A stretch of 61,440 bases of DNA, the filler included, from Basidiobolus ranarum (taxonomy: Eukaryota), in NCBI GenBank assembly GCA_040143965.1. It is 6 parts of 6 records of this genome, joined end to end, with 100 filler letters (N's around TTAATTAATTAA, not from the genome) between each part and the next. Parts side by side here need not be neighbours in the genome. Positions count along the whole stretch, not along the records: positions 20,550 to 30,707 come from JASJQH010000732.1; 5 more parts are not named here. The stretch is one strand, 5' to 3'. This document shows positions 1 through 61,440 of this stretch, in pieces (within the stretch, counting starts at the first letter, position 1; every line of letters begins with the position of its first letter). The notes under the pieces are model-generated. The model searched no databases, was not told where the DNA came from, and saw nothing but the letters and a program-made list of their open reading frames with translations. A program made the position numbers and the translations under genes.

Positions 1-976
1 CTACTATATAAGTCACCATATACTCTTAAGAATAAAGTAACTAAAACACACTATCATAAGTTGCTTCTAATACACAAAGTCTACCCCCATTATGTCAAGA
101 TCCTCCAACAAACAGGATGTAAGTTCCTTCAATTGCACATTCCTCCATAACTGATTAAGCAGTAATCAATGAAGAGTAAAAAAGAGTTTCTACCTGTGAT
201 GGGTATCCTGGGGTTCATACTTAAAGAGTTTAATTTTGTCATAATATGAAGTTAATTTTGTAGAAAACTTTAAAGTGAGCAATGGTTGGACTAAATAGTA
301 ATGGCTTATTCATATGTATAAAAATTCACTGTAGAGAGGTGAGAATTCTAGATTTAGTGCAACCACTTATTTGAGCTTGATGAAACAAATATATTTAAAG
401 TTGGCAACTTTGAGTAGAGTAGCAGTGCTTTGGATGTAAACAAAAATTGCGTTTGTAGTGCCAATATTAGATCAGCAAATTGCAAGCAGGTCCTTGATCA
501 CTTAACATGTAAATAGATCATACCATGGCAAATTGAGATGTGATTTCGGTGCAAAGCTGAGAACCATCCATCAAATCCTGAGCCATAAATCCAAAATCGA
601 AATCAATCTTTCTCAGTGGATTACTATTATTATCACACCTCTACGTACTCATACCAAAGCCGATACAAGGCCCATACCTCATCCACACCAAATTCATCGT
701 AATCAGATTCCCAACCCATATACAAATGCAGATATAAGCAATCTCAACACTACAATAGTGATTCCCAATGGATTCCAATCGATTCACAATTCATTCCAAA
801 ATCCCTTTTAATCGACTCGAAATTGTTTAGTTAGAATAGGTTACTTCACTCGAACTTTGTCTTTTCAAACGAATATCGAGGAAAAGGGATTAACGAACTT
901 TACGGGAAGAACAACACCCATTCAACCTTTAAAATTTCTCTATATTATTTACCCGATTCAAAGAGTTCCCTCTCCG

Positions 977-3900
977 ATGGAGAACTTTGATATTCAAGAA
1001 GTTCCACTCAGTCAGCCTGTTAACAAGTATAGTAGATATTTGAGAAGTATAGGAAGATGGATTTTATATCACCCCATGTCACCTGAGGTAGATGCCGATA
1101 CCGCCATGAAATACTTGTTGATAAAAACTTTTTCTCTAGTATTACTGTTTACCATGGTTGCTTGGTCCATTCAATTTGGTAGTACTCCTCAGACTCGTTA
1201 TCTTACCTTGATACCCGTACTATGTGCTACCATCCCTGTCATATTGCATCACACCAAATCCACCACCATCGCAGGAAGCCTTTTGATCGGGTGTTTAATG
1301 TTTGTCAGTGCTGTCACCATTCAAGGGGAAGGTGGTTTTAGTGTGTTAGGTGCCACATGTAGTCATGTATTTCCGTTATTAGCGGTGATGACAATAGGAC
1401 GTACGGCAGGGGTAATGGTCACATTTCTGTGTATCCTTGAGAATGTGTATTTCTATTGGAATCGGTCACTTACCTCTCACACTGTTCCAAGTGCAACTAG
1501 TGAACGTCAAGCACTTATCGTTTTGGTGGGGTACTCGATCAATATATTCTTTATATGTGCCCTGTCTATACTACATGACTTTAGTAGAACCCTCTGTACG
1601 GATGAACTGGTGGAGATCTGTGAACAGGCATTAGACGCTTCCAGAGCCAAGTCTCGATTTGTATCCCAGGTATCTCACGAACTTCGTACCCCATTATCAG
1701 CCATCTTTGGCTGGACTGAGCTTCTCTTGACCGACCCTAAGATTGCAGAGGAACCACGAGCGAGTATTAAGATGGTTCATACAGCATCTCGAAACCTACT
1801 TGCTATCTTGAATGATATATTGGATGTGAGTAAACTAGGGGCTGACAAGATGGTACTTTCTCGAGGCAAGTTTGATCTACATGAATTGGCGGTAGATACA
1901 TGTCATATTATGAGTGGACTTTCCTCCAAAAAAGGCCTGGAATTGCTGTTGGATTATCCTCGCGGGATGCCATGTTTATTTCAGGGAGATTCAGGTTGGT
2001 CATTCTTTATGTGTAGCTGGTGAGTGAGTGAATAACAGTTGTCTTTGAAACAGGGAGAATTAGACAAATATTAAGTAATTTGGTATCGAACGCAGTCAAG
2101 GTAAACTCCCCTTCTTTCCTTTGTTATGGTTGATTGACCTATTAAGCTGGAGATGTCCATCTAGTTTACGGAGAAGGGTTACATCGAGGTATCTTTCAAA
2201 GTACAGAATGAGGATGTAGATTCCACACGAATTCTCTGTCTTGTAAAAGACACGGGTAAGTAGGATTGGATTCGAACTGAATTGTGAATGTTACTTACCA
2301 GTTGTCTGTGCATAGGCATTGGGGTCCCTCATGAGGTTCAAAACAAACTCTTCAAGGAATTCAGCCAAGTCAAAGGAAGGTTAGTAGTTGTCTTCCTGAA
2401 ACACACACTCTCCCCTCCATTGACATTTCTATTATGACTAGCAACCTAGGCTATAGCACTAGAGTACAGACTGGAACCGGCCTCGGACTATTCCTTGTAA
2501 GTCATATCACATCTAATATCCAAGCATCTTCTCACTCTGTTCACTATTAGGTAAAACGTCTCACTGAACTAATGAATGGCGAAGTTTTGATTCAGTCTGA
2601 GCCCAACAAAGGTTCGGTGTTTGGTTTCTCTATTCCACTGGAGAAACAGAAGGACACCGAAGTCAACGATGATTCACAGGTCAATCCACTGCCCACCACC
2701 ACCCATTTCTTATCAGCTTTTCTTAGCAATCCCAGTCCCTTGTACGATACAGAGAACGTTTGCTCTCTGGGCTCGTTACGTCTTCATAATCGGAAATTTC
2801 TAATCTTCTCGAGAAGCAAATATTTCGAATCATTTCTGTTTAAACTTGTTCATGATTCCTGGGGTGTCTCTTCGTGCCATCTGATGACTGAGAAGCAAAA
2901 TGCCGTTTCAAACGAACGATACATCACCGCCCCTAATGAAGCAGAATTCTGTGATAGCGGCTCCATTCTATTATTTGATTTGAGTCCTGGACAAAGGCAT
3001 CTAGCATCCGAGACAAACAATGACACTAGTGTCAACGTTGAGGAATGGTTAGATATCATATGTCGTTCGTTAATTCAAAACCAACTTGAGTATTCGGATG
3101 ATGAGTCGGAAGAGCCCTTGGATCCATCCAACGATAAGCCTAAACCAACCTTGATCTTCTTCTACGCTTTCGGGCAAGCAAGCAAAGTACAAATCCCCAA
3201 TGTTATCAAACGATATTATGATGTATCTATATGTCGTAAGCCAGTTTCCGAGAGAGAGCTGATTGCACTTCTATGTGATCCTCAGCAGAATGAGCAGAAA
3301 TGGATTCTGCCTTCACGCTCTGTACATAGTAAACACCTTCCTGAGCGCCGTCTATCTGCCAGTAAACTTAAACTGCCTAAGCCTATCTTGGGTGGACAGA
3401 TTACAACTCCGCCAAAAGAGTATTTTTCGGGGGATCTTTCCCCGTTCTCTGAAGACCTGCCATCCCCCACTATCACACCCACTCCAACCCCGGAAAAAGA
3501 AAAGCGGGTCAGTATCTCTGACACGGTAGAGTATATCAACTCCAATTCTACGCCCCGAGGGTCTAACGGAAAAAAACGAAGTACGCGCAAGAGTTCGAGT
3601 CCAAGCAACGGTTCAGACCAAACACCCACCAAATTCGCGGGCAATCGATCGAAAATCTTGGTAGTTGATGATAATGCCATTAACAGGTTTATTTCTCCGA
3701 GTTTACCAAGACCATGACCATCTCCCAATGCTTATCTCTTCCTTTATTTACTTCTAGGAAACTCGCCCTCTCTCAACTCAAAAAACTGGGTGTCGATCAT
3801 GTCGACCTTGCGGCAGATGGCATCGTTGCCTGTGATATGCATAAAGAAAACAAATATGATCTTATACTAATGGATTTACAAGTAAGTCTCTTCCCCTGAA

Positions 3901-4300
3901 ATTGCTCCATTTCTGAACCCATGTTGATGGCTTTGTTCTCTAGATGCCTCGTATGGATGGCTATGAAGCTACCCGAGTTATTCGTCAGATGGAGAGTGAA
4001 TGGACATTGACGAAGCAGCCCGATGCGGAACAGCCACCGCCTGATCCCAATGGAGACAAGGGACTTGTTCCTGCTGAGCGTGAAGATTCCGGAGTAAGCC
4101 TCACAGACTCGATTCTGCTAAAGCAGTCATTCATCATCGCACTCACTGCGGATCAATCACTTGATACAGACGAAGGGCGGCAAATTGCTTTAAACCACGG
4201 TATGAACGATGTTGCGGTGAAGCCCATCTCGCTATCAGCACTCTCCGTAATGCTGGATAAGTGGATTCCGACAGTGCCATCACCCGCCGCTTCTGAATAA
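977..4300 (+). CDS. Membrane-bound hybrid histidine kinase (about 6 TM - HisKA - HATPase - degenerate receiver - receiver), multi-exon
   Basis: H-box AKSRFVSQVSHELRTPL. Hand-spliced exons give the N-box GRIRQILSNLVSNAVK|FT, G1 VKDTG|IG, F-box LFKEFSQ and G2 GTGLGLFL|VKRLTELMNG. Receiver: ILVVDDNAINR...DLILMDLQ|MPRMDGYEAT...IIALTA...KP. First ATG at 977 (ORF track starts at upstream TTG 857). Confidence 0.93.
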
Positions 4301-4720
4301 AATAGACTTATTTACAAATCATCCGAAGCATAGGATCGCTAGTATTCTACCCTCCTACCGTTCCATTTCTCTTCTCCCATTTACCCTCAACTGACCTATC
4401 TTGAGTCATACTGTACTGTCTTTCTTTGTACCATAACAAATACTTACATAAAGTTAAATTTCCAACAATCCGGTTACTTGATAATGGATGAAGTGAAGGT
4501 TGAAGGGTGTGATTCATCCCGAGTCATTCCCTTCCATTGGATTACATTCGAATATGTGTTTCGACAGAAATTGTAGCGTCTACGGAATTTTCAACAATTC
4601 AACCAATCAACAAAGTGAGAAAAAAAGTGAACAGAATTCCAATCAATCGAATGGTTCATATATATAGTAACAGCACCACTGAAGTCAACACCGGGATTTT
4701 CTTCCTTTATTTACTTCAAT

Positions 4721-5974
4721 ATGGATAACGTACCAAAAGATTTAGAAGATAAACCTGTTGCTCAAGAACAAAACATCACCCCTTGGGAAGTCGAGGGTGC
4801 TGTGGTAGATGGAAAGGCTCAAGCCATCGATTACAACAAACTCATCCAACAGTTTGGTACTCGTCATATCGACGAAACTTTATTGAATAGATTCGAGAGT
4901 TTAACCGGAAGAAAACCTCACATCTTCCTTCGTCGTGGTATCTTCTTCTCCCACCGTGAGTTGACCCAAATCTTGGATAGATATGAGAAAGGAAAGCCCT
5001 TCTTCTTGTACACCGGACGTGGACCTAGTAGTGATAATATGCATCTTGGACATATGGTACCCTTTGTATTCTGTCAATGGCTTCAAGAAGTGTTTGACGT
5101 GCCATTGGTGATCCAACTTACCGATGACGAGAAGTTCTTATTTAAAGTGAACTTAAAGGCTGAACAATGTCAAGAATACGCCTTTAATAATGCCAAGGAT
5201 ATCGTCGCCTGTGGTTTTAACTTGGAGAAAACCTTTATATTCTCTAACTTTGATTACGTAGGAGGTGCTTTCTATAAGAATGTGGTGAAGATCTCTCGTT
5301 CCATCACCGCTAGTTCATCTAAGGCTGCTTTCGGTTTCACTGATAGTGACTGTATCGGAAAACTTCACTTTGTTTCTATCCAAGCTGCACCCTCTTTCTC
5401 CAACAGTTTCCCACAGATATTTGGTGAAAAGCACGATATCCCTTGTTTGATTCCTTGTGCTATCGATCAAGACCCATATTTCCGGTTAACCAGAGATGTG
5501 GCTCACAAGTTGAAATACCCCAAGCCATCCCTTATCCATGCCAAGTTCTTCCCAGCTCTACAAGGTTCTCAAACCAAGATGAGTGCCTCCATCGATTCTT
5601 CCGCCATCTTTATGAATGATACACCCAACAAGATCAAAAATAAGATCAACCGTTACGCCTATTCAGGTGGTGGAGACACCTTGGAACTTCATCAACAAAA
5701 TGGTGGTAACCCAGATATCGATGTTGCTTATCAATATCTTTCCTTCTTCCTTGAAGATGACGAAGAACTTGCTCAGTTACATCAATCCTATAAGGATGGT
5801 ACTTTGACCACTGGTGCTATGAAGGCTAGATGTATTCAAGTTCTTCAAGCTTTCGTCGCTGGCTTCCAAGAGCGTCGTAGCAAAGTTACTGATGAACTTG
5901 TTAAGCAATTCATGGATCCTACACGTAAAATTGATTACCTACCTAAAAAGAATCAATCTGAAGTGAAAAATTGA
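4721..5974 (+). CDS. WRS1: Cytoplasmic tryptophanyl-tRNA synthetase (intronless)
   Basis: 417-aa ORF with [12 protein letters not shown] (HIGH motif), [11 protein letters not shown] and KMSAS. Confidence 0.97.
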
Positions 5975-6218
5975 ATGGAATTATTGGAAACTAATTAAAT
6001 CATAATTTACATAGTTAAAGTGATTAGTGTACATATATATATATTCATGTTATTAATGTGTTACGTTGGATAGGAAATGGAATTGACTAATTGTTTGTGG
6101 AAAAGGGACTCCATTTCGCTCCACCCTAAATTAAGAGATCCTTTGCACATTTGTTTACATTATCTATTATGATAGTTGATTTATAAAGAAAGTAACGTGT
6201 ATCAATTTTCACGGCTTA

Positions 6219-8290
6219 ATGGTAAAAGGACGTATGAAACAACGTCATATAACCCGCAAAACAGCTGTAGTCCAACAAGATTACTCAGAATTAGAGAGTA
6301 GTTGGCGTTACCTTAAAGCCACACCCAACAAACCCAAGTTTATCAGTTCAACCCCAACCACACATAATAACCCTCCCAAGGAACCTTTAACCTTTGCCAC
6401 TACTGACACTAAAAGAACCTTCAATATTACGGAAACTACTTTGAAACTTCCTTATTCAACTCCTATTAGAACTAATGTATCCACTAGTATTCAATCGGTT
6501 ACCACTTCGGAGAACGGTTCCACTCTGAAAGCTCGTATTAACCCTTCTTTGCACGAAAATCTTTTGCTTTTTCCAAATTATAACGGCAACTTTATCTCAC
6601 CAAGTATATCTAAACCTTACAGTCCTTCGTTAGAAAACAATTCGAAAGGGAAAAATCTTCAACCAGAAGTCCCCTTTAAGAAACCACTTATCACGTTGAA
6701 ACCCTCGAAACCTATACAAGAGAAGTGGTCGGAAAAAATTCCAGTGAAGAATTCCACGGTAAAGGAATCCAAAGTAACTACACTCCCAGTCAAAGAAAAG
6801 AGATCCTCAGTTGAAATTAGAATATCTAATGTTAACAAACTATTGTCAAATATGATATCTCGTCAAAAAGAACGTTATCAAGAGAATTCGCAACTGTCTA
6901 CTAAAAGTTCACTGTTGACCAGTCAACCACCTCTTACTCATGACACTGCCCGAGATGTAAACAGCACTCCTGATAGTTATATCAGTAAGGTGAAGCATGC
7001 GATTCCTACTCCAAAGAAACATTCCTCATTAGAGAAAAAGGCCTCATTTTCATTGTCTTCAGAAAACCACCTACATCCCGATACATCCAAGCATACCATC
7101 GATCCTATAGCAACTGAAGTTAAGGAGGATACTGTACAATATAGTGATATAGAGACCCTTTCGGAAGCAAAGATGGAAGGGGAGTTGAATAGCATGTCCT
7201 CCTCGGATCTGGAGGATTCAAACATTCGCAACTATAGAAACATACTATATCAAAGGTATCGCATACAAGGAAGTGCCCATGGATTAGAGAGTGAAGAAAG
7301 TACGTATGGAGTGGAGAATGAAAACACCCATCCGATAACAGAAAAGAATAGTCACGATGAAGACAAGAGCACTCAAAGCTTGGCTATGACTAATGTGACT
7401 ATCAAGTCAAAGAGTCCAGATGTATCTTTGGAGAACACCAATCAATACCGCAACTCAACACTCTTGGATATAAGCACAAACATCTCAAATACTGACAAGA
7501 TATCAGACTCGGAATCAGTTGGAAAATCACCTCAGCAGATAGTACAGGCTGAAGAATCGATAAATAGGACCGGGACAATGGAACTACAGGTGGAGGAACC
7601 TACCATTTTGATAGACAGTTCATTCAACAAACCCTCAAGTAAAGAACCGTCAGAATTACAAACCTCCACGACATGTATGGATAACAGTGAAACATTCGTG
7701 TTTTTACAAACACTCAATATGACTGCAGAAGGGCTTTCAAAGGGGCTTGGCACTATACGAGCTGCTTATAACAGCTCTAACAGCCTATTGAAATACTTGG
7801 CTAGACGAGATTACGAGAAACTCCTTTTATTTCTGGCCACCAGCCGTTACTATGATGTACTGTTGAAAGAGCGAGAAATGGTTGTTGGTAGCAGCTTGGC
7901 TAAAATCTTGGAAAGATTGCTGTACAGGTATTTGTCCCGTCTTTGTATCTTTCTGTGTATATGTATATTTAAATAGCCTGGTCATGTAGGGAGGGGCTGA
8001 TCTCTGATGAATATTCGTCACATAACTTACATCCGCAACAGAGTGTGACATATGCAACGAACGAACTCGATGGCGTTGACGAGCAAGGGCATAACATCAC
8101 ATCACTTTCATCGCAAGATGCTTCTACCCATGTTGATAGAAGAGATAATTTAATGAGGGAAATCGAACGAGGACTAATGGAAGAACGAATACACTCTCGT
8201 CAAATGGAAGCCAGGCTGGTGAAACAAATAGAAATACTAGAACTGATGAGAGAGCGCGCTCGTCTCCGTCGACACGACCGAAACTCTTGA
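6219..8290 (+). CDS. Hypothetical protein, long S/T/K-rich disordered N-terminus and helical/coiled-coil C-terminus, 2 exons
   Basis: The 585-aa ORF joins ORF 8045..8290 in frame through a GT-AG intron at about 7928-7989 (LLYR|EGLISDEY...). No recognised domain. Confidence 0.7.
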
Positions 8291-8518
8291 ACTATGTAAT
8301 ATATAATATCCATATTTGTTCTGGAATGTACAGAACTTGAATAAAGTATTATTGATCCAAAGTATTGAATTGAATGGATATTAAACTATGGTTTAATAAT
8401 AATGTTTGCGAACTATTAGGATTACATGAACTGTCTAAGAGAGAAAGAAAATGAGAAGAAAGACTATGGTTCGAGCAGTCCCATATATATGTATATAGAA
8501 TATGTAGTATAATGTGAA

Positions 8519-8916
8519 TTAAGAGCTGCCGAAAATTGAGCCCCAGATAGACTGAATTAAGCCTGGCTGGGCGGCTTTCTTGGCAGCTGCCTCAGCTTCA
8601 GCGGCCAAGTCTCTCTCCAAGTCACCGACATACAAGTCCTCCAACATCTGAACGGCCTCTTCAGAGTGACCAATTTCATCGAAAGGTTCGGTGGCATCGC
8701 CACCGGCACATTCGGTAATTACTTCACCACCACCGGGATGCTTTAAAATAGAAGTTGATGTTAGAAGCTACCAAGAGAATAATTACTATTATGAAGGTTG
8801 AAACTAACATCGTCGAGGAATTTGGTGCAATCATAAACCTTGCCGTTAATGATACACCAGCAATCGTCGTCCTTGTTGTGAAGACTAACTTCAGCAGCGG
8901 TAATAGTTTTGACCAT
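8519..8916 (-). CDS. CYB5: Cytochrome b5
   Basis: Spliced product (intron 8741-8808): MVKTITAAEVSLHNKDDDCWCIINGKVYDCTKFLDD|HPGGGEVITECAGGDATEPFDEIGHSEEA... Both heme-ligand histidines (HPGG, GHS) are present. Confidence 0.93.
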
Positions 8917-10030
8917 GGTTGAGTGGAAGGAAAGAGGAGGGAGAATGGAGTAAACAAAGAGTTCAGATCTGGGGTCTGCTTTAAGTTCTTCTCACGAAAT
9001 AGCACGTTTAGAACCCGAGTAAGTAAATTTTTCCTCCAGCCATAGAAATTTGAGTGGGGTAGGTATGATAGTCTTGGAATAATTGAAAAGAAATTCTAAT
9101 GCAGTTTGATTGATCTACGATAGCCGCTGCATTTCTTTTAGATTGCCAAATTCAACTTCTGATATGTAATCGAGTTCGTGACTAATAAGCGTGGCCGTTG
9201 ATACCTGAGATCCATTGGCTCAAGGTATATTTAGATGTTGATAAGGATGGGACCAAACAAACAAATCTATTCAAGATTCAACCAATTCTAGGATATCTTA
9301 TTCTATGATGCCCGATACCAACGAGTCATATTGACCTGCCCAACAATATATATATTGTATTCAGTGAATATTGATGCAATTCTTCTGTTTTAACTGCCTT
9401 GTGATAGCGACTGTTTTGATGGAATAAATATTACCAAGTTCTATCTGCATTTTCTATATATTTCTCACCGTTTATAAGGTCAATATCACAATGCAGCATG
9501 CATGTAATTACTATTGAAGTGAATATCTCAAAGTTATTTAGATTGACTTTTAAGTTCCAATGTCCACTTTGTCAATTACTCATTAAAACTCATTGATCCC
9601 CAATTGCTTCTTTGATTTTCAAGCAAGTGATATTTGACTTGATATATATAATAGTACTAACTAATTTAGCTGGGAAGTATGAAATATTCAGTTGTAAAGA
9701 ATCTGATTTATAGCTAATATAATAATGATAACTTCATTGATGCTGCTTTACCTGGCCTACCCAAACTGAAATCCAAGTTTAAAGCTCATCACTTCCAACT
9801 AATTGGAAATTTATATCAATGTAAAATCTCAGTTCCAATACTGATAGAAGCAATCTCCATTGTTCATGTGATGTATGATTGAGTACTAAGATGGAAATAT
9901 CTGGCAAAGTAGTAGTCATTGGCAGCAAAATGTTGGTATATGACTTGTATCAGCCTGTGGATTCTAATATACAGTATGTCAAAGTTCAATCCACTATAAT
10001 TAGAATTTTTTACTTACTAAATATTTGTTT

Positions 10031-10113
10031 AGTTGAAATTAGCACTGTCTAAGCACCTATATAGTCATATATGTTGAAATTAGCATTGCCTAAACACCTA
10101 TATAGTCATATAT
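10031..10113. repeat. Imperfect tandem duplication of a 41-bp unit near a contig end, possibly an LTR edge
   Basis: GTTGAAATTAGCACTGTCTAAGCACCTATATAGTCATATAT is followed by GTTGAAATTAGCATTGCCTAAACACCTATATAGTCATATAT. The second copy begins TGTTGAAAT, resembling an LTR start. Confidence 0.6.
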
Positions 10114-10182
10114 AGCTTAGTACTTAGTTATCTTATATTGAACTAAGATATTATCCATTATTCTCATAAGGAATTTACTTAG

Positions 10183-10282
10183 NNNNNNNNNNNNNNNNNN
10201 NNNNNNNNNNNNNNNNNNNNNNNNNNTTAATTAATTAANNNNNNNNNNNNNNNNNNNNNNNNNNNNNNNNNNNNNNNNNNNN
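10183..10282. other. Artificial contig linker
   Basis: N44-TTAATTAATTAA-N44, with stops in all six frames. Confidence 0.99.
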
Positions 10283-10829
10283 CCCATTTCGACTGAGGTC
10301 AGCGCTACTTTTAAGAGTTGTGATAACGAACCCTCAATGGTAAGAGATAGTAGATTGAATAATTACTTGATATATCTTAATCAATGGAGCTAATGAGTAT
10401 ATAGAGGACTCGGTATAGACAAAGAGAACACAAAGAACACGGCATTAGTCGCCCAGATTCAATCAGCTCCACTTCATCAATCAATAGAAAATACAATCCC
10501 GCTTCACTTACGGCATCTCGCGATGAAGGAGGGAGTAATATAAACGCTCCAGTTATTTATGATGAGATATTCACCTCTCCCTCTACCTCCTCTACGCTCT
10601 CAAGCTCTAATACTTTATCGACTACTTCTGATGAGATGGAAGACTGGAACCTGAGACCCCCACCTGTAAGTAGTCGAGTGAAATGCTCGTTCTATACAGT
10701 CGGTATTCAATATATCCATACTTTTTATAGATGCCATTTCTGACTCCGAATCAGTTATGGTTTGGAAGAAGTACGCAGACAATTGTCACCCTCACAGATG
10801 TCAATGGGAAATTTATCTATGGGAAGTAA
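10283..10829 (+). CDS. 3' end of an unknown Ser/Thr-rich protein gene, truncated by the contig start
   Basis: Three exons join in frame via GT-AG introns: ...SCDNEPSM|RTRYRQ...EDWNLRPPP|MPFLTPNQLWFGRSTQTIVTLTDVNGKFIYGK*. Confidence 0.55.
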
Positions 10830-12685
10830 GGAGAGCTATGTAACAGAATTAGACGGCAACTCCATCACCATTTATTTTCTCTTCTAACATCGCATGAATG
10901 CATAGCCCTGCCAGTATATTTTAATCTTGTATTTTATCTTCCGCCTAACTGTTAATATTTCTGAGCTTCATTCACTCTAATTTCCTCTTTATCAGGGATA
11001 TCTTGTGTGTTGTATCTTACTAGAAGAGTACTTCTACACTGATAAGACTTTGGGAAGCATCAATTATTATGTGTATTTACCTCACTACTCATGGGATAGT
11101 TTGGCACTGCTTTATCTAAGTTTGCACTTGTGTACTTGAGCTAGTGTCCCCCCCCCATTTGACAAATCCTTTACTATTACCTATAACTGACTACTCTAAT
11201 TCATCTAACTCATTTTTGCTAAGCGTTTAGGCCAGACCTAAAAAAAGTACACATTTAAAAATAAAAGTAAAAGCAGATTTCCCAAATAACTCTGCCCTCT
11301 CACTTGAAGCATTGGGAAATCTCTCAACAGTGACTCTTCTTCACATAACCCATCATTACCTCAGCGTAAATCCGGATTTCTAACAAATACAAAACTATAG
11401 CTAGTGTAGCCAACATAGCTCAAAAGCATCCCAAGAACAACTGCACCATACTCCTTGTAATTTTCTAGGTAGAAAGAAATACTAGTCTAAATGCACTTGA
11501 ATGTACCAGATTTACAATGGATAAACCCTTACATCGAACATCAATATGTGCAGCATTTATGTTCAGTAATTTCCCTTTGCTTTGTGGTTGGATTTCAACT
11601 TGAAAAGAGAGCACAGTGAATACCAGTCAATTGTAGCGATTAAGGTTTGGCCCTTCATACGATGATAGTATAATTGAATACACGAGAAATTTCTTCGAAG
11701 CATATTCAATTACTCGTTGACGTAGCATGCAACGCCTCCAGTAAATATTGGTTGCGTATAATCATGTGATTGGTGTACCGATTCCTTTGAGATTATTAAT
11801 TTGTTAAATTCACATACAACATCAGCATATATGAATCCATGCAAGCAAGATTAATTTTAGATTTTATTACTCCACCTCCTTGTTCATGCGGATCATATAT
11901 CAAACTGATCCAGTGATTTTCGGAGTGGCCAAAATCGGCTCGGCCTCAAATAGAGAACGAATTCAAGTAACGTTAGGAAATGTAAATGGATTACCTTGGG
12001 AGTAAATATCAAATAAAACCAAGTTTTGAAAAGCAAATCAAGAAAGAAAATGAAAGGGAGCCCGAATACTACAAAGATACTTTCTCTTTCTACACCAAAA
12101 CACAAAGAGAAGTGGGAATGAATTCGGTAAACAAATGACATAAATAAAAATTCGATTGAAGGTAGAAACGTGTTAAAGACATTAAGTTAGTGTATGGGTG
12201 GGATGGAAAGTGCTTGGGTACTTTGGATGGTTCCCGGTTTCCCTTTATCATGTTTGTTCCTTACAAATAAAAAGATTACAGTAGACAAAAAGAATTCGAT
12301 GGCCTTCCGTTTTCTTGGGGGTTTTATGGGTAGCCTCCGCCGGTGGATAAAGTGAGTGATGGTTGCGAGTAGGTTAAGAAATGAATCCACTACTATTCCG
12401 CGTATAGAATGGATGTTTGTTGCACTCCCTTCAGATTTCTATAACCATGTATAGATTGAAATAGAGAGATCAACGTAAAAATAGCATGAAAAATGAAGCA
12501 AAACTGTTGGTTGAATAGATTAGCAGAAAAATGGGAACAGTAGATAATAATAAAAATCTCAAGTCTCCTAAATTAACAACTAAAGGAGAGAAATAGGGTA
12601 TGGGGTATAAAGGCTGTGGGTATGAAATTGCGATTCGGAAGAATCCATAGAGCAAAAAAGTTGTTGTTGATCGGTTAATCAAAAT

Positions 12686-13839
12686 CTACCGAGATACATT
12701 CTGTCCTTCAGAACTGAATCCAAGAACATTTCGAACGACGTTCAAGAGAGATTGAGGTCTGTAAAGTGTCTTCGGCACTTCATTGCCTGACATCTCCATA
12801 TCTTTATGGACAGCCATTTGTTGTTCCATTTGTCTCTTTGCCTCGACACGCTTGTGAATGAGGACAAAAGCCATACAACCAGCGGCAATCAGCCCAACTA
12901 CGACACCTGCAATTGGACCGGCTAAACTGGCGGTCTTTACGTCCATCATGGCCGGCGATTCTCCAGTAGCTGGATTGGCAACTATTGGATTCGGATTTGG
13001 AGATTGTGTGATGTCCCCAGTATTAGAGGGCATGAAACCAACATGCTTTTCTCCGTTTGGCTTAGCCAATCTAACTTCTAGTTCACCTGAAATGAACCAT
13101 ATGTGAGATTTATAATTACCTATCTCTCGCTGAAATACTGTGAACTTACGGTAACCACAAGTGCTGTTTAGCCATTGACATCCTACACCGTTAAAAATAG
13201 TGGCGGACTGACAGCTTTTCTGGGTACGATATTCATCACAACCTTACATAAATAACTCGCTGGTTAGATTTTAGTAGATATAGACGGGAGAAAATGTATA
13301 ATTACCTGCCGGGCATTTACCACCGCCATTGGGGAAGCATCTATAACGACCACAATCCATGCAATCTTGCGAGCACTTACTATCAGAAAGTAATTTACAT
13401 TTTATGTCTAAAGAAGGTTTCTCAATAAATGTGTCCGTGTCGTAAAAAGTGACAAAAAATCTCCAATTTACCTCTATAACATGAGGTTTGCTTCCATATG
13501 CAACCCACACCGTTCATGCGAACCTTACTACAACTCTGCTCATTACTGTATAGATAACAGTCTAAAGAATACATATTAGTTCTCTTTCTACATATAAGGT
13601 CGCTTATTACTTCCAAGTAAGCTTACCCAGGGGGCACGTTGGCTCTTTAACACATTTAAAGAAACCACAATCGTGAGTACCTGGCGGACAGGCTTTGGTA
13701 GTGTTGTTTTCAGCAGCAGTCACTGTGAACCGATTTAAGTTAATTGTTGCTAAGAAAAATGTGTTCACTAGACTTTCTCACCTTGCAGGCAAAATAAAAG
13801 GCAAACGAATAGAGATATTGCGAAAAACCGTATACTCAT
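12686..13839 (-). CDS. Type I membrane protein: signal peptide, two Cys-rich repeats, P/N-rich stalk, one TM helix, short cytoplasmic tail
   Basis: Six exons splice in frame: MSIRFFAISLFVCLLFCLQ|...CPPGTHDCGFFKC...NGVGCIWKQTSC...DCGRYRC...NGVGCQWLNSTC...TM PIAGVVVGLIAAGCMAFVLI followed by HKR. Confidence 0.8.
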
Positions 13840-15650
13840 TTGAAGCTATTATGTAACTGATATTTTAAAATAGAATCTACTACGTCTCTTGGTTGCTTCT
13901 GAGCACCAACGGATGAGAAAAGAATATTCGTGGAAGATTTTTACGTGCTAGACGTTTTACTAAGAGGAGAAGGGAAATAGTCAAGGTAGTAGCGAAAAAT
14001 TGCAACAAGTATCGAGCAGTTTGTTCGTGATAAGCAGCAGAAAAAGGAGATCTTGGGAGACCAAGGGGAACTGAGCCAATGAGAAAGATCCAGTGGTTAT
14101 GCACACTCGTTAGGGTATGTGCCTATTTTAAAATCAAGCTTATTTTGGTAGTTCTCAGACAAAGTGGATTATAATTGGCCACCAGAAATTTAAAAGATTA
14201 CTGTATTTGGCACCACTGCATAATTAATGAACAACTCGTATCACTTTAATATCAATGCCGTTCAGCGAAGCTGCTGAAATCATAAAACCGACGCGGGGAT
14301 TGGATTCTTATTTCATTTGCATGGCTCGAAGTTACCAGATAATTATCGCATGATGTCATTGAGTGAGATGTATTCTTTATGAAACTAATTGTTTACATTT
14401 CAGCGATTCACCGACCAGAATCCATCGAAGCTTTGGATGTGACAATTAGTCAAGAGCATACGGACCTGGTGCAGAAACGTTTGCCACCCTTTGCCCTGAA
14501 GAGGCGTTAGTCTGGAAGGACTGGCTGGCTGAATCCGAGTCATACAAGCAGAGTTCCATTTTCATACTCATGCACAAGCGCAGTACAAATTAAATTGTGC
14601 ATCTAGCGCACTAAATCAATAAGCCACTTTTGGGTAAATCCCAAAATACCTTACGAAAATCAGATCCAACTATGTACATTTCCACCTGCAATATTCAAAT
14701 TAATGAAAGTTGCCAGCTTCTTAGAATGCCTCCATCAGATTGTAATTTCTTGCAACATTTGAGGTGGGATATAGGGAGGACGTGCGTTGATAATCCCCGC
14801 ATAAATAACATATTCGAATGATTGAAACCGTATGTCGTTTCTTCAAACAACACCAATCTCTTGCTACGTCAACAAGCGGTACAATGTCAGTGGGGTTCTC
14901 CTATTTCGTATGTGGATTTCTATTCTCTTGGTTCCGCCCTTGGCAATCTTGTACGCCATTGATACGGATTTGTTTCTATTCAGAAAGAATTCAAGCAACA
15001 CGTAATCAACCACCTTAAATTCAAATCTTACTTTACGTAATGTGGATTTCGTATTGAACTACACCAGTATATCTTATATTTTTATATAGCGAGCGTGTAT
15101 TCCAATATGGTAGCGATGGAGCCTTCACTAAAGTCGGAGTTCTTGGCATTTATTCGACTACAATCCAGAATGTATCCTGTTTACTCGGCCAGTTTGAGCA
15201 ACAACCGTCAAAGGCTCAAGAACCGGAGCTGCTTTCCCAACAACTTCAACCTAACGAGTATATTGGAATATGATCTCATCGTCAGTATATATACACATAT
15301 ATATATATATATGCATTTGAATCGGATACAGTTATTTTTATCCTTGCCTCACGTGGATGATCCAGCTATCAATAGATACACCAGCAAGCACAGCATTTTG
15401 CAAATCATTGATAAGGTTGTCAACACTATGTGCTGAAAAAAATCCAACAAATCTGCTAGCTCACGAAGCCAGGATCAATGGATTTTTACTCGGAGCTAAA
15501 AAATGAGCCAATGGAGGGAAAGTGTTGGGGGTTGAAAGAAACAAGCATCCAGTGTGGAGACAAAAATTGAGCTACGATGGATTCAACCTCCTCTTTCCTT
15601 CAGCCCATTCATTCGGTCTTCGCCCAGTCGATTGAGAGTGCATAATAAAA

Positions 15651-16154
15651 ATGACCGTATGTAATCAACCACTCGATTCATATCCATCCATCATTTTACC
15701 ATCGCAAATAGACTAACCCAATTCCTCCCTCTTAATCAATTAGCAAGATTCCTTTAAACGTATTGTTGAAGTTGGCAGAGTAGTCTTGCTCAACTCTGGT
15801 GTTGACTCTGGCAAACTTGCCGTGATTGTCGAGATCCTCGACCACAATCGTGCCATTGTCGATGGACCTACCACTGGTGTTGCCCGCCACGCTCACGCCT
15901 ACCGTCGTCTCACTCTTACCCCCTTGGTTGTCAAGAATCTTCCTCGTGGTACCGGCTCCGGTGCTTTAAAGAAGGCCCTTGAAAAGCAAGAAATCGTTTC
16001 TCAATGGGAGAAGACTACCTGGGCCCAAAAGCTTGATGCTCGTACAAAGCGCGCCGCCTTGACCGATTTCGATCGTTTCAAGCTTATGAAATTGAGAAAG
16101 CAGCGTCGTAACATTGTCGGTAAGCAAATCGCTACTCTCAAGAAGAGCAACTAA
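15651..16154 (+). CDS. RPL14: 60S ribosomal protein L14 (eL14)
   Basis: ATG ACC, intron 15657-15743, then [15 protein letters not shown]...[20 protein letters not shown]...LTDFDRFK. Confidence 0.97.
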
Positions 16155-16854
16155 ATCTTTTAGACACCTAAAAGGTTGTTTTCTCTAAAATAAATACGCT
16201 TACTCTTCATCTCTGTTTGTGTTGATGTTTTCATTACGAGTGCAACTGAAACCCAATTCCACTATTTTTTACCGATTCACTGATTTGCAGTAGATCTGTT
16301 ATTTTGGATGGACCCACAAATCATCGATCAAGTCAACGACAATGACTTCGTAGGTAGTGCGTGCTCTTTAACTGTTAAGCAGACAACTCTATTCTGATTC
16401 TGCTGTTGAGCTGACTTAGTCCTACATTGTAAAAAGCGTCATAACCTAATATCTAACTGAGTTTACGTTTTCTGTGAGTAAACGGATTATAACGATGTTT
16501 TGCGTGTTAAACAGTACAAAAAGCGTTTGTAGTGAGCTGTAATCTCCAGCCAGCTGTTGTGTAGGAGAGTCGACTTCGCCGAGAAAGCACTACAGTTTTT
16601 AAACTAAGGCCTTAAACCTGGATTAAAAACTTGCTTAAAACCATTTAAGCCTAACTCACTACATCGTGAATGTGATCAGTCATAATTCTTCAGTACTCAC
16701 AGTCTAGGCTGGTCTTCTAAGTGGTTCCATGGCATATTTGTTCAGATCTATGTTACTGATTAATCTAAATATTCTGCTGACGAAACAGTTATTAATAGCA
16801 GAGTTAATGAGCTTGCGTTGAGTCTATAGGTTTAGCAGAGCACCAATATACATT

Positions 16855-17560
16855 ATGGCCAAAGGTGAGTTACTAATACCTATTCTAAGCGCTTCTTGGT
16901 ATCATTTAAATTTTATTGCGTCCACACTGTATTAACCCTTCTCCATAGTTCCAAGAAATTTTAGACTTCTCGAAGAGCTAGAGAAAGGTGAAAAAGGGAT
17001 TGGTGATGGAACCTGCAGTTACGGTTTGGCTGATAGTGATGACATAATGATGAGCAGTTGGAACGGTACCATATTAGGGCCACCACATGTAACATTCTAC
17101 ACTATACACTTTCTTTTGTTGTAACTCCAATTAACCTGGCTTGTAGACTGTTCATGAAAATCGTATTTATTCCTTGAAGATCCATTGTGACGGAAATTAT
17201 CCCGATACTCCACCAGCGATCTCTTTCTTGTCAAGAATTAATTTACCCTGTGTCAACCAGCAAACCGGGAAGGTAGCTTCTTTCTTGATTTTTACCTTGT
17301 TAAATGTTTTTAATAACATCGATGCTTTGCTTAGGTCGAACCAAACAGATTGAATTGTCTGCATAACTGGAAAAGAGATTACACATTGGAAACCGTATTA
17401 ACTGAGCTTCGTCGGTAAGTATTCCTTATCATATTAGGATCTATTTGAGGTGGACATGTGTCGTTATCTTGGAGTATTAAGACTTGAGTATTGATGTAGT
17501 GAAATGGCCCACCCGAATCATAGAAAACTCCCGCAATCCCCCGAAGGCAGCTGCTATTAA
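16855..17560 (+). CDS. MMS2: Ubiquitin-conjugating enzyme variant Mms2/UEV1, 5 exons
   Basis: Spliced: [30 protein letters not shown]...[25 protein letters not shown]...INLPCVN...[12 protein letters not shown]. Confidence 0.96.
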
Positions 17561-18508
17561 GAATACTAGCGGTACACTCGCTTTACGAGCCTTCATCATA
17601 TTCCCACCTGCTTGAGAAGTCGCTTGAAATAAACTGCATCAATTATTTCCCAGTAGTGAGATCCTATATAGCGCTCTTCAAAATGATCTAAATTTAAGCT
17701 AGACATCTTTGGTATAGTTTTAGTACCGAAACAGCCTAATATTATTCTAGAAGACGCAGCTGTCATTGTAAATCCGATCATTGGTGGCTAATCAATGAAT
17801 AGAATGAACGTGAAAAAATACCAATAAATGAATGATTCCTCGAAATAACTCCGCTAGCTATTGATACAATTGCGTATATTCTATCCACTGCTTCCATGAG
17901 GTTGCAGAGTGTACTTGGGCTTGGATGATACTGTTCATTTTGAAGGAATAAATTATCCTTTGATCTAGTTGAGATAATCGGAAATCTTGGTAGATTATCT
18001 TTTAATCTCCTCATGTGATTCAAGTTAATTCACCCTAAACTATACCAAATTGCCGTGAGCTGTATAGAATATAAGGAAATCACGAGATCTAGACTGATTT
18101 CAATTGACACCTTGAATATCGCAAGAACAGATATTTTGAAGACATGCTGCTTTCATAGGCCTCAAGTCCTATATACACTAATCTCGATGGTTTCGTATGG
18201 AAGTAGAGCTTTCGAATGACCACCATTATTCCTATTGAGTGTGTAGGAAGTATGTGAAAGCTTGGCTAACTCGGCGTGATTTCTTGTACAGAACTCATGA
18301 TCAATATCTATCAGAAGGGGGTGGATTTAATCTAGAATGAACAAATCCGATGATGATCTATCCCGTAGCATATATTCTATTATTACAGTGTGTTAACAAT
18401 AGTTGTATTTTCTTTCCTCAACCGTTAAACTCCAAGATCGCGGCTCACTACCACAGAACACTACTATATTGCTAAAAGAATCCCAATTCCATTTGTGAAC
18501 ATTCTTCT

Positions 18509-20449
18509 ATGACAGAGATTTGTAAACACGAGACGGCGATCGATGACGATTCTCCTTCATTATCCTGTCAATCTTCACCAGACACACTCTCATATGGCCT
18601 GCTTAACTCTCAAGTGAAACAAACCTTGCTCGAAGAGACTGAGGGAACTCCATGTCATTCAACATCTGAAAAGCAGGATCCCGATCTGAATATGTCCGGC
18701 CGAACCGCTGGCTCTATGGGTTCTTTGAATTCCGAGGAATCATTTTCAGTTATCCCAAAATTAGGCTCAGAAAATCAGTATGATAAGTCGGTATTTTATT
18801 TCATAATTCTTAACCTTTTTAAACTTTTTGTCATACATTACGATCACATGTTGAATACGGTCATTAATCTTTATACTCTAGCGACTCACGGGTCGTAATA
18901 GACCAATCTGTAATAGTCGCGTTGTTAGACCATGGATATACGGATGACAAATTCAACAACTACGGTTATCTCGGTGGAAAGCGCGTTCTAACTTCACGCC
19001 ATTCAGATAAGATGATCTGTCATATTAGTCATTTCATACCGTCGATACGGTAATATATATATATTTGGTACTGGTCAACTCTTGCTTAAGGCTAATGTAA
19101 ATCCTCAGCTCAATAGAATCTATGCTGTCCGGAAAAGGCGAGGAATCCTCGATTGCTTTCAAGCTTGCTTTAGATTCTTTTACTACAATGGGTGTTGAGC
19201 TTATGGGGTGGTATCGAAGGTATGTATTTCCATCTATGTGGAGGTGTTTCCTCCTCAAGGTCATTGCGGCTTTTAAATTATTGAGTTTTTAGCGACATTT
19301 CTCAAGACAGTCTAACGCCAACACACTCAGATCTTCTTCGCCAAAGTCATATACAAAAAGTGGTAAGGCCCGAAATCTCATTGAGGTTTTATTGTTGAGT
19401 AACTTAAAAGTTTTATATCGAACAGATTCCATATGGAGTTGGTGTTCTAATTTCGGGCTCCAAGATTCCCAAATTGACGGATACGGTTAACTCTGAGATA
19501 CCATACGAACTGACCGTATTCAGACTTTCTCCTACTATATCTCCGGCCAAACTACCCGATCCAAAATATACAACAAATGATTCAACCTCTCACCACTCTG
19601 TACCTGTTACGTTTGGTGTCAATCAACAATCTTACACCAATCCTGAGTTGATAAGACAAATCACCGGAACGTTAAAGGTTCGAACACTAAGGAAACACAA
19701 CTTAAATTAAAAAAACTTACAGTTTCTATTTTTTGAAACAGACAGTTCTTGTGGAATCGCACGTTTTGTTTGAAGCTCAACGTATAGACTGTGGTCATAT
19801 GGCTGGGAGGAAGCTATTTACTGACTCCGAATATGACAGCTTTCTTATGCGTTTCTGGAAGACAAGTGCTATTCAGGTTTGCTTTTATCAATTCCTCACT
19901 TGTTATTCGGTGTAATTTACATTCATATCATATGAACAGTTGAAGAAAACAGTGGAGCAAGAATTCCATTCTTTGGCATTGAAAAAACATCATTTAAAAT
20001 CACTTTTGACCCAGAAAATCTCGCATCTCCAAAACCAGATAGAACTGGATTACAAAAACGCTAGTCCTGATATTCGAGGAAGAAAACTTGCTGCTCTTGA
20101 AAAGGTGAGTGGTCATTAATTGTGTAGAGTGGATTATTTCACTAACCTGTGACCTCCTTAGTTAATAGCTCATACTTTGAATGAGAAATTTGAGAAGGAC
20201 TCTCAGGTTGGTTCCTTCAATATAAACAGGTGGTTAAATATGGACCCCCAGATGAATCAAGTGCATACTGAGGAACAGGGCTCCAGTTTCAAACGAAAGT
20301 CAGAATCAACTGTTTCTAGCTTAAAGAAACAACGTAAATCAGCACATTCGAAATATGAGCATAATCGAACAATTCCTTATTGGCCTTTAGTATCACCAGC
20401 ACCTATCTCTAATGGTTATGCGTTCTCTTCCAATTATCCTCCTTTTTCT
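18509..20449 (+). CDS. MPN/JAB1-domain protein, BRCC36-like, with a degenerate JAMM site; runs off the contig end
   Basis: Hand-spliced exons: VVIDQSVIVALLDHGYT...YGYLGG...ICHISHFIPSIR|...GVELMGWYRS|DISQDSLTPTHSDLLRQSHIQKV|IPYGVGVLIS, followed by helical/coiled-coil exons. Confidence 0.7.
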
Positions 20450-20549
20450 NNNNNNNNNNNNNNNNNNNNNNNNNNNNNNNNNNNNNNNNNNNNTTAATTA
20501 ATTAANNNNNNNNNNNNNNNNNNNNNNNNNNNNNNNNNNNNNNNNNNNN
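20450..20549. other. Artificial contig linker
   Basis: N44-TTAATTAATTAA-N44. Confidence 0.99.
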
Positions 20550-20678
20550 GATGGAACCAATTATCAAGTTTGGAAAATTAAAATGAAAATGCTGCTGCAA
20601 GAAAAAGGACTTTGGGACACTGTTGTAGGAGAAGAAAACAATGCAAAACTATCTGAAACCGAAGTTTTACTCCCTTAA
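20550..20678 (+). mobile_element. Ty1/copia-type gag N-terminal fragment
   Basis: Translates DGTNYQVWKIKMKMLLQEKGLWDTVVGEE..., matching the copia gag N-terminal pattern GxNYxxWKxKMxxxLxxxxLWxxV. It stops after 42 codons. Confidence 0.8.
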
Positions 20679-21166
20679 TATAAAGTCTTACACCAAAACG
20701 ACAATTAATCTATGCACAATAGGTCACGAGTAGAAGGCGTAAGAAAGTAAGTTACCAATGTAATCTGGAGAGTGAAATTTCTTCAGATCCGAAGGGGTTG
20801 CTGATTTAGGTGGAATAATTCTAGGTAACATTGTCAATAATAATCTATACAAGTACACAAATATACGAAATCTTTACTTCATGTAAGGCATGAGCTTGTA
20901 AGCGGCAACCAAAGAATGTACCAATCCGGCCTTCAGAAGTAACTTGTCAGAATCTAGAACATGTGGAAACTTCTATCAAACCAATAACATACTCGGTTCA
21001 GGTTGGAAGGAAGCTGATTTGCAAGTTTTACATAACCAGGAGAAAAAACGTAGCCGACTTTTTTACTTTTTTCCTCTAATAATTCATCTGTTTTGTGTTC
21101 AACTTTAGCCTTCTTGAGGTTACGAATATCATCTTCAATGTCTTCGGAATTTTCAAATCCAGTCAT
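20679..21166 (-). pseudogene. Class I histone deacetylase (HDAC8/Hos1-like), 5' part only, apparently truncated
   Basis: Spliced: ...KKVGYVFSPGYVKLANQLPSNLNR|AGLVHSLVAAYKLMPYMK|IIPPKSATPSDLKKFHSPDYI|DFILRE*. It then abuts the antisense copia fragment, with no catalytic core. Confidence 0.7.
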
Positions 21167-22026
21167 ATCTCCACTCTGAGGTAGGGGTGAACTCGAATAG
21201 GTCTCAAGCCTATGTTATGTCAGAATCGTTTATCCGTTGTAGTAGATATTATCGTGTTGACATTTGAATCAATAACTAAAATTTAGACTGCAAATCATTT
21301 GATAAAAAAATTGAATAAATAAACAGAATGCATGATATCGAATATCACCTATCCATAATACAAACATTCTGGATCTTATTCCCGGGTAGAGACCTACACT
21401 CTACACAATCCATAAAAGTTACAGAATAAACTACTCTTTAATGCGTCCAGAAATGATTCAAGTATATATGAGTATTGACAGTTGCATGATAGGTCATACA
21501 ACTAGAATCCATCTATGAACATACTTCAATCCCAATTCGCTTCACCTCTCTCACGTCATGAAAGATAATCATTCAACTAGTTAAAAAATCCAGTAACTAC
21601 ATTCCACTCATTTTCAATGAAAGAAATATTCGCCAAATGGGAGAAATCCGCCTTATGCTCTCGACTTGACGAGTGTTAGTTTGAGGCATCAATCTCACCA
21701 AGTGCCTACACGTTTATACTGATGGAATCGTGAGGAGTTCCTGAAAAGAAACTCGACGCTCCTAAGCTTTGTAAACCGTCTAGCAGATGGAACTCGTTAC
21801 ATTCTAGATAGAGGAAACTAGAAGTTTCTATTGGAAATTAATTTATTTAACATGTGGAAATTTACTGTACAATAATGTCATGATATCTAAAGCCTCATGA
21901 CCATATATTAATCTTCTATCAAGTAAATTAAAAAGGATGGAGAAGTATCAACTAAAATTTCTGAGATAACGGCGAAAGAAACTGTTCGTGACTTGTAGCG
22001 TAAATATAGATACTAGTAGCGGTGAC

Positions 22027-23261
22027 CTAATCAAGGTATAGTTGGTGTTGAGAAATATAATCGATCACTTGATTCGGGAGAAGGTACTTGATAGCCATTC
22101 CACGCTTTATAAACAACCTACGCCTAAGAGTCAATGACTGTTCGTGAATGCGAAATAAAATAAACTCGTGTATACCTGATCTTTGTAGAGCTGATATCGT
22201 TATGAATCAATTGCTTGACTACACGTACATTTTTCTATCATAGTGAAAATGAGCTACCGTGTCATGCGGGATTAAAATCGAACTTACTAACCTTGTACCG
22301 ATTTAAAATGTCATGAGATAGTAAAAAGTTATAAACATCGGACCCCGTGCGCTCAACAATGACACATCCATAATGGCCAAGAATATGATGCAACTAAGCA
22401 ATAATTTCGAAAGATCATGAATCAGCCGTTGTTTGTATTACATACATGTATAGACTGAAGTCAAATAAAGGAGCTTACATCTTTAAGGGCCCAGCAGTTT
22501 GGAATACCAAATGATTCAATCAGGTCGCCTCCAGCTAGAAGCATGATGTGGATGGGTTTTACTTGTCCTGTGAATTAATGGTACTAAGTTAGAAAGAAGC
22601 TTCAGGCGACGATCAAGTAGGGCTTACCATCGGCCAGCAAAACGCCACCACCTTCGGCACCATTTAAACACTCATTGAAATGATCAAGTACGGTAGCTGT
22701 TCGCTGATAAGTGGGATTCATTGCTTCCCATGAATCCACCATGATCCAGTCCGAGGTGTTGTCAACAGCAATCTCGCACATTTGGACTCGGTGAACTGCA
22801 GGTGCCAGCCCTTTTTTGGCATACTTGTCATTCACGGGGGAAAAGTAGCCTCCAATAAGCTCGTATTTGCCTTCCTCCTCGATCTGATCTTTCGCCATTT
22901 CTATAATAATCGCGGTAAGTCATAGTTTAAATAAATCATAAATTAACCCTCACTCACCAAACATTCGTAGGTGAAGGTAGGTAATGGGTGAGAAAGAACC
23001 ACAGGAGATGAGTACTAATGGAATTTTGGACTCGTCTAAAAAGGTGAAGCATATTGGTTTTAGCCAACGCAGAAAGATAATATTTGACGAGGTAAAGTAA
23101 TACAGAGGCTCAAATCAATGGTGAGCTGCTATAAAATATTCAGAGCAAACTATCTCGTCATTGCTTTTAAAAGGTAATTATTTTCTGATACCTCTAAGAG
23201 TAGGTCGGAGTCTATGTCTAGGAAATACATATTGATGGTGAAATAAATCCGGTACAGTCAT
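22027..23261 (-). CDS. NMA1: Nicotinamide/nicotinate mononucleotide adenylyltransferase
   Basis: Spliced: ...VLISCGSFSPITYLHLRMF|EMAKD...SPVNDKYAKKGLAPAVHRVQMC...MLLAGGDLIESFG...DISSTKIR|LFIKRGMAIKYLLPNQVIDYI. First intron 23036-23191. Confidence 0.96.
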
Positions 23262-25583
23262 TTTGATAATGAGTAGTGTTTAGCAACAGAGGCGAAGAGA
23301 TCGAAGAAGATGGAATACGAGAAAGCTTTAGGTAATTGAGAGGATACGAATGAAGGTAATCAATAAACTCGTAACAGGAAAATGTCACGTTGAAACAGAA
23401 GCCGAACAAACAGTTTCGAATGGGAAAAGCTTATTTATTTATCATGTAGCGATCACCTTTTAACCTTTCGCACCAAGTGCCAATAACTAATCAACCCTCG
23501 ATGTGGAATAGTTCAATCCCATTTTGTCATTACTCTTCAGCCTCTTTTTTTTTCGGAATCAGGGCTTTATACCATTGGCAAGTTTGGAAACATTTCGGAT
23601 TTGACCAATTTAGCTAGCTTATGGATCGCATTTCCCGGTTAAATCTTGGCCATCATTAAGAGCAGTGCTGTGAACAAGACTTCACATCCACATTGAAGTG
23701 GAATTATGTAGCAGTGTGCCTCTTTCTAGATCCCACTATTTGGAAGTAAATATAGACCAGGTTGTGGTATTCGGGTTGAATGAAGGAAACAAAGTGGTAA
23801 AACTTCTAAAGAGAGCGATGGCTCCCTCATTTCATGTCGTACAAGGCTGGGATTATGTTTGTAGATAGTGTCAAGCGAATGACCTGATCAGGCTATGGAA
23901 TATAGCAGCTTTGGGCCTCGTCTGGGTTGCGCTTAGTATGGACATAGTATGTTCGGTCATCAGGGTTGGAAGTATTCCACGATCTCTGGAAGCCTATCTT
24001 ATTGTAGTAATTGTAGTTTTTAGTAAATCACCAAACAACCTGCTTAGAATTTCGAGTAAGTCAGCACCAAAATAAGAATCCATTTTAATTTGATAAAGCC
24101 GAAAAAATCGAGAGGATCCAGGCCTAGTTTATAAGCAAAAGCTGACTTCTAGACCGAGACAAATTCAAAACGAAGCTAACTAGCTAGACTTGGTAGATGG
24201 TCTTTTGGCTTTGATATATATGGCAAAGATGGTGACTTCTATCGGCAAATATGAAAAGGAGAGACCATTGGCCTCGAAGTGTGGAAGTCGGAGTCATTGA
24301 TATTAACAAACAGCATACATCCTGATGTATCGACAAGAACAAGCGAGGCTAGTGGACAAGCAACCAAGTCATCCCAGCGTTGATCGACCCTTGCAACAAT
24401 CAACAACCAGCACCCAACACATGCTTGACATGAGACAATGTTGCGGATATATGCTCATACAGCACAATGCAATAAACAAGCTCTAATGCATATATATATG
24501 ATCGGAGGGCACATTCACCCAGTCAATTAATATTAAGGACGGATTAGTGACTGGACTGAGCCAATGTGAGTCAGTTCATCAATAATCGGATCAGGAAAAA
24601 ACCTGTCAGAGCAGGTACATATCTTCACAGGGCATTTCTTAGCTAAGCACACTAACCATCCAAAAGCACTTTTTGTACGCTTTATTGCCCCACTGGCTGT
24701 TCCTGATGCTTCAAATGGTATATGGAAGTGCGTTGCAGATAGATGCTGACCTGAATTTTACATCAAGGATTTTCTATCGCACCAGATGTCAAACCACACA
24801 GCTTCACATGTCATGTAGCCATCATGGATGAATAAGCATTTCAATCTAGTCCACCTCCAAGGCGCAATCCCCCAAAATCACAACAATGTCCCTGATGATT
24901 ACTTGTTACTACTCCTCTTGCGCCATCAAAGTGTGGTGCAAGTTCCAAAGAATGGCGGGTTCGACTGCAGCATTATGTCAATGGTGATTGTGTGATGTAT
25001 GGAAGATTGCATGCTCTTACCTATCTGTCGCCAGCTCTCCCTCCCATTTCCGTAGTTTATTCGTCATGCTTTAATACTTCACGATAGAGAAACGATGATT
25101 ACTTCATATCAAGTTCAATATTCAGTTGGGAGATACGGTTTTTTTCTTGAGGGATTTCCATATTAATCGGCTGTCTCTATGTAGCCAATAATATGGCTGC
25201 TGTCATATGAGTATGAATGTGATTGACTCTTTTGATCGACTAATTGGGATCGAGACAAACAATGGATAGAGTTTTCTTACTCCATTTTCATATGATACAT
25301 ATGGCCAAATTAGCAGTCTTTTATTATTTGATTAGTCCGCTTTGTCCTCTGGCGCATTCAAATAGTCTGCCTATCTCTAATTCTTGCAGAATGCAATATC
25401 TCTTGCAATCAAACATCTTATATTAATTTGCTTAGCAATAGTGTCTATCTGACTTCTATTCTCTTTCATTCTCGCATACTAGAAACGTGTTCTTCGTTTC
25501 CGATCGACCTTTCTCATCTTTGACACTTCATCCCTTTTACACTCATTCAATAGCAATCTTTTGCTTTTACATAACTCAAAGAT

Positions 25584-26660
25584 ATGGCAACAAGTACCTC
25601 TACCGCAATTCCAACCCCACTTCCACAGGAGTCCATAAGTATTCCATCCAGTCCCAGCTCTTCTCAAAAGGCAAAGCTCACCAGACAAGAAGCTTTAGAT
25701 TTGGTAGAAGAAATACTAGCAGAAAGCAATTTATATCGCATATTGGGCGTCTCATCCTCTGCAAGTACTGAAGAAATCCGCAGAGCTTACATATCCAGGA
25801 GTAGAGTGTGCCATCCTGATAAACTACCTGGAAATTCACAGGCCACTGAAGCATTCCAAAGTATGTAAATTCTTTACACAAGTCGTGTTTGTTGACAATT
25901 TCGCCCTTTCCCCATTCCTATATATTGCTTTTCTAACTGACATATTTCCTACGTCCTAGAAATTTCAACCGCTTATGAAACGTTATCAAATACAAATAGT
26001 CGCAGAACCTATGATCACTATGGGACTAAAATTAATAGCTTAAACAGCGAAGAAACCCTGTCCAGTGCTCTGTTGCAGATATTCAACGAGTTTATGGAGG
26101 GAGACTTTGAGCACCTACTTTCCATTGTTGGTAAGTAATAACTTACAGTTATTTCCTAATATTTTATTTTCTAACCCTAGAAAATTTCAGAATTCATCAA
26201 CTTTCAAAACCCAGACCTCAACATTGATAAAGAAAAAGCGAACCAACTTTTTGTTCAAGTTCGGGAGGTATTTTTGGGTAAGTACTGTATAGCTTATATA
26301 TACTGGTAGAAATGGTTTAATTGATATTTTCCCTTCTGGTTTTGATATTTAGTTGCTGGAAAGTACCTTAACGAAGTAAAATTTGAAGTAATGAAACTCT
26401 ACGAAATTCAAGGAGAACTTCGTTCACTATCATACTTTGACGTATTTGGACGCCTCCGGTTAAGTATTCAACTTAGCAGGATATTTTTCAGTATCCCTGT
26501 TAAAATGAATAATGCAGTAGCAGATCGACAGATTGTAAACAGTCAACTATGCAAATTACTGAGCGAACTTACAGGCCTACTAGAGTTCTCTGAGCGTACT
26601 GTTGGCAGGGTCGATGCTTGGGTAGCCGATCGGTGGAAAACACTCCCTCTAAATGGTTAA
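25584..26660 (+). CDS. J-domain (DnaJ class C) protein, 4 exons
   Basis: NLYRILGVSSSASTEEIRRAY...CHPDK...EAFQ|KISTAYETLS...RRTYD, followed by an unrecognised helical region. Confidence 0.88.
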
Positions 26661-27289
26661 ATAGTCCCAGAACATAATCGAAATCGTGCCAATGCTTTCT
26701 CTCTGTCTTGCTGTTACATTTTCTGTTAAATGGTTAAAGTGAAGGTATCGTTGGGGCTTTTATGTGATCCTGTAAATAGTCTACTAGTACTCCAAGTTAC
26801 ATCACTTCGTATACTCAACCTATTGATTAATGAGAACGTTTCTTGGTAGATTGATACTGAATATTATTCTCCTCAATACAACTTAATGGCATTACTATCC
26901 CGCTCTCACTATTTAACCTTGTGCTTGCTCAGAGTTTTCCAAATACCCCGGCTATACACACAGCGATTGATTGACTATGGATTCGTCCGATTGTTGAACG
27001 GCGGTAATATGAAGAGCGAAGAGCAAGAAAAGGTTGTACACTCATAATGATAAAATAACGTAATAAAATAGGTGCACAACATGGCTCATGCCTAGAAACA
27101 TTTTTAAATATTGCTTGGCTTTTAGTGGATTCGATACTGATACCAAGTACGCGTGTAAAAGTTGCGATAATGCACCTTGAAAATATTTCAACTTTATTAA
27201 CATGGTAAAGTATTCCCGATATCAGCATACTTGTGATGAATATATTAAGTAGTGCAGGAAAAGTAGGAATACATCAGTTTAGGAGAAGT

Positions 27290-27604
27290 TTAATGGTTCG
27301 CAAATCGAGGTTGCACTATTTTATCATTAATCTGACGGGTTTGAGGTATAATCGGGGTTCGGTTTTGTTCGAGTTGCTGGGCTCTTTGACCAGCGGCAAC
27401 TTGTGCTTCAAGCTCACGCTCATGCAAAGCCTTGAGTCGTTGTAGATGAACTTCTTCATCATCATAGCTTGTATCCGATAGGGCTTCCTGTCTCTGGTGG
27501 TCATTTTTTTTTAGAGGAGCATGATGCTCTTTACCCTCTTTATGCCTTACACCACTAGTTTTGTTGGCCGGTGGATGTCCAGCTTTGGATTCTTGAGAGT
27601 TCAT
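27290..27604 (-). CDS. Small disordered DAP1/DAPL1 (death-associated protein)-family-like protein
   Basis: N-terminal KAGHPPANKTSGVR and C-terminal KIVQPR match the two conserved DAP-family blocks (KAGHPPAVKAGGMR ... IQQPR). About 104 aa; an upstream in-frame ATG lies at 27637. Confidence 0.75.
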   Translation of the reverse strand: MNSQESKAGHPPANKTSGVRHKEGKEHHAPLKKNDHQRQEALSDTSYDDEEVHLQRLKALHERELEAQVAAGQRAQQLEQNRTPIIPQTRQINDKIVQPRFANH

Positions 27605-30312
27605 GATGATAATGTTACGTGTAGCTTCAGATATCATCCTACTTCATCTTATATACTTTGTCTATTGCCTCCTTCGTCATTCAAAATCATGGCGCATTAA
27701 TGAACCTAATGTTTCACATGGATTCATTGGACTGGTTTTAGTGGGTATTAAAACGAACAAGAATCCCGACGAATGCACTTGGCAGTCACCACAGATTCTA
27801 ATACATTTCCAGTTGATATATAATTGCTGAATTCTATTGGACACACGAAAGCTAAGACGCCTGCACTTGTGGCTACTCTGGTACTGAGTACTTCACTTAC
27901 CACTCAATATAGCTATTTCTCTGCCAACCAAATTGGATCCTTTCATAATACCCGCCACCAGACATCGTTACATTACATATTGATGGAATCTCCCTTAAAT
28001 AGCCTAGAAGTTTATTGCTCAGAAGCACTTAGTCACACCCATGAACTGATCAGGTCGGGATGCACCAGCCTCAACAAATGGTCACGTTACTCATTGAATG
28101 CGCTCTATGTCAAGGAATAGAAGCGTACCAAGTCTCAATTGTTAAAGGGGCTTCTACAGTACCGCACTGAAACAACAATTCATACGGTTTCGAGACCATG
28201 TATGTGTCATTTTGGTGTTCATCCGTGGATCTTTGCCAGCTTAGCCAACATGATCTCGGTAGGAAACCCTTTGCAAACACTAGGCAGGTATCGTCAGATA
28301 TTCGAAATAATCCACGGCCAAAGGCAACTCAGATTGACGACGTTGTGCTGCTATTGGTAATGAGCAAGGCCTAATCCACAGTCCGGATTTATTCAGAGCA
28401 ACATGGTGTATGTGTTAACGAATCTGAGAGCCGGGGATAACCCATCATCACACAACTCTTACCATATTCCTCACATCTCAGACATCACCAATGGTACTAA
28501 GAGCGCCTTCATTATCCAGAATATTCTACGAACCCCATTGGTTTACAAGCACTCGTGGATCTACCTGACACTCTTCTATATGCATCATTGGCTCACATGC
28601 TTGAATTATATCTCCAGGTCATTTGATACGCTGCTTTTCACATTGATGTGAGAGAGTCCTTAGAACAGCACATCACAATCAGACGTTGACGTCACATGCT
28701 CCAATCCGATACTGTCACCACTTTAGCGACACAGGGCATATAGAGCTATTACTCTACTATAAGCCAGATATGAAAGATTCTCTTTCGTCTGCTAAGGGTA
28801 CTTGTGCATTACAAGGTAGGCTATACGAGTTTGCTCATTTAGTTATACTTTGCTGGAGAAGCATCGATGGCTAGGGCTCACAATTAGAATAGTTCTAAAA
28901 CCATCAATACGAATATACATCTCTCCCACATAAAGACGATGTTCTCGTCCTATATTCATAGAATTTCCGCAATCACCATCAGGTGTCCTCAGGGGCTCAA
29001 CAATTAGTCAAACAGATGCTATTCTTGAAGTATTCCTGTATTTCTATTACAAAGATCCAGTAGTGACTAAACCAGATGAAACGATCCTCAATGTTCGGAA
29101 GATGCGGTTCCAGATGCAACTACAGCAGAAGCTATAATTGCTAGGCCCAATCGAAATCCACTCCTATTCCAAAATACTTAAAATCCATCAACCAGATGTG
29201 ATTAGGGTTGAAAAATGATGTTTAACTGATCTTGTGCGTGGCTAACTACATGCTGTGCAACCAATTTACTACATTGAGAAAAGTAGATTTATGACCTCAT
29301 TCCTTTTACTCCGTATTATCAATCTCGGCATTTATATTCACTTAATTGTTCGAACCATGTTATTGCGGATTGATTGATTTGAACACGTTGGTTATGTGAT
29401 AACATCTCATCATGACTTTTGGTCATATGGTTAACGATCTCACTTAGGGTATAGATGTGCTGGTAAGGATGAAAAGTGGGGGTATGGGGGCTGCAGTCCC
29501 CCATGTACATCCCTCCCTCACAATATACACAAGTTACCAGTATATAGAAAGAATTGGGCGTCAGATCTCTGACCTTTGACACATCTGAGGAAAAGACACT
29601 GTTTCCAACATTAAAACACAGCCTTTTCTAGCTTTCATAATTTTTATGAATTATAAGAAATTTCTCAGATATTTAATATTCTTTAATTTGTTATTTGTTT
29701 ATTAATTTACAAGTCTCTGGGAAACTAAAGTGAAGTTATTCTCCTTCAGACTCTAAAAGCTTTTATATATCTTAATTTTATCATGAGGAAACTTGCAGCT
29801 TTTTTAGCTTGATATTTCACAAATTGCTTATTAAGTGTATCCTTTATATAATGTTGAGAGTAAAGAGAAAACTTAATCAATGTTATGGATTTGAAATATT
29901 TAGAAAAACTTTGTGAAGAATACATGAGTAAATCAAGAAGAAAGTGATTATTGGAGATATTATAATTATGTTACAAATCTAGAAATATTGAAAGTGTTGA
30001 TAAAAAGCTTTCAACTTGTAGCTGATTACTTATGTTTTATAAATATTCACATATCACTAGCACCAAGCTTCATATATATATATATATATTTATATGCAAA
30101 ACAGCAAAATAGTCATTAAAATAAACTTTTGTTGAAAGTCTGGTGACTTGTGGTACAAGCAGTAATTCCCAAAGAGGAAAATATGGAGTATGGTAACTAT
30201 ATCTGAACACAAAGTCTAAGGCCAATCAGTTGCTTGTAAAGCTGAAATGCCAAAGTACCATACATTGACAGACTAGGTTAAGATTCCCTAAAAATATAGG
30301 CATAGCATACAA

Positions 30313-30385
30313 GGACTGGTAGCTCAGTAGTTAGAGCACCTTGCTAGAGTGAAGGAGGTCCCAGGTTCAAATTCTGGCCAGACCA
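30313..30385 (+). tRNA. tRNA-like element (anticodon AGA, short variable loop); probably a pseudogene or SINE head
   Basis: Cloverleaf: GGACTGG/CCAGACC (1 mismatch), GCTC/GAGC, CCTTG-CTAGAGT-GAAGG (G-G mismatch), CCAGG-TTCAAAT-TCTGG. A and B boxes present; no T4+ terminator directly downstream. Confidence 0.7.
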
Positions 30386-30432
30386 ATATTTCTCCCTAAA
30401 TAATTTCAATAACTTTTAGGTTATATAGCATG

Positions 30433-30707
30433 TGTAACACAGAGGTGCTAGAGGGGATGAAAAGCACCACAGGGTGTAATCTTTATTTATCTCAAGTCAT
30501 ACAACACAAATAAACAAAGAAGTCAAATTGAAAGTAAAAGTCAAAGGTTTAGTCAACTAAGACTCATTTAGGGCACAATCCCAAATCTCATCATATAAAA
30601 TAAAAGTGTTGGGATAAAGTACCTTATCTTGGGAAATGTAGAAGTCTTTCAAGAATTTTGTAACAAGTGGAGAGGGTGAATTTCTTAGGAGTGAAGTAAA
30701 TCTTTTA
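30433..30707 (-). mobile_element. Possible LTR terminus running into the contig end
   Basis: Minus strand reads AATAAA...GTGTTACA, an LTR-like 3' end, at a contig break. No internal domains are visible. Confidence 0.3.
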
Positions 30708-30807
30708 NNNNNNNNNNNNNNNNNNNNNNNNNNNNNNNNNNNNNNNNNNNNTTAATTAATTAANNNNNNNNNNNNNNNNNNNNNNNNNNNNNNNNNNNNN
30801 NNNNNNN
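30708..30807. other. Artificial contig linker
   Basis: N44-TTAATTAATTAA-N44. Confidence 0.99.
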
Positions 30808-30959
30808 TAATACACGTAGCCCATCATAGGCACAGCTAAGTTGATGATGAAGATATCATAGGCATCAGTGAAGAACCCGACTCCAGCCACAATAATCGCG
30901 CGCAGATGCCATTTGCTAAGCTTTGTGTTATTAAGATTTGTTAGATGATCGTGTGTCAT
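30808..30959 (-). CDS. PHO84: Phosphate:H+ symporter (Pho84 family), 5' fragment
   Basis: KWHLRAIIVAGVGFFTDAYDIFIINL is the Pho84/PHT1 TM1 signature. Truncated by the contig edge. Confidence 0.88.
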
Positions 30960-33900
30960 TTTGAACAGTCGCCACCAAAGGGAATAGCTGATATTCTTTA
31001 CAGTTTGATGAGTTCTTTCCGCACTCTTTCCCGTTATATAACCACGAGCAGAGAGCGTAATCTTAATTTCCTCATTCTGAACGCATATAAATATCTGGAA
31101 TTTGACCTCTACAATAGTGGCACAGTACCAATCAATTTCATTCTTTTACCACGATATCCCTGAAGCACCGATTAGTGGGAGGTAGTTGAAAAAATTTCAA
31201 CATATTGACGTCGATTTTGCTGATGTTTATATGACTTGTTACATATTTATTCTATGATTTAAGTTTCAATACTTCAACGCACCTTATCCTTAATTTGGTT
31301 AGAGCTGCGTAGAATCTTCGTATAACTTGTTAATTCCAAATACTATTTCATCGAACCATCAGAATAGGGCATTGTAAATTGAAATATGATCCATTTATAG
31401 TGCTCCATATCGCAAATATTGACTTTCAAGATATTTTATAGCTTGAAATGACTTCATTCTGGTACTCACTTTGTCGGTGCATGTGGTCTTTTGGTTAGCT
31501 ATGGAAGTATAATCTATACACTTTGGATTGACACGTAACGTGATTTGGACCATTATTTTCCGAACTTAATTATACTTCCGAATCAACATTCTATGTCCAT
31601 TTCCACTGACATTACATATGTGTCATTCTACAATGGATAGTAAAATTGAATTGTGTGCATGTGTCAGTTTTGTTTTAGCCTACTTCACTTGCTTTGATGT
31701 TGAGATATAACGAAACCGGACTGACGAGTAACAGAACCCTAGCGCCCAATCAATCATCTACTCACAAGCATCCTTTAACTATCCAAATGAATATGCGGTC
31801 CATGAACTTCAATACTCTAACCATCGAGCGCCAAATTCAGCATCATTGCTATTTACGATAGATCCAGTTATTTTGGGCTTGATCAGGCTGAACTGTCTAC
31901 AAAGGCTAATGGGTAAACAGTATATATTATGCATATGGCCGTCAACACTTCAACGCGGTCGCTCTTTGTAAGTTCTTCCAGATATACTGACGGTGCAAGT
32001 AAAAAGATTTATAGGCTACATGATATGCTACTGATCCATAGATGTTAAATGTAATACATGCAGCGATGGTGCATGAACTGTGACAAAGCTTCCCCTATTG
32101 ATCAGAATATGATGTGTCGATTGTATCCATATGACCAATGGAATAATATGTACAACACAGAGCTAACAACCGCTTTGCTTACCAATACATGATTCCAGAA
32201 CAGACGACTGCGAATTGAAAAGTTGGATATATAATGACCTCCATATTTAACATACCATGAACAATTTCAAAGAATGAAGGTAAGTCGAAATGCGGGTGAT
32301 CAGGACAAGTGATACTAGGCTATTTCTTAATACGAAGAATATAGAACTGTTGTGTTGTCTCATCTTAAAGCTATCCAACCATCTATCTAATAGTGAGCAC
32401 GAGCCTTATTATTATGAGTATAGTCCATCATCATATCTTAATGTAATATTTGTGACGTGTGTGGCAAGAAACGGTACACGGCGTTTCAAATAAAGAACTA
32501 ACAAACCAATTTGAAGAATGCCAATAAAACCTCAGTACCTCGTAGATATCAACATACACCTTTTAGTATAAGAGTATCATATAGTTCAGTCTCGGAAAGC
32601 GCCCCAAATGAGCTTAATTAACATCAGCACCTCCAATTTGGCCAAGGCTCGAAACCTATACTTGCAATACACATAAGTCTCAGCTGACCCCATCATATGA
32701 CACAGATCTCTCGTATGCAGCCGTACTCAACAAAAGGAGTCCATAGAATAGTCGACTAAAAGTAGAGTTGTTTAGTCGCGGATCCATTCACTATCCTTGC
32801 TGATCCGAACATATATCCATTCACGAAATAAATTAATTTGAGTTCAGGGCAATGCATACCCAGCTGCAGAGAGCATCGCCATGTTCGAATATTTCAAACA
32901 GTGGGGAGCTCACAAATAGTAACAGACGACATCTTGTGTTGTAGATCATGTATGAGTTCGATTTTTACACTTGAATGTTGTTTTCCAGCTGACCGAGCTA
33001 TTAATTGATCTTGTTGGGGCCACTTCCAAACTAATTATTCTATTACAATTTGACTTCAATTTCGAATCCGGATGCATTCCTGCATTTAAATCACTGATGT
33101 TGCAGCGATTGTCCGGTCATTACCGTGCAATAGTCAAGGTATGGAAACCGGCTTGTTTGGAGTCGAACTAAATGGTAATATATCACAGCGTGGATATTGT
33201 TGCTTCACAAAAGCTCATGTATACTCGTTTTGGCTTTAACCACTGATGTCAAGCCTACAATTCAGACATTTACTGTCAGACAGTCCATGACATACTTTAG
33301 TGATGGATGATATACCGTATTTAACAGCACGAAATACATACCACTACTAAGGATGGTAATATTTTCCGAATCATACCAAATTTTCTAGGTACACTAAGAT
33401 ATTATTTGGTATTGGAGCCACCAATGCCTTTGGGTGTCTTCCTTGTTGTCCATGGTAATGTAGTAGCAGATCGAGATTGATGATCTTCACTATCAGACTT
33501 GAGAACATATTTGGAATATATATAAACAACATCATAAAACATCGAATCATACACTTTCTATAGGTGCTATCTCAACTGTGTGTGTAAATACCAAGTGTTT
33601 GTATAATTTTATGCATATTCATGTTAGTGAGTGATGTATAGCCATGATCTCAAGCTTAGAAAATCTCTATTTAGTTTAAGGTGATATATTTATATAGTAC
33701 TTCAGTAGGATCAGCTAGCCATTGAACTATAGTCATCTTTACTTTTCTACCCTAAACGATCGCAATGTTTAGTCCCTTTAAATAATGTAGGGGGAGCTTG
33801 AAAGTTATATTTCTTTGCAACCTCAGTGAGAAAAATCCAACGTAACTGCTACAACTTGTATGATCAGCATGATGTAGGAATAGTATGGTGCTACTTATAT

Positions 33901-35595
33901 TTTGCTAACATTAAGAAATCTTCATTTTATCTTCTATTTCGATATGATTCATACAATCTGTTTAACTTCATGTTTACTTCTTGCAATGGAGTAAAGTTAA
34001 CAAGTTACTTCCTTCAAGTCACCTTGAATTTTTAATACTCATATAGAGACAATGCACTGTAATAGAATGTTGCGTATCTTCAGATTGATATAGGAATGAC
34101 GCAAAGACTTGCAGTTGAGCATATGATATTGAGACTTACGAAGGTATTTGCAAAATATCCTAGGACGAAGTGGTGTGCTTCATAATCTCATGTCAACTCT
34201 AAATTGTTGTATTTGAGATAAAGTGAAAGTGTTTAGGATAAGTAAAAGAATCATACTCTTGGTATTTATTAATTCATTCAGTTGAAATAATAATACCGCA
34301 GTAGGAAATGAAAATAATAACAGTCGTGTTGTATTTTCAGGGTGCTGTAAGGGAAGGATGTTGGAAAGTTTGAGTGAGATTGAAACTTCTGTCTTTTCTC
34401 CATATTTCTAAATTAAATCGGTTTTGACAAGAAATATTTAAGAAAGAATGTTGCACATGCTATATCTGCTCTAGCAGACATTGAGTGCCATGTGCCAGTT
34501 CTTGTAGCTAAACTACATTGGATCATTTACTATGAGCCATATTAGTATTTGCAATGATGAAATCATCCTAACCTTCAATTTAATCAACCATCATCACTCT
34601 AACCACTGATGCAACCTACTTCATCTACTAGCTTACATAATTACCCATCTGAAGTTGATGCAAAGCTTACTAAAGCTATGATACATAACTTACTGGCAAA
34701 TATTTCTGACTTACTACTTATTCGCTTTTGGATTAGTCACCAATTCCTTGATACATACTGATACTCGAAGTATGAATAAAGTCTATAGCGTCCCTTGATT
34801 TTGTATGTGTCTTACTGAGTATAGTAACTCGTCACTTTTCTTGTACATCCCTACAATTTTAATCTCCTATTCATTACATCCTGGAGTCGGAAACCGCATC
34901 CATACTTCTCTTTCCACAGGCTGTCTAGTATGCATTGTGCATGATTGTAGTTAATATCAGGCTTCCATGAGTCAAAATTAACGCACTGCTCACATCAAAA
35001 TCCACAAAACGATCACTGGCAAGTGAAGACAAGCAGGCATTAAAACCTAAATTTGGCGATTAATGTTCAGATATTAATCTTGTCGAGTTTAACGGTATTG
35101 GAAACGAAGTTCCCTATTGGTGGGATTTACCACTATATGACACTTGGATCTCCAGAGCCAATAGATGGCAAGTATATGTTACTCAATCCAATTATAGGAC
35201 ATCCTTATTCTTTAATCCTCCTGTTGAACGAATATTCACTGCATACTAAATTGACAGAAGGGAGGCTTTGAAAACCCGGACGAAATCTGAAGGCAACCGG
35301 TTTGTACCTATCAGCAATAAATATTACATTGTTCAGGGCTTAAAATCTCTATCAAGATGAAACAAAATCCTTTTCAAGGAGTCGTCTCCTGATAACTGAC
35401 CCTGACTTATACATGAATACTTGATCCTTGTTTGTATCTCTAAATATAAATAAGTATTCAGCAATTCCCAATATAAATCTGTTTATCTCTTCTTTGTAGA
35501 CCTCGTGACCATCTGGAAGTATATATACAAGTTGCGCACATCAAAGGCTTGGATTGATTCATCTCCATTAGTAAACATTGCACTGTCAGATCGGA

Positions 35596-36240
35596 ATGAC
35601 GATGCTTAACAACAATGACCTTATGCTTGCTCTCCCTGCGGAATTGGTAGTAAAGGTCTTGAGATTCCTAACCCCATCAGATCTCTGTCGATGCTCAACA
35701 ATTTCGCCTGAATGGAAGCAAATCTGTGACCAAGAAAGCTTGTGGTTTGGATTTACTAGGACTGTGTGGAAAAACAAGATTACCACTCAGCTCGGAATTC
35801 AATCGTCAGGCGACTCTCAAAACTTTACGCATCGGATCTCACCAAGTGGGGCTAAGCTAATGCTAGAAAAGCGACGGCATAAATCAATCAAACCTCCCTT
35901 TAAGATGAACGCACGGCGTAAATACTCATCCATTCCACTGTTGACCTTTAATCGAAATGGGAAGCTGGTCATGCAATCACCTAACAGCGAAGTTAAGAAG
36001 TTGATGGCCCTTCTTAAGGTATATGCTCTCAACGGGTGCTTCAAATTAAAAATTGCCAAGAATGTGATACTCTCCAAGTTCAATTCCATAAATATCTCAC
36101 CTATTGTAAGCAAGATACTTGAACTCTAACAATTTCTACACGACCTGTACTACTCACTATGCCCACTCACTGCTAGCTTTGCGAGTAGATATATTTTCAA
36201 CATGGGCTGGGATTTCATTTTAACTGACAGAGTACTTTAA
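35596..36240 (+). pseudogene. F-box protein, C-terminal half probably decayed
   Basis: Clear F-box LALPAELVVKVLRFLTPSDLCRCSTISPEWKQICDQESLW. Downstream protein-like blocks (SKWEAGHA, TW/GW) are split across frames, and the frame continues past the stop at 36129. Confidence 0.55.
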
Positions 36241-36915
36241 ATCTAATGTGTCAAACCAGATTGAAAGAATTAGTCTGGAGTTACCTTACTCTGATGATAG
36301 GTGGCTTCTACAGCTAAGGTGCTATATTACATCTCCTTGTATCTGGCTTTAATTCCGATTTGTAAATAGCCAGTCACTTATTTTCCATATGTTTGTTATT
36401 CCTAACTTCGCCGGCTACCTCTTGTATGGGCACATGATCACGAATCGATCACATGTGTGCAGATTGGAGTTCCAAGTAATCCATTTTTGGCATATTTTGC
36501 GGGAGGATCAAAAACAATCTAGTCACGCCAGAATGGATGTATTTAATAGTGACAATATTGTATATCCCAGAAATAAACAACACTATTCCCTAATTTATTC
36601 GATATTTTCAAAGCCAGTAAAATCTCCCCAAGCATCCTTATCCAAGATTTCTTCCTCATTTGAAGCGGTATTTAAACCTCCGGTAATTTGCGCTAAACCA
36701 AGTCTGGTATGCACTTGATTAGAGGGATTTCAGTTCTCCTGATTCAAACGTTTCCTATACATAGTGATGTGATTAATTCATATTTCTTTTGTAGGCTTGT
36801 TGTTGTCAAGTTTCTTGGCTTCCTTGGGGATTAAGGTTGACTTTCTAATATTTAGTTGAATAATTAGTAAACATCGTACACGTAAATATCGAGATATTTG
36901 CGAAAACAGCGACAA

Positions 36916-39400
36916 ATGAGCGACAAAGGGGAGGATAAAGTTCATTTATTAAGTGAAGAAGACAAACAGATAGAGACATCGGAAGAGGAACAAGATGGTA
37001 AGAGTGGCCTGGCGACACAAGCCATTTTGAACAAAGAAAATTTACCTTCTTTAGAAGCACAAAAGTCTTTACCAAGTGTTGGAATAACCTCTGGGGAACC
37101 TGCTGGCTTACCCGACGTATATGGTGATTCACGTTTTTCTTTTCTTAGCATTTACGCTTTTGCTAAATAGTACTTGAATTTTGACGATTCTTCCAGACAT
37201 CACTATTCATCAAGCTGCTCAACAAGGAAATTTAGTGGCCATTGAATACCTTGTTGAAAACGGTCAGGCCACTATTGACGAACGGGACCTTCAAGATAAC
37301 ACTGCTTTACATTGGGCCGCTATTAATAATCGTATGGCCATAGTCCGATATTTTATAGACAAAGGAGCTGACCCGAATGCTTTGGGAGGCGAGCTAAAAG
37401 CTTCCCCCTTACATTGGGCCTGCAGGTATGATTCACCAAGTATACTGGATATTTACAGTCCAAACTAATATACCAATACTTTAAGACCGGGTTTGCTTGA
37501 TGTTGTTCGTTGTTTAATAGATAGTGGTGGTGATCCAACACTCAAAGACGCTCAAGGATTCAACGCTTTACATTTGTCGGTCCACTCCTCAAATCCACTT
37601 TTAGTACTTTATCTGATTGCGATTGGAATGGATATCAATTGCACGGATGAACAAGGTCATACCCCTCTAATGTGGGCGGCTTATCAAGGTGATTCTTATT
37701 CGGTGGATATTATTTTGAGGTTTAGTCCTGTTTTGAATTTACAAGATAGTACTGGATTCTCTGCTCTACATTGGAGCGTAGTCAAATGCTCTTATGACAC
37801 CATACTATCTCTTTTGAGCAAAGGAATAGATGTGGAGTTAAGAGATCATAAAGGGAAAAAAGCCTTTGACATAGTTCAAGAGATGAAAACTGAAAAAATT
37901 TGGAAACGTGCTATTCAGGCCTCGGGAATTATCGAAACACCATTAAATAAGGTTTTTAGTCGAGTTTTCTAGTGACAATAACGATATTAACTTTATTTTG
38001 TTGGTTTCCTCTAGAGCATCACCAGAAAGATTCTCTATGTGCTGCCATTTCCTTGTTTGTTTATGGCACTTCAAACAGTCGCCACTTTTCCGTGGTTTAT
38101 AGGTGTTCCTCTCGGGGGTTTAGAGTTACTATTAATGCACTTATTTGTGATCAAGTTCCTATTACGAGGCCGAAATATGAAAGTTGCTATGAATACTCCA
38201 TACTACTCTAGCATTTTCCAAGCCAGTTTTGTTTATGTTATCATTACATGGTTGTTTGTTGTGGCACCAGGTGATTTTAATCCTCAGTCAAGTTAACAGA
38301 GTCTAGACCCCAAATTAATTTATTCTATTTTCGTATCTTAAGCTACAACACAGTATCTTTTCATCAACGTATCGTTCTTCCTTTTCGCATCTATCACAAT
38401 GTACTGCTTTTATAAAGCGCTATCTTCCGATCCAGGCTACCTCACCATCAATTCTTCCTTAACCGTTGGGAAAGAGGTGAGTTCAGCTTTTTTATTGATT
38501 TGTTCCATAATCCTTATGTTTTGTCTCTTAGATAGTACTACGTTTAGCGAACACGAAACAACTGGATGCTCGGAGTTTCTGTATCACTTGCTTGGTGAGT
38601 ACTTTCGTCATGCACTACTTGAAATTGTACTAAGTATATCGGTTGTAAATGTAGATTCGTAAGCCTATTCGTTCCAAGCATTGTCAAATGTGTAACAAAT
38701 GCGTTGCCAAATTTGATCAGTAAGTTAAACGATGTTGTTATGCATTCAAACAATTCACTAACTCGTTGCCACTTGACAGTCACTGCCCATGGACTTACAA
38801 TTGCGTTGGCGTCAATAACCATATTTATTTTGTTGGCTATTTATACACCATGACCCCTGGGATTCTTCTCTATGCTTACCTAAGTTATTGCTGTAAGTGT
38901 TTCCATAGAGAGTGGAGTGGATTTACTTTTAACACATCTTATTTTTTATAGATTTGGATTTAGCACCATTCTACGAGCCTATCCCTTCTCAACCTTGCCT
39001 GTTGGGAGATCAAGTGTGTGGATATTTTCAGTATGATTCGTGGGCAGCAGTTACAGCCATATGGGTACTGTTCAACTGTTGTTGGGCCACGTTCCTATCA
39101 ATCCTTCAAAGCTATCAGATCGCTGTCGGAATTACTACAAATGAAAGTCTTAATTCTCACCGCTATAGCTATTTAACGGGAACTACATCACCAATGACAC
39201 CTGAAGCAGCTTGGCATAGTAATCGGCATAGCAATTCCAGCCGTAATCCATTTGACTTTGGGTGCTACTCAAATTGTCTTGACTTCTGGAGTAACGGAAA
39301 CGCCAGTAGATTAAAAGGAGTCAATTGGTATGACACATACGACATCCCGACAAAGTTCATATATAATGATGACGAAACACCACTAACTGATGTGGTGTAG
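36916..39400 (+). CDS. AKR1: Ankyrin-repeat DHHC palmitoyltransferase
   Basis: Ankyrin repeats (TALHWAAINN, TPLMWAAYQG), TM helices, CITCL|[32 protein letters not shown], TTNE and NPFD motifs. Confidence 0.95.
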
Positions 39401-40955
39401 AGTATCTGAATCACACAGTGCTTCTTACTATATTCAGCAACGTTATGGCAGTTATCATTCAGTCAAGGCTTCAGTTGAATTACATTTTAATATAATGTAT
39501 ACCTGTAAATCACATAATCATGATTACTATACATAAACTTTCTCGCCAACCTAAACCAGTTTTGACGGTTGACTGTTTGATATGAACTTCCAATATAAAG
39601 ATCACCTGTTTCTTGCAATCGACGGGTTACCGTGAGTCCTTGAAATTTCACATCTTGATATTTGTTCATTAACAACACTGCTGATCATTCATTCACGTCA
39701 GATAGCGATTTTACTTGATTGGTGAGATTCGCAAGAAAGCGTGAGTGTCATCCATATAACATAAAGGTAGTTTCCACTATCAAGCCTATCCTTTTGTTTT
39801 GAAGACTATATATTTTGTATTGATTGAGATGTCTGTCAGTAAGACGTGATCTTACATTAATCAGTCAGATTTAAATTCAAACGATTTGAGCCTCGGCTCA
39901 AACACTCCAGCCTAATCTGCAGTACACACATATTTGGTTGAGCAAATCTTATTGGCTATCATTTACATTTGAAGCGAGTCGTAAACTAGCATTCTATATG
40001 CTACGATAAAACACAAGTAAGGCTCTAAGTGATTATGAATGCTCAAAAGCCAAGCCATCATGAGGATTCGACACATCAATTAATCACAGCAATTGGAGAC
40101 TTGGTTCTAATCATTACAGGAGAGTAATAGTAGCAGTCATTGGATGCTACAATACGCCATAGCTGGTATTTTTGCATTGTCAGGAATCGGATATAACGGT
40201 GGCTCAGTTGTGATGGGATTTCTTTTTTTATTTCCCATGATCTTGATGAGCATATCATACGCTACTTATATTTACTAGTGACCAAAGTGAACCTGTTACT
40301 GTTGCAACTGTGATTCAGGTCATCAAACAGTAGGCATTCTGAACTTACTTTTGTATCAGATTTGCTGGCTAATGTTGATACTGAAAATATTTGCGAGATT
40401 GACTGGATATGATTAATATCTATAAGTCGTGCATAACTACAAAGAATAGCGGTAACATATGAAAACCTATAGATTAGTTAGTGAAGGAAAGAAGCAGGAA
40501 CAAAATAGTTGTGGCAATGATTCGAGTCCCAATTTCTCTATCTACCTACAGATATCCAATAATAATATATCTTCATTTACTCCACAATACTACGAAGCTG
40601 TGATACATTACTGTCGTCAACTCTCCCAAGTTACCGGACTTCTACATTGGATATTTTATATGCATATATACCACTGTTTGGCGCACCCAAAGCCTGTTGA
40701 GTCTTTATTAGGTTAAGAACGGGACAGGACCAAGATGAATTATTTATGAATCAAAGAAGATCAATCACTGGCGGCAATGATGTGCTTGATGGGAGCTAGA
40801 TGTCCATAACTGATATGATGATGGATACTTAGAAAGCAATTAATCAATTTTGATCTCATATAAGAACAATTCTGATAACTAGCCAAATCTTTCATGGTCT
40901 TGATCATATACCCGAGTTCTTCAGTAATATAGTATCCCCTTTAAACTCAATCAAC

Positions 40956-41055
40956 NNNNNNNNNNNNNNNNNNNNNNNNNNNNNNNNNNNNNNNNNNNNT
41001 TAATTAATTAANNNNNNNNNNNNNNNNNNNNNNNNNNNNNNNNNNNNNNNNNNNN
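40956..41055. other. Artificial contig linker
   Basis: N44-TTAATTAATTAA-N44. Confidence 0.99.
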
Positions 41056-41907
41056 AAACAAAATCCCCAAAAAAGTTTAAGTAAGTACCTGCACGACGAT
41101 AAATTACTCCATGATGTTCACCAAGAACCCAATCTAAAAGACAAGCGATTGGGTAGGCTATAATCCACTAAAAGCAAGGGCATGTTAGTTAAAGCATCGT
41201 AAAGAAGTTGGTAAGTGAAACCTATTTAACTATACCATAATCCAGATAAGAATACGAACAGGCCTACGGTGAAAAACAAGTTCAATTAGTTTTGAGACGG
41301 GATCAGCAATTTATGTCATTCAGAAAATTACCATGCAAAGAAAGCTCCTACTCTTAGCCCATGACGTGAACACACTGACTGAGGTATAATTTCACCGAAC
41401 AACACAATTAATCCAGTGGATACAAGAATAGCAGTAAAGCCGCCTCCGCCGAACAAGGAGTCGAACAAGATTGGGAGAGTTTCATTCACCAAGGTATTAG
41501 TTAATAACAGAGTAACCAATAACAGATGTCCATTTTCACGGATAGGTTGGATTCTTGCTGCGTACTTCTTTTGTTTTTCGTCACCAGAGGTGGCAAGGAT
41601 GTGCAGATTGGTTTGGTCCAGTGACATCAAGCCAAGAGTTAACCCTAAAAAAACGTTAACAAACAGTATACAAAACAGGACAACTATACAAACAAGACAT
41701 ACCAGCAACCAAACCTCCAAATAAAACGAGGAATATTGCCCCACTAAGATAAAGCCAAAACATCGGGCCTCTTCCAGGTTCCAACTCATGTTCTTCGGCT
41801 ATTTGGAAAGAAGCGGAATGAGGTGCTGCCCATACTGCAGCAATAGCTCTGGTTATCAGGATAACTAATCCCGATCCTTTTAACAATGGTAACCGCTGTA
41901 TGCTCAT
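41056..41907 (-). CDS. MAM3: CNNM/DUF21-CBS metal transporter (Mam3-like), 5' part
   Basis: LVLFGGLVAG|LTLGLMSLD...HLLLVTLLLTNTLVNETLPI...VLFGEIIPQSVCSRHGL...YPIACLLDWVLG. Truncated by the contig edge. Confidence 0.92.
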
Positions 41908-42532
41908 TTAAGATTGTGTATAACACAGGAAAGCTTACAAACGGACTAAAAATATCTGAAGGTGTGGTCTCGATTCCCCTTCACCTTATTGACCTATCGT
42001 CGAAAAATCATGACATCAAAATTCCCGAACAATCAAACCGATTACGTTCGATATGGAGATACAAAATTTCTCTCTGAGGTAATCAGTTAAATATGGCCAA
42101 TTTGTGACCCAGTGCGATAATAAATTCAAATCCACAGTTTAAATCATCCAGAGTCAGGACTGATCATTCACCAGATTGGATTGTATCTCAGCTATTCTAC
42201 TAAATATAATCAGGTTGATGAAGGAACCATCTGAAAATATCCAAATTAGATTACCTGAATCGAGAAAAACTATGGAGTGTTGAGCCTCAAACGACTGCGA
42301 CATTTGGATGGTGGAACAATTGAGAGTGAATGATTTCCTAATCTAAATGAAAGGAGAAACTAGTCAGAATCCAGGATACTGCTTAAATGTACTGAAAAAA
42401 AGGAACATGATCAATCAGATTTGCGTGTGACATGCAGAGCCGGTTATATTAGTTCACAGTCTAAAGAGAAAGTAGATTAGTCTATTATGTCATAGAAGTA
42501 ATACACTATCTTGCAATTGAATACAGTATAGA

Positions 42533-43762
42533 ATGATATCTCCAACACACAAGCGTTTACGTATCAATCATATTTTACACAAAGTTCAAGTGCAGAATGA
42601 GGGAAACTCGGTAAACCTACCAAGGAAAACTTTTTCAGGAAAGACCTTATCGCCAACCAAAAAGCCTAGTGGTGAGTTTACTTGTTTCCCGGGAAGATAA
42701 TATTAATCGTTGCTTTGGTTGCAAAACAACTTGTAATGAAAATGATTTAACTCCTGTATTTTGAAGGGAATGCACTAGCAAGGAGTATAGTTTTTGACGA
42801 TGCTTTATCCGCGATCTCTCATGTTCTCCATGTAAGGAACACAAAAGGGCACTTCAAAAATAGTCCTGAGATCCCTCGAGTTATAATGTTACACCAATTG
42901 TATAGTATAGTAGTCAACCCCACCTCCATTGATAAAGAAATAGTAAGTTCCTCTAATATCTGGAATTCACTTTGGAAATGGTAGGTGATTTAACATGTCG
43001 AATTTATCTTCTAGGTTCACTTGTGCCAGGAAGGAAAGCTTCGCAAATTGAAAATAGGGGATTTTCAAGATGAGTACGGTTTGATGCTAATGGAAGATTA
43101 CATCAAGGAGATAGAAGTAGTTAAAGAACAGTTGACAGCTTCTTTAAAATCAATAGAATTCCTAGGTAAGAACTTGAAAGGATTTTCTCTTTCTAGCGCT
43201 GTTCGTGAATTAACGGCCTTCCTTTTCTTTAGATAAGTTTCAAAACATGATCTTTACTGTAAAATGTATGGATGTGACAATTACCAGGGCTGGATTAAGC
43301 AATTACATGGAAGCCAGTGAAGAGGATATAACGTTAGTTCGCAATATTCGGATATATTTGGTTAATGAAGGCATATTCTAACATATCTTTAGAAAACTCA
43401 TTTCCATGGGATTTCTGACAATCGCTAATGCGCATACGTTTCATTTTTGTGTGAGGAATGCTGGATCATTTATATCGAATTTCGTCAAAGGACGTAGGGA
43501 GATTATGCGCACCTTAAAAAGGAGAAAATACAAAGAGTTGCTGGAGAAGCAGTTAGAGGCTAGAAAGATATTGGGTTCAGATTTTAGTGTGAAATTTCAT
43601 CTGTTGGATTTGATCGGTAGTGGCCGCTGTGAAAGGTATTTGAATATTTAACTACTGACCAGAGTTCGTCATGCTCAATTCAATCTTGTCTACTTTTTTA
43701 GTATTCCTACCACATCTGGCGAACTCATTAAATTAACCAAGAAAGGCCTCGATGAGACATGA
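42533..43762 (+). CDS. STK19: STK19-family tandem winged-helix protein, multi-exon
   Basis: Spliced blocks IPRVIMLHQLYSIV...IDKEI|VHLCQEGKLRKLKIG...YGLMLMEDY and GSFISNFVKGRREIMRTLKRRKYKEL...FHLLDLIGSG...IPTTSGELIKL parallel recalled STK19 motifs. Confidence 0.85.
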
Positions 43763-45230
43763 TCTCGAGGATGGATTACATTCTCGACCATCGTGTAAGG
43801 GTACAATAAATTGCAAAACCTTTCTTTCACCAACAAAATCAGTATGCACATCACTACAATTAGGCATTTCAGCCAGCTAGCAAAATAACTTACAGACCTG
43901 CTGATCTACTCCCAATCACAAATAACCGTGTTGGATGTACCATATCAAGATTACGAGAGTGTGAGTTCAACTGTCTATATGGGTGGCTGGGCTAATGAAT
44001 GTAATTGAAGGCCGAGAAAACAAGTTTGAATACTTTCCTTGTTGGCCTGTATTTCTTCTTGGGAATGTTCGATGATCCATCTAACCTTAAATGCATATTA
44101 ACCTAAGATCGAACTAGAACCCGTTCTATCGGATCAATTGTCCACATAATTAGCGACAACTTTGAACCCGAATGGTTGTATTGAGGGTATCTGGTTGATC
44201 CGAGCCTAAAACATACTTCAATGTAGCTAGAAGATACAGAAAGAGATTCCTTTTGTTGTAGGTTTGTGAATATGTAACTTAATGGACTAGAGAATCCTAG
44301 TATATTCGACATGAAATTAGTGAAACGATTAAAAGTAGAATCGGGCTGATGTGTATTGGCAAGTAGCAGTTAATTTTATAGATTCCTGAATACTACCAAA
44401 ATTCTGGAATTGACTTATTCCATAGCACAGTGAAGGGCTTGAAGCGGCGCTCCTGTTAATTGAACTGAAGTTGTGGCTATATAATAAACACACCGTGGTA
44501 ATTGAACCTCTCAGGAATCAGTACTCAATTGAAGAATATCCCGTCTACTTTAACAGGGCTAGATTTGAGGAGGTATCTGAGAGAAAACCACCTATTTACT
44601 TCAAAGTTGATACATTTTATCAACATGAGTTGTTGAGATGCAAATAAATCTACACTTTTGGAGCTCTTGCTAATAGGATGAAATGCATACACTACAATGG
44701 AGCATAACACGTGGCTTCAAATATAAAAGTCACATTAAACTGTCATTAAGTGTTGTGAGTCACGTAAAGTTAGAGAAAGACAGTTTGATATTCCACCTGC
44801 AGATTATTTGAAATCCTTATCTAATAATATATATCGGCTGTTATTTTTCTAGAATTGAAGTGATATACTGGGCAAACGAACGCACTATATATCTCGAATA
44901 TACAATTATATATTCTTTTAGATGAGCAGGGATATAGGTTTGCACTTAAAGAGTCAAAAGGAAATATCTAGTAATTTCTTAATGGCTTTTTGCCTGATTC
45001 TAGAAGCAGAGACTATGCTCTGCAAGTAACCTTAAACGTTTATGAATATTTTGACGCCTTGACTTTATTCTTAAATATTGCTTTCAAATATCTCAGAAAA
45101 TCCATTCATACCATGTGTTTGAATAGAAGGCGTTACTAATTCATAGACTCTAGCAGGGCCTGGTCCAGTCAAGTTTGAACACAAAATTGAACAACTGGCA
45201 AACATCCATACCAAGGCTAAGAATGATCCA

Positions 45231-46357
45231 TTACTTGGCATTTGGTTTTATGAAAATCTCTCTTGAAGAGAACTTGCGACTTGGTGGAGGAATCTGAAAT
45301 GATGGGCACAGGTTGGCCACGGGACACAGGCCACAGTTAGGAGACTTTGTTCCACATAGAATCTGACCGAAGCCCACAAGCATAGGGTTAACTTCAGCCC
45401 ATAGGTGTTTCGGTAACCAATCTTCAAGATCCTATGTTTATGAAATTAGTCGTGTTCCATAATAATTGGCAAAATAGCAGTGCATACCTGTTGTGTCCGA
45501 GTTGTAGAAGTTGTATTGGCCCAGCCCAGCCTGTTTGCAATCCTATGGACATGAATATCCACTCCAATACCGGAATTTCTACATGAGGAGGTAAGTAATG
45601 CTATTTCTTTCATGGGCAAAATTTGATATGCAACAACCTTTTCCAGGCGCATTGAAGTGTCAGGTAAGCCTGTTGGGAAGTGTGATGTTAGAAATCATAG
45701 GAATTCGGGGCTATTTCACAGTCGATTACCATTTTCGGCCCAACACCTGGTAACTTCATCAATTCGCCGATGTTTTTTGGGATATCGCCACCATAATCTT
45801 GGAGGCAAATCTGGGCAGTTGCTTTTATAAATCTGCAATAATTTGAGTAAGCATAGGAAAACTAATCGTGAAATAGTCATTGTGAAAGCAAAAAGAGTCA
45901 CCAACCTAGTTTTTGTTCTGTGAAATCCTACTTTGGCGATGCAGCGATCAAGTACCTCGCTCTTCATCGATACAAGTCTTTGAGCACTGATAGTACCTAA
46001 TGTGTGGAGGTTTTTCATGGCTTCTGCTGTAACTTCATCTCTGGTTCTTGATGACAACATGAGTGCAACAAGCGTTTGAAAGCGAAATATCTGAAAGAGA
46101 GCTTAGTAAGCTGCCATGTATATACTCTAATTTCGAGGTACCTCAGGTTCAGCATGCTGGTCAGCCAACTTGTCACAACACATAATATCGACAGGCGCTA
46201 TGTGATTCCTTCTCCATTCACGGAGTTCTTCGTACACAATCTTCCAATTCTTCGGTGTAATTTCTTTAATCGTTGGTATGTCACTCTCTGCCTTCAAATT
46301 GCTCGCAGGTGCCGTGCGCTTGTTCTTATTCCTGGATTCTGTTACTTCAATTCCCAT
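45231..46357 (-). CDS. NTH1: Endonuclease III-like DNA glycosylase/AP lyase with 4Fe-4S motif (start codon uncertain)
   Basis: [27 protein letters not shown], Hh[26 protein letters not shown], and C-x6-C-x2-C-x5-C ([17 protein letters not shown]). Confidence 0.94.
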
Positions 46358-47379
46358 TTCCCAATTCCTGGAGAAACTCACTTTCTAAGAGGGTCGATCA
46401 TTAAATAGGTGGTTTCTGAGATTTCTTTTAGCTATATATATTCACAAGACAATATACACCCGTCATCTTTGATGCCATATTATGAAGTTGTCTTAAATAT
46501 GGATCAACGATATCAAGTCGTTTATTCGTGTGATTTCTAACGGTATTCCTTTTGGGAGTGTGACAGTCTGTCAATGGAAGCCAAACATAGAATTTGTCCG
46601 GGTTTTGATGAAATCCTCAGCTCGGTAGATTGGTGACATACCAAAGCACGTGACAGAGTTAAAGTTATAATTCCACTGGATGTATCCTTTTCGAGAACCA
46701 CAGTCCAGTTGGTCTCGAATGAACGAACGAGTCAGTATTACTTTTGAACATAGCCCTACCATAGAGTGTAACGACCAAGACAACTCAACTCAGTGCACGA
46801 ATTTCTTACATACACGTGTGCAATTACATTGCGCCTGCAAAGATTCCAGAAGGCATATGGCCTATCAAGGAATACCAGTGGTTTAATCATCCAACCAATT
46901 CAGTCCAAGACTTCAAACTCCTGATTACTGTACGAAATCCTTTTCTCCAAGGCTTCCAACATGTGTGGCTTAGATGCACTTGGATTAATTGCTCTTACGT
47001 CCAATGATGGCAAAATTGATATATTGGAGTGTTTGTAGTAACAATCTAATGGTCAGCTCAGTTGTTTTTCTGGAGGCAGTAGAGTATCTAAATGTTTAAT
47101 GTTAATCAACTGATTCAGACATCTTTTTAACTTTTTATTGAAGATTTCCAATCAAGTGTAGAGATCCATGTTCTGAATCCAAGCATTTAAATGGCCACAG
47201 AGTCAATGTTGTTAGACTAGTTTAATCAAATCAGTACTTAGTCAAACCATATTGATCAATTGAACAGAACGAAATATGCGGGTGAACCGAGGATCGGGAA
47301 CTTCGATTAGTATATGGAAGGTGTTTTCTTGTTTATCTGTTTATATAAGTCAGCATAAAATAGAGACTAAGTCACCTAG

Positions 47380-48321
47380 AAGAAACAAAGAGCCCTCTGC
47401 TTTAACCCAAGGATACCTTGTCACATAAAACTTAGCGTCTTAGTTTGCTTGGACCTATGTGCTTGTGTGGACCATTGATGAAGTTTGGAATAATCGCGGA
47501 GATTATACTCAAATCTGTAAGAAAGTCGGTCGGACTTTGACACTTGTGCAAACTGGTGCTATTCTAGAGGTAACTTTTAAATCTTCTTTCGTTTCAAACC
47601 TTTCGACTCATTTTTATTATAGATTTTGCATTCTGTTATGGGTACGGTGAGTTGTGTTTAAGGTCGGCGAAGAGTATCACTGATGAATTTTAATTGAAGG
47701 AATTGTCCGATCCCCAGTTTTGACTACCATCATTCAAGTATTTTCTAGAGTTATGCTTGTTTGGGGTATCCTTTTCATGTTCTCTATTACTGAGGTATTG
47801 TGATGATAAAATAGAATCTTGACGTCAGGCTTAGAAGTAAATTTTCAATCTGATATTAGATTCGTGAACGTTGGGCCTTTACAAGTATGACCGTTGCTTG
47901 GTGTGTAACCGAGTCTATTCGCTATCTGTACTATGCTTTAAATCTTCTAAAGATTCATTCTAGTCAGATACTATGGGCACGTTACGTCTGTCTTACAGGA
48001 AAAACGAGATCTCTGTTAGTCAATCAACTTATTATTTTATAGATACACGTTCTTTTATGCTCTCTATCCTCTCGGAGCTACTAGTGAAGCCATACTGATA
48101 TACAAATCTCTAGATGCTGCCAAAGTATACGGCGTCTACTATTACTATTATCTCGTCTTCCTGTTGTTCATGTACCCACCCGGTAAACTCCGAGCAACAA
48201 ATTTAAGAAATAGTTCTCAGACTAACAGCGTATTATTTTCTTAGTGTTCCTGCATATGTATACACACATGATTATCCAAAGAAAGAGATATCTCACTCCA
48301 AAGGGTAGGAAAACGGAATAG
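47380..48321 (+). pseudogene. PHS1: Very-long-chain 3-hydroxyacyl-CoA dehydratase pseudogene
   Basis: Clear Phs1 motifs (VQTGAILE|ILHS, QVFSRV, AWCVTESIRY, YPLGATSE, MYTHMIIQRK). In-frame TAA at 47426 and TAG at 47441, and a TT instead of GT donor at 47982. Confidence 0.85.
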
Positions 48322-49103
48322 AGAACTTAGATCTTGTAGAGAGCTTTGGTAGACGATTGGTGCCATTTGAGAAATTCTCAAGGGCATGACCAACCAAGCG
48401 TATTCAGATTAGATTCTATTGCCAAACTTTGTGGACAAGTAGATCTATTCGAATCATCCCTAAATATTGAAATAAATGAAATGCAATGTTTTGGTTAACA
48501 ACCGCCTGTTGGCGGATGAATATAAATCACTTGGCTTGCATCCAGCTCTTATTGTTTAAACCAGAATGCACTATTCGAGTTCGGCGTTCAAAGGTTGCGA
48601 AATATGAACAGACAAAACACATCTCCATTGTTTAGCCGAAACCTCGAAATTGGTGAATGGGACTATTGAGTTGATTATAGGCTCGGGTCATCCACGTTGG
48701 ACAATCAGATGTTTCGTGGCCAATGTTGGTTATTCCTATTAAGAGCCCAAGAAATTGTAAGCTTACGCTTTGTCTAACTTAGTTATGTCATAATGAAAAA
48801 CATTAATTTGTGTGACAATACTAATTGCTTTCGTATGGCATCCTATAGGAATGGCGGCTGATTCATTTCTATTGTCCATACATAATAAATTCGAATCACT
48901 CATAACATGATCTCTTTTTTCAGTTTCTTGTCAAATCCCACTCTTCCGGCTCTTGCAACTCTTCACATTTGATATCTTCTGTATGTTGTAGCTAACCAAC
49001 CAATTTGCCAGTATCCCTAACCTTCAACTTAAGCCCCTAACTAATAATACGTAAACTCTCCCAACCTTTAACCTCCTTTCATATAACCACATACCGTCGA
49101 AAA

Positions 49104-51093
49104 ATGGGTATTCGCTTACGCCACTGGAGGAGAAAATCTCACCACTATACTAAGTATGTATTTCGTTGTATATGTCTTCCAAGTAGTAGAAAATTAGTAT
49201 CTTTCTCTTCAATGGTCAGGCATTTGTAATGTGCTTCTTGAAATGCTCTGAATTCTCCAAGTGTTGAGGAAGACGGCTTTTCAATCAGTTATCTTTGCAT
49301 ATTGTCAGTTTAAATTCGATACCTGTGATATGGCATTTCATCAGCTGAACCCCAATTTTAATTGGCTTGAAATTAGATCTAATTATTCAATGTACCGTTA
49401 TATCCTAATCTAGATTAAGTTTTATGGAGTTGGATTGTAAAACTCCTATTGAGCGCACTTAACTTTCGTGCTTAGCATCATTGTATTGACCATGTAGCAG
49501 TCACCTGTATTGTTTAAGATATTAGCCCGCCTTTGTGTTTACTTCTGCTGTTGTGTTTCTGTTAAGGCAAAATCCATTCGTACTCACACACTCTTGCATC
49601 TAGATCAACTCCGTTTGACAGCAATTTATATCGCATCGCTAATCGTGCTCATGATTACTTCTCCAGAGCTCTCTATAAGGATGCAGTCAACGAATACACC
49701 AAAGCACTAGCGCAGACGGCCCCAAATTACGCAATCGTAGAATCTGAGCTTGCCGAGTTTGTCGCATTGTTGTTAGCAAGCCGCTCGTCTTCTTATTGCA
49801 AATTGGAGCAGTATGATCTGGCTTTAAAGGATGCCATCGCAGCTACTCAGTTAAAGCCTGATTGGTGTAAGGTTAGCCAATTCAGAGCTCTTTCTTAATG
49901 GCATAAAACAAATACTAAATATTTTTGACCAGGGCTATCTACGAGCAGCGGAGGCACTTGCCGGCAAACAACAATATGCTGAGGCCATCGCTTACTATGA
50001 TAGGGCCGCGGATTACGTAAGAAATCTTGGACGACGATGCCCAACTTATATCCTTTAATTGATTAGTAATTTGATAGGATGCTGGAAACATTGAGATTCG
50101 GATCGGAAAAGCGAGGACGAAGATCATGAAAGAAGAAAACGATAAAGGTAGAAAGTCTTTATGTTTATGCCGTTGAAGATCTTAGCTAATAGCAATGTAA
50201 CGTGCTCTTAGGCTTCATTTCAATCCAACTTCTAGCTGGTCGTGACATTGCAAATACATCTTCTTACAATCCTATTCAAAATAAGATATTCGAGTATGCT
50301 ACTGAAATGCGCAATTTCATCTACATCATTGCGGACAAAGAGACTCGGGAGTGTGTTGTGATTGACGCTGTAAGTAAACATCATTCCAATCAATATACTT
50401 CTTAGTATTAACATTCAAACTAGTGCTGGGATGCTACTGGGATCATGAACATTATCGAGAAACACAAATTTAAGTTGGTTGGAGCTGTAGTTACACATTA
50501 TCACTTCGATCACGTTGGTGGTAAGTAGCTTTCCGTCTCTTTTACCGTTGAGGGATTAATCAAAAATCGACATCCTGCTAATAATAAACTCATTAGGGTA
50601 TCCTCCACCTCCATTTGATCAACTTCCCATTCGAGTCTCAGGACTAGCCACTATTCTCAAGCGGTGGCCACATGTCAAGGCCTACATCCATCATGCAGAC
50701 ATAAAATACCTTCGGGAATCAAATCCTGGGGTTGAGATCGAAAAGATTATTCCTACATGTCATAACTATACCCTCAAATTGGGCAAGAAAACCGCCCTCA
50801 CATTTCTTCACACACCAGGACACACACCAGGTAGTCAATGTATATATACTAATGATAGTCGACTTTACTCTGGAGATACATTGTTCTTGGGGCATTGCGG
50901 AAGGTTGGATTTACCTGGTGGCTGCAAACATGATATGTATGATACGCTACAAAGCGTGTTGCGTCAGCTTCCAGACGATACTGTAGTCTATCCAGGCCAT
51001 AACTATGGAGGGGCTTGGACAACCATCGGTCAAGAAAAGTGGTACGGAATGCTCAAAGAGATTTCCAGAGAAAAATTTGAGGAGTCACGGTAA
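49104..51093 (+). CDS. TPR-repeat / metallo-beta-lactamase (glyoxalase II-like) fusion protein, 7 exons
   Basis: TPR exons (YKDAVNEYTKAL...SRSSSYCKLEQYDLALKDA...KPDWCK|GYLRAAEAL) splice in frame to an MBL with THYHFDH, HTPGHTPG, SGDTLF and YPGHNY. The first exon (49104-49153) is less certain. Confidence 0.88.
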
Positions 51094-51202
51094 ACCAGCT
51101 GTATGGTGGTTTATGTGTCGCAAATCTAATAAGGGTTTTCTGTATAATGTAATCACTTCTGTTTGTATGTTTTGTTTTTCATCCTTTCCTTGCTTTAATA
51201 TA

Positions 51203-51302
51203 NNNNNNNNNNNNNNNNNNNNNNNNNNNNNNNNNNNNNNNNNNNNTTAATTAATTAANNNNNNNNNNNNNNNNNNNNNNNNNNNNNNNNNNNNNNNNNN
51301 NN
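51203..51302. other. Artificial contig linker
   Basis: N44-TTAATTAATTAA-N44. Confidence 0.99.
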
Positions 51303-51733
51303 CAGTATACGGGAGTGGATTGAAAGATCAAACTCGCGTTAATGAGGTTATGTGATGAAGATAACTACCATGAATCTACACGAACCCACATTTCCATGTC
51401 TCACAATGTTTCCTGAGCAAACATAATTCTATTACTTGTCACTTTGAAGAGCTCATACCATGTACTTGTATCCTTCATTGTGTTGAATTTACTCCTGTTT
51501 CGGGGATTCGGGGATTCGGGAATTTAATCATTTGATTAAGTTTTGTTCAAATGAGCTCTTGCATGCAACTGGATATCCTATTTAATGTCGATGCCCCTAC
51601 TCTCAACCCATAGAAGTTTCTGTTCATTGTTTCTTCCAACTCCTAAGCATCACTTTTATATTGAACAGAGCTTGGAGACTTTCCCTTCATCGCATTATTC
51701 ACTCTCCATTTCCCTAGAGGAGTCTCTTTAAGA

Positions 51734-53356
51734 ATGACTGACAATTATTTCAGCAGTGACACAAAAGGTCCTGCGCTTACCGCTTCAACCATTGATTCTA
51801 CCCCTCCCACTGCTCCTCCTCCTCCCACTTCTTCCAATCCAATTTTGAGACAAATTCTTTGGCATTATGGTACTACCACCTCCGTTAGGGATCCCTCACA
51901 AATCGAACGTGAGCGTTTTCTAGTTGGAAGCGTTCCATTTAATAGATGGTGTTTGATGCCGGCTGCTGTGGTCATTCAATTCTGTTGCGGATCCTTATAC
52001 GCTTGGAGTGTATTTAATGATCCCATTGATAACGCTATTCGCCCTGGATCTACTGAGAAGCTTGCTCCCATCACTTTCTCCATTGCTGTTGGAGTGTTTG
52101 GTATATCTGCAGCTACCATGGGTCCTTGGTTGGAGAGAAACGGCCCCAAGAAAGGTGCCTTGTTGTCATCTACTTTGTTCTACCTGGGTAATTTAATCTC
52201 GGCATTGGCTGTACATTTGAAGCAAATGTGGTTGCTCTATATAGGTTTTGGTATTATTGGAGGATTTGGTCTTGGGTTGGGGTACATATCTCCCGTTTCC
52301 TCTCTTCAAAAATGGTTCCCAGATCGTCGTGGTCTTGCAGCCGGGTTTGCGGTGTGTGGATTTGGTGCTGGGTCCATTGCTATCGGGAAAGTGATTTTGC
52401 CTTTGATCGCGGCGGTTGGACTTCCTCTTACATTCGTCATACTGGGTAGTTTCTACTTTGTGTTTATGGTGAGTGCCGCATTTGTACTCCGAGTTCCTCC
52501 ACCTGGTTATACTGTCATCGCTACGCCAACCGCCCAGACTGAGGTCAATGAAAAGGGTGGAGCAGTGGTTCAACAACCAGTCATCAAATTAACATTGATC
52601 GAATCCATTACCTCGAGGGACTTTATACTTTTATACATTGTATTCTTCGCAAATGCCATCTTCGGTCTTGTAGTTATCTCCAGATTGGCCAATATGATCA
52701 CCGATTTGTTTGGTTATGATAAAAATGCTGCTGCCACAATCGTGTCCATCAATGGTGGATTCAATCTGTTTGGACGTATATTCTTCTCCACCATTTCCGA
52801 TTTTGTAGGAAGAAAGGTGTGCTTCTTGTTTATGTTGGTGATACAGGTTGTGGTTATGGCCACCTTTAACATCATCACTAGCACACAAACCTACTGGGCT
52901 TTCCTTCTCACCATGTTCTCCCTGACTGCCTGCTACGGTGGAGGTTTTGGTGTTATTCCTGCATTCTTGGCTGATATGTTCGGACCTACAAATATTGGTG
53001 CTTGTCACGGAATCATCCTTACTGCCTGGTCCATTGCTGGTGTTGGAGGTGGTTTGGTATTCACTGCAGTTTACAACAATATGATTTCCAGCGGAAGTAC
53101 CAAGAGTGACCCAAGAACCTATGTCGTTAACGTGTACTGGATTTTAGTATTTGTGTTGATTGGCCTCATTGCTGGTGTATTTGTACGCACAACAATGAAA
53201 GATCGTCTTCTTCCTGCAGTTCCAGGACAGATTTTGCGCATGAGAATATTCGGCAAGACCGTACGCTTGGTGAATAACAATGGAATGCGTCTCGAAACAC
53301 TAACATTCGAGCAAGAAGAAGCGGAATGGAATCAATATTTGTCTCAATTGCAATAA
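51734..53356 (+). CDS. MFS transporter, oxalate:formate antiporter / YhjX-like family (intronless)
   Basis: 540 aa, about 12 TM; GSLYAWSVF, GLGLGYISPVSSLQKWFPDRRGLAAG, CYGGGFGVIPAFLADMFG. Confidence 0.92.
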   Translation: MTDNYFSSDTKGPALTASTIDSTPPTAPPPPTSSNPILRQILWHYGTTTSVRDPSQIERERFLVGSVPFNRWCLMPAAVVIQFCCGSLYAWSVFNDPIDNAIRPGSTEKLAPITFSIAVGVFGISAATMGPWLERNGPKKGALLSSTLFYLGNLISALAVHLKQMWLLYIGFGIIGGFGLGLGYISPVSSLQKWFPDRRGLAAGFAVCGFGAGSIAIGKVILPLIAAVGLPLTFVILGSFYFVFMVSAAFVLRVPPPGYTVIATPTAQTEVNEKGGAVVQQPVIKLTLIESITSRDFILLYIVFFANAIFGLVVISRLANMITDLFGYDKNAAATIVSINGGFNLFGRIFFSTISDFVGRKVCFLFMLVIQVVVMATFNIITSTQTYWAFLLTMFSLTACYGGGFGVIPAFLADMFGPTNIGACHGIILTAWSIAGVGGGLVFTAVYNNMISSGSTKSDPRTYVVNVYWILVFVLIGLIAGVFVRTTMKDRLLPAVPGQILRMRIFGKTVRLVNNNGMRLETLTFEQEEAEWNQYLSQLQ

Positions 53357-53910
53357 AGGGGACAATCAATGATTTCCTCATTAACTACTTCACTTTGACA
53401 GTTTTTCTCACCCCCATCCCATCCCGTGTCTGTACTGACCTCTCTTTATAGTTATCTTTTTGGAAAATTTCATCTTTCCTTTTCTTAAATCTAATGGAGT
53501 CTAAGAACAGTGTTTCTTTATATCATACTACGAATTCTTGGGTATCTAGATACGCAGAATTCACTTATCCCTTGACAAACTCCATCCCTTATACCTATTC
53601 TCTCAGGTTGTTTGAAGTAATCCATGAATGCCGTTTACTCCTTTAATTGCTAGAAAATTGACACTTGTTTATTCTTATCCTTGCCTCATTATGCAACTAA
53701 ATTGGATAAGTAAAGTGATATTACAAATAACTTTAGTACATATTAAGATTATTAGCGAAGGAGGTCATTCTTATTGTGTATTAGCATTATTAGTGAAACA
53801 TGAAGTGAACACCTTTAATGATTTTCTCACTCATGATGAATTCAACAGAACAGAGTAAGAGCTAGATGTACAATGATTATAAGATACATAAATAATATAA
53901 AAGTGAGAGA

Positions 53911-55827
53911 TCAAGACCTTGCAAATCGCTCCTGTCTAGTTTGTAGGTCCAATACTCTGTCAAGTAACTGATGGTTTTCTTCCACTAAATCAGTCACTCT
54001 AACAACAAATCTATCCAACGTAAACCTATTGGACTTTTCAGTGTTACGAGGCGCCTCTACATCTCTGGGGGAAATATCCGGAATTCGATGGAATAATTGA
54101 CGAAGAATATAGTCAACATCCTCACCTTGCTGTCGTAGCTGATCGATATCCTGTATAGCACTGGATAGCTGCTTTTGTAATCGATCGATGGCCCTACCCT
54201 GCTCCATATTTATCATGTAGACATCCTCGCCCTCTTCTAAATGGCATAATTCAAGTTCGCGTTCTAGTCGTTCTACTTTCTCTTCTAATTCTAGACGTTT
54301 CCTGCGTTCTTTATCGGCTTCCATACGAAATTTCTCTTTCTCTAGAAATGCTGGCTGTAAAACTGAATGAACCAAATGCTTCATCTCACCATCATGTTCT
54401 GGAAAGGATGGAGGGTTAAAACCCTCATCAGAAGGAGAAGTTTCTTGTAATTGGAACTCCAAGGATTCTACACGAGATCGATAAATCTCCACTTCATCTT
54501 GTAAGGCAGTCAACTTGGTCATAAGGGAAGGATAGTTCTGATTATTTGAGTGATAGATGGGTTGGGGTTGATGAAGTAAATTCAGGTCAAGTACAGTTTG
54601 AGTCGGAGCTTTTACCGGATTCCAAACGGTCTCTATATACTCCGATTCAACCGAAGGAACAGAAGATTCGGAATGAATATCAGTTAGTGAGTTGGTGGTA
54701 ACGGAGGAAATCAGGGAGCTTTCTGAATGATTCTCAAGTCCATGTTTAATTGGTTCTTCGTCTATTCCTTTTATGTTCGTCCAATCTTTCTTGGCCACTG
54801 TGATTGAAGTCAAATCATTTGGATGAAAGTAGTCTTCAGTAAGTATCTGCTGCCTGGACATGTGTAAGATAGGATGTATCCCTGAGGGGACCACGTGGTT
54901 TTCTTGCTCATCATGAGATGTGATGGTAGGAGTAGGATGGCCATCATTGGATTCGCTGTCGGGATCTACTTTGTTGATGTGCTGGAGTTTCCCGTTGGTG
55001 GAGGGGACAAAACTCTGAGCGAAATTAGATTTGGCAAGTTTGTTCTCTTGATCACTAGAAACTTTGAATAAAGCCACCGCAAGAACCCCAGCTGTGTGAT
55101 GTAGCATACGATTCAGGGTTTGATTTGCCCGTTGAGTTACTTTCCATAGACTATTGGCTACTTCATCAACCTTTCTGCCCGCATTCGCCAGTTCCTCGGA
55201 AGTTTTCTTTAATAAATATTTGTTTGATGCATGTAACTGAATTAATGTATGTGCGTTATCTAAAAATTTCGTTTCATACGATAGTAGTGAATTCAATGAA
55301 GACATTTGGTTTCTCTGGGCTTCATAATCCTAATGGAAAGTGGTTAGTGTATGTAAGGATTGTATATAGATTACCCATTAATTAATTTGTTACACAATAC
55401 GAATGAACGGTCTTACCTGGCGTAGCTGTTCCATCTGTTTAATAGTCAGTACTTTGTATTCGCACGCGTCCTGTAATGCTTGTGAGATCAGCACTTTCAT
55501 TTGATGATCCTCGGATGCTGCAATGCTAGGAATAGTCACCACGGGATTGGGAGGGATAATGTAATGCTCTGAATGTGAAGTAAACTCGGCGACTGTAGAG
55601 ATATGTGGACGGAGTAACGGTGGTAAAATAGGCAATGGCTTTTCTCTGACATCCCAGCTTTCTAGGGAATCGGCACTGGATTCGTGGATAGGAGCATACT
55701 CAGCAGTAGTAGTGTAATTGGGATTTTTTGGTGTTAGATATGACCGATCATTCGATTCACCAGCATTTCCCCTTTCTTTTGAACGAGGTAGAAGCCCTCT
55801 ACGACGAGATTGGAATAATGCTGACAT
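53911..55827 (-). CDS. Coiled-coil protein with an Up-regulated during septation (Uds1)-type domain, 2 exons
   Basis: LISQALQDACEYKVLTIKQMEQLRQ|DY...ETKFLDNAHTL...RKVDEVANSLWKV...RMLHHTAGVL fits the recalled Uds1 pattern. Intron at about 55330-55416. Confidence 0.8.
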
Positions 55828-57349
55828 CAGATCTCTTTAATAGCGAATTGAAATATCTAGTTTAAATAAGTACCGTTAGCTCGCACGAACGGTGATCAAC
55901 AGGTTTAATTTCACTAATGACAAAGGTATTGAGGCGGGTGAATTCGTAAACTGTACCTTGAGAAGGTCAGAAAAAGTTCTCTTTTAAGAGGGATTCAATA
56001 CTCTAAAGCTGGCTAATAATAACCACTCTACATTACCTCATTTCCAACTCATAACTATCCGTATGTCAGATGTGAACCAACTCATTGTTTCAAATAAATT
56101 ACGAATGGCACACAAAGGATAAAGCCACTGTAGATCCTGGTCGGAGGTGATTGGTGCGCACGAGATATGCACATCGAAGCATAGCAAATCAAATTGAATC
56201 GATGTCCGTGACAATGAATAACAAAGCTTATTTTTAGACACGGTGAACAGCATTGTTTCATAGTAATGTACAGAATGCCCGTTTGGATAGATTTGGCTTG
56301 TTGGCCCTCTAGGCACTCTGGCAAACGGGTTTATGCACTTAGCATCTTGTCGGATATAGATAGCTAATCTGTCGTGTCTGGCTGGGACATATCAGATATT
56401 TATGGAAATATTAACTATGACTTGCTATTTTGATTCCCAATTAGCGCTTAGATTTTTTTGGACATTGACTGAAATTCAGTCCCGACTAGCACACCAATGA
56501 AATGCTCCCTGCGTGGGACAAACAATAGACAAACCCCTCCATGGTTTAAATAGGTTAGGGTTAAGTTAACACGAAGCGTGGTTAAGCTATTATCATAATC
56601 CAATAGTTTAAGCATTTATTGATGCCCATAACAGGCACAGTCGATTGAACGGCTAACAGCACTTACTCACGTTAGCCCAGACAAATGGTTGGCTTTTAGG
56701 ACAAGACAAGTGATGAACTGAATGGTGAGCCGAATGGATATTTTTGGAAGTCGTTTAATTCATTAGTATTGCCTCCCGCTTTAATTGGCGCCTCTTCTCA
56801 GCGGCGTGACAGTAGCGGAGAATAGTATGCAATATATATATAACAGCATCATTGTATTAATGCAGGTAAAACCGGTCCATTCTCCCGGATTTGCTGGGTT
56901 TCTGCTTGAACAATCGAAGAAACTCAATGTGAGCTGTACTTGAAGCTATCATGATTAATATCTGCTTTGTTGCTGTAGCTATATCTAAATTGCCATATTA
57001 GTACTTCTGACACATATGGGTCAGGATTAGCCTATTAATGACTCCCTGGTTATTTTACCAGGAAGTAACTATAGCAAATCAAAAGTCCAAGATGGTCTGG
57101 ATCAAGACCTGTTATCGAACCATCATTTAGATTCCAATTATCCCTATGAAGTCTTTTTAGTTCTGTGTCGTGGTTATTTTTTTATCTTACCTCCTTTTAA
57201 CTTGTATACTTTCGTTCGAGTTTCCTCTTCACTTTATTCTATTGCTGAGCGTTACCTACTCCCAATCTGAATTTTAATAGTTTTTCGTTGTAGTTCATAG
57301 TTCCATTTAAGAAACTTGGTTATTTACTTCTTTCTCCACAAATATATCA

Positions 57350-58751
57350 ATGAAGATGGTAGCTGAAACTGCTAGACTTTCTTCAGATAACACTGCATCC
57401 CTACCTGCGATAGCCCATGTATCTCAACCCGCAAGTATTTTCGCCTTATTAAACCCCTCTGTAGACTCTTCAACAAACTACCACACTAGATCTGAGGATG
57501 AGAGTAAAGACGATAGTAAGGATGATAGCGATACAAAAAAACCGGATTCCCCTTTAAATCCTAACCGAAACTCAGGTAAGGATTTTTATTATCTATCTTT
57601 TATAAGTCAGTTTGTCTGATCTTACTTTAGAAACAGAAAAATCCCAACCTGGTCAACTTAAAGCTAAAAGAAAGCGTATTACCCCAGAACAGTTAAAAGA
57701 ACTTTTGGCTATGTTTGAGCAAACAGATACTCCTAGCTTTGAAGTTCGCGAGAGCCTATCTAAAAAACTTAACATGACAAATAGAGAAATTCAGGCATGT
57801 ATTCCCTAAACTGCTCATGGTGCTAACTGGATATAATAATTAACTGCTCACTGAATACAGGTTTGGTTCCAGAACCGTCGTGCTAAAGTTAATCGAGCTA
57901 AAGCAGAAAATGCTCACCGTTTCCTCCATCATCCCATGGGTCATCAAGCGAGTAGTGGTCATGGCACGAACTCTGGCGGAAATTGTACATATCAATTTAT
58001 TCCAGTTAACGGCACGGGAAAGATGAGAGACAACAGCTTTAATCATGCTCATCCTTATCCTCAACCACAACGACTACGCTTCCAAAACGCGATCACCAGC
58101 CATAGCAGACCCAACTACAAACAAAATGTTCCTCCTCCTATTAAAGTGGCCCCTTATAACACTCCAATGCAACCAAGCCCTATGCCATCGCCTGCTCATG
58201 GACTTTCACCTATATCACCATCATTCGGCTCTATCCAATCATTACTTTCACCACTTAATGCTATTGCCAATGGACCAGCCTCTGCAAAATGGGCATCTTC
58301 GCCAACTACTGATCGGTTTGGACATACCATGACTCCTCCATCTTCGGCCAATGTCAATGGCTCACACCAGCCTAATCCAGTCCCACCCTCTCCTAATCAT
58401 CCCTATGTTATGGGACTAAAACAATCACATCCCGGTAACTCTCCCATAAGCTCATCATATTCTCCGCAGGTGAGCGCTTTTCCTACTCAAATGTCCCCCC
58501 TGGGGCCTCGTACTGTACATCATGAAAATGGATCCTCTGCACTCAAATTCCAAAACACCAACTCGTCAGACTTCTCTCACAATCGAATCAAGCCTTTGGA
58601 GCACAACTTAAAATCATCTGAACCTGCGCATCTAGCCAACTCTATGGACATATTAGCTAGTGTTGCAGCTGAGGAGTGTGCAAAAGTTGAAGAAAGCGGC
58701 CAAAACTCACAGTCCGGGTCTAACGGTGCTAAATGGAGACCATGGGATTAA
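57350..58751 (+). CDS. Homeodomain transcription factor, 3 exons
   Basis: KAKRKRITPEQLKELLAMFEQTDTPSFEVRESLSKKLNMTNREIQ|VWFQNRRAK. The second intron (57795-57860) is GC-AG. The P/S/N-rich tail ends in WRPWD. Confidence 0.93.
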
Positions 58752-60011
58752 TGAGGGCATCAAAACCTGTAACTAGACAAGAATATACATTCCATTCGAC
58801 AGTGGATTCCATTGAGTAACATTGAACCACTTTTCACTTTGTATTTCTCTATTTCAGTAGTGTATTCGATCTGCTTTTTTTTCCAACTGATTCTTTGTAC
58901 GGATCTTCCTGTAATTTTCTTTCCGGAACAATTTTGTTTCTTAACCATTTCGAAGAATTTCTGTCATTTTCAAATTTACCATTTACCATTTAACCATTTT
59001 ACTAGCTAAGAAACCAATATCACTGCTTTTCAGAAACCTTTGATGTTCAAGGTTTTGAGTGTTGCAAGATACTCTTCACCCTACACCCTACACTTGGCTC
59101 CTCACATTTTGCACGTGTAAATAGAATTGAATAAAGCTTAAATGGTGACCTATATTTGCCAGTCGTAATTCTATCATGCTCCATTACAGGTAAAACCTAG
59201 AATCAAATACATTACTATTCGCTATATTTGACCATGCTTGATCATGACGTATACCACGAGTTGGCCATTAGTACGAGTTTAGCTACCACCTATAGTCACT
59301 CCTGGCTAGATTGGTTAGCACCTCTATGTGGAAGATACGATGAGCTATTTTAGAAAGTACCTGATTTATTTGAACCACTTAGTAGCTGAACTTTCAGCCA
59401 CCGATGAATGTATTTGGTGGAGCAGCCATTGCAAAGTAATCCTTTCATGGACAACACTATTAAGTGGTATTAGTGGTATTAGGAAATCTCCATATTTATA
59501 CGATATCTGGATTTTAATATTCAAATCATCTCCATCTTCTAGAGAATAACTTGATCCAGAATTGTTTGGAATAGAATCGATTAGATAGCGATTTCCTGTA
59601 TATATTGGGACTCACAACTTGTGTCACGTTATTCCATTATAACTGAACTGATTTCCCTATTTGGTCTGGAGAAATCTAATTAATCCTTGCTAATGCCGTC
59701 CTCTAAATTTGCTAGGGAAATGTACCGGATTTGGCGGTGAAGTTGATTTTCTGGGTTATTAAGAATTTCATGGATTTTTTAATTGATCTCTAAATCATAC
59801 TCATTTGTATCTAGTCACTCATATCCTGTTGTGATTTAGTACAACCCATGGAATCTATCAAATAACTTGAATGCTTATTCTACGAGGGACAATAAATGGG
59901 TGTAAAGTTGATTTGGGAAAATAAAATAAATTATTCTTAAACAAGCATGATTTTGAACTGGTTAAATGAAGTCTACAATCAATAAATATATAATTATCAA
60001 TGTATATGTCC

Positions 60012-61440
60012 TAAATAGTCGACCACCGATAATAATGAATCCTCACGTCTTCATAATAACCTAAAACTACAAATTCAAACAATATACATATCATGCACTG
60101 ATGATACCACAATGCCACTAACGAGAGTCTAACTTTTGACTGCTCTCTTAGCTGAAGCCTTTCAAGGATGGAAGATTGGAGAGCGGTTGGTTGTACCTGA
60201 TTGTGCCAAGGTAGTTTAGCGTAGTAGAGATTATTATTGCTATTATCGAGAAAATACCAAGATTTTTGTTATCAACGTCCATCTAGAAAGAGTTTGTCGC
60301 TGGTCGATATTAGTAAACTATCTCGAATTTGAAAGAAACCAATGTACTCAAAGTCAAATGTATCAAATGAGCCCTCGACATATGTAACTTCAAAATGCTA
60401 TGAATATGTAAAAAAACTTGATACGCTTCAGATCTGATCAAATTATCCGCTTATTGATGAAAAAAAGGATTATTTGCGTCTCCCATAGATGCATATAATC
60501 AATAAATAGTTGCCCACCGACACTGTTGAATCTTTACGTCTTAGTTATAACCTAAGACTGCAATTACAAATAATATACATATCACGCGCTGATGATATTG
60601 TGATGCCACTAGCGGGAGTCTACCTTTTGACTGCTCACTTCGCTGAAGCCTCTCGGGGATGGAAGCTTTGAGAGCGGTTATTTGTACCTGATTGTGTCAA
60701 GATAGCTGAGCGTGCATTGCTGTATTATTCTATCCATAATCTCTAAATTCAAAAATATTTTGTGCATAATTAGTATTGATAAATATGTGACACAAGTGCT
60801 ACTTAGTAGCAGATAATCATTGAGAATTCAGAATACTCTGTCTATCTAGAAAGAGGTTGTCGAAATAAATAGTGACGTGTCGAGACTGGAAGTTATGATA
60901 GTGGTTAACCAAGTGATTGTTAGAGAATGGAAAAGTTGAGGATAGTTGTGAGAGATATCGTTAATATTTTTGCACTACATTGTGTATTTATGCAGAATTA
61001 TAGGACGCATTCACAGTAGGTTCAATTAGCATATAAACAGTATTTATCCAAAGATCGCAATATATGTTCAATAGAGCGTGTATTCGAATTAACATAGGAC
61101 ACCAGACTTGTAGACATCATGTATAATTTTAGTAAATACTCGAGATCTCTTGAGTTTTGTTTTGTAGATGGCTACCAAGGATACATAATTTTGTTTGATT
61201 GATTCAAGATGAAAGAAAATGGAATCATCCATCTGGAAATGAAAAAAAAAGATTATTCGTTTTTCCCATAGATCGATACTATCGATAAATAGTCGACCAC
61301 CGACAACTATGAAACCTCACGTCTTAGTTATAACCTAAGACTGCAATTACAAATAATATACATATCACGCGCTGATGATATTGCGATGCCACTAGCGGGA
61401 GTCTACGTGTTGCCTACTCTCTTAGCTGAAGCCTCTCGGG
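60012..61440. repeat. Three diverged direct copies of a core of about 210 bp (starting 60012, 60503, 61286)
   Basis: Shared TAAATAGT...ATAACCTAA...AATATACATATCA...CTGATGATA...ATGCCACTA...GCTGAAGCCT. Flanks are also partly shared (ATCTAGAAAGAG near 60281 and 60844). Confidence 0.9.

Follow-up and report, generated by a model that had tools for sequence, protein, structure and literature searches.

The Dap, Dap1b and Dapl1 proteins are described as conserved across animals and as unstructured, basic and proline-rich (about 15%) in the available portion of the report by Leesch et al. (bioRxiv 10.1101/2021.11.03.467131). According to the same portion of the text, the C-terminus of Dap1b/Dapl1 sits in the ribosomal exit tunnel, with an invariant Gln touching the eIF5A hypusine; ribosome binding is lost when this Gln is mutated, crosslinks connect the N-terminal motif with Rpl31 at the tunnel exit and, in Xenopus, the residue at position -1 relative to the Gln bonds 28S rRNA. 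Also in that text, Drosophila Dap showed no binding to rabbit ribosomes, and binding by vertebrate Dap was weak. Because ribosome binding varies among the animal members, membership in the DAP family is no guarantee of a ribosome-associated function. The word 'fungi' does not occur in the available portion of this preprint, the accessible parts of reviews on hibernation factors mention Dap1b/Dapl1 solely in connection with the eggs of frogs and fish, and a literature search for the DAP family or PF15228 in fungi returned no linking paper among the matches listed. [quoted passage not shown]

Here we describe a candidate member of the DAP family in the fungus Basidiobolus ranarum. The window is the whole stretch of DNA that was analyzed (61,440 nucleotides), which consists of six pieces of ~10.16 kb joined by N44-TTAATTAATTAA-N44 spacers, such that physical linkage to the gene of interest is limited to positions 20550-30707. 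Genes for HisKA, tRNA synthetase, MFS and F-box proteins were considered as neighbors and rejected, being located on other pieces of the window. The minus strand carries an uninterrupted open reading frame (ORF) at positions 27290-27637, the translation of which gives 115 aa if started at the first ATG and 104 aa if started at the second (Table 1). The original prediction assigned this span to a hydrophilic protein of about 104 aa: the frame is indeed open, but the coordinates correspond to the 115-aa version, and it is translation from the second ATG that yields the 104-aa, strongly hydrophilic protein (GRAVY -1.38, pI 8.1, devoid of Cys and Trp). The 11-codon upstream extension is probably not translated, and the second ATG is the likely start codon: the homolog from Basidiobolus meristosporus begins with the corresponding Met (MNS...), has the corresponding His as its last residue and does not contain the extension, and the TATA-like box is only 11 nt upstream of the first ATG. 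A second copy of the gene was not found by tblastn within the window. The intronless ORF is a real gene of Basidiobolus.

Table 1. Window coordinates of the features of the B. ranarum locus
Feature	Coordinates	Strand	Basis or remark
Most likely CDS	27293..27604	-	104 codons, single exon; ORF and matching ends of the B. meristosporus relative
Stop codon TAA	27290..27292	-	Read from the sequence
First in-frame ATG	27637-27635	-	
Second in-frame ATG	27604-27602	-	
Possible 11-codon N-terminal extension	27605..27637	-	Upstream in-frame ATG of the 115-aa ORF
TATA-like TATATAAG	27648..27655	-	44-51 nt ahead of the second ATG; consensus match, AT-rich surroundings
AATAAA	27193..27198	-	92-97 nt past the stop; consensus match only
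N-terminal DAP motif KAGHPPANKTSGVR, residues 7-20	27545..27586	-	PDB profile matches, hhalign, N-block HMM
Predicted single alpha-helix, residues 49-80	27365..27460	-	AlphaFold2 on the MAFFT alignment
C-terminal tail KIVQPRFANH, residues 95-104	27293..27322	-	I-x-Q-P-R motif and 4-residue extension
Gln98	27311-27313	-	Position of the family's invariant Gln

The B. meristosporus relative is a 103-aa hypothetical protein with 68% identity end to end and a single 1-residue gap. Beyond this protein, no close relatives were detected in a word-indexed homolog search with the 104-aa sequence; residues 1-40 alone, used as the query in the same type of search, recovered only the self-match, and an exhaustive comparison of the profile of the two Basidiobolus proteins with 1.84 billion representatives returned the query alone at E<=0.001. 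A scan of metagenome contigs for related loci gave 190 pattern matches, none of which was confirmed by tblastn. Of 20 metagenome matches to the DNA pattern of the N-terminal motif, L005 and L011 are unrelated GC-rich ORFs, which shows that, in DNA, chance alone can produce this pattern. Between the two Basidiobolus proteins, both terminal motifs are conserved, as is, to a considerable extent, the central helix region, and the linkers are variable; in particular, 7 of the 10 residues of the C-terminal decapeptide are invariant, compared with 2 of the preceding 10.

Several concordant lines of evidence from sequence comparison, each weak alone, support the kinship of these proteins with the DAP family. 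For both Basidiobolus proteins, DAP (PF15228) is the sole Pfam family at E<=10, with scores (14.3 bits, E 0.083 for B. ranarum and 15.0 bits, E 0.05 for B. meristosporus) that are below, and about half of, the gathering cut-off of 27 bits. The match encompasses the complete profile (positions 1-98 of 98) and extends over residues 7-100 and 7-99, respectively, that is, from the K of KAGH to the R of QPR, with profile position 98 on R100 of the B. ranarum protein; the endpoints are the same in a bona fide DAP protein (L008, residues 10-102). All 14 proteins of our DAP alignment score above the Pfam cut-off (best E 2.7e-31). A search of PDB (177,635 sequences) with the two-sequence profile produced only two matches at E<=10, Dapl1-B (7oyc_s1, E 0.1) and Dap1b (7oya_s1, E 0.25), both of which cover the N-terminal block. 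Full-length hidden Markov models (HMMs) built from the 14 retrieved DAP proteins gave 22.9 and 28.1 bits, values reached by none of 5000 shuffled sequences. When an HMM of 129 non-fungal DAP sequences was run against the 1082 six-frame ORFs of at least 30 aa in the window, this ORF ranked first with an E-value of 8.6e-5, the next one having an E-value of 1.5. Thus, the proposed match to a DAP profile holds for our own 129-sequence model but not for the curated Pfam model, with its 14-15 bits against the required 27.

Additional indications come from the arrangement of the motifs and from language-model features. The distance from the K of KAGH to the R of QPR is 94 and 93 residues in the two Basidiobolus proteins, compared with a range of 91-102 and a median of 96 among the family proteins with both motif patterns (75 of 120), the 120 being the best of 1293 homologs that a search with the MAFFT alignment detected at E<=1, with all the named ones coming from animals. 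The top neighbor in the ESM-Atlas is a 234-member, mostly Mucoromycota cluster, with a score of 0.92, a level (>=0.9) that is also seen for 4-10 per 100 shuffled proteins, and with PF15228 assigned to 18% of the members, which counts as a lead only because the family is found on under half of the cluster. The next neighbors are chordate DAP1 clusters (0.87 and 0.86), and the ranking is unchanged when residues 24-104 alone are used (0.88, 0.84 and 0.84), all these scores being below 0.9 and hence leads only. The profile signal is wholly N-terminal, and the hhalign comparison of the two-protein alignment with the 14-DAP alignment stopped after 19 columns. Taken together, the sub-threshold Pfam match, the PDB matches, our own HMM, the motif spacing and the Atlas neighbors bear out the proposed kinship, without a contribution from C-terminal profile signal. 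We consider it quite likely that the gene is real and encodes a divergent DAP/DAP1/DAPL1 homolog of 104 aa that is largely disordered.

The two terminal blocks that were originally proposed are both in place, KAGHPPANKTSGVR at residues 7-20 and INDKIVQPRFANH at residues 92-104. The HMM of the N-terminal block scored 27.6 and 36.1 bits for the two Basidiobolus proteins, compared with a maximum of 12.4 bits among 5000 shuffled sequences, none of which scored as high. In the hhalign comparison, the block matched the 14-DAP alignment with a probability of 95.4 (E 1.9e-8, 19 columns), a result that is partly circular because that alignment was collected with the N-terminal motif as bait. Following K-A-G-H-P, the B. 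ranarum sequence P-A-N-K-T-S-G-V-R is identical to P-A-V-K-A-G-G-M/K-R in 5 of 9 positions, and the B. ranarum block fits the pattern KAGHxPAxKxxGxR, as do 74 of the 120 family proteins (best 120 of 1293). The K of KAGH is preceded by 6 residues in B. ranarum and by at least 8 (median 9) in the family proteins among the matches listed.

The C-terminal block retains the I, Q, P and R of the family motif I-Q/H-Q-P-R-K/R-x. In the MAFFT alignment, I96, Q98 and P99 fall in the family I-Q-Q-P-R column, and Gln98 (Gln97 in B. meristosporus), which is the same in both Basidiobolus proteins, occupies the invariant Q column. The proteins end in I-V-Q-P-R-F-A-N-H (B. ranarum) and I-T-Q-P-R-L-Q-N-H (B. 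meristosporus), that is, with V or T at position -1 before the Gln, where all 117 family proteins among the matches listed have Q, H or N, and with F or L following QPR, where the family usually has K or R. The 4-residue extension past QPR that was originally noted is genuine and unusual: the 117 family proteins among the matches listed have 0-2 residues in this region, and none has more than 2. When the 104-aa protein was shuffled 200,000 times, I.QPR turned up among the 12 C-terminal residues in 33 cases, and the looser [ILVM].QP[RK] in 273. The C-terminal block profile does not discriminate these proteins from shuffled sequences (-0.4 and 2.7 bits, with 3075 and 501 of 5000 shuffles, respectively, scoring at least that high). 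In PDB searches, the C-terminal 44 residues retrieved no DAP chain (a weak match to PulS, E 1.3, is irrelevant), and the C-terminal 24 residues alone gave no match.

The Basidiobolus proteins also differ from the compared family members in the middle region. AlphaFold2 predicts the central helix with pLDDT of 84-87 for the block, leaving residues 1-48 and 81-104 without regular structure, and this confidently predicted helix would occupy the region that is proline-rich in the compared family proteins. The proline content of the two Basidiobolus proteins is 5.8 and 7.8%, compared with a mean of 12.0% for the family among the matches listed; the respective pI values are 8.1 and 9.7, and the K+R fraction is 15.4 and 17.5%, compared with a family mean of 15.2% among the matches listed. 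The SPP block, which is present in 96 of the 120 family proteins (best 120 of 1293), is absent in both Basidiobolus proteins; in the human protein, this block presumably holds the mapped mTOR-dependent site. The DFPPEAV..FH.KP block is not kept in the MAFFT alignment either. The original statement that the animal proteins share only the two terminal blocks is too strong given that the retrieved invertebrate-type DAPs contain this third one, in the form DFPPEAVxxFHxKPxP. The profile of columns 32-142 of the 14-DAP alignment yielded -2.0 and -0.9 bits, scores that were equaled or exceeded by 4794 and 4341 of 5000 shuffles. Structure neighbors in the Atlas, such as BEX and FlgM (TM 0.43-0.67, each of them under the bar), were discarded as meaningless because the model is a low-confidence, single-helix one.

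Among the explanations that compete with DAP homology, it is highly improbable that the frame is an accidental opening in AT-rich intergenic DNA that was annotated by a pipeline in the related genome. The composition is compatible with such an origin, with a low GC3 of 0.31 and G+C of 0.449 in the ORF, barely over the 0.424 and 0.370 in the flanks, and frames of comparable length overlap the ORF or lie next to it, for example, a 114-aa stop-to-stop frame at 26929-27273. However, in the 68% identical protein, the frame remains open from end to end, its two ends coincide with those of the B. ranarum frame and there is one in-frame 1-residue gap; the conservation is patterned, with the motifs and the helix kept and the linkers varying, which is unexpected for non-coding DNA; and the match to the family HMM is specific to this frame. 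Chance or convergence, whereby an unrelated, lineage-restricted disordered protein would have acquired a KAGHPPA-like motif and a near-terminal QPR, is also improbable, to a lesser degree. The Pfam score below the threshold, the failure of sequence searches and of the metagenome locus scan to reveal relatives outside Basidiobolus, profile scores outside residues 1-22 that are no better than those of shuffled sequences and the presence of L005 and L011 among the 20 metagenome pattern matches all are in line with this possibility. It is countered by the joint occurrence of four independent features, namely, the wide margin between the N-terminal block and the shuffle maximum, the probability of 1.7e-4 to 1.4e-3 that shuffling yields the I-x-Q-P-R end, the length and motif spacing that lie within the 12-residue range of the family, and the persistence of DAP clusters as the nearest Atlas neighbors after the removal of the N-terminal motif. 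It is also countered by the window-wide E-value of the family HMM and by the conservation of both motifs in both Basidiobolus proteins.

A different type of alternative accepts the homology and dispenses with the ribosome: the protein could be a true DAP homolog that does not plug the tunnel and acts instead, in the way described for other DAP1 proteins, as a small disordered regulator in nutrient/TOR pathways (autophagy, cell death), or has a lineage-specific role that involves the helix. We regard this as unlikely. The failure of Drosophila Dap to bind ribosomes and the weak binding of vertebrate Dap, as given in the available portion of Leesch et al., are precedents for a non-plugging family member; the tail departs from the family in position -1 (V/T instead of Q/H/N), in position +4 and in length; and a 32-residue helix is confidently predicted where the compared family members are proline-rich. 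Conversely, both Basidiobolus proteins lack the SPP block, to which the mTOR-dependent site of the human protein presumably belongs; what the fungus and animals share is precisely the two blocks that Leesch et al., in the same portion of the text, place at the tunnel exit and at the peptidyl-transferase end; and the Gln needed for ribosome binding is retained.

The explanation that we favor is that a real intronless gene encodes a divergent DAP homolog which, by analogy with Dap1b/Dapl1, would act as a tunnel plug; we assign this reading as a whole a probability of roughly 0.55. Taken separately, the tunnel-plug function is tentative, somewhat short of even odds. The analysis establishes the ORF, its conservation, the two motifs with their spacing and the predicted disorder; we infer all the ribosome, eIF5A and spore aspects from analogy with the animal proteins, and a role in the dormancy of resting spores would be pure inference. 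Under the tunnel-plug reading, the unstructured C-terminal 24 residues would thread into the exit tunnel of a vacant ribosome (80S or 60S), bringing Gln98 of I-V-Q-P-R to the site of the last residue of the nascent chain, where it could contact the eIF5A hypusine. The N-terminal KAGHPPAxKxxGxR block would then be positioned at the tunnel exit near eL31, and the central helix would reside in, or outside, the tunnel vestibule. With six residues after Gln98, compared with four in the solved chains, the conserved terminal Asn-His might reach further past the peptidyl-transferase center, and translation would be held off during ribosome storage.

A broader scenario, which we consider doubtful, is that the DAP-eIF5A tunnel module was already present in the ancestor shared by animals and fungi, persisted in early-diverging fungi, namely, Basidiobolus and, probably, the Mucoromycota, and was lost in model Dikarya, with a fungal binding variant silencing the ribosomes of resting spores. 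This variant would be distinguished by a helical middle, the lack of an rRNA-bonding Gln at position -1 and a tail two residues longer than those in the solved vertebrate complexes. A fungal relative, if true, would move the origin of the DAP family back to the animal-fungal ancestor, and the 12-kDa protein would become a concrete candidate for ribosome storage in the spores of zygomycete-type fungi. The idea of a fungal DAP is not wholly new at the level of automatic annotation because PF15228 is already assigned to part of the Mucoromycota cluster. The label 'fungal DAP1' is, we presume, easily confused with yeast Dap1, a damage-response, heme-binding protein that we take to be cytochrome-b5-like and unrelated, with only the name in common.

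Compared with the vertebrate Dap1b/Dapl1 chains (7oya, 7oyd, 7oyc), the B. ranarum protein is of similar size (104 aa, compared with 109 and 113 aa), shares the N-terminal KAGH(P/L)PAxKxxGxR block and, judging from the alignment, also appears to keep the C-terminal I-x-Q-P-R block with the Gln that contacts the eIF5A hypusine. The differences are the 6 residues past this Gln, where the vertebrate chains have 4 (Gln105 of 109 aa and Gln109 of 113 aa), the V or T in place of the rRNA-contacting Gln at position -1, the F/L for K/R after QPR, the predicted central helix and the lower proline content. With the invertebrate DAP1 proteins (PF15228; a comparison set of 14 metagenome/metatranscriptome ORFs and the best 120 of 1293 database proteins), the Basidiobolus proteins have in common the N-terminal motif, apparently also the C-terminal one, and a composition that is basic, hydrophilic and poor in Cys and Trp, at a MAFFT global identity of 22-31%, and they are set apart by the missing third block and SPP block. 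The Mucoromycota cluster consists of 'hypothetical proteins' that are fungal and of similar size (125 aa for the representative), the likeness being one of language-model features alone. Finally, SNOR is set apart by its description, with a structured SBDS-like domain at the peptidyl-transferase center, and is probably unrelated in sequence to the Basidiobolus protein; the outline of its action is nevertheless like that proposed here for the Basidiobolus tail.

The ORF on the minus strand is uninterrupted and, as originally predicted, encodes a hydrophilic protein of about 104 aa with a DAP-like motif at each terminus. The 104-aa form, P0001 (11.9 kDa, GRAVY -1.38, pI 8.1, without Cys or Trp), carries KAGHPPANKTSGVR at residues 7-20 and ends in KIVQPRFANH; the positions of the TATA-like TATATAAG and of AATAAA would favour it over the 115-aa form. 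Between this box and the first in-frame ATG, a mini-frame of three codons (ATG-AAG-TAG) runs in a different reading frame from the main ORF.

Six pieces, each about 10.16 kb long, make up the window, with breaks at about every 10.26 kb, and genes on separate pieces may not be neighbours. The piece with the DAP-like gene has no recognisable coding fragments besides this gene and the DnaJ and cytidylyltransferase-like exons, which look like portions of intron-containing genes; by its sequence, the latter is possibly of the NMNAT type. The long open frames on other pieces are ordinary fungal gene content and were rejected as neighbours of the DAP-like gene because of their location.

Features of the window and of the metagenome loci retrieved with the DAP N-terminal pattern
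Feature	Position	Strand	Remark
Spacers between pieces	10183-10282, 20450-20549, 30708-30807, 40956-41055, 51203-51302		44 N + TTAATTAATTAA (stops in all frames) + 44 N
Piece with DAP-like gene	20550-30707		10,158 bases
Cytidylyltransferase-like exon	22602-22919	-	E 1.7e-5; same piece as DAP-like gene
DnaJ-domain exon	25575-25868	+	E 1.1e-12; ~1.4 kb from DAP-like gene, same piece
DAP-like ORF	27290-27637	-	
TAA stop	27290-27292	-	
First ATG	27637-27635	-	115 aa
Second ATG	27604-27602	-	104 aa (P0001)
TATATAAG	44-51 nt upstream of second ATG, 11 nt upstream of first	-	consensus match only
AATAAA	92-97 nt past stop	-	consensus match only
Region with mini-frame	27638-27660	-	
HisKA frame	812-2023	+	
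Class-I tRNA synthetase (W/Y) frame	4631-5974	+	
F-box frame	35575-36129	+	
MFS transporter frame	51665-53356	+	
Uds1 frame	53911-55329	-	
L005	614-874	-	unrelated frame
L011	7798-8058	+	unrelated frame
L014	6879-7058	-	N-terminal part only
L018	5820-6065	-	N-terminal part only
L015	617-751	-	N-terminal part only
L006	91-417	+	ends INQPR
L012	78-449	+	ends INQPR

The only close relative of P0001 that we found is P0002, a hypothetical protein of 103 aa from Basidiobolus meristosporus CBS 931.73 (Basidiobolomycota), with 68% identity, 100% query coverage and one 1-residue gap; its start Met is the counterpart of the second ATG, and it ends at the same His. Word-indexed searches returned P0002 alone with P0001 as the query and only the query itself with residues 1-40, hmmsearch with a profile of the two proteins, run exhaustively over 1.84 billion representatives, recovered only the query at E<=0.001, and none of the 190 pattern matches in a related-locus scan of metagenome contigs was confirmed.

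Several lines of evidence link P0001 to the DAP family, and we put the probability of this kinship at about 0.8. No family other than Pfam DAP (PF15228) reached E<=10 with the 115-aa form, P0001 or P0002, and its profile positions 1-98 of 98 align to residues 7-100 and 7-99 of the latter two; in L008, a bona fide DAP from the metagenome contigs, the two ends of the profile fall at K10 (KAGH) and R102 (QPR), so that the same motif residues occupy both endpoints in all three proteins. The distance between these residues is 94 (P0001) and 93 (P0002), compared to 91-102 (median 96) in the 75 proteins with both patterns among the best 120 of 1293 family matches. When the two-protein Basidiobolus profile was run against 177,635 distinct PDB sequences, the only matches at E<=10 were two ribosome-bound chains: Dapl1-B of Xenopus (7oyc_s1) at E 0.1 and Dap1b of zebrafish (7oya_s1) at E 0.25.

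Additional family members were sought by scanning metagenome contigs with back-translated KAGHPPAxKxxGxR, which returned 20 loci, 18 of them encoding DAP-like ORFs. After removal of the two unrelated GC-rich frames (L005, L011), three loci with an early stop (L014, L015, L018) and a duplicate (L007, identical to L002), the remaining 14 proteins all pass Pfam DAP (best E 2.7e-31). A full-length HMM built from these scored P0001 at 22.9 and P0002 at 28.1 bits, with none of 5000 shuffles as high (maximum 12.9), and an N-terminal-block HMM gave 27.6 and 36.1 bits (shuffle maximum 12.4). A larger HMM of 129 sequences, none fungal (the best 120 of 1293 plus 9 non-duplicate members of the 14), was run against all 1082 stop-to-stop window ORFs of at least 30 aa, which answers the concern over multiple testing: the DAP-like ORF ranks first (E 8.6e-5), followed by a frame with E 1.5. 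The predicted DAP profile match thus holds with this HMM but falls short with Pfam, where P0001 (14.3 bits) and P0002 (15.0) reach about half of the gathering cut-off of 27, so P0001 is not a confirmed member.

Among the retrieved loci, L005 and L011 share an identical Met-less frame of 86 codons on GC-rich (62-63%) contigs, which matches the DNA pattern by chance and then reads P-R-F-A-N, a coincidental echo of the PRFAN of P0001; both were rejected as DAPs. On their longer contigs, L014, L018 and L015 encode only the N-terminal DAP-like part, KAGHPPAVKVGG[VM]R, after which the frame ends, and are probably first exons of intron-containing eukaryotic DAP genes. L006 and L012 have PAEKVGG instead of PAVKAGG and nothing after the terminal QPR; L012 also contains a 17-residue acidic insertion ahead of the third block.

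In the ESM Atlas, the nearest cluster (234 members, mostly Mucoromycota) scored 0.92 on 207 of 256 features, where 4-10 of every 100 shuffled proteins reach at least 0.9; chordate DAP1 clusters followed at 0.87 and 0.86, and residues 24-104 alone, without the N-terminal motif, gave the same order (0.88, 0.84, 0.84), all scores below 0.9 being leads only. PF15228 is assigned to 18% of the nearest cluster, so automatic annotation is partly there already, and literature searches, supplements aside, turned up no account of a fungal relative of DAP among the matches listed. Among known proteins, vertebrate Dap1b/Dapl1 and invertebrate DAP1 come closest. The title 'fungal DAP1' is best avoided because the name Dap1 in yeast denotes what we take to be an unrelated heme-binding protein.

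The profile signal does not extend past the N-terminal block. A profile of columns 32-142 of the 14-protein alignment gave -2.0 bits for P0001 and -0.9 for P0002 (equalled or bettered by 4794 and 4341 of 5000 shuffles), a C-terminal-block profile gave -0.4 and 2.7 bits (3075 and 501 of 5000), and the C-terminal 44 or 24 residues alone found no DAP chain in the PDB. The hhalign comparison of the Basidiobolus pair with the 14 DAPs did not reach beyond 19 N-terminal columns; its probability of 95.4 (E 1.9e-8) is partly circular because those DAPs had been retrieved with the same motif. The Basidiobolus proteins also lack the SPP block present in 96 of the best 120 of 1293 family proteins, retain only an aligned E-A of the third block (DFPPEAVxxFHxKPxP), have 6 residues ahead of the K of KAGH compared to a minimum of 8 among the same 120, and contain less proline (5.8% and 7.8% versus a family mean of 12.0%). 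AlphaFold2, run on a 16-sequence alignment, predicts a single helix at residues 49-80 (pLDDT 84-87) and no regular structure outside it (mean pLDDT 65, pTM 0.30). Collectively, the case rests on short motifs, and P0001 is likely a sub-threshold, divergent fungal DAP relative whose tail is altered and whose middle is helical.

The alternatives can be weighed against the same observations. Residues 1-38 and 62-84 are almost identical between P0001 and P0002, residues 85-94 are invariant at only 2 of 10 positions, and the last ten are invariant at seven (K95, I96, Q98, P99, R100, N103, H104); this patterned conservation argues for a translated, constrained gene, and that there is no gene at all is very unlikely. 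An unrelated disordered protein with chance or convergent motifs would fit the silent middle and tail profiles; among 200,000 shuffles of P0001, 33 place I.QPR in the last 12 residues and 273 the looser [ILVM].QP[RK], and we regard this explanation as distinctly unlikely. A true DAP homologue with a role outside the ribosome, such as that of an autophagy-type or nutrient-signalling regulator, is unlikely; the available text of one preprint reports that Drosophila Dap does not bind rabbit ribosomes (Leesch et al., bioRxiv 10.1101/2021.11.03.467131).

The same text describes, for Dap, Dap1b and Dapl1, a shared N-terminal P-A-V-K-A-G-G-M/K-R and C-terminal I-Q/H-Q-P-R-K/R-x. In egg ribosomes, the C-terminus of Dap1b/Dapl1 lies in the polypeptide exit tunnel, where the invariant Gln (zebrafish 105, Xenopus 109) occupies the site of the nascent chain's last residue and bonds the eIF5A hypusine, and its mutation abolishes ribosome binding; the adjoining Gln makes a bond to 28S rRNA, crosslinks connect the N-terminal motif with Rpl31 at the tunnel exit, and a one-residue change in tail length leaves binding unaffected (bioRxiv 10.1101/2021.11.03.467131). 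Because P0001 retains the N-terminal block as well as the Ile, key Gln and Pro-Arg at family-typical spacing, along with an unstructured 24-residue C-terminal arm that, if extended, could by our estimate span much of the tunnel, we tentatively favour a DAP-type exit-tunnel plug acting with eIF5A as its most likely mechanism, at somewhat less than even odds. P0001 would be a useful, testable lead on ribosome storage in early-diverging fungi and on the age of the DAP family.

The tail itself departs from the known forms. The 4-residue extension past QPR noted originally is real and unusual: 117 compared proteins ending in QP[RKS] have 0 (37 proteins), 1 (73) or 2 (7) residues there; relative to the solved chains (109 and 113 aa), where 4 residues follow the key Gln, the 6 in P0001 amount to an extension of two. 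Conservation of the terminal Asn-His in both Basidiobolus proteins hints that these two residues matter. The position before the key Gln is V/T rather than Q (61), H (30) or N (26), and the one after QPR is F/L rather than K/R; the absence of both the Gln that bonds rRNA and a basic residue at these sites weighs against an identical binding mode. Finally, SNOR of S. pombe, according to the available text (PMC13345908), broadly resembles a DAP-type plug in placing its tail in the exit tunnel in contact with the eIF5A hypusine but, unlike P0001, contains an SBDS-like domain and belongs to a separate family.
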